IMG/VR virus record: IMGVR_UViG_3300028833_000067 | Coordinates: 96,001 to 160,000 of that record | Source: a virus | Taxonomy: Duplodnaviria > Caudoviricetes | DNA: 64,000 nt | Reading direction: 5' to 3' (one strand) | In this document: piece by piece, positions 1 through 64,000 of the stretch | Layout: every line of letters begins with the position of its first letter | Position numbering within the stretch: position 1 is the stretch's first letter | The notes under the pieces: model-generated | What the model was told of the DNA's origin: nothing | Databases searched by the model: none | The model's input: the letters and a program-made list of their open reading frames with translations, nothing else | Made by a program: the position numbers and the translations under genes

Positions 1-1
1 A

Positions 2-286
2 GGTGAAGCGTGCTGGTTAACAACCGCTGAAAAAGCCGCTAATAGTATTGATGTATGCTTAGGAAGTACTGATTCCTATACTCTTGATTATTTAGCACAA
101 TGGCGTATCTGGAGCGGTAATCCTGATGTTATAACAGCTATTAGCACGCCATGGTTAATATCTACTGATGTAATAGAATATAATAGTTATTTTATTAAAG
201 ATAAAAAAGTTATACAATTTTATAAAAAATATAACAGATGGCCAAGTACGCAAGATACTGGTTTTAGAGAATCTATTTACAATTAA
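2..286 (+). CDS. 3' end of hypothetical protein (partial)
   Basis: Open frame from window edge to TAA 284-286. Confidence 0.45.
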   Translation, partial: GEACWLTTAEKAANSIDVCLGSTDSYTLDYLAQWRIWSGNPDVITAISTPWLISTDVIEYNSYFIKDKKVIQFYKKYNRWPSTQDTGFRESIYN

Positions 287-325
287 GTATAAAGGTAGTA
301 TTTCGCTACCATTTCAGGAGGAAAC

Positions 326-640
326 ATGATAAATTTTATTCAACATAACCCCATACATGCAATATCTATGCAATATAATGGATTTAATGCACAAGAAATA
401 ATAGATTTCATCGGTGAAGACATTGCAGAATATCATGAACCAACTAAGACAATTACAATCTACCGTAATAGTTCAGTATATTCATTTTTAGAACCAGGAG
501 ATTATGTAGTACGTAATAAAGCAGGATGGCCGCGTGGTTATAAAGCAGATGAATATATGTATCTTTTTGATGAATTAAATTTACCAGAAGATATAGAATG
601 GAAACAAGAATGGAATGAGATTCCATCTAAATTTATATAA
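326..640 (+). CDS. hypothetical phage protein
   Basis: AGGAGG RBS, 104 aa, 'PGDYVVRN..G.P' motif common in phage proteins. Confidence 0.7.
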   Translation: MINFIQHNPIHAISMQYNGFNAQEIIDFIGEDIAEYHEPTKTITIYRNSSVYSFLEPGDYVVRNKAGWPRGYKADEYMYLFDELNLPEDIEWKQEWNEIPSKFI

Positions 641-701
641 TATAATATTTTGCGCCCAACGGCGCAAAAAGGGCTTCGCCCGATAATGAAAGGAGTATAA
701 A

Positions 702-1091
702 ATGAATTTTAGTATTATAATTGGAATCAGCTTTGCTATATCAATCGCGCAATTCTTACTACTATGGCTTCCATTCTATCTGGACCTTTCCTATTATACT
801 GATTATGGTAACGATTTAATTTGTATTTCTAATAATCACACCTTCAATTGGTTCTTTACCTACTTTTTCCCAGCTCATGCTACTATATATGAAAATCTAT
901 GTGAACGCATCAATAATAATGGACTTGCAATACTACTTCTCCTTCTATCTCTAATAACATTACCTACCATTATTCTAATGTCTCTAATTGGCGCAATTGT
1001 GCTTACTATTCGACTGCTTTGGCAGCGCTTTTGTAAAACATTTTCGCGCCAAGATGAAAAGAATATTGACATATCTGACACTTCTAAATAA
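702..1091 (+). CDS. hypothetical membrane protein
   Basis: AAGGAG RBS, hydrophobic segments. Confidence 0.65.
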   Translation: MNFSIIIGISFAISIAQFLLLWLPFYLDLSYYTDYGNDLICISNNHTFNWFFTYFFPAHATIYENLCERINNNGLAILLLLLSLITLPTIILMSLIGAIVLTIRLLWQRFCKTFSRQDEKNIDISDTSK

Positions 1092-1119
1092 TTGACATTT
1101 TCTAAAATTATGATATAAT
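1092..1119 (+). promoter_or_regulatory. sigma70/sigmaA-type (early) promoter; representative of ~18 copies
   Basis: TTGACA-N-TGATATAAT. Similar TTGAC(A/T)...TATAAT-type sites near 11356, 12908, 28203, 30288, 44251, 45487, 45627, 45877, 48706, 49457, 52733, 54537, 56593, 58445, 59463, 60600, 62416. Confidence 0.8.
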
Positions 1120-1142
1120 AATAATAAAGAAAGGAGATAAAT

Positions 1143-1421
1143 ATGCATAAATATCAAGAAATATATGAGCAATGTGAAAATACAATCGGCTATGATGATA
1201 TGATTGAGCGCGTAGACGCAGATAACCCAAATCTCCTGCCCCGATATCTCGCAGAGAATTGTAAAATGCGTATTTATACTCTTTTTAGCGCCAAAGCGTA
1301 CGATGTCTATAGTGAATTATTTGACTTCCTCGATGGCAATGGCTTTATTATTGAATCCGTAATGCCAGGTATATTTAGAATAACACCAGTAATTAAAGAA
1401 AAAGGAAGTGTGTCCAAGTGA
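1143..1421 (+). CDS. hypothetical protein (DGNGF paralog family)
   Basis: RBS AAGGAG; shares 'F(L/V)DGN(G/N)F' with the genes at 1629 and 2082. Confidence 0.7.
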   Translation: MHKYQEIYEQCENTIGYDDMIERVDADNPNLLPRYLAENCKMRIYTLFSAKAYDVYSELFDFLDGNGFIIESVMPGIFRITPVIKEKGSVSK

Positions 1422-1627
1422 TTACGGCCGCGGAAGCTTACACTGCTACTATTAACAACCACGAACTTAATTCAATTCGTACTCTAATTGCTAATGCGAT
1501 TCGTAGCGGCAATTGCGAATGCTATTATATGCGCCGCACCCTATCCAAGAAAACACGTATTGCCTTGCGGCGGCTCGGCTATCGAGTTTCTGGCGCCGCG
1601 CCATATATTATTAGTTGGAGAAAATAA
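1418..1627 (+). CDS. hypothetical protein (LGY-V..ISW paralog family)
   Basis: Coupled start; paralogous to 3281..3580 and 4116..4373. Confidence 0.65.
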   Translation: MITAAEAYTATINNHELNSIRTLIANAIRSGNCECYYMRRTLSKKTRIALRRLGYRVSGAAPYIISWRK

Positions 1628-1628
1628 A

Positions 1629-2078
1629 ATGGATGAAGATATTGAATTTCTACGAAACTTCATAGAATACGATCGTTATCGTATTGCTGAATTAAGTGAT
1701 AGTCTTCCAAATTTAATGAGTATAATTGGACGTCTTCTACGTAGTCATGCTGCAGGCCCATTTAGTGTTGTATACCGTGATGAAAATGATTTAAAATATG
1801 AATTTATTCAACTATTAGACGGAAATAATTTTGAAGTAGATTATGGTTCTACTCGAATAGGGGTAGTATTTATTGGACAAATTACTCCACTTTATCCAGA
1901 AACGACTGCTACAGTTGAATCAAAAATTGAATTAACTGAATATATTCTAGATGAACCAGAAATAATAAATCCGCCACATAGGGGTTTGCGCGCGAAAATG
2001 CCTCTAATAAATGATATTACATTTGATGGAAGGCCATTGAGTGAACTTATAAAGCCACCTTAGTGTAGAAAGGAATAA
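1629..2078 (+). CDS. hypothetical protein (DGNGF family)
   Basis: ATG after GGAG; TAG at 2061-2063 read as Gln extends the gene to TAA 2076-2078. Confidence 0.55.
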
Positions 2079-2081
2079 GTA

Positions 2082-2312
2082 ATGGATATTAGAGAGTGTG
2101 TTAAGTTCTATGATGACGATGATTTGTCGGAGTTAAAGATAAGATATCCAATACATGTAAAACTTTTAACGGAACTAGCTTCCCATAGACAAGATTATTT
2201 TATCGCGGATAAAATGGATGACTTGCTTGAATATGTAGATGGCAATGGTTTTTCCATTACTTATAATGCCTTTATGGATAAATATATTGTAAGGAGAGAG
2301 AAGACAAAATGA
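2082..2312 (+). CDS. hypothetical protein (DGNGF family)
   Basis: RBS AAGGA, 76 aa. Confidence 0.65.
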   Translation: MDIRECVKFYDDDDLSELKIRYPIHVKLLTELASHRQDYFIADKMDDLLEYVDGNGFSITYNAFMDKYIVRREKTK

Positions 2313-2851
2313 ACTATAACAATGTATGGCATTTTGCCTATGGCAAACGCTATTATTTAACGCATCCTTGGAAGTGGATAAAAGAAGTTGGCTATAATAT
2401 TCGCGCCGCATGGCAGCGCGCAACTCGTGGCTGGACGTATATGGACGTATGGAGTATGGATACTTGGTTTCTCCATACTATTCCTCCAATGCTTCGTTAT
2501 CTAGCAGAAAATGGCCATACATTTCCAGGCGTTGAGCCGTTTGATGGCGAAGAAGGCCCACAGCGCTGGAAAGATTGGCTCATTGAAACCGCAGATTTGC
2601 TAGAAACTGGCCTTGAAGATTGGCAAGATAAACATAATGAGTATTATGAGGAATATATAAAGCATTTGATGGATGATTGGGAACTACCAGTCAAAGATGA
2701 AAATGGTTTTCTTGTTCATAAGCAGCGCGAATCTACTGAGCTTGATAAGAAATACTTTGCGCGCGCGAATGAACTAATGGACCAAGGCGAAAGAAATATT
2801 CATGAGGCTCTAAATAGGATTTCTCAATTTTTCTACTCCCTGTGGGATTAA
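2309..2851 (+). CDS. hypothetical phage protein
   Basis: 180 aa, coupled to neighbours. Confidence 0.7.
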   Translation: MNYNNVWHFAYGKRYYLTHPWKWIKEVGYNIRAAWQRATRGWTYMDVWSMDTWFLHTIPPMLRYLAENGHTFPGVEPFDGEEGPQRWKDWLIETADLLETGLEDWQDKHNEYYEEYIKHLMDDWELPVKDENGFLVHKQRESTELDKKYFARANELMDQGERNIHEALNRISQFFYSLWD

Positions 2852-2862
2852 GGAGGTGCGCG

Positions 2863-3066
2863 ATGACAGCTAGATTAAAGCGCAATGGGCCGAAATTCCA
2901 TTGCTCGAATTGTATGATGGAGGTTCACCCGCGAGAGGGCCAACTTCCAATTTGTTGTGGATTTTGTTCCGCCGTATTTTCCAATTGGGAAGAAATCGCA
3001 ATTGAAGAATATAAAAAGGAATTGGAACATGCGCCAAATTATTTGAATTCTACTGGAGGTAATTAA
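2863..3066 (+). CDS. small Zn-ribbon protein
   Basis: AGGAGG RBS; CSNC...CGFC. Confidence 0.6.
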   Translation: MTARLKRNGPKFHCSNCMMEVHPREGQLPICCGFCSAVFSNWEEIAIEEYKKELEHAPNYLNSTGGN

Positions 3067-3068
3067 AT

Positions 3069-3287
3069 ATGAAAATCGTTTACACTGAAAGATATACTGT
3101 ACTATCGCCGCTTATCCGTTCCCATTACTGTGCCTGTGGCAACCATTCGCCTCGACTTGTAGAACAGCTAGAACCATCTACTGAATATAAATGGCGCGTA
3201 GAGTGTCCAGAATGCTGCCGCGAAACCCCTATGTTTTCATCATCTTCCGAAGCAAAGAGAGCCTGGAGTGAAAATAACCTATGCTAA
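3069..3287 (+). CDS. Lar/restriction-alleviation-like Zn-ribbon protein
   Basis: CACG...VECPEC...EAKRAW pattern. Confidence 0.5.
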   Translation: MKIVYTERYTVLSPLIRSHYCACGNHSPRLVEQLEPSTEYKWRVECPECCRETPMFSSSSEAKRAWSENNLC

Positions 3288-3580
3288 CAATGTTTACAGC
3301 CTTAGAGGCTCGCGCAACAGCATATTTGGTATCATCCGAAGATTACTCACTCTATCAGCATATAGAGATTCGTATTCTTGATAGCGTACAACATGGTGGT
3401 ACTCATATTCTTTATGCTGGAAAAATTACAGAAGGCGTAATTAAGGCGCTACGAGCGCTTGGATATGAGGTTACGCATCTCTACTATGAGGGCACGGAAC
3501 GAATGATACGTATAGATTGGACTAATATTAGGTGCCCGGACAGCTTGATATGTCCGAAAGGAGAATTACAAGATGACTAG
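3281..3580 (+). CDS. hypothetical protein (LGY-V family)
   Basis: LRALGYEV...IRIDW. Confidence 0.65.
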   Translation: MLTMFTALEARATAYLVSSEDYSLYQHIEIRILDSVQHGGTHILYAGKITEGVIKALRALGYEVTHLYYEGTERMIRIDWTNIRCPDSLICPKGELQDD

Positions 3581-3758
3581 ACAAGACATGATTGAAAATT
3601 TGGAATACTTGTGCGGCGGAATCAATGCGCTATATACCATATCTACTAAAGATAGTTCTTTTCAAGAACTACTTGATACTTGGGCTACACTTGCTGAAAG
3701 CGTATTAACCGCTTTGGAGGATGAAGAACGTGAAGACGTACGAAGAGGGAATGATTGA
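3573..3758 (+). CDS. hypothetical protein
   Basis: RBS AAGGAG, coupled. Confidence 0.55.
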   Translation: MTRQDMIENLEYLCGGINALYTISTKDSSFQELLDTWATLAESVLTALEDEEREDVRRGND

Positions 3759-4119
3759 GGCTACTCAAATCATAAATAAAATTTATAGCCTAAGTGATAA
3801 AGAACGCAATATTTTATTTGGAAATAAAGGTTTTTCGGCCTTACTAGCCTCTTCACAAAATATCTTATCCTATAAGGATATTATAGAAAGAAAAGATGAG
3901 TTAATACATAAGTATGTAGAGGTTGGAGATGTACTTAGCCGCGACGGAGTTGAGTATGTAGTGACTTATGTATCGCCGGATAATAAATTCGATATAATTA
4001 CTGTAAATGGGCCTCTTAAAGGAAGCGTTATGAAAGATTTAGATTTTGATGCCTTCGGCGCCGAAAGGACTGAAGACAAATTATATAAAATAGATTTACG
4101 GAGGTATTCTTGGGAATGA
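3721..4119 (+). CDS. hypothetical protein
   Basis: 132-aa ORF, GGAGG RBS. Confidence 0.6.
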   Translation: MKNVKTYEEGMIEATQIINKIYSLSDKERNILFGNKGFSALLASSQNILSYKDIIERKDELIHKYVEVGDVLSRDGVEYVVTYVSPDNKFDIITVNGPLKGSVMKDLDFDAFGAERTEDKLYKIDLRRYSWE

Positions 4120-4373
4120 GTAAGTTTTTGAACAAAGAAGAAGTACAGGCACTAACTAGAGAAAATAAGGATAGTCGGATGCTAATGCAGCAGGAGCGTA
4201 TTGCTGAAACCATTAATAGCGCCGCTTGTAAGGGATTTTATAACTGTGTAATTAAGGGAATTATTTGGCCTAGAATTCGTGACGAACTACTAGAGCTTGG
4301 GTATACCGTAAAGTTTGATAATACTAATACCATTATTAGTTGGGAGGATAATTCAAATGCCGCGGACGCTTGA
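4116..4373 (+). CDS. hypothetical protein (LGY-V family)
   Basis: LLELGYTV...TIISW. Confidence 0.65.
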   Translation: MSKFLNKEEVQALTRENKDSRMLMQQERIAETINSAACKGFYNCVIKGIIWPRIRDELLELGYTVKFDNTNTIISWEDNSNAADA

Positions 4374-4557
4374 AGAGCTAGCTGAAATGCTGTCAAAACG
4401 GGATGGAATTAGTTTTGAAGAAGAAATGGCGGCGATAAGAGATACCGCCGCGGAATTGGAAGCGGCCTTCTATGATGGAAATTTGAATCTTGCAGAAGAT
4501 ATTTTGCGGGAGGATTTGGGATTGGAACCGGAATTTTTGGATTTATTTATTTTTTAA
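4357..4557 (+). CDS. hypothetical protein
   Basis: GGGAGG RBS; 'KRDGIS.EE...LGLEPEF' phage-type motif. Confidence 0.6.
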   Translation: MPRTLEELAEMLSKRDGISFEEEMAAIRDTAAELEAAFYDGNLNLAEDILREDLGLEPEFLDLFIF

Positions 4558-4630
4558 AATAGAATAAAAATGATTAGTCAGACCTTTTTCTTAATACTCT
4601 TAAATAGAAGAATATTAAGGAGATGATAAT

Positions 4631-5677
4631 ATGACAGAATTATCTTATATTGATGGAATAGATTATAAAGGCCGAAAATATTAGAAAGCTATACCAAAAG
4701 AATGGCAATAGAAACGATATGCTAATAAAAAGTTTGGCAAATTATTTGTAGAATGTCCTGTGTATGTAAAAGGATTAGTTACTTAGCCAGATAGCACCAA
4801 TGCTATCTGGTTAACGCATTGTGATTGCGGAAACGATTATTGTATTAGTATGTAGTGGATTAGAAAAGAATTAAAAAAGAATCTTATTCCAGATTGCGGT
4901 TGTGGTGCACGTGAAGAGTAGGATAAAAAATATATAGGAAAAACTTATAATTATTTAACAGTAATTGCACGTGATGATGAATATAAAAAACAAGGACATT
5001 TTAGTAATACGAATACATATTATAAATGTCGATGTATTTGTGGTAATATAATTCCTGTACGAATTAATATTTTAACACATGGAGATGTGAAGTCATGTGG
5101 CTGCTTAAAAGAACAATAGGATAAGATTAATCTTATCCCTAAAGAAATGAATGATTTAACAGGATAGCGATTTGGACATTTAGTTGCATTATCCCCATTT
5201 AAAAATATTAATTATACAGGTAAAGAATATTGGTGGCATTGTCTTTGTGATTGCGGCAACTATACTGATGTACGAGGAACTTGTTTAACACGAGGAGATA
5301 CACAATCTTGCGGTTGTATAAAGATAAGCCGCGGAGAAGAATAGATTAAATAGTTATTAGAAGCTAATCATATTCATTATATATATAATACAGCATACTT
5401 TAAAGATTTAATTTTGCCTTCAGGATTTTTAGGCCGTTATGATTTTATATTGTTTGATAATAATAATTAGCCTTATCGTTTAATTGAATATGATGGACAA
5501 CAGCATTATTAGCCTATTGAACATTTTGGTGGAGAGGCAGATTTTAAAATTAGATAGCTTAATGATAATATAAAAAATAATTATGCTCATATGCATAATA
5601 TTCCTTTAATACGTATTCCATATACTATAACAGAAATTACTATAGAAACTTTATTAGGAGATAAATATTTAGTTTAA
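4631..5677 (+). CDS. putative free-standing homing endonuclease (C-x-C-x-CG repeats + C-terminal PD-(D/E)XK/Vsr-like nuclease), TAG-recoded
   Basis: Continuous frame if TAG=Gln; WHCLCDCGN...SCGC repeats and RYDFIL...LIEYDGQQHY; paralog of 62468..63367. Confidence 0.75.
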
Positions 5678-5783
5678 ATTATTTTTAAAAAAATAAACAA
5701 TACTTTTTATTTCTCCCTCCTACTCAATATAAGAAGAAGTTTATACTTCTTCTTTATTTTTATATAAATGGGGGTGAATAACT

Positions 5784-6155
5784 ATGGAAGCAATAAAGCA
5801 ACAATTCATTTTACCTGTAACGCCATAGCAGACTGCTGTGAAATCATCAGTATACCCCTGGGAACGTACCAACTTATTTGTCTTATGCTAGCAACTTTAT
5901 TCACTTGCCGCAAAAACAGGATATTTAGGTACATTTGAAGAATTTAAGGCGCATTTTGGTGAATACTTAGAATCGGGCGAATCTATTATAGATTATGATA
6001 CTTATACAGGATAGTATGAAGTAACACCATTGCCTAATGTAGCATCAATTTTACGCACTCATAATAAAGTTCTTAAGCATGACGTAGTTATTCAACCTAT
6101 ACCATATTATGAAACAACAAATGAAGCAGGCGGTTATACCGTCATAATTGGATAA
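5784..6155 (+). CDS. virion-associated hypothetical protein (TAG-recoded)
   Basis: GGGGTG RBS; C-terminal 'IPYYETTNEAGGYTVIIG'. Confidence 0.65.
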
Positions 6156-6168
6156 GGAGGAGATTTAA

Positions 6169-6774
6169 ATGGCAAATCTATACAAGAATAAAGTTATTTA
6201 TGGCGGCGATGTACTAATTGACTTAACCTAGGACGATGTAACCGCTGCCGATGTAGCCTCGGGCAAGAAATTTCACTTACCTTCTGGCGCGACCGCAACT
6301 GGTACTAATACTTATGACGCCGATACATCGGATGCAACTGCGGTCGCCGCGGAAATTCTTAGCGACAAAACCGCATATAAAAATGGTACGAAGTTAACAG
6401 GTACTATGCCTAATCGAGGTGCGGTTACTGGCTCTATTACTACTGTTGCAGGTGAATATACAGTACCACAAGGTTATCATGATGGTAGCGGCAAGGTTGC
6501 TATCGCGGCGACAGAGCAGGCAAAACTAATTGCTACAAATATTCGTGAAGGTATTACTGTTTTAGGTGTTACTGGTACTATGAGTGGTAGTGAAGGTGTT
6601 AAAGCCACTGCCGCATCCGTTACTCCATATACTACTGCATAGACAATTACACCTGCGAGTTTAGGTGACTTTAATAGTATTACTCAAATCAATGTTGCCG
6701 CGATTGCTTATACAGAAAGTGATAATGCCGCAGGTGGTGTCACAGTTACAATTGGTACTGTTGCGCCAGCGTGA
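6169..6774 (+). CDS. tail-associated structural protein (TAG-recoded)
   Basis: AGGAGG RBS; LIDLT.DDVT..DV..GK, GTMPNRGA, YTVPQGYHDGSGKV tail-protein repeats. Confidence 0.7.
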
Positions 6775-6788
6775 GGTGGTGAAGCATA

Positions 6789-7205
6789 ATGGCAAATAAT
6801 CCTTATATAAATAAAATAAGTTATGGGGATTAGACCTTAATTGATTTGACTGCTGATACAGTTGCGGCAAACACATTATTAAGTGGATATACCGCGCACG
6901 ACGCTTCGGGCGCAATAGTTACTGGTACTATTTAGGCAAAAACATAGAATGATGTGACTATTGACGGCACTGAGGTTAATGTAATAGCAGGATATTATCC
7001 ATCTGTTAATAAGAATATAGATGGGATTTAGCTAACTGTTCCAGAAAGTAATACACATGATTTTTATATTGATTTTCCAGATACTATTGCGCCCGCGTCT
7101 GCTAGTGATTGGTCGCGTATTGTTTTTAGTGTGGATGATGAAGGGAATTCAACGGTGACGGATAGCTAGATGAATTTAATTGCGGCTGAGGAGGTATCTT
7201 TTTAA
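6789..7205 (+). CDS. tail-associated structural protein (TAG-recoded)
   Basis: N-terminus paralogous to preceding gene (LIDLTADTV..LLSGYTAHDASG). Confidence 0.65.
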
Positions 7206-9130
7206 TGAATGATATTTATACTTTATAGAAATCCACATTGGATGGATTAGGAGATGCTATGCGTAAGCATTTCGATACAACAGATACCTTTACGCCGCTG
7301 GAAATGATTGAAACATTAAATACGGCAGATACTAGTCTACTTGACATACAATTAAATAATAATTTGCATATTAATCCAACTACTGGAAAATGGGAGCGTC
7401 CCGAAACTTGGCCTGACATAGATGCCCTAGCCGCGGAATGCGATGGAGAAGAAGACTGCTTATATCTTACATATGATTTAACTGTTCACCCTGATTATCA
7501 CTGGATAGGGATATTTGTAAATATGTCAGAAGGAGACACTTGGTATTTAGATAGATATGATGAGGGTGAATTTACTCATACGCATCTATCTGCTTCAAAA
7601 AATGATAGAATAAGGTATGACTTAACTGAGGAACCGGATAATAGTACAGTATAGGTTTGGCGGTTAACTTCTAATGGACATATTAATCATTTTGGTTTTG
7701 TGCCAAATACCACGGTAGAAGCAGAAAACTTTGCCAATAACTTACAGCCCTGTGTTGACCGTGCGGGAATATTGCCTTGGTGTGTACGGGTAGGTCCTGC
7801 TGATAATTTCAGTGGCTATAGAGGTCCAAATAGCTATATTGGCACAACATTCTGGCTAGAACATGACGCCTTAACATTCGGAACAAAAGCAAGTGTTACT
7901 AGTTTACGCAATTTTTGGCTTGAAGCGAGACGGTTAGCCGTAATAGATACAAGTAATTGGAATACAAGTGGCTGGGCAGTTACAAGTTTAAATTCTACAT
8001 GGAAATCTTGTACTTCTTTAATAGAATTAGAATTAAATAATTTAGATACAAGTAATTGGGAAGTAAATAATATGGCGAATGCTTGGTCGGAATGTTTATC
8101 GCTACGACAATTGGATTTGAGTAATTGGAATACTTCCAACTGGTCTGTAGCGAATCTTTAGAGTACTTGGTTTCGCTGTTATAGCCTAAAAGAATTAGAT
8201 ATTAGTACTTGGGATACTTCGAATTGGGCGGTTACAACGATACAGGACTGCTGGAATTTCTGTTATAATTTAGAAAAATTAGATTTAAATAATTGGGATA
8301 CTTCCAATTGGCGAGTGTCAACATTAAATAGTACTTGGAATTAGTGTTATAGTTTAAAAAAATTAAATATAGACAACTGGAATGTTAGCAATTGGCCGAT
8401 AACTACCTTATCCTCGACTTGGAATGGTTGTCGATCGTTAAAACAACTAAATTTAAATAAATGGGATACTTCAAATTGGAAATTAACATCTCTACAGAAT
8501 GCTTGGTAGGAATGTTATAGTTTAAAACAATTAGACATTGATGAATGGAATACCGGGAATTGGCTACTAACTACTTTGTCAGGTACTTGGAGATATTGTT
8601 ATAGTTTATAGAAATTAGATTTAAATAGTTGGGATACTAGTAATTGGTCATTAACATCATTATATTCGACTTGGCAAGGTTGTTATTCATTACAAGAATT
8701 AAATATTAATGAATGGAATACACAAAATTGGGAAATACACGATATGCGTAATATAATTAATAGCTGTTATAATTTAAAAATCTTTGATATCGAAGACTGG
8801 GATATAACAAATTGGAGTAATATTAATTTTCAAAGTGCTTTCGAGAACACATGGGTGCTATAGATTTGTCGACTTCCATTAGGACTCCCAGTAACTTCTA
8901 ACTTTGGATATCCTAACGGTATGGCATTAATATATTATTCAGGATATGGTATTAATATTAATCATAATCTTTCGAGTACTAAATTAACAGCTGAATCCAT
9001 CCGATCTATTTTCAGCCGCTTACCAACCATCTCTAACTCATTAACAATTACTCTCGGCGCGGAAAATCTTCTCAAAGTAACCGCAGAAGACATCGCAGTT
9101 GCAACTAACAAAGGCTGGACAGTAGCATAA
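7205..9130 (+). CDS. BspA/DUF285-like leucine-rich repeat protein (~641 aa, TAG-recoded)
   Basis: ORFs 7238, 7700 and 8921 are in one frame; ~28-aa repeats W..CYSL..LDL..WDTSNW; C-terminal IAVATNKGWTVA. Confidence 0.8.
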
Positions 9131-9144
9131 GGAAGGTGATTTAA

Positions 9145-10596
9145 ATGGCAGATATAAATTTTGGCGTAAACCTAGTCCCTAAATTAGACAGTCTTTACAC
9201 ACTAGGAAACGCAAATTATAAATGGAATATATTCGCTAACTCTATTAATGGCACTTCAATTGCCAATGCCCTTCTACCTTCTGTTACTTCTAATAACAAT
9301 GGACAAATTCTAAAGGTTGATAACGGTGCTTGGACCGTAGGCGAAGCGCCCACCTCGCTTCCTGCTATTTCCGTACTAGACAACAATAGTATCTTATAGG
9401 TATAGAATGGCGGATGGGTTGTTGCGCCATTGAACGAAATGACTGGAGCTACTAGTTCTGCGAATGGAGAAGTTGGCTTAGTACCAGCACCAAATATGGG
9501 AGATTAGAATAAATATTTAAAAGCAGATGGAACTTGGGATACCAATGTAGTGTTTTTAGATTATAATGTAAGTACGTGGAATGATTTTCTTACCGCATAT
9601 AATGCAGGAAAAAGCATTTATTGTAAAGTACAAAACACTACTAATGAATGGAGAATTGTACCACTTACATATATTGATTTAAATGACGGAAATGCAGAAT
9701 TTAACTATTATAGATCAAGAGATATAACTAGTGGATATGCGCCAGATGAAGTACATGTATATAAACTTATGCGAAATAGTAATGCATGGGATACAACTGT
9801 TAGACTTATTAACTTTTCACTTGCGACTACCTCAGCACCAGGGTTACTAGAAGCGGCAGACAAAACTAAATTAAATAAAATTGATATTAGCAATAATCAT
9901 TTCTCTGTTCGTGGCGATATATATATGGAATGTGATGCTGAATTCCTTAATGGACAAAAAGTAGCTAGCGAAAATTATGTTGACACCGCTGTATCAAATG
10001 CTGTTATTTCAAGTGGTAGCGGAGTATCTACTCCAATGGTTGGTGCTTCTGCAAGTCTAGATGGCGCGACGGGTCTTGTTCCAGCACCACAAGCGGGAGA
10101 TTAGGATAAATTCCTCGCTGGTGATGGTACTTTTAAATCTGGTGGATTACCTATGGTTATTTTAAGTTATGGAAATTCTACTTGGAGTGATTTTATTAAT
10201 GCTTATAATAATAATGTTATTGTATATTGCCGCGCTTCATCTAATAGTAATCCCGCGAGCGGTAGTTAGACACGTATGGCATTTATGGCGTATGTAAATA
10301 ATGCATCTTCTCCGACAGAAGTAGAATTTCAATACTATCGTTCTGTTAGCTCGCATAGTGCTACGCAAATGGGCGACCAAGTATTTGTTTATAAATTAAA
10401 TAATAAAGGTACTTGGAGCGTTACGACTCGTGAAGCAAGTATTAAACAAATTAAAGTTGATAGTAACGATCCGGGCACTGTATCTTGGAGCGGTAATGTT
10501 GTTACTCTTAAAAGTGGTCTTCCCAAGGTTTCATCTGCGGATGAAGGAAAAATATTAAAGGTAGTAAATGGCGTCTGGACCGCCGTTGATCCATAA
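9145..10596 (+). CDS. tail fibre/receptor-binding-like protein (TAG-recoded)
   Basis: ORFs 9145, 9550 and 10276 in one frame; duplicated GLVPAP..GD(Q)..(Y/F)L..DGT and G.ILKV.NG.W motifs. Confidence 0.75.
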
Positions 10597-10610
10597 ATGA
10601 GGTGAATTAA

Positions 10611-10856
10611 ATGACAAACGTATATTTCGTCGATCAAGTACAACATAACAAAACTAACGATACTTGGACTAAAGGTGTCGTAATAAAATCTGATCCAGAA
10701 AAAGATAATGAAGCTGAGGCTTTACAAGCATACCATTCTTATCTTGGCGCCTATGCCTATGGCCACGCGCCTGACATTGATTATGTATATTGTCGCTTAA
10801 CTGCTGCTAATAATGTACGTGAGCCAATGGAAGAAGAATGGGAAGCTTTAACTTAA
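10611..10856 (+). CDS. hypothetical protein
   Basis: GAGGTG RBS; similar to repeat unit of next gene. Confidence 0.7.
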   Translation: MTNVYFVDQVQHNKTNDTWTKGVVIKSDPEKDNEAEALQAYHSYLGAYAYGHAPDIDYVYCRLTAANNVREPMEEEWEALT

Positions 10857-10873
10857 CATAGAGGTGATACACT

Positions 10874-11323
10874 ATGGAAAATAAATTCTTCTTACATCGT
10901 ATTCGTAAAGAGGGCGATACTTATACTAAGGGCATTGAAGTACACGATACTCTCGATGCCGCTATCCAAGCCTTCCATTCTCAAATGAAAATGGGATATA
11001 ATAATCCATCTTACCCTAATATGAAATATATTTCTTGTATGGTAACTGATGAACAGGATAATGTTGTGGAAGACTATAATGAGGCTTGGAGTAAAGAAGT
11101 TATAACTGATTTTTTCGTTCATTATATTCGCCATGATGGAGATGCCTACACAAAAGGAATTGATATATATACAGATTATAATGACGCAATTCGTGCGTTT
11201 CATACTCAATTGGAGTACGGTTATGGTAATAGTAAATATGCTAATATAAGCTTCGTTTCCAGCAAAATAACTGGCGGTTCTGGCGTAGAACATCGTGCGG
11301 AAGCTTGGACTAAATCTGAATAA
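10874..11323 (+). CDS. hypothetical protein with internal duplication
   Basis: Two copies of FF.H.IR..GD.YTKGI...AI.AFH.Q..GY. Confidence 0.75.
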   Translation: MENKFFLHRIRKEGDTYTKGIEVHDTLDAAIQAFHSQMKMGYNNPSYPNMKYISCMVTDEQDNVVEDYNEAWSKEVITDFFVHYIRHDGDAYTKGIDIYTDYNDAIRAFHTQLEYGYGNSKYANISFVSSKITGGSGVEHRAEAWTKSE

Positions 11324-11325
11324 TA

Positions 11326-11353
11326 ATAGCGGCAGAAATGCCGCTATTTTTTT
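11326..11353 (+). terminator. intrinsic terminator
   Basis: ATAGCGGCA-GAAA-TGCCGCTAT + T tract. Confidence 0.8.
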
Positions 11354-11546
11354 ATTTGACTTTCTTCAAATTTATGCTATAATAATTATAGAAAATAGAA
11401 AAGGAGCATAATATGTGTTTTAGGAAATTATGGCATAGGCGTTGCCGCCATAGGTGGACTGTACTTTATCGCGGGAGAATGCAATCTTTATATCATTGTA
11501 TGTATTGTAATAAAGAACGATGGATGAAAACTAATTAAGAGGAAAA

Positions 11547-11765
11547 ATGAATACTGATAAAATTATAGATTGGTGCCTTATTGGCACATATGCAACTATC
11601 ATAGTTCTTCGATTATTTAAGGTAATAAATTTAGAATGGTGGTTAATTTTTTCTCCATTTATAATAATTGGGACTTGTAGTATTAGTATAATAGTATTAG
11701 TAACCATTTTGGCGCTTTGCACAAATCTTTATAAAAAAATTAAAAATAAAAGAGGTACAAAATGA
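11547..11765 (+). CDS. small membrane protein
   Basis: LFKVINLEWWLIFSPF hydrophobic motif. Confidence 0.6.
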   Translation: MNTDKIIDWCLIGTYATIIVLRLFKVINLEWWLIFSPFIIIGTCSISIIVLVTILALCTNLYKKIKNKRGTK

Positions 11766-12241
11766 AAGGTATTAAGATGTCTGATTGTCGGTTTTATGTA
11801 AATGAGGCCGAAAGAACGGTTGTTTGTGTAATTCCACAGTTTGTTGAAGAAGGAAACTGGCGTAATTTTACCAGTGATATGGTAACTGATTTTATTTCAG
11901 ATAATTTTACGTTTCCAGAAATTGATTTTGATTATGCAATGGAATCAAAGCTAAAAGATAAGCTAAAAATGCCCAATACATTTATGGGCAAAGCAGTTTG
12001 TTCACCAGATGACGAATGGAATGAAGAAGTCGGTAAGATGATTGCGTTTTCTCGCGCGAAAGACAAGTGCTATAAGAGCTTTTTTAGACGCGCAAATCAC
12101 TTTATACAGACCATTGACCGGCGGCTTAATGATATGATTGAATGTTTTAATAATTTTGGTCTACAACTTGAAGATAAGCATCTCCGTCTGGAAAATAAAA
12201 TCAATGAACTAGTAGATAAAAAAGAAAGTGGGGATGCTTAA
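11762..12241 (+). CDS. hypothetical phage protein
   Basis: GKAVCSPDDEWNEEVGK.IA motif. Confidence 0.7.
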   Translation: MKGIKMSDCRFYVNEAERTVVCVIPQFVEEGNWRNFTSDMVTDFISDNFTFPEIDFDYAMESKLKDKLKMPNTFMGKAVCSPDDEWNEEVGKMIAFSRAKDKCYKSFFRRANHFIQTIDRRLNDMIECFNNFGLQLEDKHLRLENKINELVDKKESGDA

Positions 12242-12882
12242 AGCATCCCCTTTATTGTTTCTAATGCATTTGCCACTATATCCCTTACTCGCTCTAAATT
12301 AGTTTCCTATTTAATTTCCAATTTCTTTAATGTCGTATGCGGATAATAGAAACTTAATATTTCCCGATAATCTACCCCATGCGCGCCAGCGTATTTACAT
12401 CCTGCCTAACTAAGACCAATACCATGCCCGTTTTTTCTTTCTCCTGAAGCTTCTGTCCACTTGTCTTTTCGGGCAATTAAATATGGGCGCTTACTGCCCC
12501 AGACTTCTTCACAAGAGTAGGTTCGGCCGCCATTAGAATGAGAGAAGTAGGCACCAATATATTTTCCACCATAAGTAAGCACTTCTCCCGCGGTAGCTTC
12601 AACAGCTTTATTACAATTTTCATAATTATTTCTCTCGGCGCGAAAAGCCTATGCTTTTGAGGCGCTATCACTAATTATTTTGCCGCTAAGAACTCCACGC
12701 GCAACCGCAAAAGTTCTCGCGGCAACAGCCTAGGCTTTACATGCTTCAATTGAAGCATTACCAATTTCAGAAGCAACTACGCATTTAATATAATCTTCTA
12801 ATTCAATTTCTTTAATAGTATCTTTTTTACACCCATAATATTTCATATTCCCAGCTGTTGTGATTTTGACTTTAATTTTCAT
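12238..12882 (-). CDS. SpoIID/LytB-domain lytic transglycosylase-like protein (TAG-recoded)
   Basis: LEDYIKCVVASE...EACKA(TAG)AVAARTFA and GHGIGLS(TAG)AG...ILSFYYP; both TAGs fall on conserved SpoIID Gln positions. Confidence 0.85.
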
Positions 12883-12959
12883 ATACATCACCTCATTGTA
12901 TAAGTATTTGACTTATATTAAAATTATGGTATAATTTTGTTATAGAAAGGAATGAGATT

Positions 12960-13289
12960 ATGCAGTATTCTGAAATTGTAGAAAAGGTTCGTAATAATGA
13001 AGGTTTAGCTTCAAAAGATATAACTGGTTTTCAATTAATTAGACTTTTACAAGACAAAGAAATTAAAGATGTCGTATATTGTGGCAATAGATTTGAAATA
13101 AATTTTATTCCAATTACATTTACATGGGAACCGTATGTATTAAAAGAAGAAGACTTGCCTACTTTTCAGGATGGAGAAAAAATACTTGAGTATTGGATTC
13201 ATTGTTATGATGCAAAGAAAGCTATATATATACAAATTGAAAAAGAATATTTTGAAATAATAGTAGATTTATTGGAGAGCGCTTTATGA
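12960..13289 (+). CDS. hypothetical protein
   Basis: Follows promoter at 12908 and an RBS. Confidence 0.65.
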   Translation: MQYSEIVEKVRNNEGLASKDITGFQLIRLLQDKEIKDVVYCGNRFEINFIPITFTWEPYVLKEEDLPTFQDGEKILEYWIHCYDAKKAIYIQIEKEYFEIIVDLLESAL

Positions 13290-13711
13290 ATAAACGATAT
13301 TTTAAGTTTGCCCGAGAAGCCGCCATGCAATCAACATATATTGGATCGCATAAGTTTTCTCCCGCAATTGGCGCAGTAGCCGTATATAAAAAGTCCATTG
13401 TTGCGGCTGGGTGGAACTCTAATAAAACTTCTCCTTTACAAGCGCGATATAATGTATATAGATATAAAGACGATGGAAATACCTTAGCAAAAAATCATGC
13501 CGAAACATCGCTTGTGCAAAAATTAAGATGGAAATTTGGTGATTCTATTGAGTGGAACAAGGTACATATTTATTTGTATAGAGAGTATGCAGATGGGAGC
13601 CTTGCGCCAAGTAGATGCTGTGAATCGTGCATGGCGATGTTAAAAGAACTTGGGATTAAAAAAATTTGTTATACTACGGAAGTTGGATATGCTGAAGAAA
13701 AATTTAAATAA
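13286..13711 (+). CDS. CMP/dCMP-type zinc deaminase family protein
   Basis: IGAVAV, HAE and C..C motifs, 'LKELGIKKICYTT'. Confidence 0.75.
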   Translation: MNKRYFKFAREAAMQSTYIGSHKFSPAIGAVAVYKKSIVAAGWNSNKTSPLQARYNVYRYKDDGNTLAKNHAETSLVQKLRWKFGDSIEWNKVHIYLYREYADGSLAPSRCCESCMAMLKELGIKKICYTTEVGYAEEKFK

Positions 13712-13737
13712 TGCGGCTTGAGGCCGTATTTTTTTTA
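13712..13737 (+). terminator. intrinsic terminator
   Basis: TGCGGC-TTGAG-GCCGTA + T tract. Confidence 0.65.
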
Positions 13738-13843
13738 TTACTAGAATTAAAAAGTATTATTGTTTGCTTTTAAATATACTAAACTGTTAGAAAGAGTTTT
13801 ATACTCTTTAACTTTGAAATTTGAGAAAAAGGAGGTAAAAGGT

Positions 13844-16800
13844 ATGGCGTATGATGTATAGACTTGGATTCCGGGAACAGCAATTACTCAGGATAGAATG
13901 ACTCACATTGAAAATGGTATTGCTACGGCATAGACCACAGCTGATAATGCTGTTTCACAGACAGATCCTACGTATAAAAACTTAAAAGATGATGTCAATA
14001 CATTAAAAGATGATATAAATGCAGAATCATATGGCTTAAAAGGTAAAGTTGATAGAGTTTCTTCTTAGGCAACCAATGCAGTAAAAACTGCTAACGAAGC
14101 ATTAGGGCAGATTACTGCAGCAACAACTGGAATTGATCCGAATAAATATCCAAATTTAGCTACGCGTTTAGATACGATGGACGGTGTTAGTACTAATATT
14201 GGCACTGAATTGACACGAACACAAAAGAGTTTAACAATTGTGCAATAGAATGTTGATAATGCTAAACGTTTGGGTATGCCTAATGATACATTAAGTGATC
14301 GTTTTAATTTTATAGAAACTGAAGTATCATCTGTTAAGAGTAATTATACAGCTGCCAGTGGTAGTCCAATTTAGCAAGGTAGTGAACAAGTTCAAAGATC
14401 ACTAAAAGAACGCTTAGATAATATTGATAATGATAGCAAACCTTCTCGTACATTACCCAATATTATTACTGAAATAGACGCCGCTCATAGAACTGATAAT
14501 GACACGTTAAATGCACGTTTTAGTGCAATTGAAACTGAAATTTCGGCTGCTCGTGGAAGTCAAAGTGATTTAGATACAAGACTAGATAATATTGATAATA
14601 GTATTAGTAGCGGTATTAGTAGTTTAAATGAAAGTAAGGTTAATAAAAGTGATATTGTTAATAATCTAGATGCCACTGTAAGTGGCAGTGTATTAGATGC
14701 TGTTCAAGGCAAAGAATTAAAAGATCGTATTACTTCTGTAGCAAGTAGAGCAACTGCTTTAGAAACAAATGTAAATACTATTGCAGAAGAACTTGCTATG
14801 GTTGATGGTAACGCAATTAAAAATACTAATACTCGTATTGATGATTTAGATACTAATGTTAATAGTTTAGACACTCGTTTAACCGGACTTGATGACTCTG
14901 AAACAGGACGTATGAAGGTAGCAGAAGATGCTATTGAAACATTAGAAGCAAACCTAGGTTCTGGCTTCGACAGTACTAACACTGTTGCAAAGAAAATTAC
15001 AGATGCTATCTCTGCTGCGGCAGCAGATGCTACCGCGAAAGCAAACGCCGCATAGGCATATGCAGATGCAGGTCTTGCAAATAAAGCAGACACTACTTAT
15101 GTAAATACCTAGCTTGCATCAAAGGCAAATGCTTCTGATGTGACAAGCGCACTAGAGGGAAAGGCAGATAAAGCCACTGTAGATGCTATTAGTACTACTA
15201 TTGTAAAAATAAACAAAGAAGTAGCATATACAAATGGAGTACCTAGCAATACTCAAACTTGGAATATTGAGGACAAGAATGATTATTTATTATAGGCTGA
15301 AGATGATAAGTACTATTATTGGAAGCATATTAATAATGAATGGCATTTAATGGGCGGCGCAGGTGGCGCTGGTAATAACAATGCTGTTACCTATGAATCT
15401 GAAAGTGAATTTAATACTGCAACCGCGAATGACAAAGATGAAAATACTGATTACTATGTCTTTGAAGAAGAAGTTGGCTATCATCATTATCGTTTTGTTT
15501 ATAATGAAACTGATGAATTATGGACTAAGATTGAAATCGGTGCGGCTGCGAATATTGACATTGCTAATATTAAGAAATATAATATCATTAAACGTAGTAC
15601 GACTAAAAAAGATGACAATGATCAAGATGTTCCTGTTAATTATCTTGATCTATATGAATATGATTATGGAGTTACCAATGAAGATAATTTTAATCCATCT
15701 GAAACTGGCGTAAAACTTCTTACATCAGTTGAACTTCCTATGGGTGGAGGTGGTGGTAGCACTGAATCCGTGATGGATGTACGTCGTATCACTCCTTATA
15801 GTGTTACCGCAGTACAAAAAACTACTGATGTTGTACCATTGCAATTCTTCTTCACTACAGGCGATGTAAGTGGCAGTGGTTTCTACAACTTAACTGTAAC
15901 TCATGATAATAAGACTACCAGCTTAATTGAGCGCGAGGAAATCCTTAGTGGTGATCCAGTAAATGCGTCTTATTCATGGCCAACTAAAGAGATTGAAGTT
16001 GATGGTGAAACTGTTACTGTTGCTATGGAACCAGATGATCCAAACTTACCAGTAGGTTTCTACCAAATCGATATTGGTCCATACTGTACTGAAACTGGCG
16101 TAGATTATATTTATACTCTATCTGTTTTCAATGCTGAAGATACTTCTCAAAACAAGAAACCAGCATGGAGTGTTCGTGTTATTAATCTATCTGTTTCTTC
16201 TCTATATTCTGATAATACAATTCTAAATCTTGGTACAGGAACAACCTTTACTTACATTCCTGTAGGTAATATTGAAAAAACTGCACACATTAAGATTGAT
16301 GGTGTAGAAGTTGCTACTCGTAATTTAGCACGTACTGATCAGAATAAAGAATTTACCTATGATATTGCGGCGAAGAATGTTGCGGGCGTACACTCTGTCG
16401 AAATGTATTTAAGTGCGCGTGTTAGCGGCAAAGATGTCTATTCTAATCATATTTTCAAAGATATTATTTGGAGAGATCCTACAGCTGATACGATTTTCAT
16501 TTCTTCTCCGTATCGTGATAGATCAGAGCGTATTGCTTTACAGCAATATAAAACTATTACCATTCCGTATACTTTGGCTGGTAATATTAATAATAACTAC
16601 ACAGTTCAATACTATGTAGATAGTTTTGATAATTTAATTAATGAAGAAACCTTTGTCAATAATAATATTGGTTCTTGGACTTATCGTGCTACTGACGCTG
16701 GTGATCATGATTTAATTATCAAGTGCGGTGAAACCTATATTACAATTGAAGTAGCAGTTGAATCTCTTCATAATATTGATATTTCTCCTGTTGTTTCTAA

Positions 16801-19800
16801 CTTAGCAATTGACTTTAATCCAATTGGTATAAATAACAATTCTACTAATCGTGAATGGAGCAATGGTAATTACCATTTAACTGTATCTAATAACTTTGAC
16901 TGGTATAATGGTGGTTATGGTAGTGATGCTACTGGTAGTTACTTCCTTGTTAAGGCAGGTACTCGTGCGTACTTTGATTATAAAATGTTTAAGAGTTATC
17001 AGCACGCTGTTGGTGAGAATACTTACGAAACTCGCAGCGCAGTATTCCGTGATGGCGCAGAAATGAAAATCATCTTCAAGACTGCGGCAGTTCGTGACGC
17101 GGGCGCAACTTGGTTTACTAACATGGGTAAAACTAGTGAAAGTGACGCAGCAAAAGAAGTTGGTATTCAATTGAAAGTTCATGAAGGTTGGTTAAGAACT
17201 GATTCTGCTTCTGATAAAGAAATTAATGGAGTCGCCGCAACCAATACCTACTTATACTTCCCATATTCTGAAGAAGATAAGATTGAACTTGATATTAGTA
17301 TTAACAAACAGGCTGATGCTGCAACTAAGGGTCTCTTCTTAATGTCTTATGAAGATGGTTGCCCAAGTAAAGCATATCCTTACAGTGTTACTGAAGCTTT
17401 ATATCATACTACTAATGATGAATCCATTATTACAATTGGTTCCGATGACTGTGATGTTTACATTTACAGATTCAAGATTTATACTACAGCACTTGACACT
17501 GAAGATGTATTACGTAACTTCATTGCTGATGGTAAAGATGTTGAAGAAAGTATTAGCCGTTATGAACGCAATAGTATTTATTGGAACACTCAGAATGCAT
17601 CCTATACTCCTTATGAAGGTGAAGATACCGTTCTAGATCCAGAACGTCTTGCTGTAAAGATGCCTGATGTTAAAATCTTAATGTTAGATACTCCTCATTT
17701 CACTACCAGTAAGAAAGATTTCGTTGCTAACTCTAGTTTACGTTGTATTCATGCGCCAGGTGGTAAGGTATATCCAAGTCGCGGCAAGGAAGATAACTGG
17801 CTATTCTATAACGGTTATCATGCTGGTCAAGGCACAACTTCTGACAAGTATGGTAATGCTGGACGTAATGTTGACTTCTTATTTGAATGCGATGGCATAC
17901 ATAATCCTTCTGATAAGGTTAAGGATGAAAAATTCATTCCTAATTATCAATCCGCATTAATTCGCGGCTATGGTACTGATGAAGCAGAAGAACCTACTTA
18001 CTGTTTAGATTGGAAGGACCAGGATACATGGCAGCCAAATACTGATTATACTTTACTATATACTATGTCTGATGATAGTACTCATCCAATGTTAGTACGT
18101 TATAATGGCAAAGTATATAAGTGTTTAGAAGCACATACAAGCGGTGAAACCTTTGATGCGACCAAGTGGGAAGAACAAGAAGGTTACTCTAGTAAGGTTT
18201 CTTTAACTAGTACCTCTATTCCAAATAACTTCTTCAATTTAAAGGTTAATATCGCATCTTCTGAAAATGTTAATAATGCATTACTACAGAAGAGATACAA
18301 TGACTATCTTACTTATCTATCTCCAGCTTATATGCGTGATCGTCGCATTAAGAATGATATGGAATTTGTTCCTGCACTATTATTTGTGCGTGAAAATGAT
18401 GAAGAACATACTACTGAGATGATTGAGGGTAATGAAGTCATTAACTATACTAACCACAAAGAGTTTAATGATACAAACTGGCATTTCTATGCATTAGGTA
18501 ATATTGGTGACTCTAAGAAAACCGACTACACTCGTGCATATGATCCAACTGATATTAATGAATTTACTCTTGAAATTTCTGATAACAATACCAATAACTC
18601 TCAGTTCTAGTCTGGTGTTTACTACTCTACTATTTATTATGATAGTGTAGAAAGCCCAGTAGTTGCTGATATCGGTAAGTATTATGAAGCTGATGGGGAA
18701 GTCACTCTAGTAGAGGACGAATCCAATCGCTACACTGGTACTTTCGTATTAACAACCGATACTGAAATTGATAATGGTAAGACCTATTATGTACAAGCTC
18801 GTATGATTGAAGCATATCATGCAGAACAAGATAAAGACGATGACGGTACTTTACTTGATACTTTCACCGCTAAATCTGATGCAGGCGAGAGTGTACAGCC
18901 TATGGCTTATGCCTTCCCAATTACAATGGAAGAATGGGCAGGCTTAGATGAAAATGAAGAGCCTCGAAACATGAGATATTGGTCATTATATAACGAAGAA
19001 TTTGATGGTGATCACTCCTTTGAAATGCGTTATGCATATTATGGTAACTATCGTGATGGTAAATTAGTTAATGGTAATAAGGCAGAATCTGAAGCTGTAC
19101 GAAAACGTAATAGCGATGTATGGCGCGCTTTCTACACTTGGCTAATAACTGCAACAGATGAAGAATTTGTTGAACAACTAGATGAGTGGGTAGTAAGGCG
19201 CTCAGTAGCATTCTTCTATGCCTTTACTCATTATTATACCATGATGGATAACCGTGCAAAGAATACATTCTGGCATTTCGCAAAGACTGGTAAACACCGT
19301 AAGGTGCTACATCCTATGAAGGAAATGATTCATACTTATGATGAAAATCCAAGCGGCGATGCTGTAGCTGATGCACAGGATGCAGATATTTGGAATGGTA
19401 CATTCGTTCGTACTTCTGATACCGACCTTGACCCTGAAAAGCAATACTATACCGAATACGCTTTCGATATGTGGGTATATGACTGTGATACTGCTATTGG
19501 TATTGATAATAACGGTGAATTAGTATTCCCATATGGTAAAGAAGATACTGACTATCGTATTGATGGCGATGCTTCTTCTTCCTACGTATTTAATGGTGCA
19601 GGCTCCATCTTTTGGCGCCGCTTAAGTAAGAGCTGTAATAGTGATATTGTTAGCGCATTTACTGGTGCAAATGAAAGATGTTTCAATGCAGAACATTTGA
19701 TTCAAGAGTTCGATAAGGTACAAGGATGTTATCCAGAAGCAATCTGGAGATTAGATGTAGAACGTAAGTATATTCGTTCCTTCACCGGTGACTACGGATA

Positions 19801-22800
19801 CACTAAGGCTAACCCATATCAAAAGGTATTCCTTACCCGCCAAGAAACTCGTTTCTTACGTGATATGATGCAAGGCCGTAAGAAATATCAACGTCGTCAA
19901 TGGTGTAAAGATCAAGATGTTTACTTTGGTAGTAAATATTTACTTCCAAATGTATTCGCTGATCTATTTGAGTTCTCTTGTTATAATCCTGGCGGCATGG
20001 CTGTAACACCGAACTGGGATTTAACAATTACTCCATATCAGGATATGTACATTAATATATCCTATGCTGAAACGTTTGCCCGTCCTTTCCGTGCAAAAGC
20101 TGGTAAAACATATGAGTTTAAATCTATCTTAAATGATATGAATGATTCTCGTATTCGTATTTATGGTGCAAATCATATTCAAGCTCTAGCAGGTAAAGCA
20201 ATCCGTGATGCGGAAACGGGTGAAATTATCGGTGCTGAAGGTCTTGCTTCTTTCTACATGAAGGCAAACAACTTCCAGCATACACATAAATTACGTAAGT
20301 TAATCATTGGTACTCCTAACACTGCTTATGAAAATGGTAACTTTACTACACTTAATATTACAGATGACAACCCAATCCTTGAAGTTTTAGATATCTAGAA
20401 TTGCAATAACTTAGGTGGTCAACTTCCTTTAAGTAAGAGCACTTCTATTCAAAGAATTGAAGCACAAGGTACACAGATTACCTCTGTTAACTTACCTCCT
20501 AACACTGGTATACAAGTACTCCACTTACCAGAAACAATTAATAACATTACTCTATACTCTGCAAAGAGCCTACAAGAAATCACCTTAAAAGAGCGTGATG
20601 GAACAGTTAATACTTCTAATCTAACTACCTTATTAGTTAATGACAGTGACTACTCTTCAGTAAACGGTGAACTGCCAACCGTTAATTGGATGAAACTCGC
20701 GGCAAGTGCCTTGAGTCATATATCTAGCTTACAGTTAATTGGTTTAAGATCCGCTTACATTGGAAACATTTCTGACTTAGAACCTTTTGCTATGCGTAAG
20801 AATCAGTTAGGTACTACCACTAATGAAGCTGGTGACGAAATCTACAGAGTGTGGTTAAGTGGTCAAATCGCAGTTACTGGCGCATGGTCACAAATTGAGA
20901 TAGATGATTATCAGTCTATCTGGCCCATAACTTTTACAACAATTCCCGCTAAGGAGCAATAGAAAGTTAAAGTAACTTATATGGAGAGCGCGCATTGGGA
21001 AGGAAATACTTGGGTAGAAGCACAACAAATAGGCGACTCTATATATGTTGCAGCAACTGGTAAAGATAGCGATCGCACTATCCCCGATATTTATTATGGT
21101 TAGCAGCTTAGCGATTTACCAACTAGACCTTCTACTATTGATGAAGTATTCTCTTTTGGTGAAATTTTAGATGGACAATATTTAATGTATTCTGGCTGGT
21201 CTAAAACTCAAGGGCCTAATGCTGTTCCATTGAATAGTTTAAATGGCGGCAACTATGGTATTAATAATTTATATAGAGCTACTTCAAATGATGTTGAAAC
21301 AGGAATTACATTATATACTTATTATAAAGCATCAGCACATAAGTATACTGTAAGATGGTATTTAGATGATAATACTATAGTTAAATCCATGAGTAATCAA
21401 GATGCACATGGTGGATATACTCTAGAAGCTCCTACTGTTAAAGAAATGAGAACAGGTGTTGTTGATTATTCTAATAAATTAGCTTCATATTCCTTTAAAG
21501 ACGATACAGTAACTTATAAAATTTTTGATGGATGGGAGAAACTTCCTACTGATATTAGTCCAACATTAAAAGAATCAGATACTAGTATATATCGTATTGA
21601 TGCTAAATGGTATGAGGAGACTAAGTCGCTAACTGGAGAAAATGGTCTATTTAAAGATACATCTAATCTTACATTAGATTAGCTATATATCTTATCTCAT
21701 ATGGATAGCTCAATGAAAAATAGTTTTACAGATAGTAAGCAAATTACTATTAATTAGAAATTTAGTTATACAATGGGATATGATGGATTAAAAGATGGTT
21801 TGGTATTTGCTAATAATAAAAACTTTATTAATAGCCCAGCTACTCTCATTGCCGGTGAATATGCTACTGTTAATGGACAACGTATTGCTCCTTTCTCTAA
21901 TAATGATGGCTTTACTATTGCAATAGATTATCAATTTGATAAAAATTAGAATTTAAATTCTAAAGCCGCAGTATTAGTAGGCTGTTATAATAAAAATGAA
22001 GGAAATATTACTGGTTTTGCACTTTATCGAAATGGTGCTTCAACTGGTGAAGTACGTATAGGATATGGAGATTTTATTAATGACAGTAATAAATCTAAAG
22101 TTATTAATAATAGTGGTGCACGAAATATTGTTGTTATACGTCATCCAAAAGGATCATCAATACTATATATTTACTCCAGCGCAGCAAAGAATGATATTAC
22201 TGCTATTAATTTACCAAACGTAGAATCAATTGATGTCAATACACAATTAATTGATAACAATGCATTTATTTGTTTAGGGAATTTACGTACTGATATTAGT
22301 GGCGATTCTGCTCTTTCTGATAATCCTTCTTATACTAATGAAATTAATAATGCCGGTAATGCATACGGAACTATTTATTGGGCAAAATATTGGCCAGAAG
22401 ACTTGGGTGCTGGTGAATGTAAACAACTAGCTGCGTGGCCGCATGAATCTATGACTTCTATGATTGCCGCGATAGGTTCTAATCAAACAACTCTTCCAAA
22501 CATTTATTTAAGCAATCTAAATGCTTCTCAGCATGCTTCAGTATAGCCACGAACATTAGGGAATACTACAGCAGAGCTTGGATGGGGTAATTCTGGAATT
22601 AAGTAGATTTGTGATAATCGTATTTTTGCTGGTTTACCAATAAGAATGCAATCTATTATAGGTAAGATTAATATTGGTTATTATAATTCATATGTTACTC
22701 TTGATGAATATAATGCGCCAAGTTATGGTATAAATAATAATCTATTAACTGATGGGGCCTTTGTATATGTTCCTTCTATTAGTAGCTTAACATCTAGTAT

Positions 22801-23422
22801 GAATACATATAATAAGGAATCAATAGTTGAACGTACTGGAAATTCTAGCAATGATACCAGTGATATTACTCCTTATCCATGGTTAAATACTCCAATATAG
22901 ATTTATGATTGGAATATAAATACAGAAACGCATTGGGTAAAATCAGATATGGTTAGTAACTCTAATTATCTTAATATTCGATTCGCAAATAAATCTTTAT
23001 TATCTTTAGGAAAAGATAATAATTTAAGAATTTTCTGTATTAATGCTCCTAATCCCACTTTAATTAATGGTAGAATATATGATGAAATTAATTCTAATAT
23101 TACTGATGGTATAAAAACAAATGATATTGTCATATTAAATAATATTGCTTATTTGTATATAAGTAGTACTGATTATACTCCTTATGTCATGGATATTGTT
23201 AGTTCCAATACTGACTCTAGACTTAATACAAATGGTAATGGTGGATGGATTAAAAGTATAGCTTATCCAACTCGTTCAGTTTCTTATGGTAACCAATAGA
23301 GCAATTTTATTTATATTAAATAGGATGGTAATATGGTGGTTCCAAGTAGTGGAAGCGATTAGGCATATAATCAAAGTAGCTTTGATAGTAAGCTAAATTT
23401 AACTTATGCATACACAATTTAA
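13844..23422 (+). CDS. giant (~3192 aa) virion/tail protein: coiled-coil N-terminus, beta-rich domains, CBM5/12-like module, CotH-kinase-like core, LRR-like region (TAG-recoded)
   Basis: GGAGG RBS; ORFs 14798, 15350, 18803, 20690, 21185, 22646 and 22949 share one frame and end at TAGs; MMDNRAKN..YDCDTAIG CotH-like motifs; VRYNGKVYKCLEAHTS. Confidence 0.8.
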
Positions 23423-23430
23423 CGTTAAAT

Positions 23431-23461
23431 GGAGGCGGCTATTTTTAGCCGCCTCCTTCTT
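23431..23461 (+). terminator. hairpin / probable terminator
   Basis: GGAGGCGGCTA-TTTT-TAGCCGCCTCC-TTCTT. Confidence 0.55.
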
Positions 23462-23473
23462 GGAGGTAATAAC

Positions 23474-24211
23474 ATGAAATATTTTAAAATCATAAAAGAT
23501 AACACTATTATTGGTGCAGTTACTTCTTAGAGCTTTGTACGTTATTAGCCTGAAACTGGTAGTTTTACTAGAGCAACAGAAGAAAATGGAGAATATTTAG
23601 CTTATAACGGTTATTTTTATAGGGCTACTTGGATGGTACCAATGATTAAAACAATATCTCATATTGATGCATTAATACTTGCTATTAGTGAAGAAGAATA
23701 TAATATTTATATGGATGCTATTTCTAATCATGAACAGTTGCCTGATGAAGAAGTTATTCCTATAGAACCTGATGAGCCAACTCCAGTTGATCCAATAGAA
23801 CAATTATCTATAGATTTTATTCGCTCTTCTAAATTAAAAGAACTGTCTATAGCTTGCCGCCGCGCCATTGAAAATGGAATTGATCTTACTATTCGTGGTG
23901 AAACTAAACATTTTTCACTAACAGCGCAAGACCAACTTAATCTAATGGATCTTAAAACTCTAGTTGAAACTGAAGACTTCATTCCTTATCATGCTGATAA
24001 TGAAGAACAAATGTTCTATACCGCAGCAGAAATAAAACAAATTATTGCCGCAGCATCTGCGCATAAAATTTATCAAACAACTTATCATAATTCTTTAAAA
24101 ACATATGTAAATAGTTTAGAGACAATAGAAGAAATATCTGCTATTACATATGGAATTTCTATTCCAGAAGAATATAAGACTGAGGTACTAAAAACCCTTA
24201 AAACTGAATAA
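23474..24211 (+). CDS. DUF4376-like tail assembly protein (TAG-recoded)
   Basis: HFSLTAQDQLNL...PYHAD...HKIYQTTYHNSLK. Confidence 0.65.
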
Positions 24212-24225
24212 CGGGGGTGATGTCT

Positions 24226-24585
24226 ATGGCGAATAAAATTGCTGCTGTAGCATTATAGTATAGCAAGTGGCTTAGTCGTTTTATTTGTTGGATTTGGGCT
24301 ATTTATCGTTTTGCGACCTTAATTGGTTCAATAATTCGGCCCGAAGCCGCGGAAGCTTTAGCTTCAACTCTATATAATTTAGATTGGATTATGCTAGTTA
24401 ATGAGGGTACTTATTTAGTTAATAGTCTTGGGGAAAAATATCTTTATAGCGATAAGTTTATTCTTAGATGGCTAGATAAAGGCGGCCTAAAAAATATGAT
24501 TGGACGTGTAACTTCATTGCGGCATGAACCTAAAGAAGATGAACAAGTGTATGAAGAAGAAGAAGAAGGTGAGGAAAATGGCTGA
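24226..24585 (+). CDS. membrane protein in lysis module (holin-like candidate)
   Basis: Hydrophobic segments, acidic tail, directly upstream of lysin. Confidence 0.5.
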
Positions 24586-25378
24586 TATAAAACCATCTGC
24601 ATTAATTGCTAAATTTTAGTATGCCCTAGATAATAAATGGGGCTATATTTTAGGACAATGGCATGCATAGTGGACACAAGCATTGTAGAATTAGAAAATT
24701 AATTATATAAAAAGTAAATATGGAGATGGCTGGAAAACCAGCTCTAGCGCCAAGAGAGATAAATATTATTATGCCGCTCTTTACGGCGCAAAATGGATCG
24801 GCCATTGGGTCACAGATTGCTCTGGTTTATTTTACTGGGCTTTTAAAGAACTTGGTGGGTATATGTACCATGGTTCTAATACAATGTGGAATAAATATTG
24901 CGTGGCTAAAGGTAAATTATCTGGCGGAAAACGTACTGATGGCAATGAATTAAAGCCGGGAACCGCAGTATTTGTTCTCAAGGGAACTTCTGATCGTTCT
25001 CATGTGGGCTTATATATTGGCGGCGGTAAAGTTATTGAAGCTTCTGGTACATAGGCCGGTGTTTGTTATAGTAATGTGAGCGATAAAAAATGGGCAGAAT
25101 GGGGAGAATTAAAAGGAGTTGATTATAAGAGTATAAACTCAGAAGTTGAACCTACTCCTAGTACTCCATTAACACCAATAGAGCCCGGCCCTATAACTAT
25201 AGGTTCTGCACTAGTTAATGCTACCAGAGTTGCTTTACGTTCTGCTCCTTCTACCAGCGCAACAATTCTTACTCGCGTAGATAAAGGCGAGAGAGTATAG
25301 GTATTAGATGATGAATGGACTCGAGTTTCCTATCAAGGGAAAACTGGATATATGATGAGTAAATTTTTAACTCGATAA
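24578..25378 (+). CDS. NlpC/P60 endopeptidase (endolysin) with C-terminal SH3b (TAG-recoded)
   Basis: WGYIL...VTDCSGLFYWAF...HVGLYIGGGKVIEA; VALRSAPS...W..V.Y.GKTGYMMSKFL; several in-frame TAG. Confidence 0.85.
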
Positions 25379-25380
25379 AA

Positions 25381-25410
25381 TAGTGGGCAATTAAAGCCCA
25401 CTATTTTTTT
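25381..25410 (+). terminator. intrinsic terminator
   Basis: TAGTGGGC-AATTAAA-GCCCACTA + T tract. Confidence 0.75.
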
Positions 25411-25499
25411 ATATCTTAAAATAAATAGTAATATTTTTCTCTTCTCCTATTACCTTAAAATAGGGAAATATCCTTAAATTTGTTAAAGGAAGTGATAAT

Positions 25500-25715
25500 A
25501 TGGCATATAAAATGACAAAAAGAGGATCATTAGATAATGAAACCACTAATGAATTTTTCTGTGATACTGCCAGTGATTTAAATAAAATTCCGGCTTCAGA
25601 AATTAATCTTGGGTCTGTTGCTGTTATAGTTGATACTATGGAAGTCTATATTGCAAATAGTAATAAATAGTGGATTAGTATGACTCCCACTAGTGACGAG
25701 GAGAGTGAACCATAA
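25500..25715 (+). CDS. small virion protein
   Basis: EFFCDTASDL..IP...LGS.A motif; one TAG. Confidence 0.6.
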
Positions 25716-27544
25716 TGGATATAATTGATATTATGCTCGCGCGTGCTATGACACCGCAAGGGAAGACCGAAACATATGTAGCAAAGGCCAATGCTGCCGC
25801 AGCAAAAGCAGAAAAAGCAGAACAAGATGCAGCAACTGCAATTAGTACTGTTGAGGCGGCCGCAGATGAGATAGCTACCGCACGCGAGGAAGCCGCGGCA
25901 TTATTAGAAGAAGCGCAAAATACTTTAGAAACCGCTCAGCAAGCGCAAATTAATTTCCCTGAATCCTATAATACAACAGGACAAAATACAGATGGTTATA
26001 TGACTCAGAAAGCAGTAACCGACGCTTTAAATGATAAAGTTAGTATAACTAATTTTAATGTTGCTTTATCTCAAAAAGCAGATACTGCCACTACCGTAAC
26101 TAAATAGTATGTTGATAGTGCTATTGCTTCAATTTCTAGTGGCAGTACAGTTATAGGAGGCGGCGGAAACACTAATCTTGGAAGTGAAAACGCCGGTTAT
26201 TTAGTCGTTGTTGGCGAAGATGGAAATATTAAACCTGGCGATGTAGATGAAATGACTTTAATTAGTTCTTTAATTAATAGTGGTACTTATGTCGCACGAG
26301 AAGCAGTTGGACTAGAAATAGACTATGCCGGTAAAGCAGTTTCTCGTATTCAAGAAGCGGTTGGCCTTAATATGGGTACTGATTTTAATAACTATATTAT
26401 GTATGGCGGCCGTATGCGCTGTAATGTTGCTGATGACGGCACAATAACTGCTTTCTATGGAGACGCAAATTATAAAGAAGATGGATCGAATGGATAGGTT
26501 ATGGTTTATTAGCCAAAATTCTATTATCAAAGAATTCCATTAAATGTACAAGATATTGCTAATGGCCGCGCAGTACGTCATGAGACATTAATTCTTAGCG
26601 CGAAAAAACAAACCGGGTTTAAGCTTCATCCAATTTTTAGTGATGGCAATGGCGGAGAACTTGATTATATATTATTCTCTGCCTATAATGGTAGTTTAGT
26701 TGATAATAAATTAGCGTCTATTGCAAATGTTAAGCCTGCCGCGAATATGAATATTACTCAGGCAGAAACATATGCTATTGCTCGCGGAAATGGCTGGCAT
26801 ATTAATAACATGGCCGCGGTTAGTGCTAATTAGATGCTATAGGTTGTAGAATATGGTAGTATGAATGGATAGGCATCTTTTGAAGATGGTATATCCAATT
26901 TATCTAAAATTACTCCTAATATTAATTGTAGCGCAATTACTGGTTCTACCGCCGCACTTGGTAATGAGAGCGGGCATGCGGAATCTACCATTAATGATAA
27001 TAATGGAGTCGAAGTAACAAACACTCAAGCAGGAGAACGTGCTATTAGTTATCGTGGATTAGAGAATCCTTGGGGCAATTTATGGAATTACATTGGTGGA
27101 TGTAATATTTATGGAGATGGTACTCGTTTTGGTGGTTCTCCATATATTTGTATTGACTTTAATTATACTCCAAGTACCATTGGCGATAATTATGAATATA
27201 TTGGCTTTAATCTACCAAATGCTTATGGTTGGATTAGCGCAATGGGCTGTACTAATTAGAAATATGACTGGATATTTATGCCTATTGAATGTTCTAATAC
27301 TGCGAATAGTTTATTACCAGTAGGCGATAATTTATGGACAGTAGCCAATGTAGATGTAATGAAGACAGCGGCAGTAGGCGGTTCATATTCTTTTAAAGAT
27401 AATAATGGATTATTCTATTATGCTTGTGATAATAATGTAACACGCTCTGCTTCTAATTTTGGCGCCCGTCTAATGTATATTCCAACTAAAAATACAACTT
27501 ATACAGCTAATATAAATAAATGGAAAAATAAAATAGGAGAGTGA
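25715..27544 (+). CDS. tail fibre/collar-like protein (TAG-recoded)
   Basis: ORFs 25715, 26252 and 27278 in one frame; DGSNG(Q)VMVY.PKFYY, YRGLENPWGNLW, FGARL motifs. Confidence 0.75.
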
Positions 27545-27549
27545 TAGCT

Positions 27550-27795
27550 ATGCGAGAGTATAAAAATATAAGTAGCTCAATAGAACCTAGTGAAATAGAG
27601 TTTACTCCCAATGCTGTTTACATAGCAAAAAATATTACTCCTTATGAAGAAAATTTAGGTGACCGTGTTATTAGTGGATACAAGTATGATTGTACAGAAT
27701 ATAGTAAAGATGAATATATGATTTATTAGAATGAAAAGATAAAATCATTAGAGGATGAATTAAAGGCCGCAAAAATCTTACTAGGAGTTGATTAA
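27550..27795 (+). CDS. hypothetical tail accessory protein
   Basis: YKYDCTEYSKDEYM motif; read through TAG. Confidence 0.6.
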
Positions 27796-27797
27796 TT

Positions 27798-28199
27798 ATG
27801 ACATTATTAGACTTAGCAAGAAAACTTCGCCCTTTTATAGAGAAAGCGGCTATATCTTTATCTGATGAAGACGCGCTGGAGGCAGTTAATTTATTTCCTA
27901 ATTGGCATGAGGGTATAGCCTATGAAAAGGATGCCCGAGTAAAATATGAAGAAATATTATATAAATGCCTTCAAGCGCATACTTCATAGAGTGGGTGGAC
28001 TCCTATCGCCGCTCCAAGTTTATGGGCGAAAGTATTAATTCCTGATGAAAATGTTATTCCTGAATGGGAGTAGCCAGATAGTACTAATCCTTATATGAAA
28101 GGAGACAAAGTATTATTTAATAATATAGTATACGAAAGTACAATAGACAATAATATATGGTCACCCGCGGACTATCCGGGAGGATGGCACGCACTTTAA
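27798..28199 (+). CDS. CBM5/12-like carbohydrate-binding protein (TAG-recoded)
   Basis: LYKCLQAHTS(TAG)SGWTP..APSLW and WE(TAG)PDSTNPYMKGDKV...YESTIDNNIWSP. Confidence 0.8.
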
Positions 28200-28254
28200 T
28201 ATTTGACAAATTATTATTCAATATGATATAATAAAAGAAAAAGGAGGTAATGGT

Positions 28255-28593
28255 ATGAACATTACTCAAATTTTACTTGGGATTATTATTTTAATTGGCG
28301 GTGCTATTAGTTTATTTGTAATTCCTTATCTTAAGGCGCATATGACAACAGAGTAGATTGGAATTTTAACTGGTATTGCACAAACTGTAGTATATGCCGC
28401 AGAAAAGATTTTTGGCGCGAAGATGGGCGCAGACAAATTAGCTTATGCTCTAAGAGTGGCTAAAGAATTACTTGCAAAAAAGGGATTATCTTTTGATGAA
28501 GATATAATTCGTGCAGCAATTGAAGCGCAAGTACAACAATTAACTTTAGAAAAAACTACTGTAGAGAATGCAATTGAGGCTAAGAAAGACTAA
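28255..28593 (+). CDS. phage holin, LL-H-like (one in-frame TAG)
   Basis: N-terminal TM, VIPYLK...VYAAEKIFG..MG.DK...IRAAIEAQV. Confidence 0.75.
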
Positions 28594-28874
28594 TGAAAGC
28601 TTCTGTAAAAACAGCTAATAAAGGCGCTTTAAATTTACGTGCTGCACCTTCCTCTTCTGCAAAAATACTTGCACAAATTCCTTATGGGACAGAATTGGAA
28701 GTTTCAACTCTATCGACAGAATGGGTTCCTGTTACTTATGAAAGTGGAACTGGATATGTAATGAGTAAATTTTTAAGTGAATTACAAGATTCAACAGCTA
28801 CAAAAGCTAGTTTAAAAAAAGTCTATGATGAGCTATCTATAGCTCTAAAAATGATAGAAGACATTTTAAAGTGA
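28593..28874 (+). CDS. SH3b domain protein
   Basis: GALNLRAAPS...IPYGT...W..VTY...GYVMSKFL. Confidence 0.8.
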   Translation: MKASVKTANKGALNLRAAPSSSAKILAQIPYGTELEVSTLSTEWVPVTYESGTGYVMSKFLSELQDSTATKASLKKVYDELSIALKMIEDILK

Positions 28875-28884
28875 GGTTACTTTA

Positions 28885-29079
28885 ATGGAAGAACAACTAT
28901 TTGATGAAATTGGATGTTTTTATTGTTATGATAATAAGCATTAGAAAGAAAAGAAACCATTATGGTTTATGGATGCCGCAAATAATTTAAAAGTATGCGA
29001 TTATTGCCCTAAGTGCGGGCGAAAATATGGGGAGGTGCCAATGAATGAATAGTTGGAATCAGCCATAGATGTAGAATAA
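28885..29079 (+). CDS. small Zn-ribbon protein
   Basis: CFYC...YCPKCGRK. Confidence 0.55.
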
Positions 29080-29482
29080 TATGACAATGGGACAAGCGCA
29101 ATTTAATCCATATAGTTCTTGGAACTTCCCTAATCCTTAGCCAAGAACTTTTAATTAGCCTTTACCTACTTATCGCGCTGACCCAATTCATGGAGAAAAT
29201 GCCGCGTGGCAATTTCCTATGGGGCCGAATAGTGAGATTTATTTACCAGATAGCGATAAGGATATCATTTGGTGGATTAGAACTGATCAAAATAATAATA
29301 GATCAGTAATGCCTTTTGATGTTAAACCGCATCAAGAGCCAGCTCCTGTTGATACTAATGATTTAGCCGCAAGGTTAGCAGCTGTGGAGGAATGGATAAA
29401 TGGCAAGTAGAATAAGTCAAATGCGAAACGGAATGCAGCAAATGCCGCAGAACAACAATCTGCAAGTGGAAGCAACGCGTAA
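29045..29482 (+). CDS. hypothetical protein with Q/N/P-rich N-terminus (TAG-recoded)
   Basis: Frame includes ORF 29219; TAGs lie in a Gln-rich tract. Confidence 0.6.
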
Positions 29483-29669
29483 TTTAATGCAGTAGCTAAA
29501 AACCGCAACTAATTAGCAAGCAATGTTAAATTAGATTTTACAAGGAAATCCAGCAATTGCAAATTTAGTACGTAGCGGCGGAAGTTTAGAGGCATATGCA
29601 AGATAGATGGCCGCAAGCAAAGGTATAGATATTAATTGGTTATTAAAACAATTGCAAGGAGGAATGTAA
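29400..29669 (+). CDS. hypothetical Gln-rich protein
   Basis: Open if TAG=Gln; ...MAASKGIDIN. Confidence 0.55.
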
Positions 29670-29670
29670 T

Positions 29671-29964
29671 ATGAATACTATTATTTTTAATAATGAAAAC
29701 AGTTTTCAAGTAGAAAGTTATAGTAAGACCACAAATTTTGATGGTGTTAATATATATAGCAATGCTACTGCAACATTATTAGGTTATGGAACAGATGTAA
29801 ATGCTTTAAACGGTATGCTAAATTAGACTATTACTTCTATTAAAATTGTTTCTAATGGTAATACAATTTATGAAATCACTGATCTTAATGCTGAAATTAA
29901 CTCCATTACTGAGTATCTTAGCGGTGATCATATGAGTATCAATTTAAATATGATATTTAAGTGA
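29671..29964 (+). CDS. hypothetical protein
   Basis: GGAGG RBS, open with one TAG. Confidence 0.55.
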
Positions 29965-29975
29965 GGTAATGATAT

Positions 29976-30284
29976 ATGAAAATCATTTCCGAGATTTGTG
30001 ATAAAATTGAATGTGAACTTAAATAGGCAGAAAAATATATAGATTGCGCTATTTACGTACAATAGGATTATCCTTAGTTAGCAGAAATTTATTATAAATT
30101 AAGCGATTAGCGCATGAAAGATTAGAGTATGCTACATGACTAGGTTGTAGCTATAATAAATGAATATAAAAAATCTAATGGTGAGCCACCTGAAACTATG
30201 AAATTTCTTTATGAATACCTTCATAAAAAATTTATTGACTGGGCTGCATAGATTAAAATTAAACAAAATTTATATAAGACCTAA
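29976..30284 (+). CDS. helical (ferritin-like) hypothetical protein
   Basis: GAGGT RBS; many TAG; MLHD.VV...EPPE.M..LYEYLH. Confidence 0.6.
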
Positions 30285-30366
30285 TATTTGACAATGAGAA
30301 ATAGAATATGTTATAATAATAAGGTGGTATTGAACTGCAGCTTCGCGCCAGTTTTATACTGCAACA

Positions 30367-30407
30367 ATGAGGGGCCACCTTTTGATAAGGGCCCCTTATT
30401 TTTTTTA
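30367..30407 (+). terminator. intrinsic terminator / attenuator ahead of tail-fibre gene
   Basis: GAGGGGCC...GGCCCCTT + T tract about 80 nt after promoter at 30288. Confidence 0.6.
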
Positions 30408-30421
30408 TGGAGGTGAGGTAA

Positions 30422-32908
30422 GTGACAGCAGGTAATTTCAACTTAACCTCTTATTATGCTAAAAGGATTATAGGTGATACGGCCGCGGCGAGTTAGAGTA
30501 GTGCGCTATTGTAGACTGGAACAAATATTGCAACAGATACATGGATCTTACATAGAACGAATAGGAGTGAGTTGTATGGTATAAAGTATTATTATGATAC
30601 AACTGAAACTGATAATGTAAATAATGGACATGATAGGATTGAATTGTATGGCGGGTAGCAAGATGATCAAGAACATTATATATCAAGTATTTGGGCATAG
30701 TTAGATACTGGTGATACTTATATATTAGGAAAAGTTGGGATTGGATATGATCCAACTACTGACGGAAATACATATAAATTGTATGTAAATGGTAATTCTT
30801 ATTTTACTGACCATATGTATATAGGAAGAAATGATAGCGCACATATATATTTAATAAATAAAAATTGGACTAAAGGAACGAATCCTAGTTCATAGACATA
30901 TTCTGCTATAGAATATAATGATGTAAATAATAGTCGTGTTGCTTTATTAGAGACTACTTTAGATATATCTGGAAATAGTCGTTTTAATATTTATTTAGTT
31001 CCAAATGTCGAAAATAGTACAAGTTGGAGCGGTATTGTTTTATAGAAAACAAATGATAATGTTTTGACTGTAAATATTGCAGGAACTACAACTGTTAGTG
31101 GAACTATACATGCTAATGGTGGTTATTTAAAATCTACTTTAAATAGTAATACTGTATAGATTGGTTCGCAAAATTCTAGTTTTTGTCATATTACTAATAG
31201 TGCAAATATTCCTTTTTGGTTTAATAAAACTATATAGATAGATGGTAATTTAGTATTATATCAGAAAAATACATCATTAGAACCAGGATATTTGCATCTG
31301 GGTGGAACTACTGATGCAACTATGACTTCCGCTTCAACTAATCCTAGAATTTGCTTTTCAGAGGGCGCGAGCGCCCAACCTGTATACTTGATATATACGG
31401 ATGCGGATTCCTATCGTGCCCCGGCTGGATTAAAAGTGATTGGAGGGACAAGCGCTACTCCTGCTTGGTTTGAAGTTGAAGGAGATATACATGCTGGAGG
31501 AAACTTAATATTCGCAAATAGTGGTACGGCTTTCCGCGGTATCAATTATGGAACTATGGGTGACAATGATCAATGGCGTATAGGTGGGGCAGCAACTGCA
31601 TCTAATGCTGGATATATGGAATTAGCAACTGCTGACGATGGAAATGAACCTATATATGTTAGACAATACACAGGAGTATTTACTACTTTAAAAAGAACAT
31701 TGACATTATTAGATGCTAATGGGAATACAACTTTTCCTGGTAGTTTATATTTAAACAATCGAGGCACAAATATAATTTATAATGGCCCGAATGATGCCGT
31801 AAATGGTGTTGGTGGCGCATTAAATAATTTAGTATTTAGTTCTTGGTATGGTGTATCATTCACTACATCTTGTACTGGACAAACTTATACAGGTACCAAT
31901 GCTGTGTCTATTAACTGCAGAAATGGTAATGTATATGCAGCACATTTTAATGGCCCACTTACAGGTAATGTAACAGGAAATTGTAGTGGTTCTTCGGGCA
32001 GTTGTACAGGTAATGCTGCTACAGCAACAAAATTACAAACCGCCCGAGCAATTAATGGCACTAACTTTGATGGGTCTGCGGCCATTACAACCGCTAATTG
32101 GGGTACTGCAAGAAATTTCACTATTAAAGATTCATCAAGCACCAATGCGGGTACGGCTGTTAGCGTAAATGGAAGTGGCGCAGTTACTTTATTATTACCA
32201 GCTACAATTAAAGCAACTATAACTGGTAATTGTAGCGGTTGTGTCGCTACTGCTGCAGGCACAAGTTGGAATAACGGTCATACTGCTGCTCCTATAAGAA
32301 TTGCTGGCGGAGCAAATTATCATGTTGCTATGTCTATATAGACTGCTAATGGTTATTGGAGTATTGGTAATCATGGTAGCTCGGGATCCAATTCTAATGC
32401 GTTAATTTTTAATTATTGGGGATCTGGTCAGTCTAATGCATAGCGTGGTGCACGCATTATGCAAAATGGTACTTTTGTTGCAGTTGGCGGTGATATTGCA
32501 GAATATCGAGAAGGCTTAGAAAATGCTCCAGGTAGAGTTGTTGTAGAATCTGGAAATTCAGATACGTTAGTATTATGCCAAGAACGATTAATCTCGGGAG
32601 CAAAAGTAATATCTGATACATTTGGTATGGCAGTCGGTAATAATAAGGGCCGCAACACTCCTATAGCTATTAGTGGACGTGTACTCGTATATCCATATAA
32701 AGATCGCAATTTATATCATCCGGGTGATGCTGTTTGTTCCGCGCCCGGAGGCACAGTTGATATTATGACCCGTGAAGAAATTGTGCAATATCCAGAAAGA
32801 ATTATAGGTATCGTTTCAATGGTACCTACATATGATTCATGGTATTTAAACGATGGAGAAGAGAGCCAAATCCCAGTTAATGGCAGAATATGGATTTATG
32901 TACGATAA
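30422..32908 (+). CDS. tail fibre/spike with C-terminal intramolecular-chaperone (peptidase G2-like) domain (TAG-recoded)
   Basis: ORFs 31292 and 32459 in frame; GNAATATKLQTARAING..FDGS; GDIAEY...PIAISGRV..PERIIG. Confidence 0.75.
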
Positions 32909-33117
32909 AAATTTTATTCTTGTATAAATTTTTATCATATATCTCCTCATTCAAAAACACATATTTTATAGGGATAGTAATTAGTAAAATTTATCATGAA
33001 ATGAAATCATATAATAGATAAAGGTTCGCGCGAAAGAATATTCAACCTTATCCTCAATTTACTAGTTCATTAATAAATTTTACTATTTAATATTAATATA
33101 AAATGGAGATGATTAAT

Positions 33118-33747
33118 ATGGGTGAAAACGGATTAACTCCAGCTGATATTGCCGCAGTAAATGGTAATAATATGGAAAATGGTTGGGGCGGTATGATTTG
33201 GCTATTTGCAATCCTCGCTATGATGGGTGGCGGCTTTGGCTTTGGTAATGGCTATCGTCCACAGTATGCAACTCAGGATTTTGTGCAGAATGGTTTCAAT
33301 TTTAATGATCTTCAAGACCAGAATCGTGATATTATGCAAGCTATTAATTATGGTACTGCTCAGGCAGTAGCTACTACCAACAATGTCTATCATGATTTAA
33401 TGAATGGTCTATCTGATAAATATACTGAGCTTCAACGTGATATTGCGGGTTTAGCTGTTGGCCAAGCAAATCAACTTGCTCGTATTAATGAATGTTGCTG
33501 CAATACACAGGCTGCCATCGCTCAAGTAAATTATGACGCTGCAATGCGCGATGCTGCAACCAATGCTAATATTGTTGCACAGAATCAGAAGGTTCTAGAT
33601 GCTATTATGGGTAATAAGATGGAAGCCTTACAGAATCGAGTAAATCAGCTTGAATTACAGAACCAGTTACAGGGTGTTGTACGCTATCCACAGGGTTGGA
33701 CATATAATGCTGGCAATTCTCCATTCTGCGGAGGATGTAATATGTAA
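33118..33747 (+). CDS. conserved Firmicutes-phage protein (G/N-rich, ECCC motif)
   Basis: LTPADIAAV..GGMIWLFAILAM..NECCCNTQ; no TAG. Confidence 0.7.
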   Translation: MGENGLTPADIAAVNGNNMENGWGGMIWLFAILAMMGGGFGFGNGYRPQYATQDFVQNGFNFNDLQDQNRDIMQAINYGTAQAVATTNNVYHDLMNGLSDKYTELQRDIAGLAVGQANQLARINECCCNTQAAIAQVNYDAAMRDAATNANIVAQNQKVLDAIMGNKMEALQNRVNQLELQNQLQGVVRYPQGWTYNAGNSPFCGGCNM

Positions 33748-33784
33748 TTAAGAGTGTATTAAGTACACCATTACAATATACCAT

Positions 33785-33821
33785 AGGACGTACTTAATAT
33801 AAGTACGTCCTCTATTTTTTT
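33785..33821 (+). terminator. intrinsic terminator
   Basis: AGGACGTACTT-AATAT-AAGTACGTCCT + T tract. Confidence 0.7.
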
Positions 33822-33844
33822 ATATATTATAAGGAGGAATAATT

Positions 33845-34258
33845 ATGTTATAGGCTTATTCAAATAATATAGATGTAGCCGCTGGCGCGGCTTTCCCACT
33901 TAATAATGTAGTAGTAGATAAAGGTTGCGGCGAGGTTCTTAGCGGTCCAGCAACTATTCAGCTCAATAAACGTGGTATTTATCTTGTTGAAGTAGATGGT
34001 TTTGCTACCCCAGATGCAGCCACTATGGTAAGCGCGCAGCTTTATGTAAATGGTGTTCCTCAGCCGCAGGCTATTAGTAGTTTTATGGGTACTGCGGTAA
34101 CTGCTACAGATAATTTTGGTTTCAAAACTTTTGTCCGTGTAGCAGAAAATAATTGTAATTGTAATTGTTTTACTTCTCCAACTATTATTCAGGTGCTAAA
34201 TGGAGAAACAGCAATTTCTGATGCCCATATAAATGTTGTAGTAACCCAGATTCGTTAA
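33845..34258 (+). CDS. beta-sandwich (BclA C-terminal-like) protein
   Basis: AGGAGG RBS; ML(TAG)AYS...IQLNKRGIYLV..SAQLYVNGVP. Confidence 0.6.
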
Positions 34259-34310
34259 TATAAGGGCGGGCATGACCCGCCCATTTATTTTTTATAAGGA
34301 GAGGATTACT

Positions 34311-34853
34311 ATGACTATAGAAGAGATTTTTAATAAAATTGCTTCCCATATGGTAGAAGGTATTATGGTACATGATGAAATGGCAAATGCCTATGACTTT
34401 TTAGGATTATTTGGTTTTGCTAAATTGCATGACTATTAGCATATAGAAGAAACTTGCGCTTATCGTAAGCTCGCGCACTATTATTCTACTCACTATCATA
34501 AACTATTAAAAATAGATACTCAAATACGTCAACCTATTATACCTGAAAGTTGGTATAAATACACAACAATGGATGTAGATATAAACACCAAGCGTAGCGC
34601 AGTTAAGGAAATGATGGGAAAATGGGTAAAATGGGAGCAAGATACAAAGAAATTATACTAGGAAATGCGGCAAGAGCTTTGCGCATTGGGCGAAGTTGCC
34701 GCGGCCTTAGAAATAGATTGCTTTATTAAAGAAGTAGATGATGAATTAGTTCATGCAGAAAAGAAATTCATCAAATTAGAAACAATAGGATATGATATTG
34801 AAACTATTATTAGTTGGCAATAGCATATGTATAAAAAATATAAAAAGGAGTGA
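34311..34853 (+). CDS. ferritin-like hypothetical protein
   Basis: HMVEGIMVHDEMA..FLGLFGF..LH..EE; open with TAG. Confidence 0.65.
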
Positions 34854-34858
34854 TAGCT

Positions 34859-35242
34859 TTGATTAGATTAATTTAGCGTAAACTAATAATCCCTCAAGGC
34901 GATACTGGTAGTTTTACTATTCCAACCCAAGGTACAGTTGAAGAGGGGGATGTAGCTATTTTCTCTATTTATGATACATTAACACATACAACCGTATTAG
35001 AGAAAAAAATTGATGCAACAGCAGAAACATTAACCTTTAATTTTGTATCTGAAGATACATTAAATATAGAACCAGATGAAAAAGAATCGGGCGGACGTTA
35101 TCGTTGGGATGTCGCAATTCAACGTGATCCATTATATGACGAAGACAATAATTTGATTCATTATGATAGCGTAGATTCATATTACGCCGCTTTTACTTTA
35201 CCAATCTGTGTGATAAAAAGGGTGACGCGCAATGTATTATAA
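34859..35242 (+). CDS. BppU-like baseplate/tail protein
   Basis: TTG start; I.QGDTGSF...EDT..IEP...YRWDV. Confidence 0.55.
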
Positions 35243-35708
35243 AAGTAGTAGAGCGCGCACGCGCGATCTATTGCTTGAGTATGATACACATATCATGCCA
35301 CCAAGACCGCGCGCGGCGGGCATAGGAATAATATATCCATGGTTACAAAGTAACTATGTTGATGGTAATTGGGTAACTTTACCTATTCCAGAGACAGCAG
35401 AATTTTCTACAGTATACCCATGGGAATCAATTGGTTTAAGTATGCTTGGAGATTAGATTTATTTACTCGCGGCACGAAGCGGATATCATGGGACACGCGA
35501 AGAATTTCATCGGTACTTTGGCTCATACTTAGAGTCAAATAAATGGGAAATTTTATTTGAAACCTATGATAATTTCCCACAAACAGGTGAAGTAGATAAA
35601 TTATATTTTGACTTAAATGAAAAAATACTTTATTATTGGAACAATGAATATATTCCAGTAAACGCAATGCTTATTGCTCGTACTATATTAAATGGGGGTG
35701 AAGCATAA
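35232..35708 (+). CDS. virion-associated hypothetical protein
   Basis: Read through TAG 35454; FPQTGEVDKLYFD motif. Confidence 0.6.
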
Positions 35709-36433
35709 TGGCATCTAATACTATACAAGTTACTCTACAAATTCGTCATGACTAGAAAGATGATTGGGTTGCGAGAAATCCGGTATTAGCAGAAGGTGAA
35801 CTCGCGCTCGAAACTGATCCCAGTAATGCTAACTCCTTTTTGCTTAAAATTGGAGATGGAGTAAGAAATTGGGAGCATTTACCCTATTTAAATAAATTTG
35901 ATGCTTCATACTTTTCTAAAACAGTAAATGGCGACATTACTCTTAATCCAACTTTTGTAGAACAAATAAATAACTTAATTGCACAGGCAGGCGGAGATGC
36001 TAAAATTATTATTACCGATGATCCGGTTGAGCCAACCGATCCCGTTAATTTACGTTACTTAGAGTGGGCAATAGCCCATGCTGGTCATCTTCGCCGCGAA
36101 GTAGTAACTAAACTACCAGCGATTGCAGACGCAGATACAAATACTATGTATTTAGTTCCTGTAACTAATGGTGTTGGGTATACTGAATATATGCTTATTA
36201 ATGGCGTTTGGGATACAGTTGGAACTACCAGTGATAGCCATACTGGCTATGAATTACCAGTTGCTACATTTGCTGCGTTAGGTGGAGTTAGATCTGATGA
36301 TATTACTCAGCATCCTAATACAGAATATCTTAGTGTTACACAAGAAGGATTTATGACTTTAAATAAAGTATCAACCTCCAAATTATTTGTACCGACCGGT
36401 GATACGCTAATTATTTATGGAGGTACAGCTTAA
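35708..36433 (+). CDS. tail fibre protein with Mtd-N/hyaluronidase-like N-terminus
   Basis: W..RNPVLAEGELALETD...LKIGDGV..W..LPY. Confidence 0.75.
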
Positions 36434-36454
36434 TAAGATAATGGAGGTGGGAAA

Positions 36455-38215
36455 ATGGCTACGAATATATTATAGACTATTATCCAATTACGATATGGAA
36501 CCTTTAACGAATGGATGAATAGTTCTATTATTCTTCATAAAGGTGAAGCCGCGATATGTACTTTTCCAAGTGAAAGTACTATTGAGTCACTTTCAAATGG
36601 AATTCCTTCTAATACTCCTCCTGCTGTTGGAATTAAAATTGGTGATGGACAACATTATTTTTATCAATTACCATGGTTATAGGGAGTTGCCGCAGATGTA
36701 TATAGTTGGGCAAAGCGTAGTACAAAACCAACTTATACCGCAGCAGAAATTAGTGGCTTATAGAGTTTTTTAGAGGAAAATTTTCATTTAAGTGGAGATA
36801 TAACCTTTGCTCCTCGTATTTATCAAATAATTGAAGGAACAGGCGATAATATTAATAAATATTATTTACGATATAAAGAAAATAATGAAGATGCTCAATG
36901 GGTAGTTGATACGAATCATCCAATTGATTTATCTATGTATTAGAAAGTTGTTGATTGGATTGGCACTAATATTATTACAAATCCAAATTTTCCTACTCTT
37001 GGCGCTTTTAGCGGCGCGCATATCGACAGCAAAATTAATGTATTAAATGTAGCAGATACCCCAATAGCAAATCAATTTGTAACTTCTGTCAATGAAACTG
37101 CCGGTAAAATTACTGTTGAACGTGCGAGGCCAACTTTTAGTAATATTGATGGTACATTAAATGTAGAAAAAGGTGGTACCGGTCAAACTACTTTAGCTGA
37201 AAATCATGTATTAGTGGGTAATGGCACAGATTCTATAAAATTAATTCCAATTGCAGAAACTATTGCCAATAATAATCATCTTGTTCCTAATAACGTAATA
37301 AAAGCATATGTTGATAATGCAGTTGCTGGTTTAAGTGGAGCAATGCATTTTATTGGTGAGGCAGCAGTTGTAATTAGAGAAGGTAGCGCCGTAGACCCAC
37401 GTATTCCTGATTATAATTTTGCTTAGGCTCAGCCAGGCGATGTAATCTTATATAATGAAAAAGAATTTGTCTGGAATGGCGGCAATTGGCAACTATTAGG
37501 TGATGAAAGTAGCTATGCTGTAAAAGGTAGCATTAAGGATGTAGACATTGATGCTGAGGCCGCGATATAGCAATCTAAGATTGCAGGCTTAGCAGAAGCA
37601 TTTGAGGGAAAAGTAGATAAAAAAGAAGGTAAAACTCTTACTTCAAATGACTTTACTGATGAATTAAAAACTAAATTAGAGAATTTACCTGAAAATGCTT
37701 AGGCTAATGTTATTGAACATATTTTATTAAATGGCACAGAAATCTCTCCTGCTATTGTAAATGACTTAACTAAAGCCATTAATCTTTAGATAAATGAATT
37801 TGATGACGCATCAAGGACTAAGTTATAGGGTATCTAGGCCAGTGCAGAAGTTAATAAGATAGAAAAAATTATATATGACTCAGAGGAATTAGTACCGGAT
37901 GCAGAGCGTAAGGTAGTAATTACACCTATAAAGCACGAGAATGTAATTGAATCTATTGCTATAAATGGAGTAGTTTGGCCGCCAGATACAAATAAATAGG
38001 TCAATATTAGATTGGACCAATCTGCACTTAATTTAGATGTCCTTGAAGGAGCAACAATCCCGACTGCTAGTGGTTATACTAGAGAAGATGTTACTTAGGT
38101 ATCTAAAAAATTACAATTAGAGCGTATCGCAGCTACTGGAAATGTATAGGATTTGCGGCAAACTGCTGATACGTATATTATATTAAACTGCGGAAGCAGT
38201 ACAGATGTTATTTAA
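36455..38215 (+). CDS. tail fibre protein (Mtd-N-like N-terminus, TAG-recoded)
   Basis: LHKGEAA..KIGDG..F.QLPW..AADVYSWAK; GAMHFIG; KVDK.EGK.L.SNDFT. Confidence 0.7.
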
Positions 38216-38248
38216 ACTTGACTGGAATGATGTCAAGGAGGTGTTTTT

Positions 38249-38791
38249 ATGGCAACTGCAAATAATACCATAAAGACGAGAATTCAGTTGAAAAGTGACA
38301 CTGAAGAAAATTGGAATAAAGCCGGCCCTAAGAATGGGTCTAATGGTTTCGTGCCACTTTTGGGTGAGTTGATCGTCTATACAGCAGATGCAACTCACCC
38401 TTTTTGTCGTTTAAAGGTGGGCGATGGTATCACTAATGTAGTAGGACTTCCTTTTATTGATAGTGGAACTATTAATGGAGAAGAAGTCGAGCTTGTAAAG
38501 AAAAGTACATTTAATGAGTTTCCCTCTCCGGGAAACTCAGATAAATTATATATAGATTTATCTACGAATAGAATATATCACTATACTGGAGCTACTGGCT
38601 ATAAATAGTTGTCTAATTTTAATTATAATATATAGACAGGTTATGTAGAAGGAATTACATATTGGGATGCCGGTAAAACAACTGACATACGTATTGCTAA
38701 TAATACTTTAATCGTTGACCCTGGAATTGTTCCTTCTTTAGGCCATTATAGTGTTTAGGTAGTAACTGGTATTACTAAGGAGGGAGAATAA
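38249..38791 (+). CDS. tail fibre protein (Mtd-N-like)
   Basis: RIQLKSDTEENW..FVPLLGELIVY..KVGDG. Confidence 0.7.
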
Positions 38792-39759
38792 TGAGTAGTT
38801 ATATTGGAAAAGTACAGATAGGTCCTTCAGATTAGGAGCAAATATTAATAGGTTCGACTTTATATGGAACATGTAGTACTCCTGCAACGACCGCAGATAA
38901 GGTAGTAACTCTACCAGACTTTGATACATTAATGAAAGGTATTACAGTTCATGTACGTTTTATTAATGGTAATAGTATAACTAGTAATGTAAGACTTGCA
39001 GTAGGTAGCACAACTTCTTATCCAGTTGTTGGCAACTGCGTATGCAATGAAAATGATATTATTCCATTTACGTATTATGAAGACAGTACAGAGCATACAT
39101 GGTATGCGAATACTAATATTGTTGTAGCCGAAGGTACAACCGATGGTACGATTAAAGTTAATGGATAGGACGCAACAGTACATGGTTTAGGCACTGCAGC
39201 ATATACACCAGCAACAGATTATGCTACGGCAGCACAAGGAACATTAGCAGATAATGCAATGCCAATTAGTGGCGGTACTTTCACTGGAGCAGTTAGCGGG
39301 CCAGCAGTAAGCGATGCTTCTCCATCTGGCACATTAGCTACAATAGACTATGTGTAGTCCAAAACTGCTGGTTTAAGTGGCCTTACTGGGGCAATGCATT
39401 TCAAAGGAACAACAACGACAGCAGTTACTGATGGAGGTACACAAAATCCAACTATTGGAGGAACAGAAATTACTACTAAAGAGCCCGGCGATGTAGTACT
39501 ATACGGAGATAAAGAATTTGTCTGGACCGAAACCGATCCAAATACACATATTGGATACTGGGAACTATTGGGCGACGAGGGAAGTTATGTATTAGCAACT
39601 TCATAGACTACAGGTAATATTGGTTCTGCTTCTGGATGGAATGCTGGAAGTGCTTCAAGTGCAACAGTAGTTGGCGGAGTATTACAAATAACAAATAGTA
39701 TTGCTCCTAGTTTAACAGTAACCTCTACTAATGTAGTAGTTCCAGTGGCAACGCCATAA
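38791..39759 (+). CDS. tail fibre protein
   Basis: ORFs 38932 and 39394 in frame; YGTCST.A....KVV; GAMHFKG..WELLGDEGSY. Confidence 0.7.
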
Positions 39760-39773
39760 TGGTGGTGAGGTAA

Positions 39774-40418
39774 ATGGGATATATATATTCAATATAGACA
39801 CCAGATAATACTACTCATCTAATTGAACCATTATTATTTGCCACCGCTGGTGGCACTAGAGTAGCGCTAACTGCAGGAATTAATAATTTTACTTTAGTTG
39901 CTGGAGCTTATGTAAATATAAAAGTAAGTGAAGTTGGATCTAATGCCACACTTAATGTTAGTAATACTGGCGCGAAAGATATATATTATAATAATATATA
40001 GATTAGCGCCAATATGCTTACTCCAGATAATATATATACATTTATATATGATGGATCACATTGGAATGTTTTAGGTGATATTACTGGACAAAATATATTG
40101 ATTGGTACTACAGCAGAATGGGCAGCGCATAATACATTTGTTGCTCCAGCGGGAACTGTTATTATTTACACTGATAGAGGTAGTTATACTTCTAATAATA
40201 GTACAATTGTAGTTCCTGGAATAAAAGTTAGTGACGGATTGGCATATGCAGTAGATTTACCATTTGTAGGTGATGATATTGCTGCGGCTATTCGTAGCGA
40301 ATTAAATGATCATATAAATGATAATGTAAAACATATAACAAGTGAAGAACGCACTTTTTGGAATAATAAATTAAATTGTGATGTTACAGATGAAATACTG
40401 TAGCTAAATAGACTATAA
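39774..40418 (+). CDS. tail fibre protein
   Basis: ATLNVS.TGAK.I; IKVSDG...LPF; H..D...HIT.EER..WN.K. Confidence 0.7.
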
Positions 40419-40432
40419 GGAAGTGAATTATA

Positions 40433-41419
40433 ATGGCAGATAATCCAAAAATTAAACAAATTACCCTACCAAATAATACTACATATGATATTGTTGACTA
40501 GGGCGCACGAGACTTAATTTCTGCATTAAATTCTTTTACATATAAATTATGTACTGTGGCAGCGGATACCCCTTCAGGAGTTACTTGGACTAGTGGTAGT
40601 TCTACTATTACTGGTAGTCTTGCCGCCGCAAGTACAACAATGAATGTAATTTATTTAGTGCCTGTAACTCGTAATAATAAAACTATTTATAATGAATATA
40701 TTACTATTGATAAAGGTAGCGGTTCTCCAAGATATTAGTGGGAGATGTTTGGTGATACTGATATCCACTTATCTGATTTTGGCGCGTTAGCTTATAAAGA
40801 TAGCGCTTCTGGAACGTATTCAAAATTAAAATCAATTTCAGTTACAACAAATGCCACTACAAATAAAACTGCCTCTGTAACCGGTTCAGCGGTACCAAGT
40901 GGTGGGACTGCAGATTATACTCCAGCAGGAACAATATCATTTACTAATACTAATAAAACTGCAGCAGTTACTGGTTCTGCTGTCCCCACTGGAGGCACTG
41001 CAAATTATACCCCTGCAGGAAATATCACGGTAAAGACTGCTGGAAGCAATACTACAATTCACAATCCAACTGCAGTTACAGTAGCTAAAACAGTTGTAGC
41101 ATAGGCTCCTAGTGCTTCTAGTCATCCTAATAATAATTTAACATATTATTCAGTTTCTGGAGAAGTATTAAGTCTTTATCAATTAGGATATACCACTGGA
41201 GATTCTATTACAACCTCAGATGTTACTGGTGTACGTACTGGTGATGCGGCGTATCAATTTTCTGGTACAGGAACAATGTTGACTACAGGGAATATTTCCG
41301 TTCCTACTAACGCAACTTTTACTGGAACTGGAACAAAATTAACTACTGGAAATATTCCTGTCCCTTCGAGCTATACTGCTACTCCAACATTTGAAGATCA
41401 AACAATTACTGTTAGTTAA
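40433..41419 (+). CDS. Thr/Gly-rich tail fibre protein
   Basis: ORFs 40556 and 40745 in frame; YTPAG repeats; GALAYKDSASG. Confidence 0.7.
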
Positions 41420-41434
41420 TAGGAGGTGATTTAA

Positions 41435-44248
41435 ATGGCGGATTATATTAGCCAAATAACACTTCCAGATGAAAGTACATATGATTTGAAAGACGCCGCT
41501 GCCGCGCGTGGTAATGGTAGAGTATTTTATGGAACATGTTCTACTGCTGCTGGTACGGTGCCGAAAGAAGTAATTTGTAATAAATATGATACTCTTACTA
41601 TTGGCGATATTTTGATAGTAAAGTTTGCTAATACTAATAGTGCAGCTGTTAATGATAATTTAAAATTATAGATTACAAATTCAAGTGGCAGTACAACTGA
41701 AGCTAAATCTATTAAATAGCAATATAACTCAACTGGTAATAATAATTTAAATGCTGCCGGACAATTAAATAAAGATAGTATTTCAGCTTTTATATATAAC
41801 GGTACATATTGGATTTTATTAAATGGTAATTATAATACTACTTATAGTTATATGCGTCCTTATGGTTCTACTGCAAGCGATATAGCAGCTAAAACTGGCA
41901 GCTCAGGATGGAAATTTTAGTTAACTGCCGGTAAATATTTTATGTTTACGTAGTATTATGACAATACCGCACAATCAGCTTTAACTTTAAATATTGGCAG
42001 TACAGGAGCTAAACCAATTTATATTAATGGTGAACCATCTTCTGCGAATAACTATCTTTTACCGGGAGGATAGTACCTTGTATATTACGATGGTACTAAT
42101 TATCATTTTAGAACTGACGATAAAATACCTGGAAATATTGCAGGAGATGCAGCAACGGTAAACGGTTTAACTGTATAGACGGCGGTGCCTCAAAATGCTA
42201 TATTTACGGATACAAAATCTTTTACTATTACTGCTAATGCAACTGATGGATATTGGAATTTAACTGGAACTAATGGAACTAATGCAGTTACCTATGCTTT
42301 AGCTCCATACTCTTCTAAACAATCAGGAGCCAATTTTTATACAGGCACCACCGTACCGGATGGTACTACGCGTCTAAATTATAATGGTTATTTATATGCT
42401 ACTAAATTATACAGTGGAGGAACTGAGGTATCTGTTAATGGACATACGCACGATGACAGATATTCTTATAATCATTTAAGTGATTATGATTTTACAGATA
42501 CTCAACCACTAAGTAAATATGTTACTTTTGATAAATCAAGGCCCGTTGGCGCGCCTAAGGAAGAATGGTATAATGGTTTCATTAGCTCTCATAGTAATTA
42601 TCATGCTTCTTATATTATAAATGGACACACGCACTAGAATGAATGGTATGTTGGACATGGAATTTGGAGAGAGGCTAATACTCCACATGCTACAGCACCT
42701 ATTTGGTATTTACTGGCACATAGTGGAAATGTAACTACTGGTGATAATAATGGATAGGTAAAGATTGCTGGGTAGAATGTAAGTGTAAAAGGATTAAAAG
42801 ACCTTGCATATATAGCAAAGCCTACTTCTAATACTACCACTACTTTCTTACGTGGGGATGGTACATGGCAAACAGCATTAACTGCTCATTAGAGTCTAGC
42901 CGCTTATGCCCCACTTGCTTCTCCAGCTTTAACTGGTACGCCTACCGCCCCTACCGCGGTGAATGGAACGAATACAACTCAAATTGCTACAACAGAATTT
43001 GTTAATAATACATTATCATATGTAAATGCAATGCGCTTTAAAGGTACATTAGGCACTGGCGGTACTATTACCGCATTACCAGCATCTCATGAAGCAGGTG
43101 ATACATATCGTGTAATAACTCCTGGTACTTGGGCAGGTAAGTATTGTGAAGAAGGTACCTTAATAATCTGTGTTAAAGATGGTACTGTTGCATCAAATGA
43201 TGACTGGACTTCAGTTGAAACTAACGAAGATGGAGCAGTAATTGGTCCATCAACAGCAACAAATGATGGCATTGTTTTATTTAGCGGTAATACCGGTAGA
43301 ATTATAAAAAATAGTAGTAAAACACTCACAACAACCGCTCCTTCCACTGATTCAGATGATACAACAATTCCAACTTCTAAAGCAGTTTGGACTACAGTTA
43401 ATACTGCAATTACTGGGCTTGACTTTACCGCAGTTGGTGGTGATACTGGAGAATATATTAGTAAAATTTCTCAAACTGATGGTAAAATAAGTGCTACTAA
43501 AGCTACTACTTCTGTATCAAATACTTGGACTGCAGGGACAACAGCAGGCCCGACAATAAAAACTACAGTAAATGGAATAGCTGGCACAGCGGTAGCAATA
43601 CCATCTGCTAGTAATACTGCTAGTGGTATTATTACTACTGGAGAGCAAACTTTTGCTGGAATAAAAACTTTTGCTAATACTACTGCTTCTACCTCTACAG
43701 ATACTGGGGCGGTTTTAGTCGGTGGCGGATTAGGAGTAACAGGATAGATAACCGCTGCTCGTCTTGCCGCAAATGGCAGCAATACCTCTTATAATTTATA
43801 TGTAAACGGAACATCCCTATTAAATGGAAATACTACCGTTAATGGAAACTTAATTCCTGGCGCGAATAATACTAAAATATTAGGCTCTACTGATGATAGA
43901 TGGGCCAAATTATATATTGGTAATGCCAATAATCATGGAGATGCCTATACTCCAATATATTGGGATGATGGCGTCCCCACAGTGGTGACTCCTGTATAGT
44001 ATTGTGAATTCACTATTAATGAAGGAACAACTGGAGTAAAACTTGAGCATACAGCTTTTACCACAGCTTCATATGTTATTTAGATTGTAGTTACTAGTGG
44101 TGAATCTAATCTTAATTCTACTATTACATGGGGAAGTGCGGCAGGCTATATCAATTTAACTTGTAGTGCTACTTCTGGCGCAGTAAGTGGTTATATTTTA
44201 GTAAGTAGAGGCGGAGCAATTACTGCAATCGCAACTGATATAACTTAA
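41435..44248 (+). CDS. long tail fibre protein (~937 aa, TAG-recoded)
   Basis: ORFs 41435, 42185 and 42959 in frame; APLASPALTGTPTAPT..TNTTQIATTEFV fibre motif. Confidence 0.8.
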
Positions 44249-44354
44249 TATTTGACTTTTTTCAAATTCCATGATATAATATTTACAGAAGATGAGGAAA
44301 GGAACTCACCTTCTATAAAATAATTTTTTTCATTACATAAGGAGGTAATGAGAT

Positions 44355-44693
44355 ATGATTAAAATCTACAGTGATAAGACCGGAAAGTTCTATAATACAG
44401 TAGACGAAGCAAATCGTGCTGAATTTGAACTGAAGGAAAAGGAAAACCTAGCTCGTATTGAGAAGGAACGCAAAGAGCGTGAACTCAAGGAAAAGAAGGA
44501 TAAGGAAGCCGCTGAGCGTAAGGCTGCTGCTGAAAAGGTAGAAGCCGCGCGCAAAGCAATGGTAGATGCCCAGAAAGCATATAAGGAAGAACTGGATAAG
44601 TTCATTAAGACTTATCATACTTATCATTTCTCTTCTAATAATGTAGAAGATTTTCCGCATCTGTTTGACGTACTAAACGTATTCAGCTGGTAA
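44355..44693 (+). CDS. coiled-coil hypothetical protein (early promoter, no TAG)
   Basis: MIKIYSDKTGKFY...AEKVEAARKA. Confidence 0.75.
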   Translation: MIKIYSDKTGKFYNTVDEANRAEFELKEKENLARIEKERKERELKEKKDKEAAERKAAAEKVEAARKAMVDAQKAYKEELDKFIKTYHTYHFSSNNVEDFPHLFDVLNVFSW

Positions 44694-44699
44694 TGGCTC

Positions 44700-44724
44700 G
44701 GGCTGAGCCTAATCAGCCCTTTTT
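44700..44724 (+). terminator. intrinsic terminator immediately upstream of suppressor tRNA
   Basis: GGGCTGA-GCCTAA-TCAGCCC-TTTTT. Confidence 0.7.
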
Positions 44725-44728
44725 CTGG

Positions 44729-44991
44729 TGCCCTGCGGTCCGTGGCGGACAGACGGTCTCTAGGCTTAATTGGAGCCTTATATGGGGACATATAAGTGAA
44801 AACGTCGCTAAGTCGGTGAAGGCTTAACTGCTAATACCGAGCAAGGGATAAATCCTATGTGTAGAGACTTTACACGACGCATCTAGAACAGATGAAGATA
44901 AAGTCCAGACCACAATACGAAAGTAATGTGATATAGAAAACCGTGGCCTCTGAAGCAAACGAAGTTGGTTCGATTCCAACCAGGGCAGCCA
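44729..44991 (+). tRNA. amber suppressor tRNA (anticodon CUA, Gln-type acceptor); exons 44729-44761 and 44937-44991
   Basis: Acceptor TGCCCTG/CAGGGCA, G73, encoded CCA; spliced anticodon arm ACGGT-CT-CTA-AA-ACCGT; T arm GTTGG-TTCGATT-CCAAC. Confidence 0.85.
44762..44936 (+). mobile_element. group I self-splicing intron (175 nt, no ORF)
   Basis: Exon U / IGS GGAG P1, terminal G, P2 CTTATATG/CATATAAG, P3 CGTCG/CGACG, TCGGT/ACCGA, R element GTAGAGACT, S element GAAGATAAAGTCC, P8 CATCT/AGATG, GAAA-capped P9. Confidence 0.9.
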
Positions 44992-45668
44992 TTAGGTTCT
45001 TCTCTCAACCTATCGCGACAATAGAGAAGCGGCATGAAAGCGCCGTATAAGTACTTCGGGCACTAATACTATGCCTTAGCTTGCCTAGGAAAGCAAAGTA
45101 TCCGACGAGTTATAACGTCTGTAAAAATGATATAACCGTATTAATGCTACGTATGTGTATTCGCAGTACCGCTAAGGCGTTATGGAGCGGCGTAAGGTGT
45201 CACGATATCGCATCATTAGTGGATAAGGGAATTGCGAACCCTTATGGCCATGATTTTCCGTATTTTGAACGTCATTGCAAGTGGCTTAGTAGAAATGCGG
45301 AATTTTTTATAGGAGAGAGAATATGGAAGATTTAAAGAAAGAATTGGCGCGAGTAGGACTAGATAAAGATGATACAACTGAAAGTATATTACAGGAACTT
45401 GCGCTAGAATGGAATAGCATGTCCCAAGAGCAGAAAGATCATTTTATTGAATTATTCACTCAAGCAGATTTAAACAAAATAATTATTTGACATATAATAA
45501 AATTTTTGTTATAATTTATTCGTAAGGAAGGGAGAGATGAGAATGTTAGATGATTTCATTATGAATTTCTCTTGGGAAGAGCTTGAAGACGAATATTACA
45601 CAATTGAAGATTTGGAAAATGATTATTTGACAGAAGAAGAAAATTAATGTATAATAAAGGAGTAAGAG

Positions 45669-45869
45669 ATGGAAAGTATTAAGTTTTGGTACAATTTCAC
45701 CGATGAAAAGAAACAGATGCCTGATTTCGATTTTGATTTGTCAGTATCTGATGAAAATGGTGTTCATCTTGAAGATGTATGTGAGACATTTATTAAATTT
45801 CTTAAAGTAATTGGATATTCACCTGAAAAAGCAAAGGAATATTTTCCAGACGAGCTAGATTATGATTAA
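45669..45869 (+). CDS. hypothetical protein
   Basis: Promoter + AAGGAG RBS; F..FLKVIGY motif. Confidence 0.65.
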   Translation: MESIKFWYNFTDEKKQMPDFDFDLSVSDENGVHLEDVCETFIKFLKVIGYSPEKAKEYFPDELDYD

Positions 45870-45925
45870 TAAATATTTGACTTTTCACAGAATTTAAGAT
45901 ATAATTAGTATGTTAAAAGGGCAGG

Positions 45926-46042
45926 AACGTAGTGTAGAGGTTCAAATCCTCTTGCGGTGGCTCAAAGTAACAAGTTGGTCACTTGTGCTCGCCGCACGGA
46001 TATAGGCGATACCGCGTTTGGCAAGATCACCGCTTGCACTAC
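45926..46042 (+). ncRNA. tRNA-like RNA, possibly circularly permuted
   Basis: AACGT-AGTGT-T arm (AGAGG TTCAAAT CCTCT)-TGCGGTG...CGCCGCA-D-like-GCGTT; follows promoter at 45877. Confidence 0.45.
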
Positions 46043-46048
46043 TTATAT

Positions 46049-46125
46049 CGGGCACTAGCTCAGCAGGTTAGAGCAGCATCCTTATAAGTTGTGTGTCCCT
46101 GGTTCGAGTCCAGGGTGCCCGACCA
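46049..46125 (+). tRNA. tRNA-Ile(UAU)
   Basis: Full cloverleaf, loop CT-TAT-AA, encoded CCA. Confidence 0.9.
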
Positions 46126-46127
46126 AT

Positions 46128-46193
46128 TAGGCACGCGCAGCAAACTTTTTTTGAACAATTGTCTGCTAAACAATTAAGTTTATCGTGCCTAGT
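46128..46193 (+). ncRNA. stem-CAGCA element A carrying Ser(GCT)-like anticodon arm
   Basis: TAGGCACG/CGTGCCTA-GT, CAGCAAA, AATTGT-CTGCTAA-ACAATT. Confidence 0.65.
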
Positions 46194-46549
46194 ATTTCCC
46201 AATAGGGTAGCATGGATGAGCGCGAACTGAAGTGCTTGAGGGACAGGAACTACCATCTATAGGGCCTGTGAGTAAAGATAGATGGCGTGTGAGAGAAGGT
46301 AAACCTAGACTCCCCACTCAGCTAAACGGATTAGCAAAAGGTGTCGGCTAGGTCGCGGAATGGTTTTATCGGTTATACGACGGAGTGTGAAGGCAAATGG
46401 AAACCGAAGATAGCTATCGTTCACTGCTCGGAGAGACCGAGGATAAATAATCAAGCCCATTCTATGAAATGGTACGGCGCAAAGTTTTGGATGTTCTTCC
46501 AGCATTTGATCGGCGCATTATAAAAGAGGATTAAATCAAAGAATATTGT

Positions 46550-46630
46550 CCGAAAACCATAGGGAGGAATGGAGTTCCTCGGCGGCCAGTAAACTGCAAT
46601 AAATGGTTCGATTCCATATGTGGCGTACCG
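46550..46630 (+). pseudogene. degenerate tRNA-like sequence
   Basis: T arm ATGG-TTCGATT-CCAT, 6-bp D-like stem GAGGAA/TTCCTC, irregular anticodon loop. Confidence 0.35.
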
Positions 46631-46659
46631 ATATGAAGTTCGGAGTAGGGCAATTTTAT

Positions 46660-46730
46660 GCGATTATAGTATAGTGGTAATACGCGGCCTTGCCAAGGCT
46701 GAATCACGAGTCCGAATCTCGTTAGTCGCT
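46660..46730 (+). tRNA. tRNA-Gly(GCC)
   Basis: Cloverleaf, CGGCC-TTGCCAA-GGCTG, U73. Confidence 0.9.
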
Positions 46731-46734
46731 CTTG

Positions 46735-46855
46735 TAGACGTATCAGCAATCTTCTTTTGCATGTGAGAGCCCGTCAAGTGTTGGTTCAACTCCAACCCTC
46801 CCAACAGTTGGGAGGTCGCTCAATTGGCAGAAGCGCGGTTATAAGTACGTCTAGT
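46735..46855 (+). ncRNA. stem-CAGCA element B with circularly permuted tRNA module (YrlA/Y-RNA-like)
   Basis: TAGACGTA/TACGTCTA-GT closing stem; order T arm, loop-closed acceptor CCTCCCA-ACAGT-TGGGAGG, D arm GCTCAATTGGCAGAAGC. Confidence 0.75.
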
Positions 46856-46860
46856 TTTAT

Positions 46861-46933
46861 CGCACCTAGGACAAACAGTTAAGTCACGGCGCTCATAACG
46901 CTTGAGGAATCGGTGCAACTCCGATAGGTGCTA
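46861..46933 (+). tRNA. tRNA-Met(CAU), initiator-like (unpaired C1)
   Basis: Loop CT-CAT-AA; C1/U72 mismatch; T loop TGCAACT. Confidence 0.8.
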
Positions 46934-47016
46934 CTCTCACCTTAGCAAAAGCGGTGACTAAACCGATGTGCGGCTAGCAACCTACTGCTATTTGGTGTAT
47001 AAAGGAGGATGAATGA

Positions 47017-48720
47017 GTGAGAGCAGCAGTTTATAGTGGCACACGCAACATTTACGATAAAATGTTAATTGCGGCAAAATCTTTACTTATGCATTCAAAT
47101 GTGGAAAAAATATATTTTCTTATTGAAGATGATTAGTATCCGTATGAGTTGCCAGAAGAAATAGAATGTATGAATATTAGCGGTCAAACTTATTTTCCTA
47201 GTAGCGGCCCTAATTTTAATAATGTATGTACTTATATGGTATTAATTAGAGCCGCATATTCTAAAATATTTCCAGAATTAGATCGTATTTTAAGTATTGA
47301 CATGGATACCGTTGTTAATGAAAATATATCTGATTTATGGGATTTAGATTTAACAGATTATTATTTGGCCGCGGTTGAAGAATAGGAACTATCAGAAAAA
47401 GAAGGCTCCTATATCAATATGGGTGTGGCAATGTTAAATCTAAAAAAAATTCGTGAAGATAAAAAAGATGATGAATTAATTAGTTCTTTAAATAATTATT
47501 GGTATAGATATAAAGAACAAGATTGTTTCAATGAAGTTTTTCGTGGAAATATTTTAATTTTACCAAGTGATTATAATGCGTGTATTTAGGCGGCTCCACC
47601 CAAACATGAGAAGATTACTCATTTTGCTGGACATTATGAATTAAATAAATTTCCTCATTTTAATTATTATAAAGAATTACCCATAGCTGAACTATAGAGA
47701 AATGTTCCAACACCAGTTACTTTAGATATTATTATTCCAACATATAAAAATAAAAAAGGATTAAGACGAACATTAAATTCTATTCCTTCTAATCCAAATG
47801 TTAATGTAATAGTAGTTGATGATGCATCAGAGTTAGATTATTCTGATATATTAATAGATTATCCTCAATTACATTTTTATTCATTATCAATTAATCAAGG
47901 GCCAGGTATGGCTCGACAATATGGATTAGAACACAGTAATGGAATGTATATTACATTCCTTGATACTGGTGATTATTTTTATGAAAATGGACTTCAAACT
48001 ATATTAAATGCTATTAATGAAAATACATACATTAAACTATATACATTTTCTTATGTATATGATGATAGGAATATATTAAGTGATAGGCCAGATGATAAAA
48101 CTATTGGGTCGGTATATAAACGTTCTTTTATTGAAATGTATAATATTCATTTTAGTAAAGAAGGTTCATACGCTAATGAGGATTATGGTTTTAGTCGTGC
48201 TTGTAAATTAATTTTAGATTAGTGGGAAAGATACCATTTTTCAGATGCTAGAAAGCATATAAAAATACCAGTATTTTATGAGCATATTGATTCTCATTCT
48301 TTAACAAAAGCAAATAATGATGAATTTTTCTTTACCAAATTAAGTCCAGGAATTATTACAAATGGGATTCACGCAATCAATATCGCGCGAAAAGCGGGCA
48401 TTAAAGAAGAATATTTAATAGAAGAATATAATTATATTATGGCTCAAGAATATTTCTTCTTTTTATGTATAATATAGGAACGTCCAGATTTAGCTGATGA
48501 TATATGGACAGTGATACGTAATTATTATTTAAATTGTTATCGTACGTATGAAAAATTTGCTTTACGAAATTTATCTACTTATTTCTCTTAGGTTAGTTTA
48601 CCAAGAATTCGTAGTAGAATGAAGCGCTGGCCAAAAAATATTTCTTTTAATATTATGCGCTTTATTAAAGAATTACAAAATGAAGAATTTACCCCAATTA
48701 GATATTTGACTTTAAATTAA
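47017..48720 (+). CDS. GT8 + GT2 fused glycosyltransferase (TAG-recoded)
   Basis: RILSIDMDTVV..ISDLW, YINMGV, EQDCFN (GT8); LDIIIPTY..VIVVDDAS..GPGMARQYG..ITFLD (GT2). Confidence 0.85.
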
Positions 48721-48847
48721 ATTTAATGTATAATTATTATGTTGAGAGGGAGAAATTCCTCTTATATGGGTAGCGTTGGAGTCATGACCAACGAGGTGAA
48801 GATGCTCCTATCATCGGCCATAATTTTAATTCATAGGAGGAATTATT

Positions 48848-49453
48848 ATGAGTAGAGCAGAAGATGTAAGTAATTATCGTAGAAGAAGAAAACAAAATCT
48901 TATTGAGGTTTTGGGTGGAAAATGTTAGATATGTGGTTTTGATTTATTTGCAGATGCATTAGAATTTCATCATGAAGACCCGACTAAAAAAGATTATGGA
49001 ATTTCTTCAAAAGGGACTTGCCATGATATTGAAACTGACCTGAATGAAGTAAAAAAATGTTTTTTATTGTGTGCAAATTGTCATAGAGGAGTTCATAGTG
49101 GTTATTATGATGCTCCTACAGAACATATATTCAATAATGAATTAGCGCAAAGATTAATTAATGAACGCAATGATAAAATGACTGCTAAATTAAATTATTG
49201 TATTGATTGTCATTGTCAAATAGACTCTACAGCAACTCGCTGTCCAAGTTGTGCAGCAAAAGCCAGACGAGTTTGTGAAAGACCTTCACGAGAAGAATTA
49301 AAGAAATTAATTCGCACATTACCATTTACTCAAATTGGAGAACATTTTGGCGTTAGAGATAATACAATACGTAAATGGTGTGATAATATGAATTTACCAA
49401 AAACTAAAAAAGAAATTAATTCTTACTCTGATGAAGAATGGGAAAAAATTTAA
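48848..49453 (+). CDS. HNH endonuclease with C-terminal HTH (TAG-recoded)
   Basis: LGGKC(TAG)ICG...LEFHH.DP..K...LLCANCHR.VH; IG..FGV.DNTIRKW. Confidence 0.85.
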
Positions 49454-49504
49454 TTTTTGACTTTCTTACAAAAATATACTATAATATATTTGTAAGAAAG
49501 GTAT

Positions 49505-49622
49505 GGGAGATTCGCTAATCGGAATAGCACGCGGCTGGCCTGATACCAAAGAGATATAATAGGGGCAGGTCCTATATCAGACAATTAACCGCGCCAGAGA
49601 GGTTCAACTCCTCTATCTCCCG
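49505..49622 (+). tRNA. tRNA (probably Asn, GUU) with 47-nt insert in anticodon loop
   Basis: GGGAGAT/ATCTCCC, G73; CGCGG-CTG[insert]TTAA-CCGCG; T arm AGAGG-TTCAACT-CCTCT. Confidence 0.7.
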
Positions 49623-49717
49623 CTCGTGCTTTGATGACCAAATGTAGCTTGGCAGTAAATAAACATTAATGCAGATGTGGGGTTATGATGAAAGCCTTTA
49701 CCTTAAAAGGCTATTAT

Positions 49718-49792
49718 GCCCTATTGGACAATCGGTTAAGTCACGTGCCCTTCAAGCACGAGGGCCCGGATCATCCCCGGGATAGGGTACCA
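49718..49792 (+). tRNA. tRNA-Glu(UUC)
   Basis: Cloverleaf with CCA; atypical T loop ATCATCC. Confidence 0.8.
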
Positions 49793-50048
49793 TTCAACCA
49801 CATAAAGCCTGAATTGACAGGATATGACTGGCCAGTTGAGGTCTGGCGGCATACCCAGTGTGGACTTGTTGAAGCATTGGATATGTGTCTCGTGAGCGAT
49901 GACAGCCGTGGTGAGGCAACTATGCCAAAAGAGTGATACTAAAATAGTAAGTGTGTGGAAAGGATGGATTCCCACTAACCTACGGGTAGCGCCCGCTTAG
50001 TCATTTAGTAGCACACTATAATAAAAAGACAACGAAAGTAAGTGGGTC

Positions 50049-50113
50049 AGGCGCATACAGCAAATTCTTATAAGATATTGATAATATTTATGGCTACATT
50101 ATTTGCGCCTAGT
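50049..50113 (+). ncRNA. stem-CAGCA element C carrying Ile(GAT)-like anticodon arm
   Basis: AGGCGCA/TGCGCCT-AGT, CAGCAAA, AGATA-TTGATAA-TATTT. Confidence 0.6.
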
Positions 50114-50118
50114 ATTTT

Positions 50119-50635
50119 TGGTAGTATGCTAGAGCCATCGCGAGGAGAGTTATCTATAACATCCTACGTTCTACCATATGAGATGGCCACCGCCCCTGCG
50201 CTTCGGAAAGCGGTATATAAATTGGAGTAGGGCCACCCGCTATAGGGGATGGAGAAATATGTAGCTTGCGCTTTCGATGCACAGTGGCAGTAGCAAGTAA
50301 AAAATAGACCATCTGGCCGTGCAATAGAGCAGTAAAGTGTACGTTAAAGAATCGGATTCTGCTATGGGTTGTGTTTAATGAGCACGATCTTCGTATATAC
50401 TACGATCTCCAGTATGAGGAAAAACTACCGTTTGGATTGGTTGTAAGGCCATGGTCCACCCCTACGCCGGACACCGCTGAGACGTGCAGCAACCGCGCCG
50501 TAGATGAGTTTCTCTTGACTCTGGGATGTTCCCTAAATAAGAGCGGGATGAATATCCCGCAAATGGTCCCCGAGACAGTAAAGCTGGCGTTTCTAGAGCG
50601 CAAAGATAGTTCGCATACGGGGTTACATACTATCA
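50119..50635 (+). ncRNA. candidate large (~520 nt) structured RNA
   Basis: 10-bp long-range closing helix TGGTAGTATG/CATACTATCA; GC-rich; no RBS-led ORF. Confidence 0.5.
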
Positions 50636-50720
50636 TAAGTACAGGAGCGATGAGCAGTTATTTCGCTTAATATTCGACTAGACCATGGACGCATGGCGGA
50701 CAAATCCTGTATTTTTCTAT

Positions 50721-50803
50721 GCCCAAGTGGCGTAACGGCAGCCGCCAGGGACTTAAAATCCCTTGCTCGTATGAGCGTGCCGGTTCGAATCCGGCCTTGG
50801 GCA
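50721..50803 (+). tRNA. tRNA-Leu(UAA)
   Basis: Class II cloverleaf with long variable arm. Confidence 0.9.
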
Positions 50804-50905
50804 CTTTCCATTAGGTGGAGCTTGGAACCTACCGCCTTTTGGCTGTGATGTACGGGACGTCATAATTTGGCGTCCCTATTTTTAAATCAAAAAGGAGGAA
50901 TTTTT

Positions 50906-51280
50906 ATGAAGAAATTTATCGCACTACTAATAACTTTTATGCTATGTTTTTCTTTAACTTATGCAGAATAGACTGAAGACGTAATAAGTAAACCGCATTC
51001 TGAAACCGTAACAGTTCTGGCACCAAAAGGTGATTGGAGCGTAACCATCACTTCATCCTTAGATGGAAAAGAAAGTGTTATATCTGGTACAGAAGTAACT
51101 TTAACTGCGCACTTTTCTGGCAAGCGTGAAGGCGATACTTTACAGTATATTTGGCAAGAGCGCAAGAGTGAAAACGATAAGTGGAAGGAAATTGGTACAG
51201 ATTCTACCGAATATAAATTTAATATTACAGCTGAAAATGTAACACATCAATGGCGAGTAATAGTTCGTGTGACTTGGTAA
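50906..51280 (+). CDS. secreted Ig-like domain protein
   Basis: Signal peptide MKKFIALL..; VTLTA...LQYIWQ...W.EI...WRVIV. Confidence 0.7.
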
Positions 51281-51293
51281 GGAAGGTGGGAGT

Positions 51294-52607
51294 ATGAAGA
51301 AACTCATAGCATTCCTTTTATGCTTCCTACTAGGCTCCGTAAGCTATGCAGAAGAGTTAATTACTTCTGAATTATTTTTTACTAATATACATATAATTCC
51401 AACATCGAATTATGTAGTAAAATAGTCTAATTTAAATGATTTTAGTATAGTAGCGTTACAAGATGCTACTATACAAGGTCATATTCGTGGCTCTCTTTGG
51501 GTTGGGGGAACTTTAAGAAGTGCTGATTGGATATTTGTAGATGATGGGTCTATCAATCATTCAGGCGCGAAAACCAGTTATATTTATAACAATGAGTCCT
51601 CAATCCAATTTAAAAGTAGAACTAGCGAGCAGAGTAAATACGCATATAATGGATTAACAGATGAGGCGGTACATAAGACTACTAATTATTGGATAAATAT
51701 ACTTGATAAATTAAAAGAGAGTAATTGTGTTTATATTGAGCCAGATAGTAATGGACATGCTGATATTGTAGGTTGGTCGACGCCTGGTATTACGCAATAT
51801 CAGGCGCAGGGAAATGATGAAACAAAACAATCAAGTAATATTGTATATTGGACTGATGCTACATCAGTAACAATTGCAGGAATTATTGGGTTCGTTATAG
51901 CGCCAAAAGCAAATATAATAATACAATCTTCTAATAATAGAATTTCTGTAGTAGGTAAGACAGTAACAGTTAATTGGGCGGAATTACATGTAAATTATGG
52001 TATTCCTAATATTCCTACCCCAACTCCGTCTCCTACTCCAACTCTATCTCCTACCCCGACTCCAACTACAACTGCAACGCCTACTGCAACACCTACTTAG
52101 ACATTTACTCCAACGCCTAAAATAACTAATAGTCCATCGCCAACTCCTACTAATAAAATACCAAGCCCAATATTAACTCCAGTTATTACAATAGTAACAA
52201 TTGTTACTTATACTCCATAGCCTAAAATTACTCCAACACCTACTACAACTTTAGTTAAAACAAATACACCACGACCAAGTTTAATTCCATTAACTCCAAC
52301 TCCAACCCCAACTCCTAAAATTACTATAACTCCAACACCAACCCATACATCAACTCCTAAGATTACAAATACTCCATCTAATACTCCTATTATAACACCC
52401 AAACCAACCCCAACTTTTACCCCAAAAAAGACTCCATCTACACCTACTATTATACCTACTTCTACTCCTACCCCTACTATAACGCCTACTATTGATCCAA
52501 AACGGATTCCAAAAAGACCTGGCATACCAATTCATATTATTAATGAATATGATACGCCACTAGGTTTAGAAATTATAATAAATCATGTAGGAGATTGTTT
52601 TGATTAA
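51294..52607 (+). CDS. secreted protein with choice-of-anchor-A-like domain, Pro/Thr-rich stalk and C-terminal [15 protein letters not shown] motif
   Basis: Signal peptide; [18 protein letters not shown]; (TP)n region 52015-52500. Confidence 0.75.
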
Positions 52608-52888
52608 TGTATTTTATTATTCATACTTTGCTTGAAACAGATATAGGCTTAATTTTAGTAGGGCTTTTAATATTTATAGGACTAGTAGTAGAATTTTTAG
52701 ATAACAATAATAATAGACCACAATTTTAATATTTGACTTATAATAAAAATTTTGTTATAATATTTATGTTGAAAGGGAAACTGAGTAAAAGTCCTTTACA
52801 GTTTGGCGCCATCCCAGTTAGGACTCTAAACTGAACTGTTGTAAGACCGCCGCCCAGCTTAGGGGATGTAAAATATACTAAGCAATAT

Positions 52889-52961
52889 GCTTCCATAGCT
52901 CAACTGGCAGAGCAATACTCTTGTAAAGTATAGGTTGTAAGTTCGATTCTTACTGGGAGCT
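52889..52961 (+). tRNA. tRNA-Thr(UGU)
   Basis: Canonical cloverleaf. Confidence 0.9.
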
Positions 52962-53213
52962 CTATACCAACGGACAAGGCTTTGGCGCATGACAATATCA
53001 GCGAAGAGGGAGCGTAAGCGTTATTAACCTATAAGTGATATTGAACAGGGCGGTGGGACGCGAGTGGTTGGTAATTTATAGCAGAAGGCGCGGCAGTATA
53101 GCACCCTGAAAGGACAAAACCATTACAATATTCTGCTTATTATATGGAACTAATCTATCCGGAGTTCCTGCGGTTCAAGGATAGGGTTTGCGGCACCTTA
53201 GACCGCATCATAT

Positions 53214-53287
53214 GCCTCTCTAATCCAACTGGAAGAGATAGCACGCTTAGAACGTGTACAGTGTAAGTTCAAATCTTACGAGAGGTA
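53214..53287 (+). tRNA. tRNA-Leu(UAG), short variable loop
   Basis: GCACG-CTTAGAA-CGTGT, A73. Confidence 0.8.
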
Positions 53288-53507
53288 CGATTGTTGTTCA
53301 GCTGACAACCCAGTGGATGGATTTGACGCATCCCGTGCTACTACTGCGAGAGGGTTCACGCCTAGGCTTTGCATGCGGACCACGGCCCATGAAGGTAGCA
53401 CATTATATCATCTCTCTTGGCGTATGGCAAGACCGAAAGGATAGAAGCTTGGGTTGGTACCAGATTCCGTTATAACAAGAGCCCACGGGAAAGAGATGGT
53501 AATATTA

Positions 53508-53580
53508 CTCTCCGTAAGCTAACTGGATAAACTCCAACGCTACGAACGTTGCATTGAAGGATCGTACCCTTCCGGGGAGA
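53508..53580 (+). tRNA. tRNA-Arg(ACG)
   Basis: CAACG-CTACGAA-CGTTG; T loop ATCGTAC. Confidence 0.8.
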
Positions 53581-53623
53581 CTTCGCGCGAAAAGCGCAAA
53601 TTCATTTTGGAGGTACCTATAAT

Positions 53624-54163
53624 ATGAATGAACCAAGACTAAAGATTCTTCCCCCATGGACGATTCTAGTAAGGAAGCTAGAGGCTCTATTTGATGGTGA
53701 CCCTCAGATTGCTTTCAATGTTGACTTTAGCGGCGAGCATCCATCTGTTGTTCTTTCCTGTAATAATGGAGACAAAGTTGCTGCACTAATGCAGATTCTA
53801 CCTGAAGAAATTAACTTTGGCAATGTTACATTAAAGGTAATGGTTGATGGCACGCCTAGCAATCGCGCCTTTAAGAGCAAGGTTGAACTATTTAGTACTG
53901 CTTTTGCTAAGAATCCTGCCTATGCGTATTCTGTATGCCCCGCAGAAGAGGGCTATCAGTGGATTGGTACTACTTATGTTGTATTTAATAATTGTGTAGT
54001 ACAGTTCGCGGCTGATAATCTAAATGACTGTCATGGAGTAATTAGTACTCTATATGAGACAATTGCCAGCGAGCTTCTAACTGGACCCGCAACTGAAGGT
54101 GTATTCTTTAATACTAATGTTGAACGCGCGGGACTTGGGATGCCGCTTGGGGAGTGGCCGTAA
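53624..54163 (+). CDS. hypothetical phage protein
   Basis: GGAGG RBS, 179 aa, no TAG. Confidence 0.75.
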   Translation: MNEPRLKILPPWTILVRKLEALFDGDPQIAFNVDFSGEHPSVVLSCNNGDKVAALMQILPEEINFGNVTLKVMVDGTPSNRAFKSKVELFSTAFAKNPAYAYSVCPAEEGYQWIGTTYVVFNNCVVQFAADNLNDCHGVISTLYETIASELLTGPATEGVFFNTNVERAGLGMPLGEWP

Positions 54164-54456
54164 TTTAATATTTTGAGAATAGGTGCTTTCGTAACGAATC
54201 AAGGATATGGTAAGAGTGCAGTTTGACGAGCTGTACCAAAAGACTTGGGCGCCAAAAGGCAGAAGTTAAATGGTATTGAAAACCAGCCTATTCCGCCGAG
54301 ATGTCGGTAGTAGCAAATATTCATACGCGAGTAAATGCAAACATCATAAATCCTACAATAGCCAGCGATAGCATGGACGCTATGGACGCCCTTTAAAGTT
54401 GTTCGCGGTAGTGAGAATAACCTTCGCCGTGGCGAAGTAAAAGAGCCACGGAATAT

Positions 54457-54529
54457 GCGCCATTAGCTCATCTGGTAGAGCACAGCACTTTTAATGCTGG
54501 CGTGCGGAGTCCGAGTCTCCGATGGCGCA
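54457..54529 (+). tRNA. tRNA-Lys(UUU)
   Basis: Canonical cloverleaf. Confidence 0.9.
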
Positions 54530-54596
54530 CTAATAATTGACATTAAATAAAATTTATAGTATAATTATTTCAGTAAGAAGGAAAGGAAGTAAGAAT

Positions 54597-54827
54597 ATGA
54601 GAGATCCAAATCGTATTGATAGGTTTTGTGATGAGCTTAAAGCGATTTGGCATCAAGTGCCAGATTGGCGCTTTGGGCAACTCATGGAAAATATGCTTAG
54701 TGCAAGGCTACAAGCAGTACAAAATCCCAATGGTTTCTTTTATACTGAAGATGAAGAATTGTTTGCCTTCTTTGAAAGCTATATAAAAGAAATTGTAAAA
54801 GATGGCAGACAAAATAAAGATTGGTAA
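54597..54827 (+). CDS. hypothetical phage protein (MRDP.RI..PDWRFGQL family)
   Basis: Motif common in phages. Confidence 0.7.
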   Translation: MRDPNRIDRFCDELKAIWHQVPDWRFGQLMENMLSARLQAVQNPNGFFYTEDEELFAFFESYIKEIVKDGRQNKDW

Positions 54828-55033
54828 TAACTAATCCACCTGACATGGCTGTGACTACAAGGCGCGGAAAGGTGGCGGCAATCTCTAGCCCAAGCAAGTT
54901 GAAACGATATACACCCTTGGGATGAAAGCTCAACACAGAGCAGAGCGAGATATAACGTGAGTTTTATATACATATGTATGTAGTCGGTCTCCCTGTGGCC
55001 CGTTACGTTATAGGTTGGCACAGGGGAAGCTTC

Positions 55034-55110
55034 CGGGCATTGGCGCAATCGGTTAGCGCGCAGACCTGATAAGTCTGAGGTTTCTGGTTCGATTCCAGAA
55101 TGCCCGACCA
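55034..55110 (+). tRNA. tRNA-Ile(GAU)
   Basis: Canonical cloverleaf with CCA. Confidence 0.92.
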
Positions 55111-55200
55111 CCGAGGCGGGAAGCTCAAAGATACGTGGATGGCCAACACGGTCGTGCGAGTAAAATCCAGCGCAAATAGCCCGTAGGATCCTCGGGCCAT

Positions 55201-55346
55201 AGGAGAATCATATAACGGTAGTATGGCGGTCTCCGGGGCGATAGTGTAAAGAACACACTAGGAAAGCAAGGACCTAGTAATTGAAGGGCAGTACTGAGGC
55301 GCTCCACCAAAAACCGTTCGTCCTGGTTCAAATCCAGGCTCTCTTG
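55201..55346 (+). tRNA. tRNA-Trp(CCA) split by a nested 75-nt tRNA-Ala-like insert (55235-55309)
   Basis: GCGGT-CTCC[insert]AAA-ACCGT, T arm CCTGG-TTCAAAT-CCAGG, G73; insert GGGGCG...CGCTCC-ACCA. Confidence 0.75.
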
Positions 55347-55350
55347 CTTA

Positions 55351-55416
55351 AAGACTCGTCAGCAACATTTTTCAAGCATCTAATTGTTAATTTGACTAGC
55401 TATAAACGAGTCTTGT
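55351..55416 (+). ncRNA. stem-CAGCA element D carrying Asn(GTT)-like anticodon arm
   Basis: AAGACTCGT/ACGAGTCTT-GT, CAGCAA, AGCA-TCTAA-TTGTTAA-TTTGA. Confidence 0.6.
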
Positions 55417-55421
55417 TTTAT

Positions 55422-55495
55422 ACCCTACTACCCCAATTGGCAGAGGGAACTGACTCAAAATCAGTAAAGTCTCGGTCCGAATCCGAGGTGGGGTA
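55422..55495 (+). tRNA. tRNA-Leu(CAA), short variable loop
   Basis: ACTGA-CTCAAAA-TCAGT, A73. Confidence 0.8.
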
Positions 55496-55895
55496 CTATT
55501 TAAACCGAGTGTCTGGGGCCTTCTTCGCTCTTTTCCCAGCCGAAACGCACAAAGACTCCTGCGTCTGAGCGAGGCGGAAGTGGAGTTGCCGGGTTTACAT
55601 CCCTGCGGTTTACCGGCTATTTTATACTTATCTGATTTAAGCCCAGTATACTAAAGCGATATAACTTTTATGGGCTTCGTGCAATAAGATAAGTATTGCG
55701 CCAAGAGATTTAAAGGTTATGCATTGAGGCGCGCTGAGCGAGCTCCAGCTCACATTATTAAACAATTTATTGGAGCATGATTGGTGAATAGAGTGCGATC
55801 GGTAACACTGTAAATAATTCCGGAAGTAATAGCACAGGTTAGAGTCGCCGGACCTCTGTTAATTGGGGCGAAAACACCATCCAAAGTGCTGTTAT

Positions 55896-55966
55896 GGGGA
55901 TATAGTATAACAGTAAAACAGTAGCTTTGCAAGCTTCAGACCGGGGAGCGTCACCCCGTATCTCCA
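55896..55966 (+). tRNA. tRNA-Ala(UGC)
   Basis: G3.U70 pair, loop TT-TGC-AA; T loop AGCGTCA. Confidence 0.85.
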
Positions 55967-55987
55967 CTTCATTTAGGAGGACTATAT

Positions 55988-56284
55988 ATGAAATATAAAG
56001 TAATTACATTATGTGGTTCAACGCGCTTTAAGGAAGATTTTGAACGTATTAATCGAGAACTTACACTTTAGGGCAATATAGTAATTAGTGTTGGTTGTTT
56101 TGGCCATGCCGGAGATGTATTTACAGAAGAGTAGAAAGAAATGCTCGATGATATCCATAAGCGTAAGATTGATATGGCTGATGAGATCTTCGTTATTAAT
56201 AAAGGTAAATATATTGGCACAAGTACCCGTAATGAAATTGAATATGCAATTTTGCATGATAAACCAGTGAGGTATATGGAATAA
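55988..56284 (+). CDS. DUF4406 / nucleoside 2-deoxyribosyltransferase-like protein (TAG-recoded)
   Basis: VITLCGSTRFK...H.RKIDMADEIFVIN..YIG.ST..EIEYA. Confidence 0.75.
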
Positions 56285-56309
56285 TTTATATCAGATGGAG
56301 TTGATGTGT

Positions 56310-56615
56310 ATGCGTAATCGTGCAGAAAAGCGTCATAATGATTGGAAAAAGGCTATTCGTAAGCGTCGTATTGATCGAGAAACGCAAGGTACTTCTTTAT
56401 TTTCCCATGATACTTTTGAATATTTACATCAATATTCTAAAGGGCATTGGGCTTGTGGTTGTGGCATGTGTAAACGATATAATAAGACCAATAATCGTGG
56501 ACGGAAACGGAAAATTCATGGTAATTATGCGCCATCTAAAAATTGGTCAGTACAAGATGAACGCCGTATCGAAGAAATGGAAGATCAAATACTTGACAAT
56601 GAACAAGATTTCTGA
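56310..56615 (+). CDS. basic hypothetical protein (C-x-C-x-x-C)
   Basis: R.RAEKRH..WKKAIRKR...CGCGMC. Confidence 0.65.
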   Translation: MRNRAEKRHNDWKKAIRKRRIDRETQGTSLFSHDTFEYLHQYSKGHWACGCGMCKRYNKTNNRGRKRKIHGNYAPSKNWSVQDERRIEEMEDQILDNEQDF

Positions 56616-56730
56616 TATAATTATTATAGAAAAAGGGAGATAAGATATACATAAGAGGCAACTTGATAGAGTTTGTTGCAAAACATTAAATAGTAAACAT
56701 CTCCTTTCTCGCGGCGAAAGCCGCATTTAT

Positions 56731-56805
56731 CGGGGCGTAGCTCAGTTTGGCTAGAGCGGGTGGTTTGGGACCATCAGGTCGCGTGTTCGAATCGCGTCGC
56801 CCCGA
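56731..56805 (+). tRNA. tRNA-Pro(UGG)
   Basis: Canonical cloverleaf. Confidence 0.92.
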
Positions 56806-56809
56806 CTTA

Positions 56810-56875
56810 TAGGCCATTACAGCATAATCATATTTAAATGGAAAGAATAATTGCATATTATTAAAATGGCCTAGT
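56810..56875 (+). ncRNA. stem-CAGCA element E carrying Cys(GCA)-like anticodon arm
   Basis: TAGGCCATT/AATGGCCTA-GT, CAGCA, AATAA-TTGCATA-TTATT. Confidence 0.6.
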
Positions 56876-56991
56876 ATTTAAATATTCGCGCTTCGGCGTA
56901 AATAGATTACCGCGTTGGGATCCGTATAGGTGAAAAGCCCTATTTGAAAGAGGCGGAGTAGTATCCGCAACTCTTCCGCGGCGTTTTTAAT

Positions 56992-57142
56992 TTAGAACTG
57001 TAGGCTTAGAAGCAGCCATCAGCTAAAGAGTTTTCTTTTCTCCATGCGTGCGAAATGTATTATGGGCTTACAATTATTTGTCCTATAAGTATGATGTGCG
57101 GTGGGTAATAGAAAAAGAAATTTGGCGTAATAGCACATCTAA
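56992..57142 (+). ncRNA. 23S rRNA uL11-binding domain (H43-H44, GTPase-associated centre) mimic with ~90-nt insertion
   Basis: TGTAGGCTTAGAAGCAGCCATC..TAAAGAG[insert]GCGTAATAGC, closed by TTAGA/TCTAA. Confidence 0.8.
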
Positions 57143-57157
57143 TTTTAAGGAGTATTT

Positions 57158-57334
57158 ATGGAAGATAAACTACATGAAGTTTATAATTGTCTAAAAGTGA
57201 TAGATATGATGCTTTATAAACATGCTTATGAACCAGAAACGGTAAAAGGATTTGAATCTACCTCTGATATGGCTAAATACTATAGAGAATTTCTTCATGT
57301 TATTCTTCCAGAGGAATATCAATATCAAAAATGA
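57158..57334 (+). CDS. small hypothetical protein
   Basis: AAGGAG RBS. Confidence 0.45.
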   Translation: MEDKLHEVYNCLKVIDMMLYKHAYEPETVKGFESTSDMAKYYREFLHVILPEEYQYQK

Positions 57335-57417
57335 CACTATGGCGGAATGGTAACGCACCAGATTGCTAATCTGCGGTTACTTAAAAGGGTATGCACGTTC
57401 GAGCCGTGCTAGTGTCG
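57333..57417 (+). tRNA. tRNA-Ser(GCU)
   Basis: Class II cloverleaf, G73. Confidence 0.85.
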
Positions 57418-57420
57418 CTT

Positions 57421-57567
57421 TGCGGTGGCGGAAAAGGTGTAGACGCTAAACATTCATTAGGGTCCGCAGTGGTTCGATTCCACCTACTCTAATTATGCGG
57501 TGGAGCAACAGAGTAAGAATGTGTAGGCATGAACGGATCTATGTGAGGTGCAAATCCTCACCCGCAT
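57421..57567 (+). ncRNA. class II tRNA-like gene with large insert in the anticodon arm
   Basis: Leu/Tyr-type D arm GCGGAA..GG..AGACGC, T arm GTGAGG-TGCAAAT-CCTCAC, internal second T arm GTGG-TTCGATT-CCAC. Confidence 0.5.
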
Positions 57568-57579
57568 TTTATCTAGTAT

Positions 57580-57650
57580 TGGGGTGTAGCCAAGCGGCAA
57601 GGCACAGGACTTTGACTCCTGCATCGTTGGTTCAAATCCAACCACCCCAG
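57580..57650 (+). tRNA. tRNA-Gln(UUG)
   Basis: U1-A72, G73, loop CT-TTG-AC. Confidence 0.92.
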
Positions 57651-57689
57651 CTGATTCCGTATGTGTTGGTCCGATTCCAACAGGGACTG
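57651..57689 (+). pseudogene. orphan 3' half of a tRNA (possibly Gln CUG)
   Basis: CTG-AT-TCCGT-ATGT-GTTGG-TCCGATT-CCAAC-AGGGACT-G. Confidence 0.4.
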
Positions 57690-57707
57690 CTTTTAGGAGG
57701 GATTATT

Positions 57708-58025
57708 ATGGATAAGAATGAAACTCCAATCTATGAAATTTATGTAATGAGTTATCCTTGGTATCTAGATGATAAAAAGATGCCAAATTGTGGTATACGA
57801 GAACGAGTTGGGTTTTATTATGATAAAGAAGATGCTATCCGAGCGGTAGAAGAAAATTGGTGTGACTTGCAAGACCACTATGCCCAAGCCGCAGAGATTT
57901 GTAAAGTAGAACCCGGTCTTTATTCCGTTCCCTCTCGGCGCGAATATTGGTACTTTCTATGGAATCAAAAAGAAGAAAAATTTGAAATTGCGCGGAAACC
58001 GAAGTTTGAAGGATGGGATTATTAA
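57708..58025 (+). CDS. hypothetical protein
   Basis: AGGAGG RBS; R.VGFY....DA..AVEEN.CD motif. Confidence 0.7.
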   Translation: MDKNETPIYEIYVMSYPWYLDDKKMPNCGIRERVGFYYDKEDAIRAVEENWCDLQDHYAQAAEICKVEPGLYSVPSRREYWYFLWNQKEEKFEIARKPKFEGWDY

Positions 58026-58448
58026 GTGAAAGTATATACATCATATTGGGCTCAAGTAAAGAAATTTCCTACTAATTTAATCGGCTTAAATACTACAATG
58101 TTTCCTCCGCGTTATAGACCACTTGGGTATGATAATAATGGAGTACTTGTTTTAAATTGTAAACCTTTAGTGCCCGGAAATGCTTGTGGTCATTTGTGTC
58201 GAGGAGAGTGTGACCCTCCTCATCCACAAGATTGTGCTTTTCTTCAAACCTATAAAGCACAACTAGAAAAGATTAATTTTAATGAGTTTTATTCTTATAT
58301 GGAAGAATTAAGTAAGAAATATAATAATTCCGATTTTGCTTTTATTGTATTTGAACCACCATATCGACCTTGTAGTGAACGTGGAGTAATTCAAAATTGG
58401 TTTCATACGTATAATATTGAATGTGAAGAATGGAATCCTAATATTTGA
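58026..58448 (+). CDS. DUF488-like hypothetical protein
   Basis: KVYTSYW...Y..QL...FE.P...CSER..I..W. Confidence 0.6.
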   Translation: MKVYTSYWAQVKKFPTNLIGLNTTMFPPRYRPLGYDNNGVLVLNCKPLVPGNACGHLCRGECDPPHPQDCAFLQTYKAQLEKINFNEFYSYMEELSKKYNNSDFAFIVFEPPYRPCSERGVIQNWFHTYNIECEEWNPNI

Positions 58449-58498
58449 CTTTATCTAAATTTTCTGTTATAATATATTTACAGAAAGGGGAGATAGAG

Positions 58499-58861
58499 AT
58501 GCGTAAGTATAGTATGAAGTCTCATAAGCGTAAGAACCATCAGCGTTGGTTTAATCAGTATGTACGTTATATCAACAAGAGCGTGGAAGAAGATGACCTT
58601 TGGCTTGGGCGTTTTTATGTAACTCAAAATGAAACCCGTATGGAATGGTTTGAAGATGGAAGTGGCGGCATAATGCGCGCTTATCTTACTATGCATGACC
58701 ATAAGACTGGAATTACTCGTAATAAATGGTATGATGGGCTTGATATGGATTGGCGCTTTTGGCAAGACTTTAATGACTTTATTATCGAAGATTGTAAAGT
58801 CTGGGAAGAAGTTCCTGATGTACGTATAAATCGCATCGACTATCGAAAGGAGAAGAAATAA
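58499..58861 (+). CDS. hypothetical protein
   Basis: Promoter at 58445; N...E.DDLWLGRF motif. Confidence 0.7.
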   Translation: MRKYSMKSHKRKNHQRWFNQYVRYINKSVEEDDLWLGRFYVTQNETRMEWFEDGSGGIMRAYLTMHDHKTGITRNKWYDGLDMDWRFWQDFNDFIIEDCKVWEEVPDVRINRIDYRKEKK

Positions 58862-59088
58862 TGTTTTATAAGTATAAGGTTGGTTGGTATGATTCTTATC
58901 AGGATAAGGAAACTTACAGCGAAGGTATTGTATGCGCTAACGACTACGGTACCGCCGCGAATCGAGTAATTTATTCATATGGTAAAGATACTGTATTTAA
59001 TCTTTACCTTGAAGAAATTATAGTGAATGATGATGAAGATTATTGTCTTTCTAAGGAAGATCTTGAATCTACTTTCAAGGAAGATTAA
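58861..59088 (+). CDS. hypothetical protein
   Basis: Coupled ORF, 75 aa. Confidence 0.65.
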   Translation: MFYKYKVGWYDSYQDKETYSEGIVCANDYGTAANRVIYSYGKDTVFNLYLEEIIVNDDEDYCLSKEDLESTFKED

Positions 59089-59093
59089 TAATA

Positions 59094-59424
59094 TAGCGCT
59101 TGATGGGTGCAGGCGCATTAAAAATATGTAACCATCTCTCGTAAGTAGGGGATAGGGAGTATGAATCCAGCTATACGAGATGAGTCCTGAAGCCCATGAC
59201 TCTAATGGACTATGCGTGATTGGATATTAATCCTAAAAAGAGTTTGAAACGCTAGGCGCCTTCGAGTACGCGGCCAGCTCGTTAAATCGGCCTCAGAGGT
59301 ACCAGTCACTCTGTATAATAACGACTGTGTATCATAGGTGTGATGGCGGCGGCACCTAAAATCGCCACCGTACGGCGTCAGTGGGATAATGCTTTAAGCA
59401 AAAGTTGCCCCTTAAGACTGGCAA
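59094..59424 (+). ncRNA. structured RNA ending in four tandem H-type pseudoknots
   Basis: CGAG/CTCG+GGCC/GGCC; CAGAG/CTCTG+CAGTC/GACTG; AGGTG/CACCT+TGGCG/CGCCA; TTAAG/CTTAA+TTGCC/GGCAA. Confidence 0.55.
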
Positions 59425-59433
59425 ATTTACTTC

Positions 59434-59460
59434 GGGACAGCAATAGCTGTCCCACTTTTT
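59434..59460 (+). terminator. intrinsic terminator
   Basis: GGGACAGC-AATA-GCTGTCCC + T tract. Confidence 0.8.
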
Positions 59461-59518
59461 ATTTGACTTTTAACTAAAATTAATGTATAATTTTTATATA
59501 AGAAAAGGAGTTGATATT

Positions 59519-59986
59519 ATGCCGATTTTGTATATTCTCTGCGGACCGAGTGGATGCGGAAAAACTACCTGGGCTATGAATTTTATGAAAGAACATGATA
59601 ATATTCATTATGTATCTCGGGATGAAATTCGTTTTGAATTGGTAAAACCCGATGAGAGTTATTTTTCGCGCGAAAAAGAAGTCTTTCGGTGCTTTGCTAA
59701 TACCATTCGGCATACTCTTGTTGATGGCTTTGATTGTATTGCCGACGCCACTCACTTAAATGAATTTTCGCGTCGTAAGCTAACACAAGCAATTGATATG
59801 TATTTTAAAGATTATGAAATTGTTTATGTTAGTTTTAATGTAAGCGCAGATACATGTATTGAACATAACGCCAATCGTGAAGGCAGGGCGAATGTGCCTG
59901 AAACTGTAATTCGTAATATGTGCCGTGATTTTAGAACTCCTTCTATTGAAGAAGATGAACGTGTGAAAGAGGTAATTGAAGTATGA
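59519..59986 (+). CDS. polynucleotide kinase-like P-loop protein (AAA_33)
   Basis: GPSGCGKTT, VSRDEIR, IADATHL, R.G..VPE.VI. Confidence 0.85.
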   Translation: MPILYILCGPSGCGKTTWAMNFMKEHDNIHYVSRDEIRFELVKPDESYFSREKEVFRCFANTIRHTLVDGFDCIADATHLNEFSRRKLTQAIDMYFKDYEIVYVSFNVSADTCIEHNANREGRANVPETVIRNMCRDFRTPSIEEDERVKEVIEV

Positions 59987-60603
59987 GCGAGATTTTCTTC
60001 ACGAGTGATACTCATTTCGGGCACCAGCCCGAGTTCCTTTGGAAGCCTAGAGGTTTTTCTTCTGTAGAAGAAATGGATGAAGCCATTATTGAAAATTGGA
60101 ATAAAGTAGTAAAACAAGGAGATATAGTATATCATCTTGGAGATACTATGCTCAACGATAATGTACATGGACTTGAATGTTTCAAGCGGTTAAATGGACA
60201 GATTTTTCTTATCTACGGAAACCATGATACTAATGCTAGAAATAATTTGCTTTTTACAGATGACCGTACCATACATAAAATGCTCGGCGGCTGGTATGCT
60301 TGGCTTATTAAATATGGTAAACTTTCCATTTACATGAGCCACTATCCCACGCTTACAAGCAATTATGATCAGAAACACTTCAGCCAGCATGTACTGAGCC
60401 TTCACGGGCACACTCATCAGAAAACAAATTGGCTTGACCCGAAAAACCCCTTTCTTTATCATGTTGGCCTAGACTCCCATAATAATACGCCAGTTCATAT
60501 TGATGAAGTAATCACAGATATTCGTCAGCGTTGGGAAGAAATTGGGCGTCTGCCAGTACCAGTTCAGCCGCAAGATACTTATCCATATACTTCTATTATT
60601 TGA
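59983..60603 (+). CDS. calcineurin-like metallophosphoesterase
   Basis: SDTHFGH, HLGD, GNHD, SHYP, HGHTH. Confidence 0.9.
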   Translation: MSEIFFTSDTHFGHQPEFLWKPRGFSSVEEMDEAIIENWNKVVKQGDIVYHLGDTMLNDNVHGLECFKRLNGQIFLIYGNHDTNARNNLLFTDDRTIHKMLGGWYAWLIKYGKLSIYMSHYPTLTSNYDQKHFSQHVLSLHGHTHQKTNWLDPKNPFLYHVGLDSHNNTPVHIDEVITDIRQRWEEIGRLPVPVQPQDTYPYTSII

Positions 60604-60889
60604 CTTTATTTAAATCTATGGTATAATAATTATGTTAGAAGATAATAAGTGCTTAATTGGGTCGCCATGTGAACATTGTATAAGTAGCTGTACATTTAGA
60701 ATAAGAAAGGATAAAAATATGGAACAAGATAAACATCCATGTGATAATTGTCCACCTCCGCATATGTGCGGTCATTGTACTTTATGTGAAGAATGGGAAA
60801 AAACTCATCCTAAAAAAGAAATCAAAGAAAAATATGAATGGGAATAACCTACGGTCTTGATAAAGACTAAGATGAAAAGGAGAATGAAA

Positions 60890-62380
60890 ATGAACAAACT
60901 ACTAAAGAATCTAAAAACTGAAACCAATTATACTCATACTGAAAATGGCGCCCTTACTCATAAGTCGACCCTTAATAAGGTGCTGGATATGTTTGCTATG
61001 GGCGGTTCTATGCGGAATCGCTCGGACGATGACGTTATTAATATGTTCAAGCAGGCATACGAAGAGAATAAGACTCTCGCACTAAAGTGCCTCTTCTATA
61101 TGCGCGATATACGTGGTGGCGCAGGCGAGAGACGTTTTTTCCGCATTTGCATCAAGTGGCTCGCTAATGAGTATCCAGAAGAGATGGAGCACCTAATTCC
61201 TTTCATTAGTGAATATGGCCGCTATGATGATCTTTTTGAGCTATTTGATACTCACTGCGAAGCCGCGATGATGGGATATATCTTTCATGTTCTTAATAAG
61301 AATGAAGATCATCTTATTTATAAATGGATGCCTTCGATCAACGCATCTTCTAAAGAAAGCAAGATTCGTGGGCGTAAATTCGTGCGTGAATTTGGCATGA
61401 CAGAGCGTCAGTATCGTCAGATGCTTTCTGAAGGTCGTAAAGCTTGCCATCTGGTTGAAACTCTTATGAGCCAGAATCAGTGGGATCAGATTGCGTTTGA
61501 TCATCTGCCTTCTCGCGCAGGACTTCTTTATAAGAATGCCTTCATGCGCCGTGAAGAAACTAAAGAGCGCTATGCTGAATTTATGTCCCGCAAGGACGCT
61601 AAAGTAAATGCAAGTGTATTGAATCCTGTCGAAATCGCGCACCAGATTCTCAATACATGGCGCACTCCCTCTGCTACTGAACGTCAGGCTTGGCAGAAGT
61701 ATTGGGATAATCTAAAAGATTATTACAATGGCCGCGAAGAGCCTGGCATCGCAGTAGTTGATGTAAGTGGTAGTATGAATGGCACTCCTATGGAAGCCGC
61801 AGTTTCTATGGGCGCGTATATTGCCGAACGTGGAAAAGGCCCGTTCCAGAACCACTTTATTACCTTTAGTGCTAATCCACAGCTTGTAGAATTCGAAGGC
61901 GTGGATATTTATGACAAGTTTAAGCGCGCAATAGAAGCAGACTGGGGACAGAATACGAACCTCGAAGCAGTATTTGATATGCTGCTGGAGACTGGTCTAC
62001 GTAATCATGTGCCAGACGCTGAAATGCCTAAAACAATTTACATATTTTCAGATATGGAATTTGATGACGGCTTGACTTGCGGCGCACGTACCACTGATCG
62101 TTGGGGACGCGTTCATTCGATGAATCGCTCACAGATTGATACACTCATTGAAGCCAAAACTAAAGAGTGGATGCGGGCAGGATATACAGTACCAAGAGTA
62201 ATCTTTTGGAATCTTGACGCTCGTCAGCCTAATATTCCAGCTATTGGCCCGGGGTTCTCTTATTGCAGTGGTTTCTCTATGAGTGCGCTTGAAGGAGTAC
62301 TCTCTGGTAAAGATGGCGTCGAAATGATGCGAACTGTACTAGAAGGAGAGCGCTATGCGCCAATTTCTAGTGTTCTATAA
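60890..62380 (+). CDS. DUF2828 / TROVE(Ro60)-like protein with C-terminal vWA domain
   Basis: TENGA, RDIRGG.GERR, YGR.DDL, KWMPS, VVDVSGSM (MIDAS), IFSDMEFD, VIFWNL, SGFS. Confidence 0.8.
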   Translation: MNKLLKNLKTETNYTHTENGALTHKSTLNKVLDMFAMGGSMRNRSDDDVINMFKQAYEENKTLALKCLFYMRDIRGGAGERRFFRICIKWLANEYPEEMEHLIPFISEYGRYDDLFELFDTHCEAAMMGYIFHVLNKNEDHLIYKWMPSINASSKESKIRGRKFVREFGMTERQYRQMLSEGRKACHLVETLMSQNQWDQIAFDHLPSRAGLLYKNAFMRREETKERYAEFMSRKDAKVNASVLNPVEIAHQILNTWRTPSATERQAWQKYWDNLKDYYNGREEPGIAVVDVSGSMNGTPMEAAVSMGAYIAERGKGPFQNHFITFSANPQLVEFEGVDIYDKFKRAIEADWGQNTNLEAVFDMLLETGLRNHVPDAEMPKTIYIFSDMEFDDGLTCGARTTDRWGRVHSMNRSQIDTLIEAKTKEWMRAGYTVPRVIFWNLDARQPNIPAIGPGFSYCSGFSMSALEGVLSGKDGVEMMRTVLEGERYAPISSVL

Positions 62381-62395
62381 ATTCTCTCTTTTTGA

Positions 62396-62427
62396 AAAGT
62401 CAAGCAACTTATTGCTTGACTTTTTTC
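62396..62427 (+). terminator. intrinsic terminator overlapping next -35 box
   Basis: AAAGTCAAGCAA-CTTA-TTGCTTGACTTT-TTT. Confidence 0.7.
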
Positions 62428-62467
62428 TTAATTTCGAGTATAATTATTATAGTAAGGAGATGATAGT

Positions 62468-63367
62468 ATGTGGACAGAAGATGAAATTTTAGCTATTCCA
62501 GATAAAGGCATAGATTGCCGAGGAATAACATATCAAAGAGTCTCTTTATCTTCTCGTATGGAAGATTAGAGCGGTATTATACATGGACGTTTATTACCAT
62601 TATTTCCGATATTAAAACCTAATACTAATAAAAAAGAATGGTTGTGCTTATGCTCATGTGGTAATATAAAAGTAGTAAATAGTTCTAATCTAAAGTCTGA
62701 AAAAATTACTAGTTGTGGTTGTTTACGCTCTGAAACTACTGCCAATCATATTACTGCGATTAACCATGCTAGAAAAGAAGATTTTACTGGTAGAACTATA
62801 AAAGACTTATATGTTTTAGAACTAGATAAGGAAATGTCATTTACTCATTCTCAAAATGGGTCAATACATTATTATTGGAAGTGTCAATGTACTAATTGTA
62901 ATAATATTATGTCATTACGCGTTGATACTCTAAAAGATACCAAAAGAGTTTATTGTCGTTTTTGTAATGCCACCAAGTCAGTAGGCGAAATATTAATTAG
63001 AAATCTATTATTACAGAATAATATTCCTTTTACAGAAGAACAAACATTTTCCAATTGTATTTTTCCAGACACTAAAGCTAAAGCTAAATTTGATTTTTAT
63101 GTCAATAATCAATATTTAATAGAGTATGATGGAACTCAACATTTTAGAGCCTCAAGTATGTTTCCTGATATTAGTAAAATTCAAGAACATGATTATATAA
63201 AGAATTTATGGTGCTATCAGAATAATATACCACTAATTAGGATTCCGTATAGTCATGTAGAAAATATAAAAATAGAAGACTTACGGCTTGAGACAACTCA
63301 GTATAGAATGGAGTATGAAAATGGAAGATTTATTATCAAAAGTAAAGCAACATCACTTTATTGTTAA
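62468..63367 (+). CDS. putative homing endonuclease, paralog of 4631..5677 (one TAG)
   Basis: WLCLCSCGN..SCGC; KFDFYV...LIEYDG.QHF..LIRIPY. Confidence 0.75.
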
Positions 63368-64000
63368 AAAACATTTACCCGAAACCAGCCCCGTAATGAC
63401 GGTATTAATAGGTTCGAACAATTATGAATTAGATACTCCCGAAAGTGATGTAGATACTTTTACATTTGTCTTTCCTAGTTTTAAGGATATGGCGTTCGCG
63501 CGCGATCCTATCAGTGGAGAAGTTGAGGTAGCCGATGGAAAATGTATGTATAAAGATATTCGTCTTGCTCTAAATCTGCTCAAGAAGACTTCTCCTAATA
63601 GTCTTGAATGCTTTGCTAGTAAGCATCGTTATTATGAGCCAAAATATGCTAGTATTTTAACAAAGTATTTAGATAATGAAAATACACTAAATAAAATGGT
63701 TCATTGCAACTATGAACATATGCTTTACGCAATGGCGGGAATGGCTCATTAGCTTACTAAACGCAATATGTCCGCAGGAAAACGTTATTCACACGCGCTA
63801 CGGCTTTATAGTATGAAAGATAACTTCTTAAATTTTACAGATACTTTTCAGCTGCTTAAACTCTTACCGCGCGATTATCAAGAGGCACTTCATGCAAAGC
63901 GTGATACTATGGAGTCGCATGATGCATACTACAATGATGGATGCGTAAGTATTGCAAATATTCTAGACGATTGCCGTGATAAATTTAAAAAGACTTCTAT
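63321..64000 (+). CDS. Pol-beta-superfamily nucleotidyltransferase (RlaP-like), partial; reads through TAG 63750
   Basis: LIGSNNYELD..ESDVDT GS-DxD motif; frame continues past TAG to the window edge. Confidence 0.7.

Follow-up and report, generated by a model that had tools for sequence, protein, structure and literature searches.

The locus at 44729-44991 raises the question of how a phage that uses TAG as a sense codon can read UAG when default tRNA scanning of its genome finds no tRNA with a CUA anticodon. The window, the whole 64,000-nucleotide stretch analyzed here, belongs to a rumen phage whose IMG/VR record (G000) is 176,887 bp long and 98% complete. The cover of this record by long ORFs rises from 0.61 to 0.92 when TAG is read as sense, and ~579 in-frame TAGs are distributed over 100 of the 176 ORFs with a density of 1-3 per 1000 amino acids at both genome ends compared with 10-24 in the structural blocks. 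Each of the seven related records examined (G000-G005 and L081) is TAG-recoded. When the genome is aligned by tblastn with two of these (G001 and G002), its TAG codons lie opposite TAG (109), CAA (59), CAG (30), and then Lys and Glu codons. Gln codons account for 89 of ~275 non-stop cases against a Gln background of 2.8%, and in the reverse direction the TAGs of G001 and G002 lie opposite Gln 90 times. This alignment of TAG positions with Gln codons means that TAG is read as Gln (code 15). A Tyr or Ser identity, an idea that came from the long variable region of the tRNA described below, related tRNA-Tyr introns, and a Sec-like Rfam match, is rejected as both amino acids occur at TAG positions at background level (Tyr 4 and Ser 19). 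A crAss-like affiliation of the phage is likewise rejected, the best deposited relative of its tail protein being from a Clostridium phage (43% identity), and a blastn search of 44600-45120 against the INPHARED phages gives no match.

Of the 13 tRNAs that default ARAGORN and the Rfam tRNA model report for the window, none is at 44729-44991, and the CUA gene is also absent from the window calls of the Rfam model at gathering. ARAGORN in intron mode places a single 88-nt tRNA(cta) here with a 175-nt intron after nucleotide 33 (junction 44761/44937), and direct reading of the sequence gives the same tRNA(CUA) gene, with exons of 33 and 55 nt on either side of the insert (Table 1). No other CUA tRNA was found in the 98% complete genome, intron-mode ARAGORN included; splicing would yield the one candidate amber suppressor of this genome, to which the decoding of UAG is assigned because it is the sole CUA tRNA. 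Default ARAGORN finds no CUA tRNA in G000, G003, G004, G005, or L081, all of which are TAG-recoded and have only the split gene, as the group I intron inside the anticodon makes the program blind to it. The first-pass annotation had suggested that the intron conceals the suppressor from tRNA scanners, which proves correct in these five records, and that this could explain recoded phages seemingly devoid of a suppressor, for which the five records now supply one concrete cause. TAG- or TGA-recoded phages without a detectable suppressor have been described (Yutin 2021, PMC7886860; 2025 zeta crAss-like paper, PMC12386605), and intron-aware scanning should reveal hidden suppressors and improve code assignment in viromes.

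Other tRNA calls in the window also differ between programs. The Rfam tRNA model finds tRNA-like genes at 46861-46933 (36.8 bits) and 55896-55966 (46.1 bits) that are uncalled by ARAGORN, and intron-mode ARAGORN finds a second split tRNA at 49505-49623 with a 47-nt anticodon-loop insert, which is too small to be a group I intron. Similar tRNA inserts of 46-86 nt are present in G001, G002, G004, and G005.

Table 1. Positions of the split tRNA(CUA) gene, the helices of its intron, and the upstream hairpin, in window numbering
Feature	Position	Strand	Basis
Terminator-like hairpin with T5, ending 4 nt 5' of the tRNA	44700-44724	+	Sequence
tRNA(CUA) 5' exon, 33 nt	44729-44761	+	ARAGORN; identical in intronless L002
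Group I intron, 175 nt, without ORF	44762-44936	+	Rfam, ARAGORN, intronless alleles, covariation
P1, exon CUCU and intron AG with guide UUGGAG (44770-44775)	44758-44775	+	Alignment (n = 17)
P2, 8 bp, GNRA loop GGGA at 44785-44788	44777-44796	+	5 compensated pairs; L2 GNRA in 17/17
P3 5' strand, partner 44875-44879	44803-44807	+	3 compensated pairs; 98.8% of cells paired
P4-P5-P6 domain	44813-44859	+	MFE fold; P4 invariant; P5 and P6 compensated
P4; P5; P6	44813-44816 with 44837-44840; 44821-44823 with 44830-44832; 44842-44859	+	Compensated pairs: one in P5, two in P6
P7 5' strand, G-(bulged A)-GACUUUA, partner 44899-44906, presumed guanosine-binding helix	44864-44872	+	
P8, 5 bp, 5-nt loop	44880-44894	+	2 compensated pairs
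P9, GAAA loop at 44919-44922	44911-44930	+	5 compensated pairs; L9 GAAA in 16/17
Omega G, last intron residue	44936	+	Invariant in 17/17
tRNA(CUA) 3' exon, 55 nt	44937-44991	+	ARAGORN; L002 alignment

The 5' exon starts at U1 with the acceptor 5' strand, followed by a D arm (4-bp stem, 5-nt loop) and the ACGGU strand of the anticodon stem, and it ends within the anticodon loop at C32 U33 C34 U35 (ACGGU-CUCU). The 3' exon opens with AAA-ACCGU, in which A36 A37 A38 complete the loop and are followed by the 3' strand of the anticodon stem, and continues through a 19-nt variable region with a CUCUGAA hairpin, the T arm, the acceptor 3' strand, G73, and an encoded CCA. A 7-nt anticodon loop, U33, and CUA at 34-36 are all present in the cloverleaf, as called by ARAGORN both on the spliced sequence and on the intronless alleles.

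Pattern scans of IMG/VR show the same tRNA with the insert absent in three contigs (L002, L028, and L031), each of which reads an unbroken ACGGTCTCTAAAACCGT over the junction. The exons of L002 are identical to those of the window, L028 differs by compensating changes in the acceptor stem (U1-A72 to A-U and U6-A67 to C-G), and L031 carries compensating changes in the T stem. The flanks of the three contigs are syntenic with the window at 69-75% identity, and the alignments skip from 44762 to 44937. The DNA comparison leaves the junction ambiguous by one A because an A is present on both sides, and the U at -1 in a U-G pair together with the G ending the intron directs the cut to between U35 and A36, inside the anticodon. 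The intronless relatives plus group I rules fix the predicted junction as CUCU/AAAA. The two structural claims of the first-pass annotation are borne out here: that a group I core splits the gene between U35 and A36, on which ARAGORN, the Rfam alignment, the intronless alleles, and covariation agree, and that joining 44761 to 44937 restores an ACGGT-CUCUAAA-ACCGT loop, which the three intronless contigs carry as an unbroken read. The suppressor anticodon stem-loop ACGGTCTCTAAAACCGT is also found in seven viral contigs (L003, L004, L007, L012, L016, L022, and L030) within a scaffold that is not a tRNA (GGCTCG...GACGAGC, with a GC-rich hairpin region after it), where it looks like an anticodon-arm mimic in another RNA.

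Core- and junction-motif scans of viral and metagenome contigs yielded 17 distinct CUA pre-tRNAs with introns of 171-177 nt, across which the fold of the insert was compared; the structure tested is the one named on the window's own sequence. Matches judged to be due to chance were removed from these scans, comprising four of the six matches to the CGGTCTCTAGNCTTAATT pattern (L138-L141, in coding DNA) and 44 of the 61 distinct metagenome matches to a gapped pattern, which lack the P7 core and a tRNA call. The whole structure, composed of the intron helices and three tRNA stems, is 93% paired by cell (n = 17). Both-sided changes affect 27 pairs, a count that drops to 4-9 if the partners are slid and that none of 500 shuffles attains. 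The intron helices taken alone are 90-100% paired compared with 30-43% when slid. Compensated pairs are placed mainly in P2, P3, P5, P6, P8, and P9 (23 of the 27), and the 17-sequence alignment has four in the T stem of the pre-tRNAs. The same covariation count was also made on an earlier 5-sequence alignment. When the 263-nt precursor is folded by MFE, the acceptor, D, and anticodon stems reappear together with P2, P4-P6, P7, P8, and P9, with a z score of -3.08 and 0 of 200 shuffles as good.

The splice-site U-G pair, the guide UUGGAG, P4, and the terminal G are invariant across the set. The P1 wobble between U35 (44761) and G (44772) is unchanged in 17/17, all 17 sequences keep the five inner pairs of P1, which involve CUCU and the first A of the intron, and the sixth pair is G-U in 12 sequences and A-U in five. 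The guide UUGGAG is complementary to the ligated CUCU/AA, so that its UU would be able to form P10 with the 3' exon. Seven of the eight P7 pairs are invariant in 17/17 and the eighth is conserved in 16/17, with the helix aligning to the Rfam consensus AGACUA...UAGUC. P4 and P7 show no covariation because they show no (or almost no) variation, and the comparison speaks neither for nor against P7. In this candidate guanosine-binding helix, the G-(A)-GACU strand paired with AGUCC agrees with the arrangement in the Tetrahymena intron. The window copy departs from the other 16 in having A in place of G at 44907 (J7/9) and AUAUAG in place of GUGAAG before the 3' splice site.

The class of the intron was considered using features of subgroup IC3, namely a compact core without P5abc or P7.1/7.2 and tetraloops L2 and L9 docking on P8 and P5, respectively. 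The helix inventory and GNRA loops presumably match those of IC3 tRNA introns, and on this comparison of helices and tetraloops the intron is a candidate for the IC3 tRNA-intron architecture. The covariance search with Rfam Intron_gpI that had been proposed as a check is positive in one respect, the model aligning end to end over 44757-44929 (36.5 bits, E 1.2e-7 for a 701-nt stretch), and falls short in another, the scores of the window and of L060 (40.7 bits) being under the gathering score of 50 for this family (RF00028). According to the Williams 2020 preprint (doi 10.1101/2020.01.27.920355), the Rfam seed is without bacterial introns and cut-offs of 18-20 bits were used.

The tRNA body is odd, with C8, a short D loop, and the 19-nt variable region, and the best Rfam match of the intronless alleles is tRNA-Sec at 34-36 bits compared with a model threshold of 47. 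Given this body, it is only from the codon alignments that charging with Gln is proposed. The putative identity residues U1-A72, G2-C71, G10, and G73 fit the GlnRS identity set of Escherichia coli. The variable region contains a short hairpin at 44946-44958 whose stem covaries (UCC/GGA, CAC/GUG, UGC/GCA, and CGC/GCG) and which is likewise present in L005, L006, L021, L025, L058, L120, L181, and others. Its 7-nt loop is almost always CUCUGAA, the sequence of the tRNA-Gln(CUG) anticodon loop, and is shared by several CUA tRNA bodies that otherwise differ, both intron-bearing and intronless. One guess is that the hairpin may serve as an identity element, or as a mimic, for GlnRS.

Contigs from sheep, goat, and bovine gut runs contain the stretch. 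Sheep-gut RNA contigs X3 (depth 241 compared with 18 for the intron-bearing form) and X4 contain the 44761>44937 joint, and so does DNA run X1 (38 compared with 24 intron-bearing). The joined X3 contig has two more joints upstream and thus derives from an intronless relative in the same community; as the joint appears in RNA and DNA runs alike, it gives no verdict on splicing. RNA contigs pile up at 44323-44363 to a depth of ~1500 compared with 107 in DNA. Directly 3' of the tRNA, the 45010-45205 region has a depth of 2300-7300 in the RNA runs compared with 70-330 in the DNA run and probably encodes an abundant small RNA; an Rfam search of this region found no matching family, and the corresponding position of L002 (1512-1656) matches the cow-rumen-3 RNA with 100.6 bits.

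A second structured RNA lies upstream of the suppressor. The cow-rumen-4 RNA motif (RF02948, 57-78 bits) is found ~380-450 nt upstream of the CUA tRNA at six related loci (window 44285-44351, L002 963-1030, L028 2554-2615, L031 4602-4664, L081 7110-7174, and L232 962-1026), so placed that the RNA and the suppressor look like a conserved cassette. In the window the motif is preceded by a near-consensus promoter-like site (44252-44280) and separated from the tRNA by a small ORF (44355-44693), the 112-aa product of which has no Pfam or PHROG match of note. Between the suppressor and the next tRNA are two perfect TTGACA-17-TATAAT promoter-like sites (45487-45515 and 45627-45655), which together with a Clostridium phage as the nearest deposited relative hint at a Firmicutes host. 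The tRNA arrays of related phages contain ROOL RNA (316 bits; L120 2084-2675), tmRNA (L060 118-470), skipping-rope RNA (L058 6612-6679), and a weak YrlA-like match (L081 10390-10494).

Taken together, the locus is very probably a real amber-suppressor tRNA(CUA) gene that is split between U35 and A36 by a group I intron, reads UAG as Gln, and carries the intron as a mobile passenger. The precursor would lose the intron to form an 88-nt tRNA by the steps of other group I introns. In P1 the guide UUGGAG would pair with the exon CUCU through the U-G wobble, a free guanosine bound at P7 would attack after U35, and the last G of the intron would then occupy the guanosine site as the exons are joined, with the mature tRNA(CUA) expected to read UAG as glutamine.

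The first-pass annotation had proposed a further role for the intron, as a timer of the genetic-code switch. The suppressor would be delayed by splicing that is slow or GTP/Mg-dependent, possibly with help from the terminator-like hairpin upstream, so that TAG-rich late genes are translated late, an account that we consider unlikely. Also improbable is an extended form in which the intron is a ribozyme gate, with folding and GTP/Mg2+ setting when, or in which host state, code 11 gives way to code 15, and with spread by reverse splicing via UUGGAG specifically among suppressor tRNAs; if true, a group I intron among the smallest in nature (171-177 nt) would have given rise to a ribozyme-gated genetic-code switch. 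The sole suppressor does require intron removal, and the fold is intact in 17 distinct intron-bearing CUA sequences with several different tRNA bodies; however, G001 (100% complete) and G002, which are equally TAG-recoded, carry an intronless version of this tRNA, as does L028. The hairpin ending 4 nt 5' of the tRNA and the uneven use of TAG between genome ends and structural blocks would suit a gate, whereas the same intron family resides in ordinary tRNAs where no switch is at stake. Azoarcus-type group I tRNA introns splice fast in vitro (PMC13168695), and a delay is therefore not the default expectation. Finally, the window intron is 80-85% identical to the other 16, and the exons are 39-62% identical once the bases fixed by the search pattern are left out; conservation of an intron well beyond that of its exons is typical of a mobile element. 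With equally recoded intronless relatives, introns in ordinary tRNAs, and this excess of intron over exon conservation against it, the timer claim is unsupported, and the intron probably did not evolve to time the code switch.

The intron is thus most likely a tolerated mobile element, as judged from these comparisons, belonging to a family that appears to have spread through phage tRNA anticodon loops, usually after U. An incidental delay of suppressor maturation is compatible with passenger status. The wider family, collected using a 17-nt J6/7-P7 motif, occupies many phage tRNA genes, with related introns placed after U35 in tRNA-Tyr(GUA), Asn(GUU), and Lys(CUU) and after U34, the classical site, in Leu(UAA). 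No further copy was found in G000 by nhmmer, and the 175-nt intron has no ORF and no homing endonuclease within it. HNH homing-endonuclease-like ORFs are present elsewhere in the window at 4631-5677 (with 12 in-frame TAGs) and 48848-49453 (inside the tRNA array), and it is possible that they help intron or gene mobility. Several group I introns per tRNA array are observed in other records (L043 and L045; L059, L076, L122, and L136; G004 41802-42088), examples being an opal-type tRNA(tca) with a 210-nt insert, Leu(UAA) split at 34/35, and Phe(GAA).

Two other accounts of how the phage obtains a working suppressor concern the activity of the insert itself, and both are given a very low probability. 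Small group I cores sometimes require helpers, and the insert might be removed with a phage or host protein such as a maturase-like helper, or by other RNases followed by ligation of the halves. Its 171-177 nt are fewer than the 205 nt of the Azoarcus intron (PMC13168695), with peripheral support consisting of two tetraloops only, but the full P1-P9 set and the L2/L9 GNRA loops resemble those of self-sufficient IC3 tRNA introns, and conservation of the U-G pair and terminal G would be pointless for excision by proteins alone, which argues against it. That the window copy is dead or dying, with UAG decoded by a suppressor from the host, a phage tRNA that escaped detection, or an intronless relative in co-infection, is most improbable, since the deviations of this copy near the 3' splice site and in J7/9, its non-canonical tRNA body, and the intronless relatives in the same samples are set against exons identical to the intact L002 gene, helices that are all intact with the catalytic landmarks present, the 579 TAGs that lie in frame in a 98% complete genome where no second CUA tRNA was found, and four further recoded records that also have an intron-bearing copy only.

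Read as a split Gln-decoding suppressor with a passenger intron, the locus can be compared with known systems. The classical bacterial tRNA introns, as listed in the Williams 2020 preprint (doi 10.1101/2020.01.27.920355), are fMet.2Ug (33/34), Leu.3Ug (34/35), Ile2.5Ug, and Arg.5Ug (36/37), all of them IC3. The proposal that the present site and host tRNA differ from these four types agrees with that list (fMet 33/34, Leu 34/35, and Ile/Arg 36/37). The preprint gives 17 additional bacterial cases, among which the 35/36 site may already occur, and mentions neither phages nor suppressors. Features held in common with the IC3 introns of bacterial and plastid tRNAs, for which the Azoarcus pre-tRNA-Ile is the model (PMC13168695; PMC3984707), are the absence of an ORF, the anticodon-loop location, a compact P1-P9, the exon-end U in the P1 U-G pair, the terminal G, GNRA loops on P2 and P9, and a P1 adjoining the anticodon stem. 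The differences are the phage host, the CUA stop suppressor, and the 35/36 site inside the anticodon, and compared with Azoarcus (205 nt) the intron is smaller (171-177 nt), with a score under the Rfam gathering threshold. Sup, Tyr, Asn, and Lys(CUU) tRNAs share the U35/N36 insertion site inside the anticodon, and a ribozyme family of this size is convenient for structural and engineering work.

The literature search returned no description of a phage suppressor tRNA that is interrupted by a group I intron. Self-splicing introns of a mobile type are tolerated in phage protein genes (T4 td/nrdB/sunY, Twort, Bastille, crAss-like, and Jug; PMC3984707, PMC7886860, and PMC12363816), which the present intron resembles in that HNH ORFs occur in the same genome and from which it differs in its location in a tRNA and its lack of an endonuclease. 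According to a 2014 review (PMC3984707), every phage intron known at that time was located in a protein gene, although phages carry many tRNA genes. Since then, Devoto et al. (2019, PMC6784885) have reported "enigmatic" introns in the tRNAs of Lak megaphages, tRNA-Tyr(GTA) among them, and tRNA introns were noted in recoded jumbo phages (PMC13037316). By the descriptions in these papers the present case is similar, with introns in tRNA genes of TAG-recoded gut phages, and a related group I intron is found at the same 35/36 site of phage tRNA-Tyr(GUA) in L042, L043, and L045. In contrast, the introns of the two papers (PMC6784885 and PMC13037316) are not classified as group I and none is reported in a suppressor tRNA. 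A further parallel is provided by the theta (HDV-like) ribozymes, which adjoin phage tRNAs, one fifth of them suppressors, and have been proposed to take part in the code switch (Kienbeck et al. 2024, PMC10879173). Both systems link a self-processing RNA to suppressor-tRNA maturation in code-15 phages; the theta ribozymes cut a 3' trailer outside the tRNA, whereas the intron described here lies within the anticodon itself, and the two folds are unrelated.

Follow-up and report, generated by a model that had tools for sequence, protein, structure and literature searches.

Background

Phage tRNA arrays and tRNA repair answer the anticodon nucleases of the host, as in the case of T4 Pnk and Rnl1 against PrrC, and tRNA-Lys is a classic target of such nucleases. 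Circularly permuted tRNA genes, for their part, are known from Cyanidioschyzon merolae. Arrays and repair as an answer to anticodon nucleases have been reviewed for jumbo phages (PMC7824862). Y RNAs have a stem formed by their 5' and 3' ends next to a conserved single-stranded motif; their genes adjoin ro60 and share its strand, and the RNAs may include a tRNA-like domain (PMC4201824). The YrlA and YrlB types are known in bacteria and mycobacteriophage (Chen et al. 2014, PMC4201824; Rfam RF02553), and the Ro60 of Thermus phage phiLo binds two phage RNAs of Y type, Yrl1 and Yrl2 (PMC12135203). The Class I RNAs of dictyostelid social amoebas are described by the search pattern GTTGRCCTTACAGCAA ... 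GTCAACTG (PMC5054030); these eukaryotic RNAs have their own DUSE promoter, are reported to be unique to Dictyostelia, and have the RRM protein Rnp1A as their known direct binder (PMC7919456).

Here, five elements from the tRNA cluster of a caudoviricete gut phage are described within a window of 64,000 nt, which is the whole stretch of DNA analysed. They are probably genes for Y-RNA-like putative partner RNAs of a divergent Ro60-like DUF2828/DUF7788 protein, with a tRNA-derived cargo.

Results and discussion

All five elements are present where a sequence-only reading of the window had placed them (Table 1), and the architecture which it described was recovered as a closing stem of 7-10 bp, a single-stranded (A)CAGCA(A/U) and a 3' (A/U)GU tail. 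As claimed, four of them (E1, E3, E4 and E5) measure about 65 nt and contain the hairpin loops listed; CAGCA is separated from the 3' stem strand by 45-46 nt in these short copies, and the hairpins are out of register between copies. The description of 5-6 bp hairpins with anticodon-type loops stands for the hairpins themselves, but the E4 hairpin has a mismatch in its stem and position 37 of E5 is a U and not a purine; the E3 hairpin is also able to zip on to a triloop. A position directly behind a tRNA gene, proposed for four elements, was found for E1, E2, E4 and E5 (0-4 nt from the tRNA 3' end), while E3 has no called tRNA immediately 5'. E1 starts 2 nt past tRNA-Ile(UAU) (46049-46125) and E5 3 nt past tRNA-Pro(UGG) (56731-56806), E2 is flanked by tRNA-Gly(GCC) (46660-46731) and a tRNA at 46861-46933, and E4 is situated between tRNA-Leu(CAA) (55422-55496) and an interrupted tRNA-Trp, which ARAGORN calls only after removal of a 75-nt insert.

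Table 1. Coordinates of the handle RNA elements, the DUF2828 gene and its RNA-repair neighbours
Feature	Position	Strand	Description
E1	46128..46193	+	~66-nt handle RNA; closing stem TAGGCACG/CGTGCCTA, 46128-46135 with 46184-46191
E1 parts			CAGCAA 46138-46143; hairpin 46157-46175, loop CUGCUAA (= Ser-GCU anticodon loop); GU tail last
E2	46735..46855	+	~121-nt handle RNA, YrlA-like cargo; stem TAGACGTAT/GTACGTCTA; CAGCAA at 46744
E2 cargo			T arm 46780-46796; loop-closed acceptor-like stem 46797-46815; D arm 46818-46834
E3	50049..50113	+	~65-nt handle RNA; stem AGGCGCA/TGCGCCT, 50049-50055 with 50104-50110
E3 parts			CAGCAA 50058-50063; hairpin 50073-50089, loop UUGAUAA (Ile-GAU loop)
Possible sixth copy, degenerate	50479..50596	+	GAGACGU-G-CAGCAA, ~95 nt cargo, GCGUUUC-UAG; uncertain
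E4	55351..55416	+	~66-nt handle RNA; stem AAGACTCGT/ACGAGTCTT, 55351-55359 with 55406-55414
E4 parts			CAGCAA 55360-55365; hairpin 55379-55395, loop UUGUUAA (Asn-like), one U.U stem mismatch
E5	56810..56875	+	~66-nt handle RNA; stem TAGGCCATT/AATGGCCTA, 56810-56818 with 56865-56873
E5 parts			CAGCAU (not CAGCAA) 56820-56825; hairpin 56846-56862, loop UUGCAUA
P-loop kinase (AAA_33)	59483-59986	+	RNA-repair neighbour
Metallophosphoesterase	59983-60603	+	RNA-repair neighbour
DUF2828 + DUF7788 (vWA) gene	60857..62380	+	507 aa; Pfam PF11443, PF25043; candidate protein partner of the RNAs, Ro60-like predicted fold
RlaP-family nucleotidyltransferase	63288..64000	+	RNA-repair neighbour; extends past window end
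RNA ligase gene (PF09414)	G000 162694-163911		RNA-repair neighbour; ~2.7 kb beyond window end

A covariance model (R1) was built and searched in phages, as had been suggested, and it recovered the handle in 7/9 close relatives and in 42 of 73 further viral DUF2828 loci, whose proteins are 28-75% identical. The seed members E1, E3 and E5 score 65.5, 64.5 and 75.3 bits with R1, E4, which was outside the seed, 38.5 bits (E 1e-4), and E2 20.7 bits (E 0.4). No further copy was found at E<=1 in the whole 176,887-nt genome; the possible sixth copy, with two G.U pairs in its stem, has no R1 match at this threshold. The bare CAGCA...CTAGT pattern is not above chance (5 matches vs 3.3 expected), and the distinctive feature is this pattern combined with the closing stem.

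The claim that the closing stem covaries is borne out. Across 26 distinct copies from the phage and its close relatives, 93.6% of cells pair and double changes occur in 6/9 pairs; across 62 further distinct copies, none used in building the model, the values are 93.2% and 9/9, with a covariation score of 0.59 vs 0.16 in shuffles and <=0.15 in slid controls. C14, G16 and C17 of the motif and the G directly 3' of the stem are invariant in these 62 independent copies, and A15, A18 and A19 are nearly so, although motif conservation among R1 matches is partly circular since R1 was built from close relatives. The elements form a genuine family of RNAs, in which the scaffold is constant and the remainder varies.

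The handle is linked to the DUF2828 gene across genomes. All 63 model matches in the 73 further viral loci are on the strand of the DUF2828 gene only, many of them 150-900 nt upstream of it and, in the most distant loci, just downstream; the handle is kept down to 28% protein identity while the cargo changes freely. A motif scan also placed the handle beside the DUF2828 gene in bacterial loci, Listeria phage P100, a Felix-O1-type coliphage and Mycobacterium phage Rose5, where the only annotated tRNA is 4 kb away. In Cloacimonadales, Anaerolineae, Thermoflexus and Oscillospiraceae records it adjoins the gene with no ARAGORN tRNA in the locus, and DUF2828 is the sole neighbour shared by the three bacterial loci covered in a scan of flanking genes. 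There was no model match in viral loci L009 and L092-L101, nor in the majority of bacterial loci with a protein 33-37% identical to the query. In six phages (genomes or partial records, ~817 kb), copies occur solely within the tRNA array, on the DUF2828-gene strand, and in the window the element RNAs are likewise within the array, 4-15 kb from the DUF2828 gene; in these phages, a link to the gene therefore cannot be told from a link to tRNAs.

Exact matches in two sheep-gut RNA libraries of one sample gave contigs over 45998-46455 (tRNA-Ile, E1 and 260 nt) with a depth of 404-510, vs 7-28 on flanking coding contigs, i.e. 20-50 times deeper, in libraries which may hold DNA carry-over and where neither RNA ends nor levels within contigs are visible. 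A DNA run is flat over the tRNA-Ile/E1 stretch.

The cargo ranges from a circularly permuted tRNA-like fold (E2) through a shrunken cloverleaf to a lone look-alike of an anticodon arm (E1, E3, E4, E5), and the four short copies are called by neither ARAGORN nor Rfam. Mimicry of anticodon arms, as put forward in the sequence-only reading, applies to part of the family: a hairpin with a 7-nt YU-NNN-R-N loop is present in 41/86 distinct elements vs 6.8 +/- 2.6 in shuffles (about six-fold), and a loop identical to a real tRNA loop from the same loci in 24/86 vs 0.8, both counts being inflated by relatedness among copies. The commonest loop is that of tRNA-Lys(UUU), CUUUUAA, with 10 of the 24 exact matches. 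In the Lys/Asn type the stem varies and covaries while the loop is fixed; the E4-type hairpin covaries around YU(U/G)UUAA, and E4 orthologs in L001, L002 and L004 are again found between tRNA-Trp and tRNA-Leu(CAA). The remaining elements lack such a loop or have loops of 5, 8 or 9 nt. Homologous loops had been expected to stay 7 nt long and anticodon-like, an expectation that is half refuted by the homologs of E1, E3 and E5. Those of E1 keep the stem and a covarying hairpin, but their loops measure 8 or 9 nt or show AUU, a non-natural 'anticodon'; at L025:1501, the homolog of E3 bears a loop of 5 nt in place of 7, and E5-type loops vary. In L001, a complete AT-rich cloverleaf (4272-4343) lies inside the E5-type element (4259-4354) and reaches 28.4 bits with the Rfam tRNA model, whereas E5 retains only the D-like and the anticodon part; the lone anticodon arm of the E5 group is the remnant of a whole tRNA-like fold. 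Copies of the E2 cargo are found in relatives at L019:1000 and L025:2934, and the fold at L058:9812-9947 resembles a permuted tRNA-Tyr, its acceptor stem being closed by a loop that contains ACCA. Rfam YrlA aligns with E2 at 17.5 bits (E 0.17) over the T, closed-acceptor and D part, and with YrlA-type elements end to end at 34.9 and 36.4 bits, below threshold.

The AlphaFold2 model of the DUF2828 protein, of middling confidence (mean pLDDT 70), predicts a divergent Ro60-like fold. In the PDB, each of the 13 top-ranked Foldseek matches is a Ro60/TROVE structure; with VIA-align the ten best are all Ro60, cover both ring and vWA domain (Z 14.7-10.6 over 385-409 residues), and are followed at Z 8.6 by chains matching the vWA domain alone. 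By sequence, the protein has no match to the TROVE family, and a PDB sequence-profile search returned nothing. RNA-repair genes lie on both sides of the Ro-like gene.

Given this predicted fold and the handle beside the gene on its strand in phages and bacteria, the protein-bound scaffold proposed earlier is the best reading. Since a tRNA or anticodon-arm cargo is joined to a handle beside a Ro60-like gene, the RNAs are most likely Y-RNA-like partners. The elements, which the sequence-only reading could not assign to a known family, can be placed by their Y RNA architecture of the YrlA/YrlB type. Similarities with Ro60 (Rsr) and its RNAs include the terminal 5'-3' stem adjoining a conserved single-stranded 5'-side motif; several RNA genes beside the gene of a ring and vWA protein, on the same strand; one class with a T arm, a loop-closed acceptor stem and a D arm, as in YrlA; shorter siblings that have the handle alone in common, as in YrlB; and RNA-repair gene neighbours, with rtcB in one bacterial locus. 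The order of that Oscillospiraceae contig (rtcB, three handle RNAs, DUF2828) mirrors the Salmonella rsr-yrlBA-rtcBA operon (PMC7790460). On the other hand, the protein is DUF2828/DUF7788 and not Pfam TROVE, resembling Ro60 in predicted fold only; the motif is ACAGCAA, with the canonical Ro-binding GNCGAA or CGAA absent; Rfam YrlA scores are 17-36 bits vs a gathering score of 69; copies are within tRNA arrays at five or more per genome; and the cargo of these putative partners includes lone anticodon arms and unpermuted cloverleaves. The pairing of a DUF2828 protein with handle RNAs is absent from Rfam and from the literature searched.

Each RNA would comprise a constant handle and a variable cargo, the latter probably derived from tRNA. 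In the handle, both RNA ends form a helix of 7-10 bp with conserved outer (A/U)AGRC...GYCU(U/A); (A)CAGCAA is unpaired on its 5' side, and GU makes up the 3' tail. Transcription would occur within the tRNA operon, and the enzymes trimming the flanking tRNAs (RNase P, RNase Z or RNase E) could release the RNA. The handle may then dock on the Ro-like ring in the way that Y RNAs use their stem and bulge to dock on Ro60, while the cargo would recruit tRNA-recognising factors to the particle, possibly host anticodon nucleases, tRNA-modifying enzymes or the phage kinase/phosphoesterase/RlaP/ligase repair set. During infection, such a particle might serve in tRNA surveillance or repair, or in counter-defence.

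The short RNAs could instead be free-standing anticodon decoys, i.e. competitive substrates or inhibitors of host anticodon nucleases (PrrC, RloC, PARIS, retron-Ptu, colicin-like) or of other anticodon readers, with a handle for stability only. The frequent exact copies of 7-nt anticodon loops, tRNA-Lys(UUU) foremost, the fixed loop of the Lys/Asn type and the surrounding tRNA arrays and RNA-repair genes all suit this idea, which is nevertheless unlikely: in about half of the family an anticodon-type loop is missing, the loop deviates in length or the 'anticodon' is non-natural, the counts are inflated by copy relatedness, and the strongest constraint in the family is on the handle, not the loop. 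Decoy action can also be combined with the Ro-partner reading, as the job of the cargo. It is very improbable that the elements punctuate the tRNA operon, their stem and U-rich tail acting as spacers, RNase sites or weak terminators with no function in trans; the proximity of four out of five to tRNA ends and the U-rich stretch 3' of the stem agree with such a role, but the handle also accompanies DUF2828 genes with no tRNA gene nearby, an invariant single-stranded ACAGCAA and a tRNA-like cargo are unexpected for spacers, and the arrays have no element at most of their tRNA junctions.

Near-complete tRNA-like folds in relatives (L001:4272-4343 and L058:9812-9947) recall decaying or unusual tRNA genes, permuted, split or remnant, either translational or fossil, whose leader-trailer helix would be the handle. 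The four short copies have no D arm, T arm or free acceptor ends, a handle that persists while its cargo changes freely is not a pattern of decay, and purifying selection on the handle opposes the fossil version, so that this origin has very little probability. Equally doubtful is a cis-acting operator, in which the handle would be the site of the DUF2828 protein in its own mRNA leader or trailer, for self-regulation with no free RNA. Many loci have a same-strand copy 150-500 nt upstream of the gene, which would fit, but the window phage has tRNAs and other genes between its copies and the gene, and the presence of several copies in a genome, of copies in tandem and of copies downstream from the gene also speaks against it.

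With phage tRNA-repair systems, the locus shares a large tRNA array by kinase, phosphoesterase, RlaP and RNA ligase genes, and cargo loops copying anticodon loops, tRNA-Lys(UUU) above all; the handle RNAs, however, are not tRNAs, and a part in cleavage, repair or protection would be hypothetical for them. As in permuted tRNA genes, the T arm and 3' acceptor strand precede the 5' acceptor strand and D arm in some members, and L058:9812-9947 has ACCA between the acceptor strands. Family members differ in belonging to bacterial viruses, being enclosed by the handle helix and showing no bulge-helix-bulge motif, and the proposed partnership with a Ro-like protein does not require that they mature into a functional tRNA.

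The handle fits the pattern published for the Dictyostelium Class I RNAs, the two being likened by published patterns alone. Class I RNAs are unlike the phage elements in being eukaryotic, in their own DUSE promoter and RRM-protein binder Rnp1A, and in that no tRNA-like cargo is described for them. They are alike in length (42-65 nt for Class I), in a covarying short stem joining both ends around a variable middle, in a conserved single-stranded motif with the end UACAGCAA directly 3' of the 5' stem strand, and in an AAG start and CUGU end, to be compared with AAGAC...GUCUUGU in E4.

A family of handle RNAs in the tRNA array

The window is bases 96001-160000 of a virus record which spans 176,887 nt with a completeness of 98% (CheckV); public runs containing the stretch derive from the gut of sheep, cattle and goats. 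An array of at least 13 tRNA genes interspersed with other structured RNAs occupies the + strand at 44-58 kb, directly followed by a cluster of RNA-repair genes which includes that of a 507-aa DUF2828 protein (see table). Megablast of this 44-58 kb region against cultured phages returned zero matches. The sequence-only reading had described five elements here, E1 to E5, four of them directly behind a tRNA gene; all five were confirmed at their positions, and E1, E2, E4 and E5 indeed start 0-4 nt past a tRNA 3' end. The tRNA ahead of E4 is a tRNA-Trp with a 75-nt insert, called by ARAGORN once the insert is removed, while E3 has no called tRNA directly ahead. Neither ARAGORN nor the Rfam tRNA model called any of the five as a tRNA.

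Coordinates of the elements and neighbouring features, numbered within the window
Position	Feature	Details
13760-23422	TAG-reading ORF	3220 aa, 21 TAG codons
44285-44351	cow-rumen-4 RNA (Rfam)	57.6 bits, over gathering score; just upstream of ORF
44729-44991	amber-suppressor-type tRNA (anticodon CUA)	175-nt insert; tRNA(cta) called by ARAGORN after removal of 44762-44936
46128	E1 (+)	~65 nt
46735	E2 (+)	~121 nt
49505-49622	tRNA-Asn(GUU)	47-nt structured insert in anticodon region (49538-49584)
50049	E3 (+)	~65 nt
50366-50460	cow-rumen-3-like RNA	79.2 bits, below gathering score of 86.7
55201-55347	tRNA-Trp(CCA)	75-nt structured insert in anticodon region (55235-55309), ending CGCUCCACCA
55351	E4 (+)	~65 nt
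56810	E5 (+)	~65 nt
59483	P-loop kinase	RNA-repair cluster, directly after tRNA array
59983	metallophosphoesterase	RNA-repair cluster
60857-62380	DUF2828 + DUF7788/vWA protein (+)	RNA-repair cluster
63288	RlaP nucleotidyltransferase	RNA-repair cluster
~2.7 kb past window end	RNA ligase	RNA-repair cluster

Each element consists of a constant part, here called the handle, and a variable interior, the cargo. The closing helix of the handle measures 7-10 bp in 5/5 elements and is nearly all Watson-Crick; its 5' strand is followed by 0-2 linker bases and then CAGCA(A/U), and its 3' strand is trailed by (A)GU and U-rich sequence. The outer base pairs follow a conserved (U/A)AGRC...GYCU(A/U), and further inside the helix the copies differ by compensatory changes. 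The distance from CAGCA to the 3' strand is 45-46 nt in the four short copies. When the window was scanned for CAGCA with a flanking complementary stem, E1-E5 ranked at or near the top, and other hits did not match their combination of 7-10 bp stems, at most one G.U pair, the (A)GU tail and, in four copies, the 45-46 nt spacing; the whole 176,887-nt genome held zero further copies. The interiors are AT-rich and weakly folding, with anticodon-like hairpins which are present but out of register between copies.

E1-E5 are members of a family, not a local repeat. The DUF2828 protein led to nine related viral contigs, among which the same elements recur on the strand of its gene and at conserved sites (the gap between tRNA-Trp and tRNA-Leu(CAA), and after tRNA-Pro). 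Since MAFFT did not align the cargo hairpins with one another, and displaced CAGCAA wherever a copy has no linker base, the covariance model, R1, was built on the handle alone. It found 3-5 copies (E<=1) per related record, every one inside the tRNA array, and zero outside it in ~817 kb of related records. A covariance-model search, as suggested along with the sequence-only reading, recovered the handle family in 42 of 73 further viral loci (63 hits), with proteins 28-75% identical to that of the window. Covariation of the stem is seen in a set of 26 distinct copies and again in one of 62: in the 62 distinct non-seed hits, 93.2% of cells pair and double changes occur in 9/9 pairs, giving a covariation score of 0.59 vs 0.16 +/- 0.015 in shuffles and at most 0.15 with slid partners. 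Motif positions C14, G16 and C17, as well as the G that follows the stem, do not vary among these 62 hits, a conservation partly imposed by the model. R1 had no match in L007 (a locus without upstream DNA), L009 and L092-L101, or in most bacterial loci with a protein 33-37% identical to the query, and these missing matches may mark the limit of a model trained on close relatives.

Linkage of the handle to the DUF2828 gene

The linkage of the handle is to the DUF2828 gene and not just to tRNAs. The two are confounded in these phages, where the gene abuts the tRNA array, but come apart in other genomes. All 63 R1 hits lie on the strand of the DUF2828 gene, many of them 150-900 nt upstream and those of the most distant group just downstream; the element-to-gene distance in the window is 4-15 kb. 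Records of Cloacimonadales, Anaerolineae, Thermoflexus and Oscillospiraceae feature 1-3 elements composed of a stem and ACAGCAA, 30-500 nt from the DUF2828 gene and on the same strand, and ARAGORN found no tRNA genes in the 6-kb flanks of the loci of these four groups. The flanking genes scanned in three such loci are mutually unrelated, and DUF2828 is therefore their sole common neighbour. In the Oscillospiraceae locus (L114:3031-7467, on a 221-kb contig of a metagenome-assembled genome), the order runs from a divergent WYL-domain gene through rtcB and three handle RNAs in tandem (YrlA-like cargo in one of the three) to DUF2828, which parallels the rsr-yrlBA-rtcBA operon of Salmonella (PMC7790460).

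The protein is widespread, as tblastn located it in 710 of 50,697 phage records, including Felix-O1-type coliphages, Listeria phage P100 and many mycobacteriophages. Three of the 710 records were examined for handle RNAs. Listeria phage P100 encodes three in tandem directly upstream of gp165. In Mycobacterium phage Rose5, a 367-nt gap behind gene 53, annotated as 'Ro-like RNA binding protein', contains three, and in a Felix-O1-type coliphage (vB_EcoM_3HA14, MN342151.1) there are four within the tRNA array that directly follows the DUF2828 gene. The P100 record (DQ004855.1) also contains a ROOL-like RNA ~1 kb upstream of gp165 (L171:4426-4977; 86 bits vs a gathering score of 99.1), and its tRNA annotation is on the strand opposite to that of Rfam.

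The modelled fold of the DUF2828 protein resembles Ro60

On the evidence of its predicted structure, the DUF2828 protein is Ro60-like but divergent, without being an evident ortholog, because the modelled fold matches Ro60 and the sequence matches neither TROVE nor a solved chain. The AlphaFold2 model of the window's protein has a mean pLDDT of 70, and the best thirteen PDB structures by Foldseek are without exception Ro60/TROVE, from Thermus phage phiLo, Xenopus, human and Deinococcus. With VIA-align the ten best matches are again all Ro60 (Z 14.7-10.6 over 385-409 residues), spanning the helical ring and the vWA domain, and the next one (Z 8.6) covers the vWA domain only. Pfam assigns the sequence to DUF2828/DUF7788, with no match to TROVE; its sequence profile, searched against the PDB, matched no solved chain, and the ESM Atlas look-up yielded DUF2828 clusters only, with nothing on eukaryotes. 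SEA-PHAGES annotators label the mycobacteriophage protein 'Ro-like'. A literature search found no paper connecting DUF2828 with RNAs, and Rfam has no family for the handle.

Diversity of the cargo

The cargo ranges from nearly complete tRNA mimics to bare anticodon arms. E2 and its counterparts are composed of a T arm, a 7-bp acceptor-like stem with a closing loop, a two-base linker and a D arm, in the order known from the YrlA topology (PMC4201824). The Rfam YrlA model (RF02553, gathering score 69) aligns partially to E2 with 17.5 bits, and end to end to the element of a relative (34.9 bits) and to one from Rose5 (36.4 bits). The four short copies are without the domain of T arm, closed acceptor and D arm. 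In a relative, the E5-type element encloses an unpermuted, AT-rich cloverleaf (28.4 bits with the tRNA model vs a gathering score of 29), of which E5 itself retains D-like and anticodon parts only. The cargo of a further handle RNA (L058:9812-9947) is tRNA-Tyr-like but circularly permuted, with ACCA inside the loop closing the acceptor stem, and runs from the anticodon arm through a long variable arm, the T arm, the 3' acceptor strand, ACCA, a short linker and the 5' acceptor strand to the D arm; cuts at the acceptor ends would yield a two-piece tRNA joined by the handle. Elsewhere in the family the cargo is a tRNA-like fold whose opening lies in the variable region.

The mimicry of anticodon arms, already recognised from the sequence, was borne out for part of the family. 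A hairpin with a 7-nt YU-NNN-R-N loop is present in 41 of 86 distinct model-confirmed elements vs 6.8 +/- 2.6 after shuffling, T loops being left out, and the loop is identical to a real tRNA loop of the same loci in 24 of the 86 vs 0.8 shuffled, both counts being inflated by relatedness among copies. The commonest exact loop is CUUUUAA, that of tRNA-Lys(UUU). In the E4 group, 95.6% of cells are paired in the 5-bp hairpin stem and double changes affect 4/5 pairs, and the loop is fixed as YU(U/G)UUAA. A stem of ~5 bp closing a 7-nt loop with U33 and a purine at position 37 is present in E1, E3 and the E4 group. E5 has U37, and homologs of E1, E3 and E5 have loops of 5, 8 or 9 nt: those of E1 have loops of 8 or 9 nt, or AUU in the anticodon place, and one of E3 has a 5-nt loop. 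Several short members feature no anticodon-type hairpin.

Expression

The RNA evidence consists of assembled contigs only, which carry no information on RNA ends or processing. In two sheep-gut RNA libraries of one sample, exact contigs cover positions 45998 or 46066 to 46455, a stretch holding tRNA-Ile, E1 and ~260 nt beyond. Depth on these contigs is 404-510 vs 7-28 on adjacent coding contigs, and in the DNA run it is ~20-29 throughout, which fits transcription of the E1-containing stretch. Cover of E4 and E5 in the RNA-library contigs is low or mixed, and uninformative.

Structured stretches free of ORFs at 44934-45400, 45868-46801 and 49604-50537 (e.g. 46200-46650 and 49800-50700) have no Rfam match. 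Their summed RNA-library depth is ~240-1670 vs 5-27 over coding positions 46802-49603, with a flat DNA run, and they are probably abundant uncharacterised phage RNAs. At 56609-57075 the summed contig depth in one RNA library reaches 1839, which might be cross-mapped real rRNA.

Relation to Y RNAs and other structured RNAs

Ro60/Y-RNA particles are known from animals, some bacteria and a few phages. Y RNAs possess a terminal stem flanked on its 5' side by a conserved single-stranded motif, and a variable, often tRNA-like module, and several of their genes are found beside a Ro-type gene on the same strand (PMC4201824, PMC12135203). The anatomy of the handle RNAs is that of Y RNAs: the terminal stem, the single-stranded motif on the 5' side and the same-strand position near a Ro60-type gene are all shared. 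The two differ in the motif itself, as Y RNAs bind Ro through GNCGAA or CGAA (GGUCCGA in animals) whereas handle RNAs carry (A)CAGCAA, and an in-stem G-R-C is the sole echo of GNC in the handle. Both this motif and the Rfam score place handle RNAs outside YrlA proper, and their proposed partner protein is non-TROVE by sequence. Because of the shared anatomy, the handle is read as the module that would dock on the DUF2828 protein, and the cargo derived from tRNA as the part that does the work.

Other affiliations were considered. Short-stretch Rfam scans gave sub-threshold YrlA and chance matches only, and known self-cleaving ribozyme classes were therefore dropped; the Chlorobi-RRM and twister-sister matches are due to chance and come from the region of the T arm. 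Across 43-59 kb, Rfam assigned none of the five elements to a family, whether at gathering score or at E<=1. A pseudoknot in which CAGCAA pairs with the UUG or CUG of the loops was rejected, since it would have 3-4 bp only and is not kept in homologs. Derivation of CAGCA from an anticodon stem, such as the CAGCA/UGCUG stem of the phage tRNA-Lys, was rejected, the elements being without the matching 3' strand. A published pattern which matches the handle is that of the dictyostelid Class I RNAs. These are 42-65 nt long, are closed by a terminal stem of 6 bp whose 5' strand is followed by the 11-nt motif CCUUACAGCAA, and have AAG and CUGU as their conserved ends (PMC7919456; pattern in PMC5054030); they are reported as unique to Dictyostelia (PMC7919456). 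In a comparison of published patterns, not of sequences, handle RNAs agree with Class I in length, stem, (U/A)UACAGCAA and (A/U)AG...CU(U/A)GU ends, while the Class I DUSE promoter and the dictyostelid lineage are inapplicable to them. The match offers a lead on what Class I RNAs bind.

According to the Y-RNA-like reading, the handle RNAs would be processed by tRNA-maturation enzymes and bound by the DUF2828 protein, and the resulting particle may act in tRNA surveillance, repair or counter-defence. The sequence-only reading had proposed a protein-bound scaffold presenting anticodon decoys to anticodon nucleases, synthetases or T-boxes; decoy activity is a possible job of the cargo, and the loop statistics support mimicry, not mechanism. 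That the cargo is interchangeable, with whole tRNA mimics at one extreme and bare anticodon arms at the other, suggests a part in the contest between phage and host over tRNA cleavage and repair. On this Y-RNA-like reading, the particle would be a second, much commoner viral version of the Ro60/Y-RNA particle. A more far-reaching proposal, speculative enough that we consider it unlikely to hold in full, is that handle RNAs and DUF2828 protein constitute an undescribed Ro/Y-RNA branch, whose tRNA-like and anticodon-arm cargo would act on host anticodon nucleases, foremost those that target tRNA-Lys, as a bait or decoy, coupling their attack to the neighbouring healing-and-sealing enzymes; Class I RNAs, as they are defined by the same handle, would likewise be Y-like partners of a Ro-like protein. 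As Felix-O1-type coliphages, P100 and many mycobacteriophages carry DUF2828, genetics and biochemistry are within easy reach.

Interrupted tRNAs and codon usage

In the window, TAG is needed as a sense codon for open long structural genes over 1-44248 and 47017-52607, and the RNA-repair genes at 59483-62380 are without TAG. Beside the suppressor-type tRNA, tRNA-Trp(CCA) and tRNA-Asn(GUU) are also interrupted, and ARAGORN calls these two only with their inserts removed. A contig joint in the RNA libraries that skips exactly the insert of the suppressor tRNA was rejected as evidence of splicing; the same joint is present in the DNA run, and intron-less relatives therefore exist. The kinase, phosphoesterase and ligase genes nearby could serve a protein-based route of tRNA splicing.

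Follow-up and report, generated by a model that had tools for sequence, protein, structure and literature searches.

A tRNA-Ala-like insert in the anticodon of a rumen phage tRNA-Trp gene: anatomy, relatives, and a proposed splicing route

A tRNA-Trp(CCA) gene of a rumen phage is interrupted within its anticodon by an insert of 75 nt that is itself tRNA-shaped. The gene lies on the plus strand at 55201-55346 of the window (the whole stretch of 64,000 nt analyzed here), and the insert, at 55235-55309, separates C35 from A36. Taking out exactly these nucleotides restores a 7-nt loop, CT-CCA-AA, and no other pair of boundaries gives that product. We consider it about an even call that host nucleases that trim tRNA ends excise the insert, and that ligation then yields a normal tRNA-Trp(CCA). 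Splicing of this insert is anatomically compelling and partly supported; we infer its mechanism, namely the excision, the enzymes, and the ends they would leave, from the DNA.

The window corresponds to bases 96001-160000 of a 176,887-bp IMG/VR phage record (IMGVR_UViG_3300028833_000067; 98% complete, 36% G+C), which belongs to a rumen lineage of 177 kb whose relatives carry ROOL. Reading TAG through roughly doubles the length of the open reading frames (ORFs), and many genes read through TAG; the phage is therefore TAG-recoded. Its tRNA cluster spans 44.7 to 57.7 kb of the window and holds two other interrupted genes (Table 1). The tRNA-Asn(GTT) insert has an orthologous insert in the related locus L021. 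The insert of the amber-suppressor tRNA(CUA) is larger and of another kind than that of tRNA-Trp, and an Rfam group I intron search gave no match for it. Since this is the only suppressor tRNA found in the genome, and it is interrupted though TAG is read through, the phage must depend on tRNA splicing of some kind.

Table 1. Features of the tRNA-Trp locus, its surroundings, and further copies of the insert (window coordinates, or locus for copies elsewhere)
Feature	Position	Strand	Details
5' exon, tRNA-Trp(CCA)	55201..55234	+	acceptor 5' strand, D arm, anticodon-stem 5' strand, C32 U33 C34 C35
tRNA-Ala-like insert (intron), 75 nt	55235..55309	+	R1 model score 100 bits
Inner acceptor stem, 5' strand GGGGCG	55235..55240	+	pairs with 55300-55305 (CGCTCC), 6 bp, includes G3.U70
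Inner D-like arm GTGT/ACAC	55244..55256	+	5-nt loop AAAGA, without G18 G19
Inner anticodon-like arm CTAGG/CCTAG	55258..55277	+	10-nt loop AAAGCAAGGA
Inner T-like arm	55282..55298	+	3/5 pairs in window copy; 7-nt loop GGCAGTA instead of TTCRANY
Discriminator A + CCA	55306..55309	+	ends exactly at the 3' junction
3' exon, tRNA-Trp	55310..55346	+	A36 A37 A38, anticodon-stem 3' strand, T arm, acceptor 3' strand, discriminator G73
tRNA-Asn(GTT), interrupted	49505..49623	+	47-nt minihelix-type insert at 49538-49584, between G34 and T35
Amber-suppressor tRNA(CUA), interrupted	44729..44991	+	175-nt insert at 44762-44936
P-loop kinase (AAA_33)	59483..59986	+	resembles kinase domain of bacterial Pnkp and PSTK
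Calcineurin-like phosphoesterase (Metallophos_2)	59983..60603	+	
DUF2828/DUF7788 vWA protein	60857..62380	+	member of conserved RNA-repair island
RlaP-family nucleotidyltransferase (RNA repair pathway)	63288..63998	+	runs off window end
Insert copy	L027		third tRNA-Trp gene
Insert copy	L026		tRNA-Lys(TTT), junction 35/36
Insert copy	L025		tRNA-Ile(TAT), junction 34/35
Insert copy	L024		amber-suppressor tRNA(CUA), junction 35/36

Anatomy of the outer tRNA and its insert

A first, sequence-only reading had described a tRNA-Ala-like RNA of 75 nt nested in the tRNA-Trp anticodon, and the letters at 55201-55346 are as it described them: the 5' exon ends in GGTCTCC, the insert runs from GGGGCG to CGCTCC-A-CCA, and the 3' exon opens with AAAACCG. 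Once the insert is removed in silico, the junction reads ...GGCGGTCTCC joined directly to AAAACCGTTCG..., and ARAGORN calls a 72-nt tRNA-Trp(CCA). In default mode, the program calls no gene at 55201-55346.

Relatives, obtained via the neighboring DUF2828/vWA protein, supply natural alleles with and without the insert. An uninterrupted tRNA-Trp(CCA) stands at the same place in L002/L003 and, more diverged, in L004, L005, and L008; the 5' exon aligns with the intact genes of L002, L004, L005, and L008, and relatives and window share the gene order tRNA-Ile(GAT)-Trp-tRNA-Leu(CAA). L001 holds the interrupted tRNA-Trp, and L002 is identical to it around the junction except for the 75-nt block. Across an alignment of 7 tRNA-Trp sequences, the insert forms a single clean gap block of 75 columns. 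The boundaries of the insert are independently proven because relatives carry the uninterrupted gene at the same position. The claim that exact removal restores CT-CCA-AA is thus borne out, with the intact alleles and the ARAGORN call in agreement.

An assembly artefact was considered and ruled out, as the same insert is present in independent assemblies from several metagenomes. Exact-pattern searches of IMG/VR returned only the L001 contig for a 24-mer of the insert and nothing for an 18-mer of the 5' exon, and no DNA match to the tRNA-Trp locus was found among GenBank phages.

The outer cloverleaf is well preserved. Over 3 interrupted genes and 4 intact orthologs, 95.9% of alignment cells are paired and 15 of the 21 pairs are changed on both sides, values reached by none of 500 shuffles. 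Each of the three interrupted copies forms 20/21 pairs, compared with 20 to 21 of 21 in the four intact orthologs, and the sole defect in the window is an acceptor mismatch, A7.C66. The interrupted genes differ from one another by about 20% and keep their 20/21 pairs through compensatory changes. These alignments argue that the outer tRNA is under constraint and is not decaying. Decay of the outer stems had been named in advance as one sign that the splicing reading was wrong; none is seen.

The inner RNA is tRNA-shaped, with three arms besides the acceptor stem, two of them covarying. In an alignment of six copies of the insert, the four-arm fold has 93% of cells paired and 7 pairs changed on both sides, and no shuffle of 500 reaches its covariation score. 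Most of the change lies in the CTAGG/CCTAG arm, where 4/5 pairs are changed on both sides among the copies and CTTGG/CCAAG or CTTGG/CTAAG occur elsewhere. The T-like stem, incompletely paired in the window, is fully paired in L025 (TCAAG/CTTGA) and L024 (TCTGG/CCAGA). The acceptor and D arms are invariant among the six copies, partly because the search pattern held them fixed in five of the six; the D-like arm is 100% paired across all copies, with one G-C to G-U change. In this manner, the D-like and CTAGG/CCTAG arms noted at first sight hold up as paired or covarying. Folding energy offers little support (z = -1.65 for the insert, -0.11 over the complete precursor) and carries no weight in our argument, and the minihelix score of the window insert alone is reached by 3.7% of shuffles.

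The insert carries the alanine identity set of G3.U70, A73, and a CCA end. Several features of a bona fide tRNA are absent: the acceptor has 6 bp, the D loop 5 nt, and the anticodon-like loop 10 nt, and the T-like loop is GGCAGTA. Neither ARAGORN nor the Rfam tRNA model (even at E <= 10) calls the insert a tRNA, and no Rfam family, ribozymes included, matches it at E <= 10, whether searched within 4 kb or alone. The sole match of the Rfam tRNA model (16.9 bits, 55235-55346) combines the 5' part of the inner RNA with the 3' part of the outer tRNA. The nearest likeness of the insert is to the tRNA-Ala(TGC) genes of the phage clade: aligned to the tRNA-Ala(TGC) of the window (55896-55966), it scores 8.5 against -6.7 +/- 4.2 for shuffled sequences, 1 in 1000 of which reaches that value. 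That tRNA-Ala has itself a non-canonical T loop, AGCGTCA. On the best reading, the insert would descend from a phage tRNA-Ala and have degenerated, keeping the acceptor stem with G3.U70, A73, CCA, and an outline like a cloverleaf, and losing the features required for decoding.

No paralog of the insert was found elsewhere in the same genome, and matches for antisense targets of its conserved 10-nt loop are at chance level. The motif GGCAGTA occurs 4 times in the tRNA cluster; at its other three sites, the surrounding sequence folds differently from the insert.

The insert family and a shared boundary rule

Further copies of the insert were sought in metagenome contigs with a pattern drawn from the insert ends only. 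The family now counts six copies in four tRNA species: Trp (3 copies), Lys, Ile(TAT), and Sup(CUA). In 6/6 cases, a canonical tRNA results once the insert is taken out exactly. The suppressor tRNA(CUA) of L024 derives from the Trp anticodon arm by a single base change, and its contig has in-frame TAG codons. A covariance model built from the copies has 7 matches in 419 kb of related phage DNA; all 7 lie inside the anticodon loops of intact tRNAs, and no copy stands alone. A distant member (L016:18515-18584, 30 bits) sits in another tRNA-Lys, where both partners of pairs 5-68 and 6-67 have changed and G3.U70, A73, and CCA are kept. The alanine signature reported by the sequence-only reading is therefore present in the window and maintained in this distant member.

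The insert is more conserved than the genes that hold it. Between the window and L023, 73/75 positions of the insert are identical, compared with 27/34 and 30/37 in the exons; between L023 and L027, the inserts agree at 75/75 positions and the 5' exons are 71% identical. Because the insert outconserves its host gene and occurs in four tRNA species, it appears to be laterally mobile. We infer that it behaves like a mobile element, one that may be tolerated only where an activity that seals anticodon loops exists.

The tRNA-Trp insert is part of a wider pattern. With introns allowed, ARAGORN calls roughly two dozen interrupted tRNAs among the relatives, and we curated the boundaries of their inserts against intact homologs. 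Among 17 distinct short inserts of 43-117 nt, about 15 open with base 1 of an acceptor-like stem (6-7 bp, zero 5' offset), and this stem is stacked directly on a hairpin of 5 bp with a 7-nt loop. For most short inserts, 0 of 300 shuffles reach the minihelix score. The 3' tails of the inserts that follow the rule are NCCA (10), AC (2), AA (2), and A (1); in most inserts, NCCA ends exactly at the 3' junction. Insertion sites range from 32/33 to 35/36 and mostly lie within the anticodon triplet.

These inserts form a series from a complete tRNA, through degenerate cloverleaves such as the tRNA-Trp insert of the window, to bare minihelices. At one end, a tRNA-Ile(TAT) is interrupted by a complete tRNA(CUA) whose T loop is canonical (L016:1718-1794); at the other, the shortest inserts, of 43-50 nt, amount to bare acceptor/T-arm minihelices. 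The acceptor/T-arm minihelix is an established minimal substrate of RNase P (the McClain/Altman model substrates), and an acceptor stem stacked on a 5-bp hairpin with a 7-nt loop is the minimal substrate of RNase P and RNase Z. The boundary rule, the series, and the insertion sites together indicate that what the inserts conserve is the region of a tRNA recognized by end-processing enzymes. In place of the T loop, the sequences GGCAGYA, GGCAGGT, and AGCAGCA recur in four unrelated insert families. The GGCAGTA loop of the window insert does not match the T-loop consensus, the usual contact of RNase P and RNase Z, an observation that runs against processing by these enzymes.

Candidate enzymes, a putative route, and its rivals

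The genes for the kinase, the phosphoesterase, the DUF2828 protein, and RlaP lie immediately 3' of the tRNA cluster, in an RNA-repair island that is conserved throughout the phage clade. An ATP-dependent RNA ligase of the Rnl5 type is encoded about 2.7 kb past the end of the window, at 162694-163911 of the phage record (NgrRnl 5cot, E 1e-30; TIGR02306); it has an N-terminal PHA02142 oligonucleotide-binding (OB) fold and is followed by a second metallophosphoesterase. The phage thus encodes together a kinase, an end-healing phosphoesterase, and an ATP RNA ligase. The kinase and phosphoesterases suggest a chemistry of 5'-OH and 2',3'-cyclic-phosphate ends and would be superfluous for the products of RNase P and RNase Z.

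In the 98%-complete genome, RtcB (PF01139) and EndA (PF01974) are absent; Rnl1 (PF09511), TROVE, reverse transcriptase, and a CCA-adding enzyme were not found, and neither were an RNase P RNA or an RNase Z-like beta-lactamase fold. A search for RtcB or Rnl elsewhere in the genome, as first suggested, thus yielded the Rnl5-type ligase and neither RtcB nor Rnl1. This ligase fits the splicing model and is not diagnostic of it, because its family is common in unrelated phages too. Characterized Rnl5 ligases (NgrRnl and DraRnl) seal nicks in duplexes, not single-stranded loops. A splint RNA that would turn the junction into a duplex nick was considered and rejected: the phage holds no complement of at least 9 nt to the spliced Trp anticodon loop.

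The route that we favor would proceed as follows. The transcript of the cluster would fold as a cloverleaf within a cloverleaf. Host RNase P would cut 5' of the inner acceptor stem, leaving the outer 5' half with a 3'-OH, and a host 3' endonuclease would cut directly after the inner CCA, leaving the outer 3' half with a 5'-phosphate. This second cut could be made by an RNase Z able to cleave after an encoded CCA, or by RNase E; in inserts that lack CCA, the cut would fall after the discriminator (+0/1). The acceptor, D, and anticodon stems of the outer tRNA would hold the halves together while an ATP-dependent RNA ligase, with the Rnl5-type enzyme of the phage as candidate, closes the nick between them in the anticodon loop.

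For most RNase Z enzymes, a CCA triplet is an anti-determinant. Cuts directly after an encoded CCA are documented for Thermotoga maritima RNase Z and for Escherichia coli RNase E (review PMC7479834). Because the 3' tails vary (NCCA, AC, AA, and A), no single rule of fixed distance sets the 3' cut. The earlier proposal that ordinary maturation nucleases excise the inner RNA and a ligase joins the halves therefore stands in part: the anatomy of the insert fits and a ligase is present, whereas a cut after CCA is atypical for RNase Z and Rnl5 enzymes act on duplex nicks. Its further point, a route with neither ribozyme nor EndA, agrees with the absence of EndA from the phage and of any Rfam ribozyme match to the insert.

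The same RNA-repair island may also be read as the signature of heal-and-seal splicing, which would amount to T4 Pnkp/Rnl1 tRNA repair turned into splicing. Here, an endoribonuclease, either phage-encoded or a host enzyme similar to an anticodon nuclease, would recognize the tRNA-shaped insert and cut both junctions to give 2',3'-cyclic phosphate and 5'-OH ends, which the kinase and phosphoesterase would heal before Rnl5 seals them. The clustering of a Pnkp-like kinase, two metallophosphoesterases, RlaP, and a ligase beside the tRNA genes, conserved across the clade, speaks for it, as does the fact that RNase P and RNase Z products need no healing. That a non-tRNA loop recurs across four unrelated insert families may point to a dedicated recognition factor, and many phage ORFs have no assigned function. 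However, no candidate endonuclease was found in the phage, where EndA is also absent; the healing enzymes are equally explained as a defense against host anticodon nucleases; and an acceptor stem that starts at base 1, together with NCCA ends, presents exactly the ends that tRNA-processing enzymes make. We regard heal-and-seal splicing as unlikely.

It is similarly improbable, in our estimation, that the insert is never removed, such that a mobile tRNA-derived element has killed tRNA-Trp and at most the inner RNA is released, as the sole product. Recent lateral spread would give an insert that outconserves its exons, as is found between the window and L023; close relatives hold intact alleles; the window copy has the A7.C66 mismatch; and the host cell supplies tRNA-Trp anyway. 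Against these points, all 7 matches found with the insert alone lie in outer tRNAs that fold perfectly after its removal, and Trp genes that are interrupted and about 20% diverged preserve their pairing by compensatory changes. One copy, moreover, interrupts a suppressor tRNA(CUA) in L024, whose contig contains in-frame TAG codons. All boundaries are exact to the base, and no decayed host tRNA is seen. An insertion that inactivates the gene, offered at the outset as the alternative, is thus disfavored, given outer stems that keep 20/21 pairs.

Self-removal by a small self-cleaving or self-splicing ribozyme is very hard to credit. The sequence of the insert is highly conserved, and small ribozymes (theta/HDV-like) process tRNA ends in recoded gut phages. 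Yet no Rfam family matches at E <= 10, and group I introns are far larger than 75 nt; the base before the 5' junction is C and the last base of the insert is A, such that there is no U/omega-G. Inserts that follow the same boundary rule share only the top half of a tRNA, and one of them is an ordinary tRNA. Excision by host end-trimming nucleases followed by ligation remains the reading we prefer.

Known tRNA introns and what the finding means

Two ways of tRNA splicing are established: self-splicing group I introns, and the EndA/ligase system of archaea and eukaryotes. Bacterial tRNA group I introns occupy the anticodon loops of Leu-UAA, fMet, Ile-CAU, and Arg-CCU and measure roughly 200 nt or more. 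Like the insert described here, they are mobile and interrupt the anticodon loop of a bacterial-type tRNA; they are precisely excised, as is proposed for the insert. Unlike them, the insert has 75 nt, no P3-P9 core, no RF00028 or other Rfam match, no U before the 5' junction, and no terminal G.

Archaeal and eukaryal introns of the bulge-helix-bulge (BHB) type, removed by EndA/Sen and closed by RtcB or Trl1, are short, can lie at non-canonical positions, and depend on an endonuclease and a ligase, as the proposed route does. In contrast to these, the junctions of the insert flank the base of one 6-bp helix internal to the intron rather than lying in two 3-nt bulges 4 bp apart. The ACCA tail of the insert cannot pair with the exon bases CUCC. 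Furthermore, the phage lacks EndA and RtcB, and its host is presumably bacterial.

Two other systems resemble parts of the route. In T4, Pnkp and Rnl1 repair PrrC breaks; there too, a kinase/phosphatase and an ATP RNA ligase are encoded with phage tRNAs, and the substrate is a nick in an anticodon loop, as it would be here. The difference is that the ligase of this phage is of the Rnl5 type (NgrRnl/DraRnl-like, with an N-terminal OB fold) rather than Rnl1, and that the break would be programmed by the insert, not by a host toxin. In mascRNA from MALAT1 and in mitochondrial tRNA punctuation, a tRNA-shaped module within a longer transcript has its ends set by RNase P and RNase Z. The flanks in those cases carry a 3'-OH and a 5'-phosphate and are not rejoined, whereas the flanks of the phage tRNA-Trp would need ligation.

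The closest relatives are phage tRNA introns. Devoto et al. 2019 (Nat Microbiol) described "enigmatic" introns in the tRNAs of Lak megaphages (PMC6784885). These are unusually conserved; the intron of Lak Thr(TGT) "itself may encode a tRNA," and alleles with and without it define the excision point (PMC6784885). A 2026 survey reports tRNA introns in 77% of recoded jumbo phages and notes that they "could encode another tRNA" (PMC13037316). The introns of Lak and jumbo phages share with the window insert a place in the anticodon loop, a TAG-recoded gut or rumen phage, a tRNA-like form, conservation above that of their surroundings, and boundaries set by alleles with and without the insert. All the marks of this intron type are found here: the anticodon-loop site, the restored 7-nt loop, the tRNA-like insert, and recoding together with a suppressor tRNA. 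Phage tRNA introns of tRNA shape are thus already known as a kind, and the window case is a further member. It differs from the Lak and jumbo-phage cases in the smaller lineage of 177 kb, in the tRNA-Trp host, and in a degenerate tRNA-Ala that tRNA finders refuse. Neither paper gives a boundary rule, a spread among tRNA species, or a mechanism; in our full-text search of the literature, which included PMC6784885 and PMC13037316, no removal mechanism for tRNA-like tRNA introns was found.

New here are a degenerate member of tRNA-Ala type within the tRNA-Trp gene of a rumen phage from a smaller lineage associated with ROOL; the occurrence of one insert family in four tRNA species, a suppressor included; covariation of the inner fold; and a boundary rule with statistics. 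At 146 nt, the locus is a compact substrate for tests; an allele without the intron serves as its natural control, and the genome itself encodes a candidate ligase. The presence of one insert in four tRNA species provides natural variants from which the features recognized by the machinery could be defined.

We propose tentatively, with somewhat less than even confidence, that phages infecting bacteria may possess a third tRNA-splicing pathway, in which a tRNA-mimic intron would be cut out by host RNase P and a 3' tRNA endonuclease and the loop closed by a phage ligase of the repair type. The introns would be mobile tRNA fossils that enter cleaved anticodon loops, perhaps through ligation of RNA to RNA, and that persist only with a ligase able to seal the loop; the released Ala-type mini-RNA could be charged and functional. 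Ligation of this kind would explain why the inserts run from the mature +1 base to CCA.

If this is true, tRNA-mimic introns with RNase P-type end processing and ligation would constitute a third way of tRNA splicing. The tRNA-repair enzymes of phages, so far known only from counter-defense, would be tied to routine gene expression. In phages with recoded stop codons, such splicing could gate when tRNAs, suppressors included, become available.

A recurrent loop in tRNA inserts

Some of the inserts that interrupt tRNA genes in this phage and its relatives, belonging to four unrelated families, have a recurrent 7-nt loop instead of the T loop, found as the variants GGCAGTA, GGCAGGT, GGCAGCA, and AGCAGCA; the tRNA-Ala gene of the window carries AGCGTCA at the same position. 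This loop may be a recognition site for a putative factor.

The insert of tRNA-Asn(GTT) is an acceptor/T-hairpin minihelix with the tail AA and the loop GGCAGGT. A tRNA gene of the related contig L021 contains an orthologous insert, and there the loop is the canonical TTCAACT. The outer tRNA-Asn bodies of the window and L021 are strongly dissimilar.

Features of the tRNA cluster, its surroundings, and related contigs (window coordinates unless a contig or the genome is named)
Feature	Position	Details
Recurrent 7-nt loop	55287-55293; 49564-49570	Also in inserts of L011, L018, L016
Interrupted tRNA-Asn(GTT)	49505-49623	Insert 49538-49584, 47 nt, between G34 and T35
tRNA with orthologous insert	L021:11773-11892
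Structured RNAs (Rfam)	44285-44351; 50366-50460; L013:12597-13181; L016:14693-15269
tRNA-Met(CAT)-like gene	46861-46933	Acceptor mismatch
tRNA-Ala(TGC)	55896-55966	G3.U70; non-canonical D and T loops
Element 3' of tRNA-Trp	55351-55414	Closing helix AGACTCGT/ACGAGTCT, CAGCAA just inside
RNA-repair island	59483-64000; genome 162694-165400 (past window end)
Interrupted amber-suppressor tRNA(CUA)	44729-44991	Insert 44762-44936, 175 nt (ARAGORN)
Uninterrupted tRNA(CUA) homolog	L021:1354-1441
Gene with nested tRNA(CUA)	L016:1683-1834	Inside tRNA-Ile(TAT); clean; CCA end
Gene with nested tRNA(CUA)	L001:4750-4904	Inside tRNA-Gln(TTG); weaker than in L016

Neighbors of the interrupted genes

The small element directly 3' of tRNA-Trp is conserved in L023 and L027, again after tRNA-Trp, and may serve as a 3'-processing or punctuation element. 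The suppressor of L024 is followed by a similar motif. The sequence-only reading counted five copies of such elements after tRNAs. Structured RNAs are also present: the match to cow-rumen-4 RNA (57.6 bits) exceeds the Rfam gathering score, that to cow-rumen-3 falls slightly under it (79.2 versus 86.7), and the tRNA clusters of relatives include ROOL RNA (298-346 bits) and drum RNA. Two tRNAs, the tRNA-Met-like gene and tRNA-Ala, were overlooked by ARAGORN at its default threshold.

Directly after the cluster lies an RNA-repair island, kept in every relative sampled, that encodes a Pnkp-like kinase, Metallophos_2, a DUF2828/DUF7788 vWA protein, an RlaP nucleotidyltransferase, an Rnl5-type RNA ligase, and a second metallophosphoesterase.

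Interrupted suppressor and nested suppressor-like tRNAs

An ARAGORN search of this TAG-recoded genome finds a single amber-suppressor tRNA(CUA), and it is split by an insert with U just before it and G as its last base. Group I introns have the same boundary bases; an Rfam search of the insert at E <= 10 gave no group I match. L021 has an uninterrupted homolog, and in relatives sites of this kind hold inserts of 174-327 nt.

In L016 and L001, the insert is itself a full tRNA with the anticodon CUA; in these relatives, therefore, an amber-suppressor-like tRNA is hidden within the anticodon of another tRNA.

Follow-up and report, generated by a model that had tools for sequence, protein, structure and literature searches.

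Among described RNAs that act outside the ribosome by imitating parts of it, the closest are the autoregulatory mRNA leaders of ribosomal protein operons, for example those of rplJ (the L10(L12)4 leader) and rplKA (the L1 leader), which imitate the rRNA site of a ribosomal protein and bind that protein. These leaders are cis-acting 5′ UTRs of cellular ribosomal protein operons and are usually loose structural mimics; we know of no leader that binds uL11. Titration by RNA follows a comparable logic, as 6S RNA titrates RNA polymerase and CsrB and RsmZ titrate CsrA. Phages also turn RNA mimicry against host systems, the pseudo-ToxI antitoxin mimic being an example (PMC3475682). ROOL and GOLLD, large and ornate non-coding RNAs of phages and bacteria, often lie beside tRNA genes (bioRxiv 10.1101/2024.12.08.627333), and phage T4 encodes two small stable RNAs, species 1 and species 2 (rnaC and rnaD), at the end of its tRNA cluster and on the tRNA strand.

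The window, the whole 64,000-nt stretch of phage DNA analysed here, carries among its tRNA genes a 151-nt RNA gene (Table 1) that shares features with each of these systems. Like the ribosomal protein leaders, it is proposed to imitate a ribosomal protein's rRNA site outside the ribosome, but it is phage-encoded, tRNA-flanked, near-identical to rRNA and untied to any ribosomal protein gene: the 58-aa ORF that follows it had no Pfam or PHROG match, and uL11 was encoded in none of 49 carrier phage records, so any uL11 bound would be that of the host. In its proposed logic it is comparable to 6S RNA, CsrB/RsmZ and pseudo-ToxI, each of which titrates a binder by resembling its natural nucleic-acid ligand, although none of these imitates an rRNA domain and the partner of the phage RNA is a presumed one. 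With ROOL and GOLLD it has in common a phage association, a structured RNA of unassigned function and a place in tRNA islands, but there is no relation in sequence or fold, the Rfam models of ROOL and GOLLD do not match the window, and neither RNA is rRNA-like. The T4 RNAs share with it small size and position on the tRNA strand; they were rejected as members, as a family covariance model (R1, below) with filters off scored at most 6.8 bits across the T4 tRNA region.

Correspondence to the GTPase-associated centre of 23S rRNA

Comparison with E. coli 23S rRNA confirmed the element as a predicted non-coding RNA whose ends would rebuild the 58-nt uL11-binding GTPase-associated centre (GAC; 1051-1108), also the thiostrepton-binding domain. 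Local alignment to rrlH gave 28/31 identities over 23S positions 1058-1088, and 12 of 13 nucleotides of the 3′ half at window 57125-57137 are identical to 1091-1103; an exact 18-mer of H43 has a chance expectation of about 2e-6 occurrences per 64 kb. The original prediction, made from the sequence alone, that this is a copy of the uL11-binding domain is borne out by these identities, and the A1067 and A1095 loops that it described as retained are indeed present, with A1067 at window 57008 and A1095 at 57129. The separate closing helix that it proposed consists of five Watson-Crick pairs. The H43 stem-loop has the 1065-1073 loop sequence together with the U1060.U1078 mismatch, and H44 has a GUAAUA loop with the pairs G1091-C1100 and C1092-G1099. 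Nucleotides for the tertiary contacts are likewise in place, namely U1060 (57001) and A1088 (57029), G1071 and C1072, and the 1082:1086 pair, which is C.A in the window copy and C-G in a relative that is 94% identical (L020). Position 1061 (57002) is A in the window copy, as in 22% of family members, a substitution that stabilises the isolated GAC domain (PMC1802607). Pair 1057:1081, A-U in most of the family, is C-G in the window copy.

The element thus agrees with the bacterial GAC in its helices and loop sequences, in the non-canonical pairs G/A1056.A1103, U1060.U1078 and U1060-A1088, in the base-triple partners G1071 and C1072 and, across the family, in the covariation of 1082:1086. Unlike the GAC, however, the mimics are free-standing, with their own closing helix of 5-8 bp and free sequence and with no H42 or uL10 site; they have A in place of U1101 and carry a domain of 70-400 nt plus a UUUG linker between 1090 and 1091, in some cases with a second insert at 1078. 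Moreover, they are encoded by phages among tRNA genes, do not follow the idiosyncrasies of host 23S rRNA, and are more variable at the loop tips (1067-1070 and 1095-1097).

BLAST against E. coli 23S rRNA found no other 23S-like stretch in the whole 176,887-bp phage record, and the Rfam LSU models matched neither the element nor any other part of the window or genome. Flanks corresponding to H42, H41 and H45 are absent, tRNA genes being found in their place. The predicted lack of rRNA flanks was therefore correct, and the alignment to LSU models proposed as a check indicates that the element is not rRNA. A helical insertion of the predicted size (about 90 nt) was also found, but not at the H43/H44 junction where it had been placed: the junction (1082-1086) is intact, and the insert lies between U1090 and G1091, within the 5′ strand of H44. 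This insert scores 19 against E. coli 23S rRNA versus a shuffled mean of 18.9, a likeness not above chance, so it is not another piece of rRNA. An internal-loop motif within it is conserved on either strand (at about 57048-57057 and 57094-57101). The insert forms an 89-nt hairpin, matches no Rfam intron model and lacks a catalytic intron core. A pairing suggested by RNAalifold between a conserved GUGC of the insert and GCAC of H44 was rejected because every such pair is invariant.

Table 1. Features of the GAC-mimic RNA and its surroundings, in window positions
Feature	Position	Strand	Remarks
CUA suppressor tRNA	44729..44991		Split by a group I intron
Sigma-70-type consensus promoter	56593..56621	+	12/12, TG-extended; precedes tRNA-Pro and element; pattern match only
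tRNA-Pro(UGG)	56731..56806	+	Upstream neighbour, same direction
Whole GAC-mimic RNA gene	56992..57142	+	151 nt; covariance-model envelope 56989-57145
Closing helix, 5′ strand (= 23S 1051-1055, top of H42)	56992..56996	+	Pairs with 57138-57142
H43 equivalent (1057-1081) with A1067 loop	56998..57022	+	U1060.U1078 mismatch kept
Junction 1082-1086 and lower H44 5′ strand (G1087, A1088, G1089, U1090)	57023..57031	+
Inserted hairpin	57032..57120	+	89 nt, lineage-variable
UUUG linker, insert back to upper H44	57121..57124	+	88-97% conserved in 5′-anchored sample
Upper H44 hairpin with A1095 loop (1091-1100), then A1101, C1102, A1103	57125..57137	+	H44 hairpin at 57125-57134
Closing helix, 3′ strand (= 1104-1108)	57138..57142	+
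ORF of 58 aa	57158..57334		In 181-bp insertion peculiar to the window genome
tRNA-Ser(GCU)	57333..57418	+	Downstream neighbour
Polynucleotide kinase gene	59483..59986		Downstream of element
Phosphoesterase gene	59983..60603		Downstream of element

A phage RNA family in tRNA arrays

The window RNA is a member of a large, phage-specific family of structured RNAs. Carriers comprise more than 200 IMG/VR contigs, two independent exact-motif scans returned at least 118 and at least 119 viral contigs, and 166 loci with both halves and a closing helix yielded 136 distinct cores. The family is also found in the cultured phages pf16, GAP32, CBB, XacN1 and Aeromonas phage 4_4572; among 185,579 prokaryote genomes only 21 carry it, two of 23 genome matches (L135 and L136) having been removed as true 23S rRNA with odd H44 sequences. 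R1, a covariance model built from 24 other members with the window clade excluded, matched the window once, at 56989-57145 (+), over its full length (model positions 1-163) with 95.2 bits and an E-value of 2.6e-27. Scores in cultured phages were similar (pf16, 96 bits; XacN1, 94; GAP32, 88; Aeromonas phage 4_4572, 86), and true 23S rRNA reached only 45-60 bits at its GAC site. The RNAs predicted for pf16 and GAP32 are about 190 and about 245 nt long, respectively. All four family features are present in the window copy, namely its own closing helix, the insert after U1090, the UUUG linker and A at 1101.

The family appears to be undescribed. No description of such a phage RNA family was found in the searchable literature, and Rfam 15 (4227 models), searched over 56800-57340 at E-values up to 10, gave only two chance-level matches, to eukaryotic snoRNA and miRNA models, with no family assigned to the element at the gathering threshold. 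A phage-database BLAST with a 541-nt query returned no matches; only a 45-nt core query, at E-values up to 10, picked up the cultured carriers, together with true 23S contaminants, among which a match in Paenibacillus phage Pd_22F was dropped as real 23S rRNA with rRNA flanks. Members differ in their added parts. Compact members without an insert exist (e.g., L011), some members carry a second hairpin at U1078, and in four large members of 368-414 nt (L035, L162, L220 and L095) covarying stems flank a hairpin that has a sarcin-ricin bulged-G motif beside a GNRA loop. The mimics found in Acidithiobacillus, Flintibacter and a Propionibacterium MAG depart from the 23S rRNA of the same genome at the variable positions.

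Covariation across the family is strong and the structure is under selection. Paired cells make up 96.6% of the total versus 72.2% in shuffles, and double-change cells number 124 versus 34.7; none of 500 shuffles reached the observed values, and slid controls gave 31-55%. The closing helix is 83-100% paired with up to six pair types, the pairs of H43 are maintained, with six pair types at 1058:1080, and the three basal pairs of the insert covary as well (100/97/89% paired). At the tertiary pair 1082:1086, covariation takes the form of U-A, C-G or A-U, with 92% paired versus 56% in shuffles. Other parts of the fold are strictly kept: U1060-A1088 and G1071 at 100%, C1072 at 99%, U1083, A1084, A1085, G1087 and A1088 without exception among in-register members, and G1091, C1092, G1093, U1094, A1098, G1099 and C1100 at 99% or more in the 5′-anchored sample. 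Positions 1095-1097 vary.

The family is embedded in arrays of tRNA genes. Within 2 kb of its members, 415 tRNA genes lie on the same strand and none on the opposite one; a tRNA ends at most 10 nt upstream of the element in 26 carriers and begins at most 10 nt downstream in 20. Intrinsic terminators downstream of the element are a weak signal (8/134 versus 2 in the antisense control). An all-against-all BLASTP comparison of 4,894 ORFs from 205 loci revealed no shared neighbouring protein family, the top cluster reaching 16/205; the best clusters were homing endonucleases and RNA-repair enzymes, at no more than 16 loci each.

A putative uL11 decoy and competing explanations

The reading preferred here, with a probability of about 0.45, is that the GAC-mimic RNA is an off-ribosome decoy binding host uL11. 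Its ends would form the autonomously folding 58-nt domain (the top of H42, H43 and H44), with the variable domain set between U1090 and G1091. The RNA would be transcribed together with the neighbouring tRNAs, here probably from the consensus promoter upstream, and would be released by tRNA-processing enzymes. As a decoy of the rRNA site away from the ribosome, its likeliest ligand would be host uL11, engaged through the C-terminal domain, so that free or exchanging uL11 would be titrated and ribosomes would run short of it. Ribosomes without uL11 do not activate RelA and terminate poorly at UAG with RF1; ribosomes depleted in this way would accordingly be expected to mount no stringent response and to favour readthrough at UAG. 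A role of L11 in RF1-dependent termination is documented (PMC1802607).

Conservation offers indirect support for uL11 as the ligand. With nucleotide lists taken from PMC1802607, the surface facing the uL11 C-terminal domain is the best conserved part of the family (on average, 96% identity with E. coli), compared with 86% for the loop-tip pocket (A1067, 82%; G1068, 73%; A1096, 77%), whose nucleotides contact thiostrepton, the L11 N-terminal domain and factors (PMC1802607). This contrast is modest, however, and is also expected from selection on the tertiary fold alone. Several further points count against the uL11 decoy. As uL11 is stably held on mature ribosomes, only the free or exchanging protein would be largely within reach of a sponge, which may be too slow within one lytic cycle; the second insert at U1078, within the listed L11 C-terminal-domain surface, might hinder uL11; the sarcin-ricin-like hairpin of the large subfamily is not needed by uL11; and the window copy has C.A at 1082:1086. 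Of the original prediction, a free-standing, self-closed copy of the uL11 site is supported, but amber readthrough as its general function is not.

If the RNA acts as a uL11 decoy, phages would have an unrecognised route to manipulate translation through a trans-acting copy of a functional rRNA centre, and the few phage non-coding RNAs whose target can be rationalised would be joined by a family that numbers hundreds of members among large phages of many habitats. The RNA would also be a natural reagent for studies of uL11, the stringent response and release factors, would provide a testable link among phage tRNA islands, RNA-repair genes and ribosome protection or takeover, and in recoded phages would suggest how termination at a reassigned codon might be damped. 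Some carriers are cultured phages whose hosts are tractable in the laboratory (phage pf16 of Pseudomonas putida, phage GAP32 of Cronobacter and Aeromonas phage 4_4572), so the question is directly testable.

The main rival is a decoy for factors or toxins aimed at the GAC, given that a subfamily also carries the sarcin-ricin hairpin. The RNA might bind a translational GTPase or another protein docking at the GAC and sarcin-ricin loop (SRL), such as EF-G, RF3, a RelA-type protein or some other host or phage factor, rather than uL11 alone, and keep it off ribosomes or present it elsewhere. Munishkin and Wool reportedly observed in 1997 that isolated GAC and SRL oligoribonucleotides bind EF-G in vitro. 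The sarcin-ricin-like motif occurs at 132 per Mb inside the elements versus 0.43 per Mb across the 2.3 Mb of DNA that flanks them, and the GAC and SRL together form the GTPase binding site (PMC8661411). Such a decoy is nevertheless rather unlikely: the SRL-like hairpin is absent from the window copy, whose insert lacks it, and from most small members, the core is least conserved at the factor-touching nucleotides A1067 and A1095-1097, and there is no evident reason for a tRNA-bringing phage to sequester elongation factors. Alternatively, the RNA may act as a sponge or compete as a substrate for host or competitor weapons directed at the GAC, including ADP-ribosyltransferase toxins such as Tre23, rRNA nucleases, methylases and thiopeptides, thereby sparing ribosomes that the phage needs. 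The GAC is a real target of bacterial toxins, as Tre23 ADP-ribosylates 23S rRNA within 1095-1098 of H44 (PMC8661411). Neighbourhoods of the element are also rich in countermeasures to RNA damage, with the kinase and phosphoesterase genes in the window (Table 1), kinase-phosphatase-ligase genes near other members, Macro-domain genes near nine loci of seven lineages and a 2′-5′ RNA ligase gene adjoining the XacN1 copy; RNA-repair genes, however, accompany phage tRNA islands in general. To our knowledge no anti-phage system is directed at the GAC, and none was found in the literature. Attacked nucleotides would be expected to be strictly kept, yet 1095-1097 vary, and bait of this kind is judged distinctly unlikely. 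It is more improbable still that the RNA is no decoy at all but a cis element, either a leader of the 58-aa ORF or a signal for processing the tRNA transcript, or that the GAC fold is a scaffold for a functional insert. A Shine-Dalgarno-like motif and an ATG do follow the element within 16 nt, and the inserts, which are long and structured, are specific to lineages and contain recurring motifs; but the ORF is absent from relatives, with tRNA-Ser(GCU) directly after the element in L020 and L022, both neighbours are usually tRNAs across the family, and near-identity to rRNA at unpaired, protein-facing nucleotides would be needless in a scaffold. An origin as a host rRNA fragment or assembly chimera, a concern raised with the original prediction, is refuted by what the family shows. 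Some phage records do contain real 23S fragments, Pd_22F being a case in point, but there is no rRNA in the flanks or the rest of the 177-kb record, the element contains an insert and a UUUG linker and is closed by a covarying helix of its own, and the same architecture recurs in more than 160 independent contigs and in complete cultured phage genomes.

Genetic code bears on a further possibility, in which the RNA would be a dedicated part of a code switch, weakening RF1 at UAG so that an amber suppressor tRNA wins in late genes. The window phage recodes TAG: non-overlapping ORF cover, the measure used for this signal as the six-frame ORF sum was uninformative, rises from 0.64 to 0.91 with TAG as sense, and a tail-protein family match spans seven in-frame TAGs. 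The same tRNA island holds, 12 kb upstream of the element, an intron-split CUA suppressor tRNA that was called by ARAGORN and upheld on testing. L020, the relative, also has a CUA tRNA, at less than 200 nt upstream of its element. The RF1 idea of the original prediction therefore fits locally, and under the uL11-decoy reading, too, weakened RF1 would help this suppressor. As a general function, however, it fails: a comparison with genetic code, of the kind that had been suggested, detected a TAG-recoding signal at only two of 116 carrier loci of at least 8 kb, most carriers use the standard code, and pf16, GAP32, XacN1 and Aeromonas phage 4_4572 have ordinary dense GenBank CDS annotation around the element. 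A CUA tRNA was found in nine of 136 carriers within the stretches examined, a raw count without a baseline. From these figures, an amber effect would be at most a lineage-specific benefit of a more general function, and a dedicated code-switch role is very improbable. Also unlikely, when taken whole, is the broadest proposal, that an RNA imitation of the uL11/GTPase site reprograms host translation off the ribosome by draining uL11 or a docking factor, silencing RelA control and weakening RF1, and that in the window phage it forms one part of an RNA-only code switch with the intron-gated CUA tRNA and the tRNA island.

The GAC-like element and its layout

The 151-nt element is a real member of a large family of phage RNAs and not an accident, and this family copies the uL11-binding GTPase-associated centre (GAC) of 23S rRNA. 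The sequence originally quoted for 56992-57142 (+) is confirmed as written, and the resemblance claimed to 23S nt ~1058-1103 (E. coli numbering) is borne out by a local alignment to E. coli rrlH, with 28/31 identities over 1058-1088, and by the 3' part of the element, in which 12 of 13 positions are identical to 1091-1103. Both the A1067 and A1095 loops are present, and the element has its own closing helix, which takes the place that the top of H42 has in the ribosome. The predicted helical insertion of ~90 nt also exists, as an extended hairpin without similarity to 23S, but it was misplaced: it lies inside the 5' strand of H44 rather than at the H43/H44 junction, whose nucleotides 1082-1086 are uninterrupted. 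As had been stated, no rRNA flanks the element; the IMG/VR virus record (176,887 bp, rated 98% complete) contains neither an LSU rRNA match nor a second 23S-like stretch. In the whole window, Rfam 15 detects tRNAs and one cow-rumen-4 RNA only; relaxing the threshold to E 10 gave no match on the element.

Features of the window that bear on the element
Feature	Position	Strand	Remark
TAG-as-sense evidence	4631-44248		also elsewhere in genome
cow-rumen-4 RNA	44285-44351	+	Rfam 57.6 bits (above cut-off); a short way 5' of split CUA tRNA
CUA-anticodon tRNA, amber-suppressor type	44729-44991	+	anticodon loop split by 175 nt
Predicted sigma-70-type promoter	56593-56621		12/12 consensus match
Spacer	56807-56991	+	185 nt; between tRNA-Pro and element
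Closing helix	56992-56996 / 57138-57142	+	five Watson-Crick pairs
U1060 equivalent	57001	+	alignment to E. coli 23S
A1067 equivalent	57008	+	
A1088 equivalent	57029	+	alignment to E. coli 23S
Insert	57032-57120	+	89 nt; between U1090 and G1091
Internal-loop motif	~57048-57057 and 57094-57101		also L006, L018, L046, L057, L078, L153, L211
UUUG linker	57121-57124	+	after insert, before G1091 equivalent
3' part matching 1091-1103	57125-57137	+	
A1095 equivalent	57129	+	
58-codon ORF	57158-57334	+	strong Shine-Dalgarno motif; directly 3' of element
Polynucleotide-kinase-type P-loop protein	59483-59986	+	RNA-repair-like set, 3' of tRNA island
Calcineurin-like phosphoesterase	59983-60603	+	RNA-repair-like set, 3' of tRNA island
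DUF2828/DUF7788 protein	60857-62380	+	RNA-repair-like set, 3' of tRNA island; 507 aa; PHROG 'RNA-binding protein', E 7e-115

A widespread and covarying RNA family

An exact IMG/VR scan with the 18-nt H43 core matched at least 118 contigs; among the matches listed, none was true 23S, and the sole chance hit (L036) lies inside a coding region. A second and independent exact scan, for 18 nt of the 3' half that true 23S does not contain, matched at least 119 contigs, including, among the matches listed, 88 new ones whose 5' halves carry the H43 core, mostly with 1-3 changes. Both halves and a complementary closing helix could be paired in at least 166 loci, giving at least 136 distinct cores, with total element lengths of 86-418 nt (median 203). 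One compact, insert-free member (L011:3709-3775) is self-closed, without rRNA flanks, and its distance from H43 core to H44 loop is as in rRNA.

Covariation was assessed in a MAFFT alignment of 24 members from which the window's clade was excluded, for a specified structure. Paired cells amounted to 96.6% (72.2% when shuffled) and double-change cells to 124 (34.7 in shuffles), values matched by 0 of 500 shuffles; shifting the pairing partners by 1-3 columns as a control left 31-55% paired. The closing helix covaries at every pair, with up to six pair types; 1057:1081, 1058:1080 and the three basal insert pairs also covary, and the tertiary pair 1082:1086 alternates between U-A, C-G and A-U (92% paired versus 56% in shuffles). 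A covariance model built from these 24 sequences (R1) found a single, full-length match in the window (56989-57145, 95.2 bits, E 2.6e-27); true 23S from four genomes scored 45-56 bits. A full-text literature search found no account of such an RNA, and the family is apparently undescribed; it is not related to rnaC and rnaD, the unexplained RNAs classically known from the tRNA cluster of T4.

Large phages make up most of the carriers; the 49 records examined measure 35-519 kb, and many have terminal repeats and are rated complete. In Pseudomonas phage pf16 the member scores 96 bits by R1 and is flanked by tRNA-Asn and tRNA-Pro; in Xanthomonas phage XacN1 it scores 94 bits and stands just 3' of the gene for a 2'-5' RNA ligase; in Aeromonas phage 4_4572 it scores 86 bits and stands just 5' of tRNA-Met; and Cronobacter phage GAP32 has one of 88 bits. 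All four are cultured phages, and the element is unannotated in the deposited record of each. Pectobacterium phage CBB, also cultured, was recognised solely through its exact 3'-half motif and the pairing of its two halves, and its record was matched via BLAST. A match in Paenibacillus phage Pd_22F (L262, MZ092003.1, about 83.9-84.1 kb; 59.5 bits by R1) was dropped as genuine 23S with rRNA flanks, either a host fragment or contamination. Across prokaryotes (one genome per species, 185,579 species), a motif excluding ordinary 23S was found at 23 places, comprising 21 mimics and two true 23S genes with unusual H44. Most of the mimics lie on MAG contigs, others in Flintibacter muris and in the chromosome of an Acidithiobacillus; in genomes holding both a mimic and their own 23S, the variable positions of the host are not reproduced in the mimic. 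The two true 23S genes, with H44 off the usual bacterial consensus, belong to an Armatimonadota MAG (L135) and an Acholeplasmataceae MAG (L136).

tRNA context and genetic code

Across the 136 distinct carriers, 415 tRNA genes within 2 kb of the element lie on its strand and none on the opposite one; an upstream tRNA ends within 10 nt in 26/136 carriers, and a downstream tRNA starts within 10 nt in 20/136. The order in the window is promoter, tRNA-Pro, spacer, element, 58-codon ORF, tRNA-Ser and tRNA-Gln, and the element would be co-transcribed with the tRNAs and freed by tRNA-processing enzymes. Nested hairpins and a terminal U-run give the spacer a structured appearance, and it has no Rfam match; of two relatives, L022 has similar spacing before the element, and L020 has tRNA-Ser there. 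The ORF, without Pfam or PHROG match, sits in a 181-bp insertion unique to this genome.

TAG is a sense codon in this phage. Non-overlapping ORF cover of the whole genome is 0.64 in the standard code and 0.91 with TAG as a sense codon (0.68 with TGA so read); the first 20 kb is consistent with the standard code (0.92). A tail-protein PHROG match (E 1e-69) covers residues 79-592 of an ORF with seven in-frame TAGs, and an HNH endonuclease match extends through one with 12. The interruption of the CUA tRNA matches the full-length group I intron model at 36.5 bits (Rfam cut-off 50; E 8.6e-8), and without it ARAGORN folds an 88-nt CUA tRNA with a long variable arm. The amber-code premise of the original prediction thus holds for this phage, but it fails across the family: the survey of presence against genetic code gave a TAG signal in only 2 of 116 carrier loci of at least 8 kb, a CUA tRNA occurs in only 9 of 136 carriers (within the stretch of each examined), and the cultured carriers inspected (pf16, GAP32, XacN1 and Aeromonas 4_4572) have ordinary annotation around the element.

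Possible functions and variation of the inserts

As a guard against selection bias, each column's conservation was read from the sample in which the other half served as anchor. Nearly or fully invariant are G1055, G1059, U1060, G1062-C1064, U1066, G1071, C1072, A1073-C1075, A1077, U1083-A1085, G1087, A1088, G1091-U1094 and A1098-A1101. More variable are positions of the A1067 loop (A1067 82%, otherwise G or C; G1068 73%; A1070 85%) and the A1095 loop (A1095 93%, A1096 77%, 1097 50%). Based on published nucleotide lists (PMC1802607), identity to E. coli averages 96% on the L11 C-terminal-domain surface and 86% in the pocket contacting thiostrepton and the L11 N-terminal domain, a modest contrast that fits selection for an autonomous fold and the uL11 face over the factor-contacting loop tips, although the fold alone could account for much of it. 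An A at 1061, used to stabilise the isolated GAC domain (PMC1802607), is present in 22% of members, including the window's element. No uL11 homologue was found in 49 carrier phages (control search positive in 14/14 reference genomes), and the element neighbourhoods have no protein family in common, the top clusters reaching at most 16/205 loci; the largest comprise homing endonucleases, phosphoesterase, polynucleotide kinase/ligase proteins, Macro-domain protein and RNA ligases.

The preferred reading, to which we assign a probability of roughly 45%, is that the RNA acts off the ribosome as a decoy binding host uL11. L11 has a role in RF1-dependent termination (PMC1802607), and an effect on RF1 would be a plausible local benefit in this phage. 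An unlikely alternative is that the decoy addresses the factors docking at the GAC and the sarcin-ricin loop. Four large members (L035, L162, L220 and L095; 368-414 nt, with further conserved blocks in common) carry, between covarying stems, a hairpin in which a GNRA loop accompanies the sarcin-ricin bulged-G motif, this motif being ~300-fold enriched within elements relative to flanking DNA; because of these hairpins, the family may imitate the whole factor-docking site. Somewhat less probable still is that the RNA serves as bait for toxins which attack the GAC, Tre23 (PMC8661411) being an example. A scaffold or cis element is quite improbable, and a leader function in particular is disfavoured because the downstream ORF is peculiar to this genome, whereas in L020 (94% identical) and L022 tRNA-Ser directly follows the element. 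A part dedicated to code switching would suit the recoded TAG and split CUA tRNA of this phage, but the rarity of both signals among carriers makes it very unlikely, and an artefact is given a negligible chance.

The window's insert and several otherwise different lineages have in common a conserved internal-loop motif involving both strands, and one subclass (L145, L163, L174, L191, L206, L223 and others) has a second hairpin at U1078 of H43 besides the 1090/1091 insert. Just before the 3' strand of the insert's basal helix, another module recurs (L008, L027, L059, L067, L076 from pf16, L113, L153, L188 and L211): a short hairpin, GNRA-like in its loop and covarying at its closing pair, which continues into a conserved purine-rich tail.
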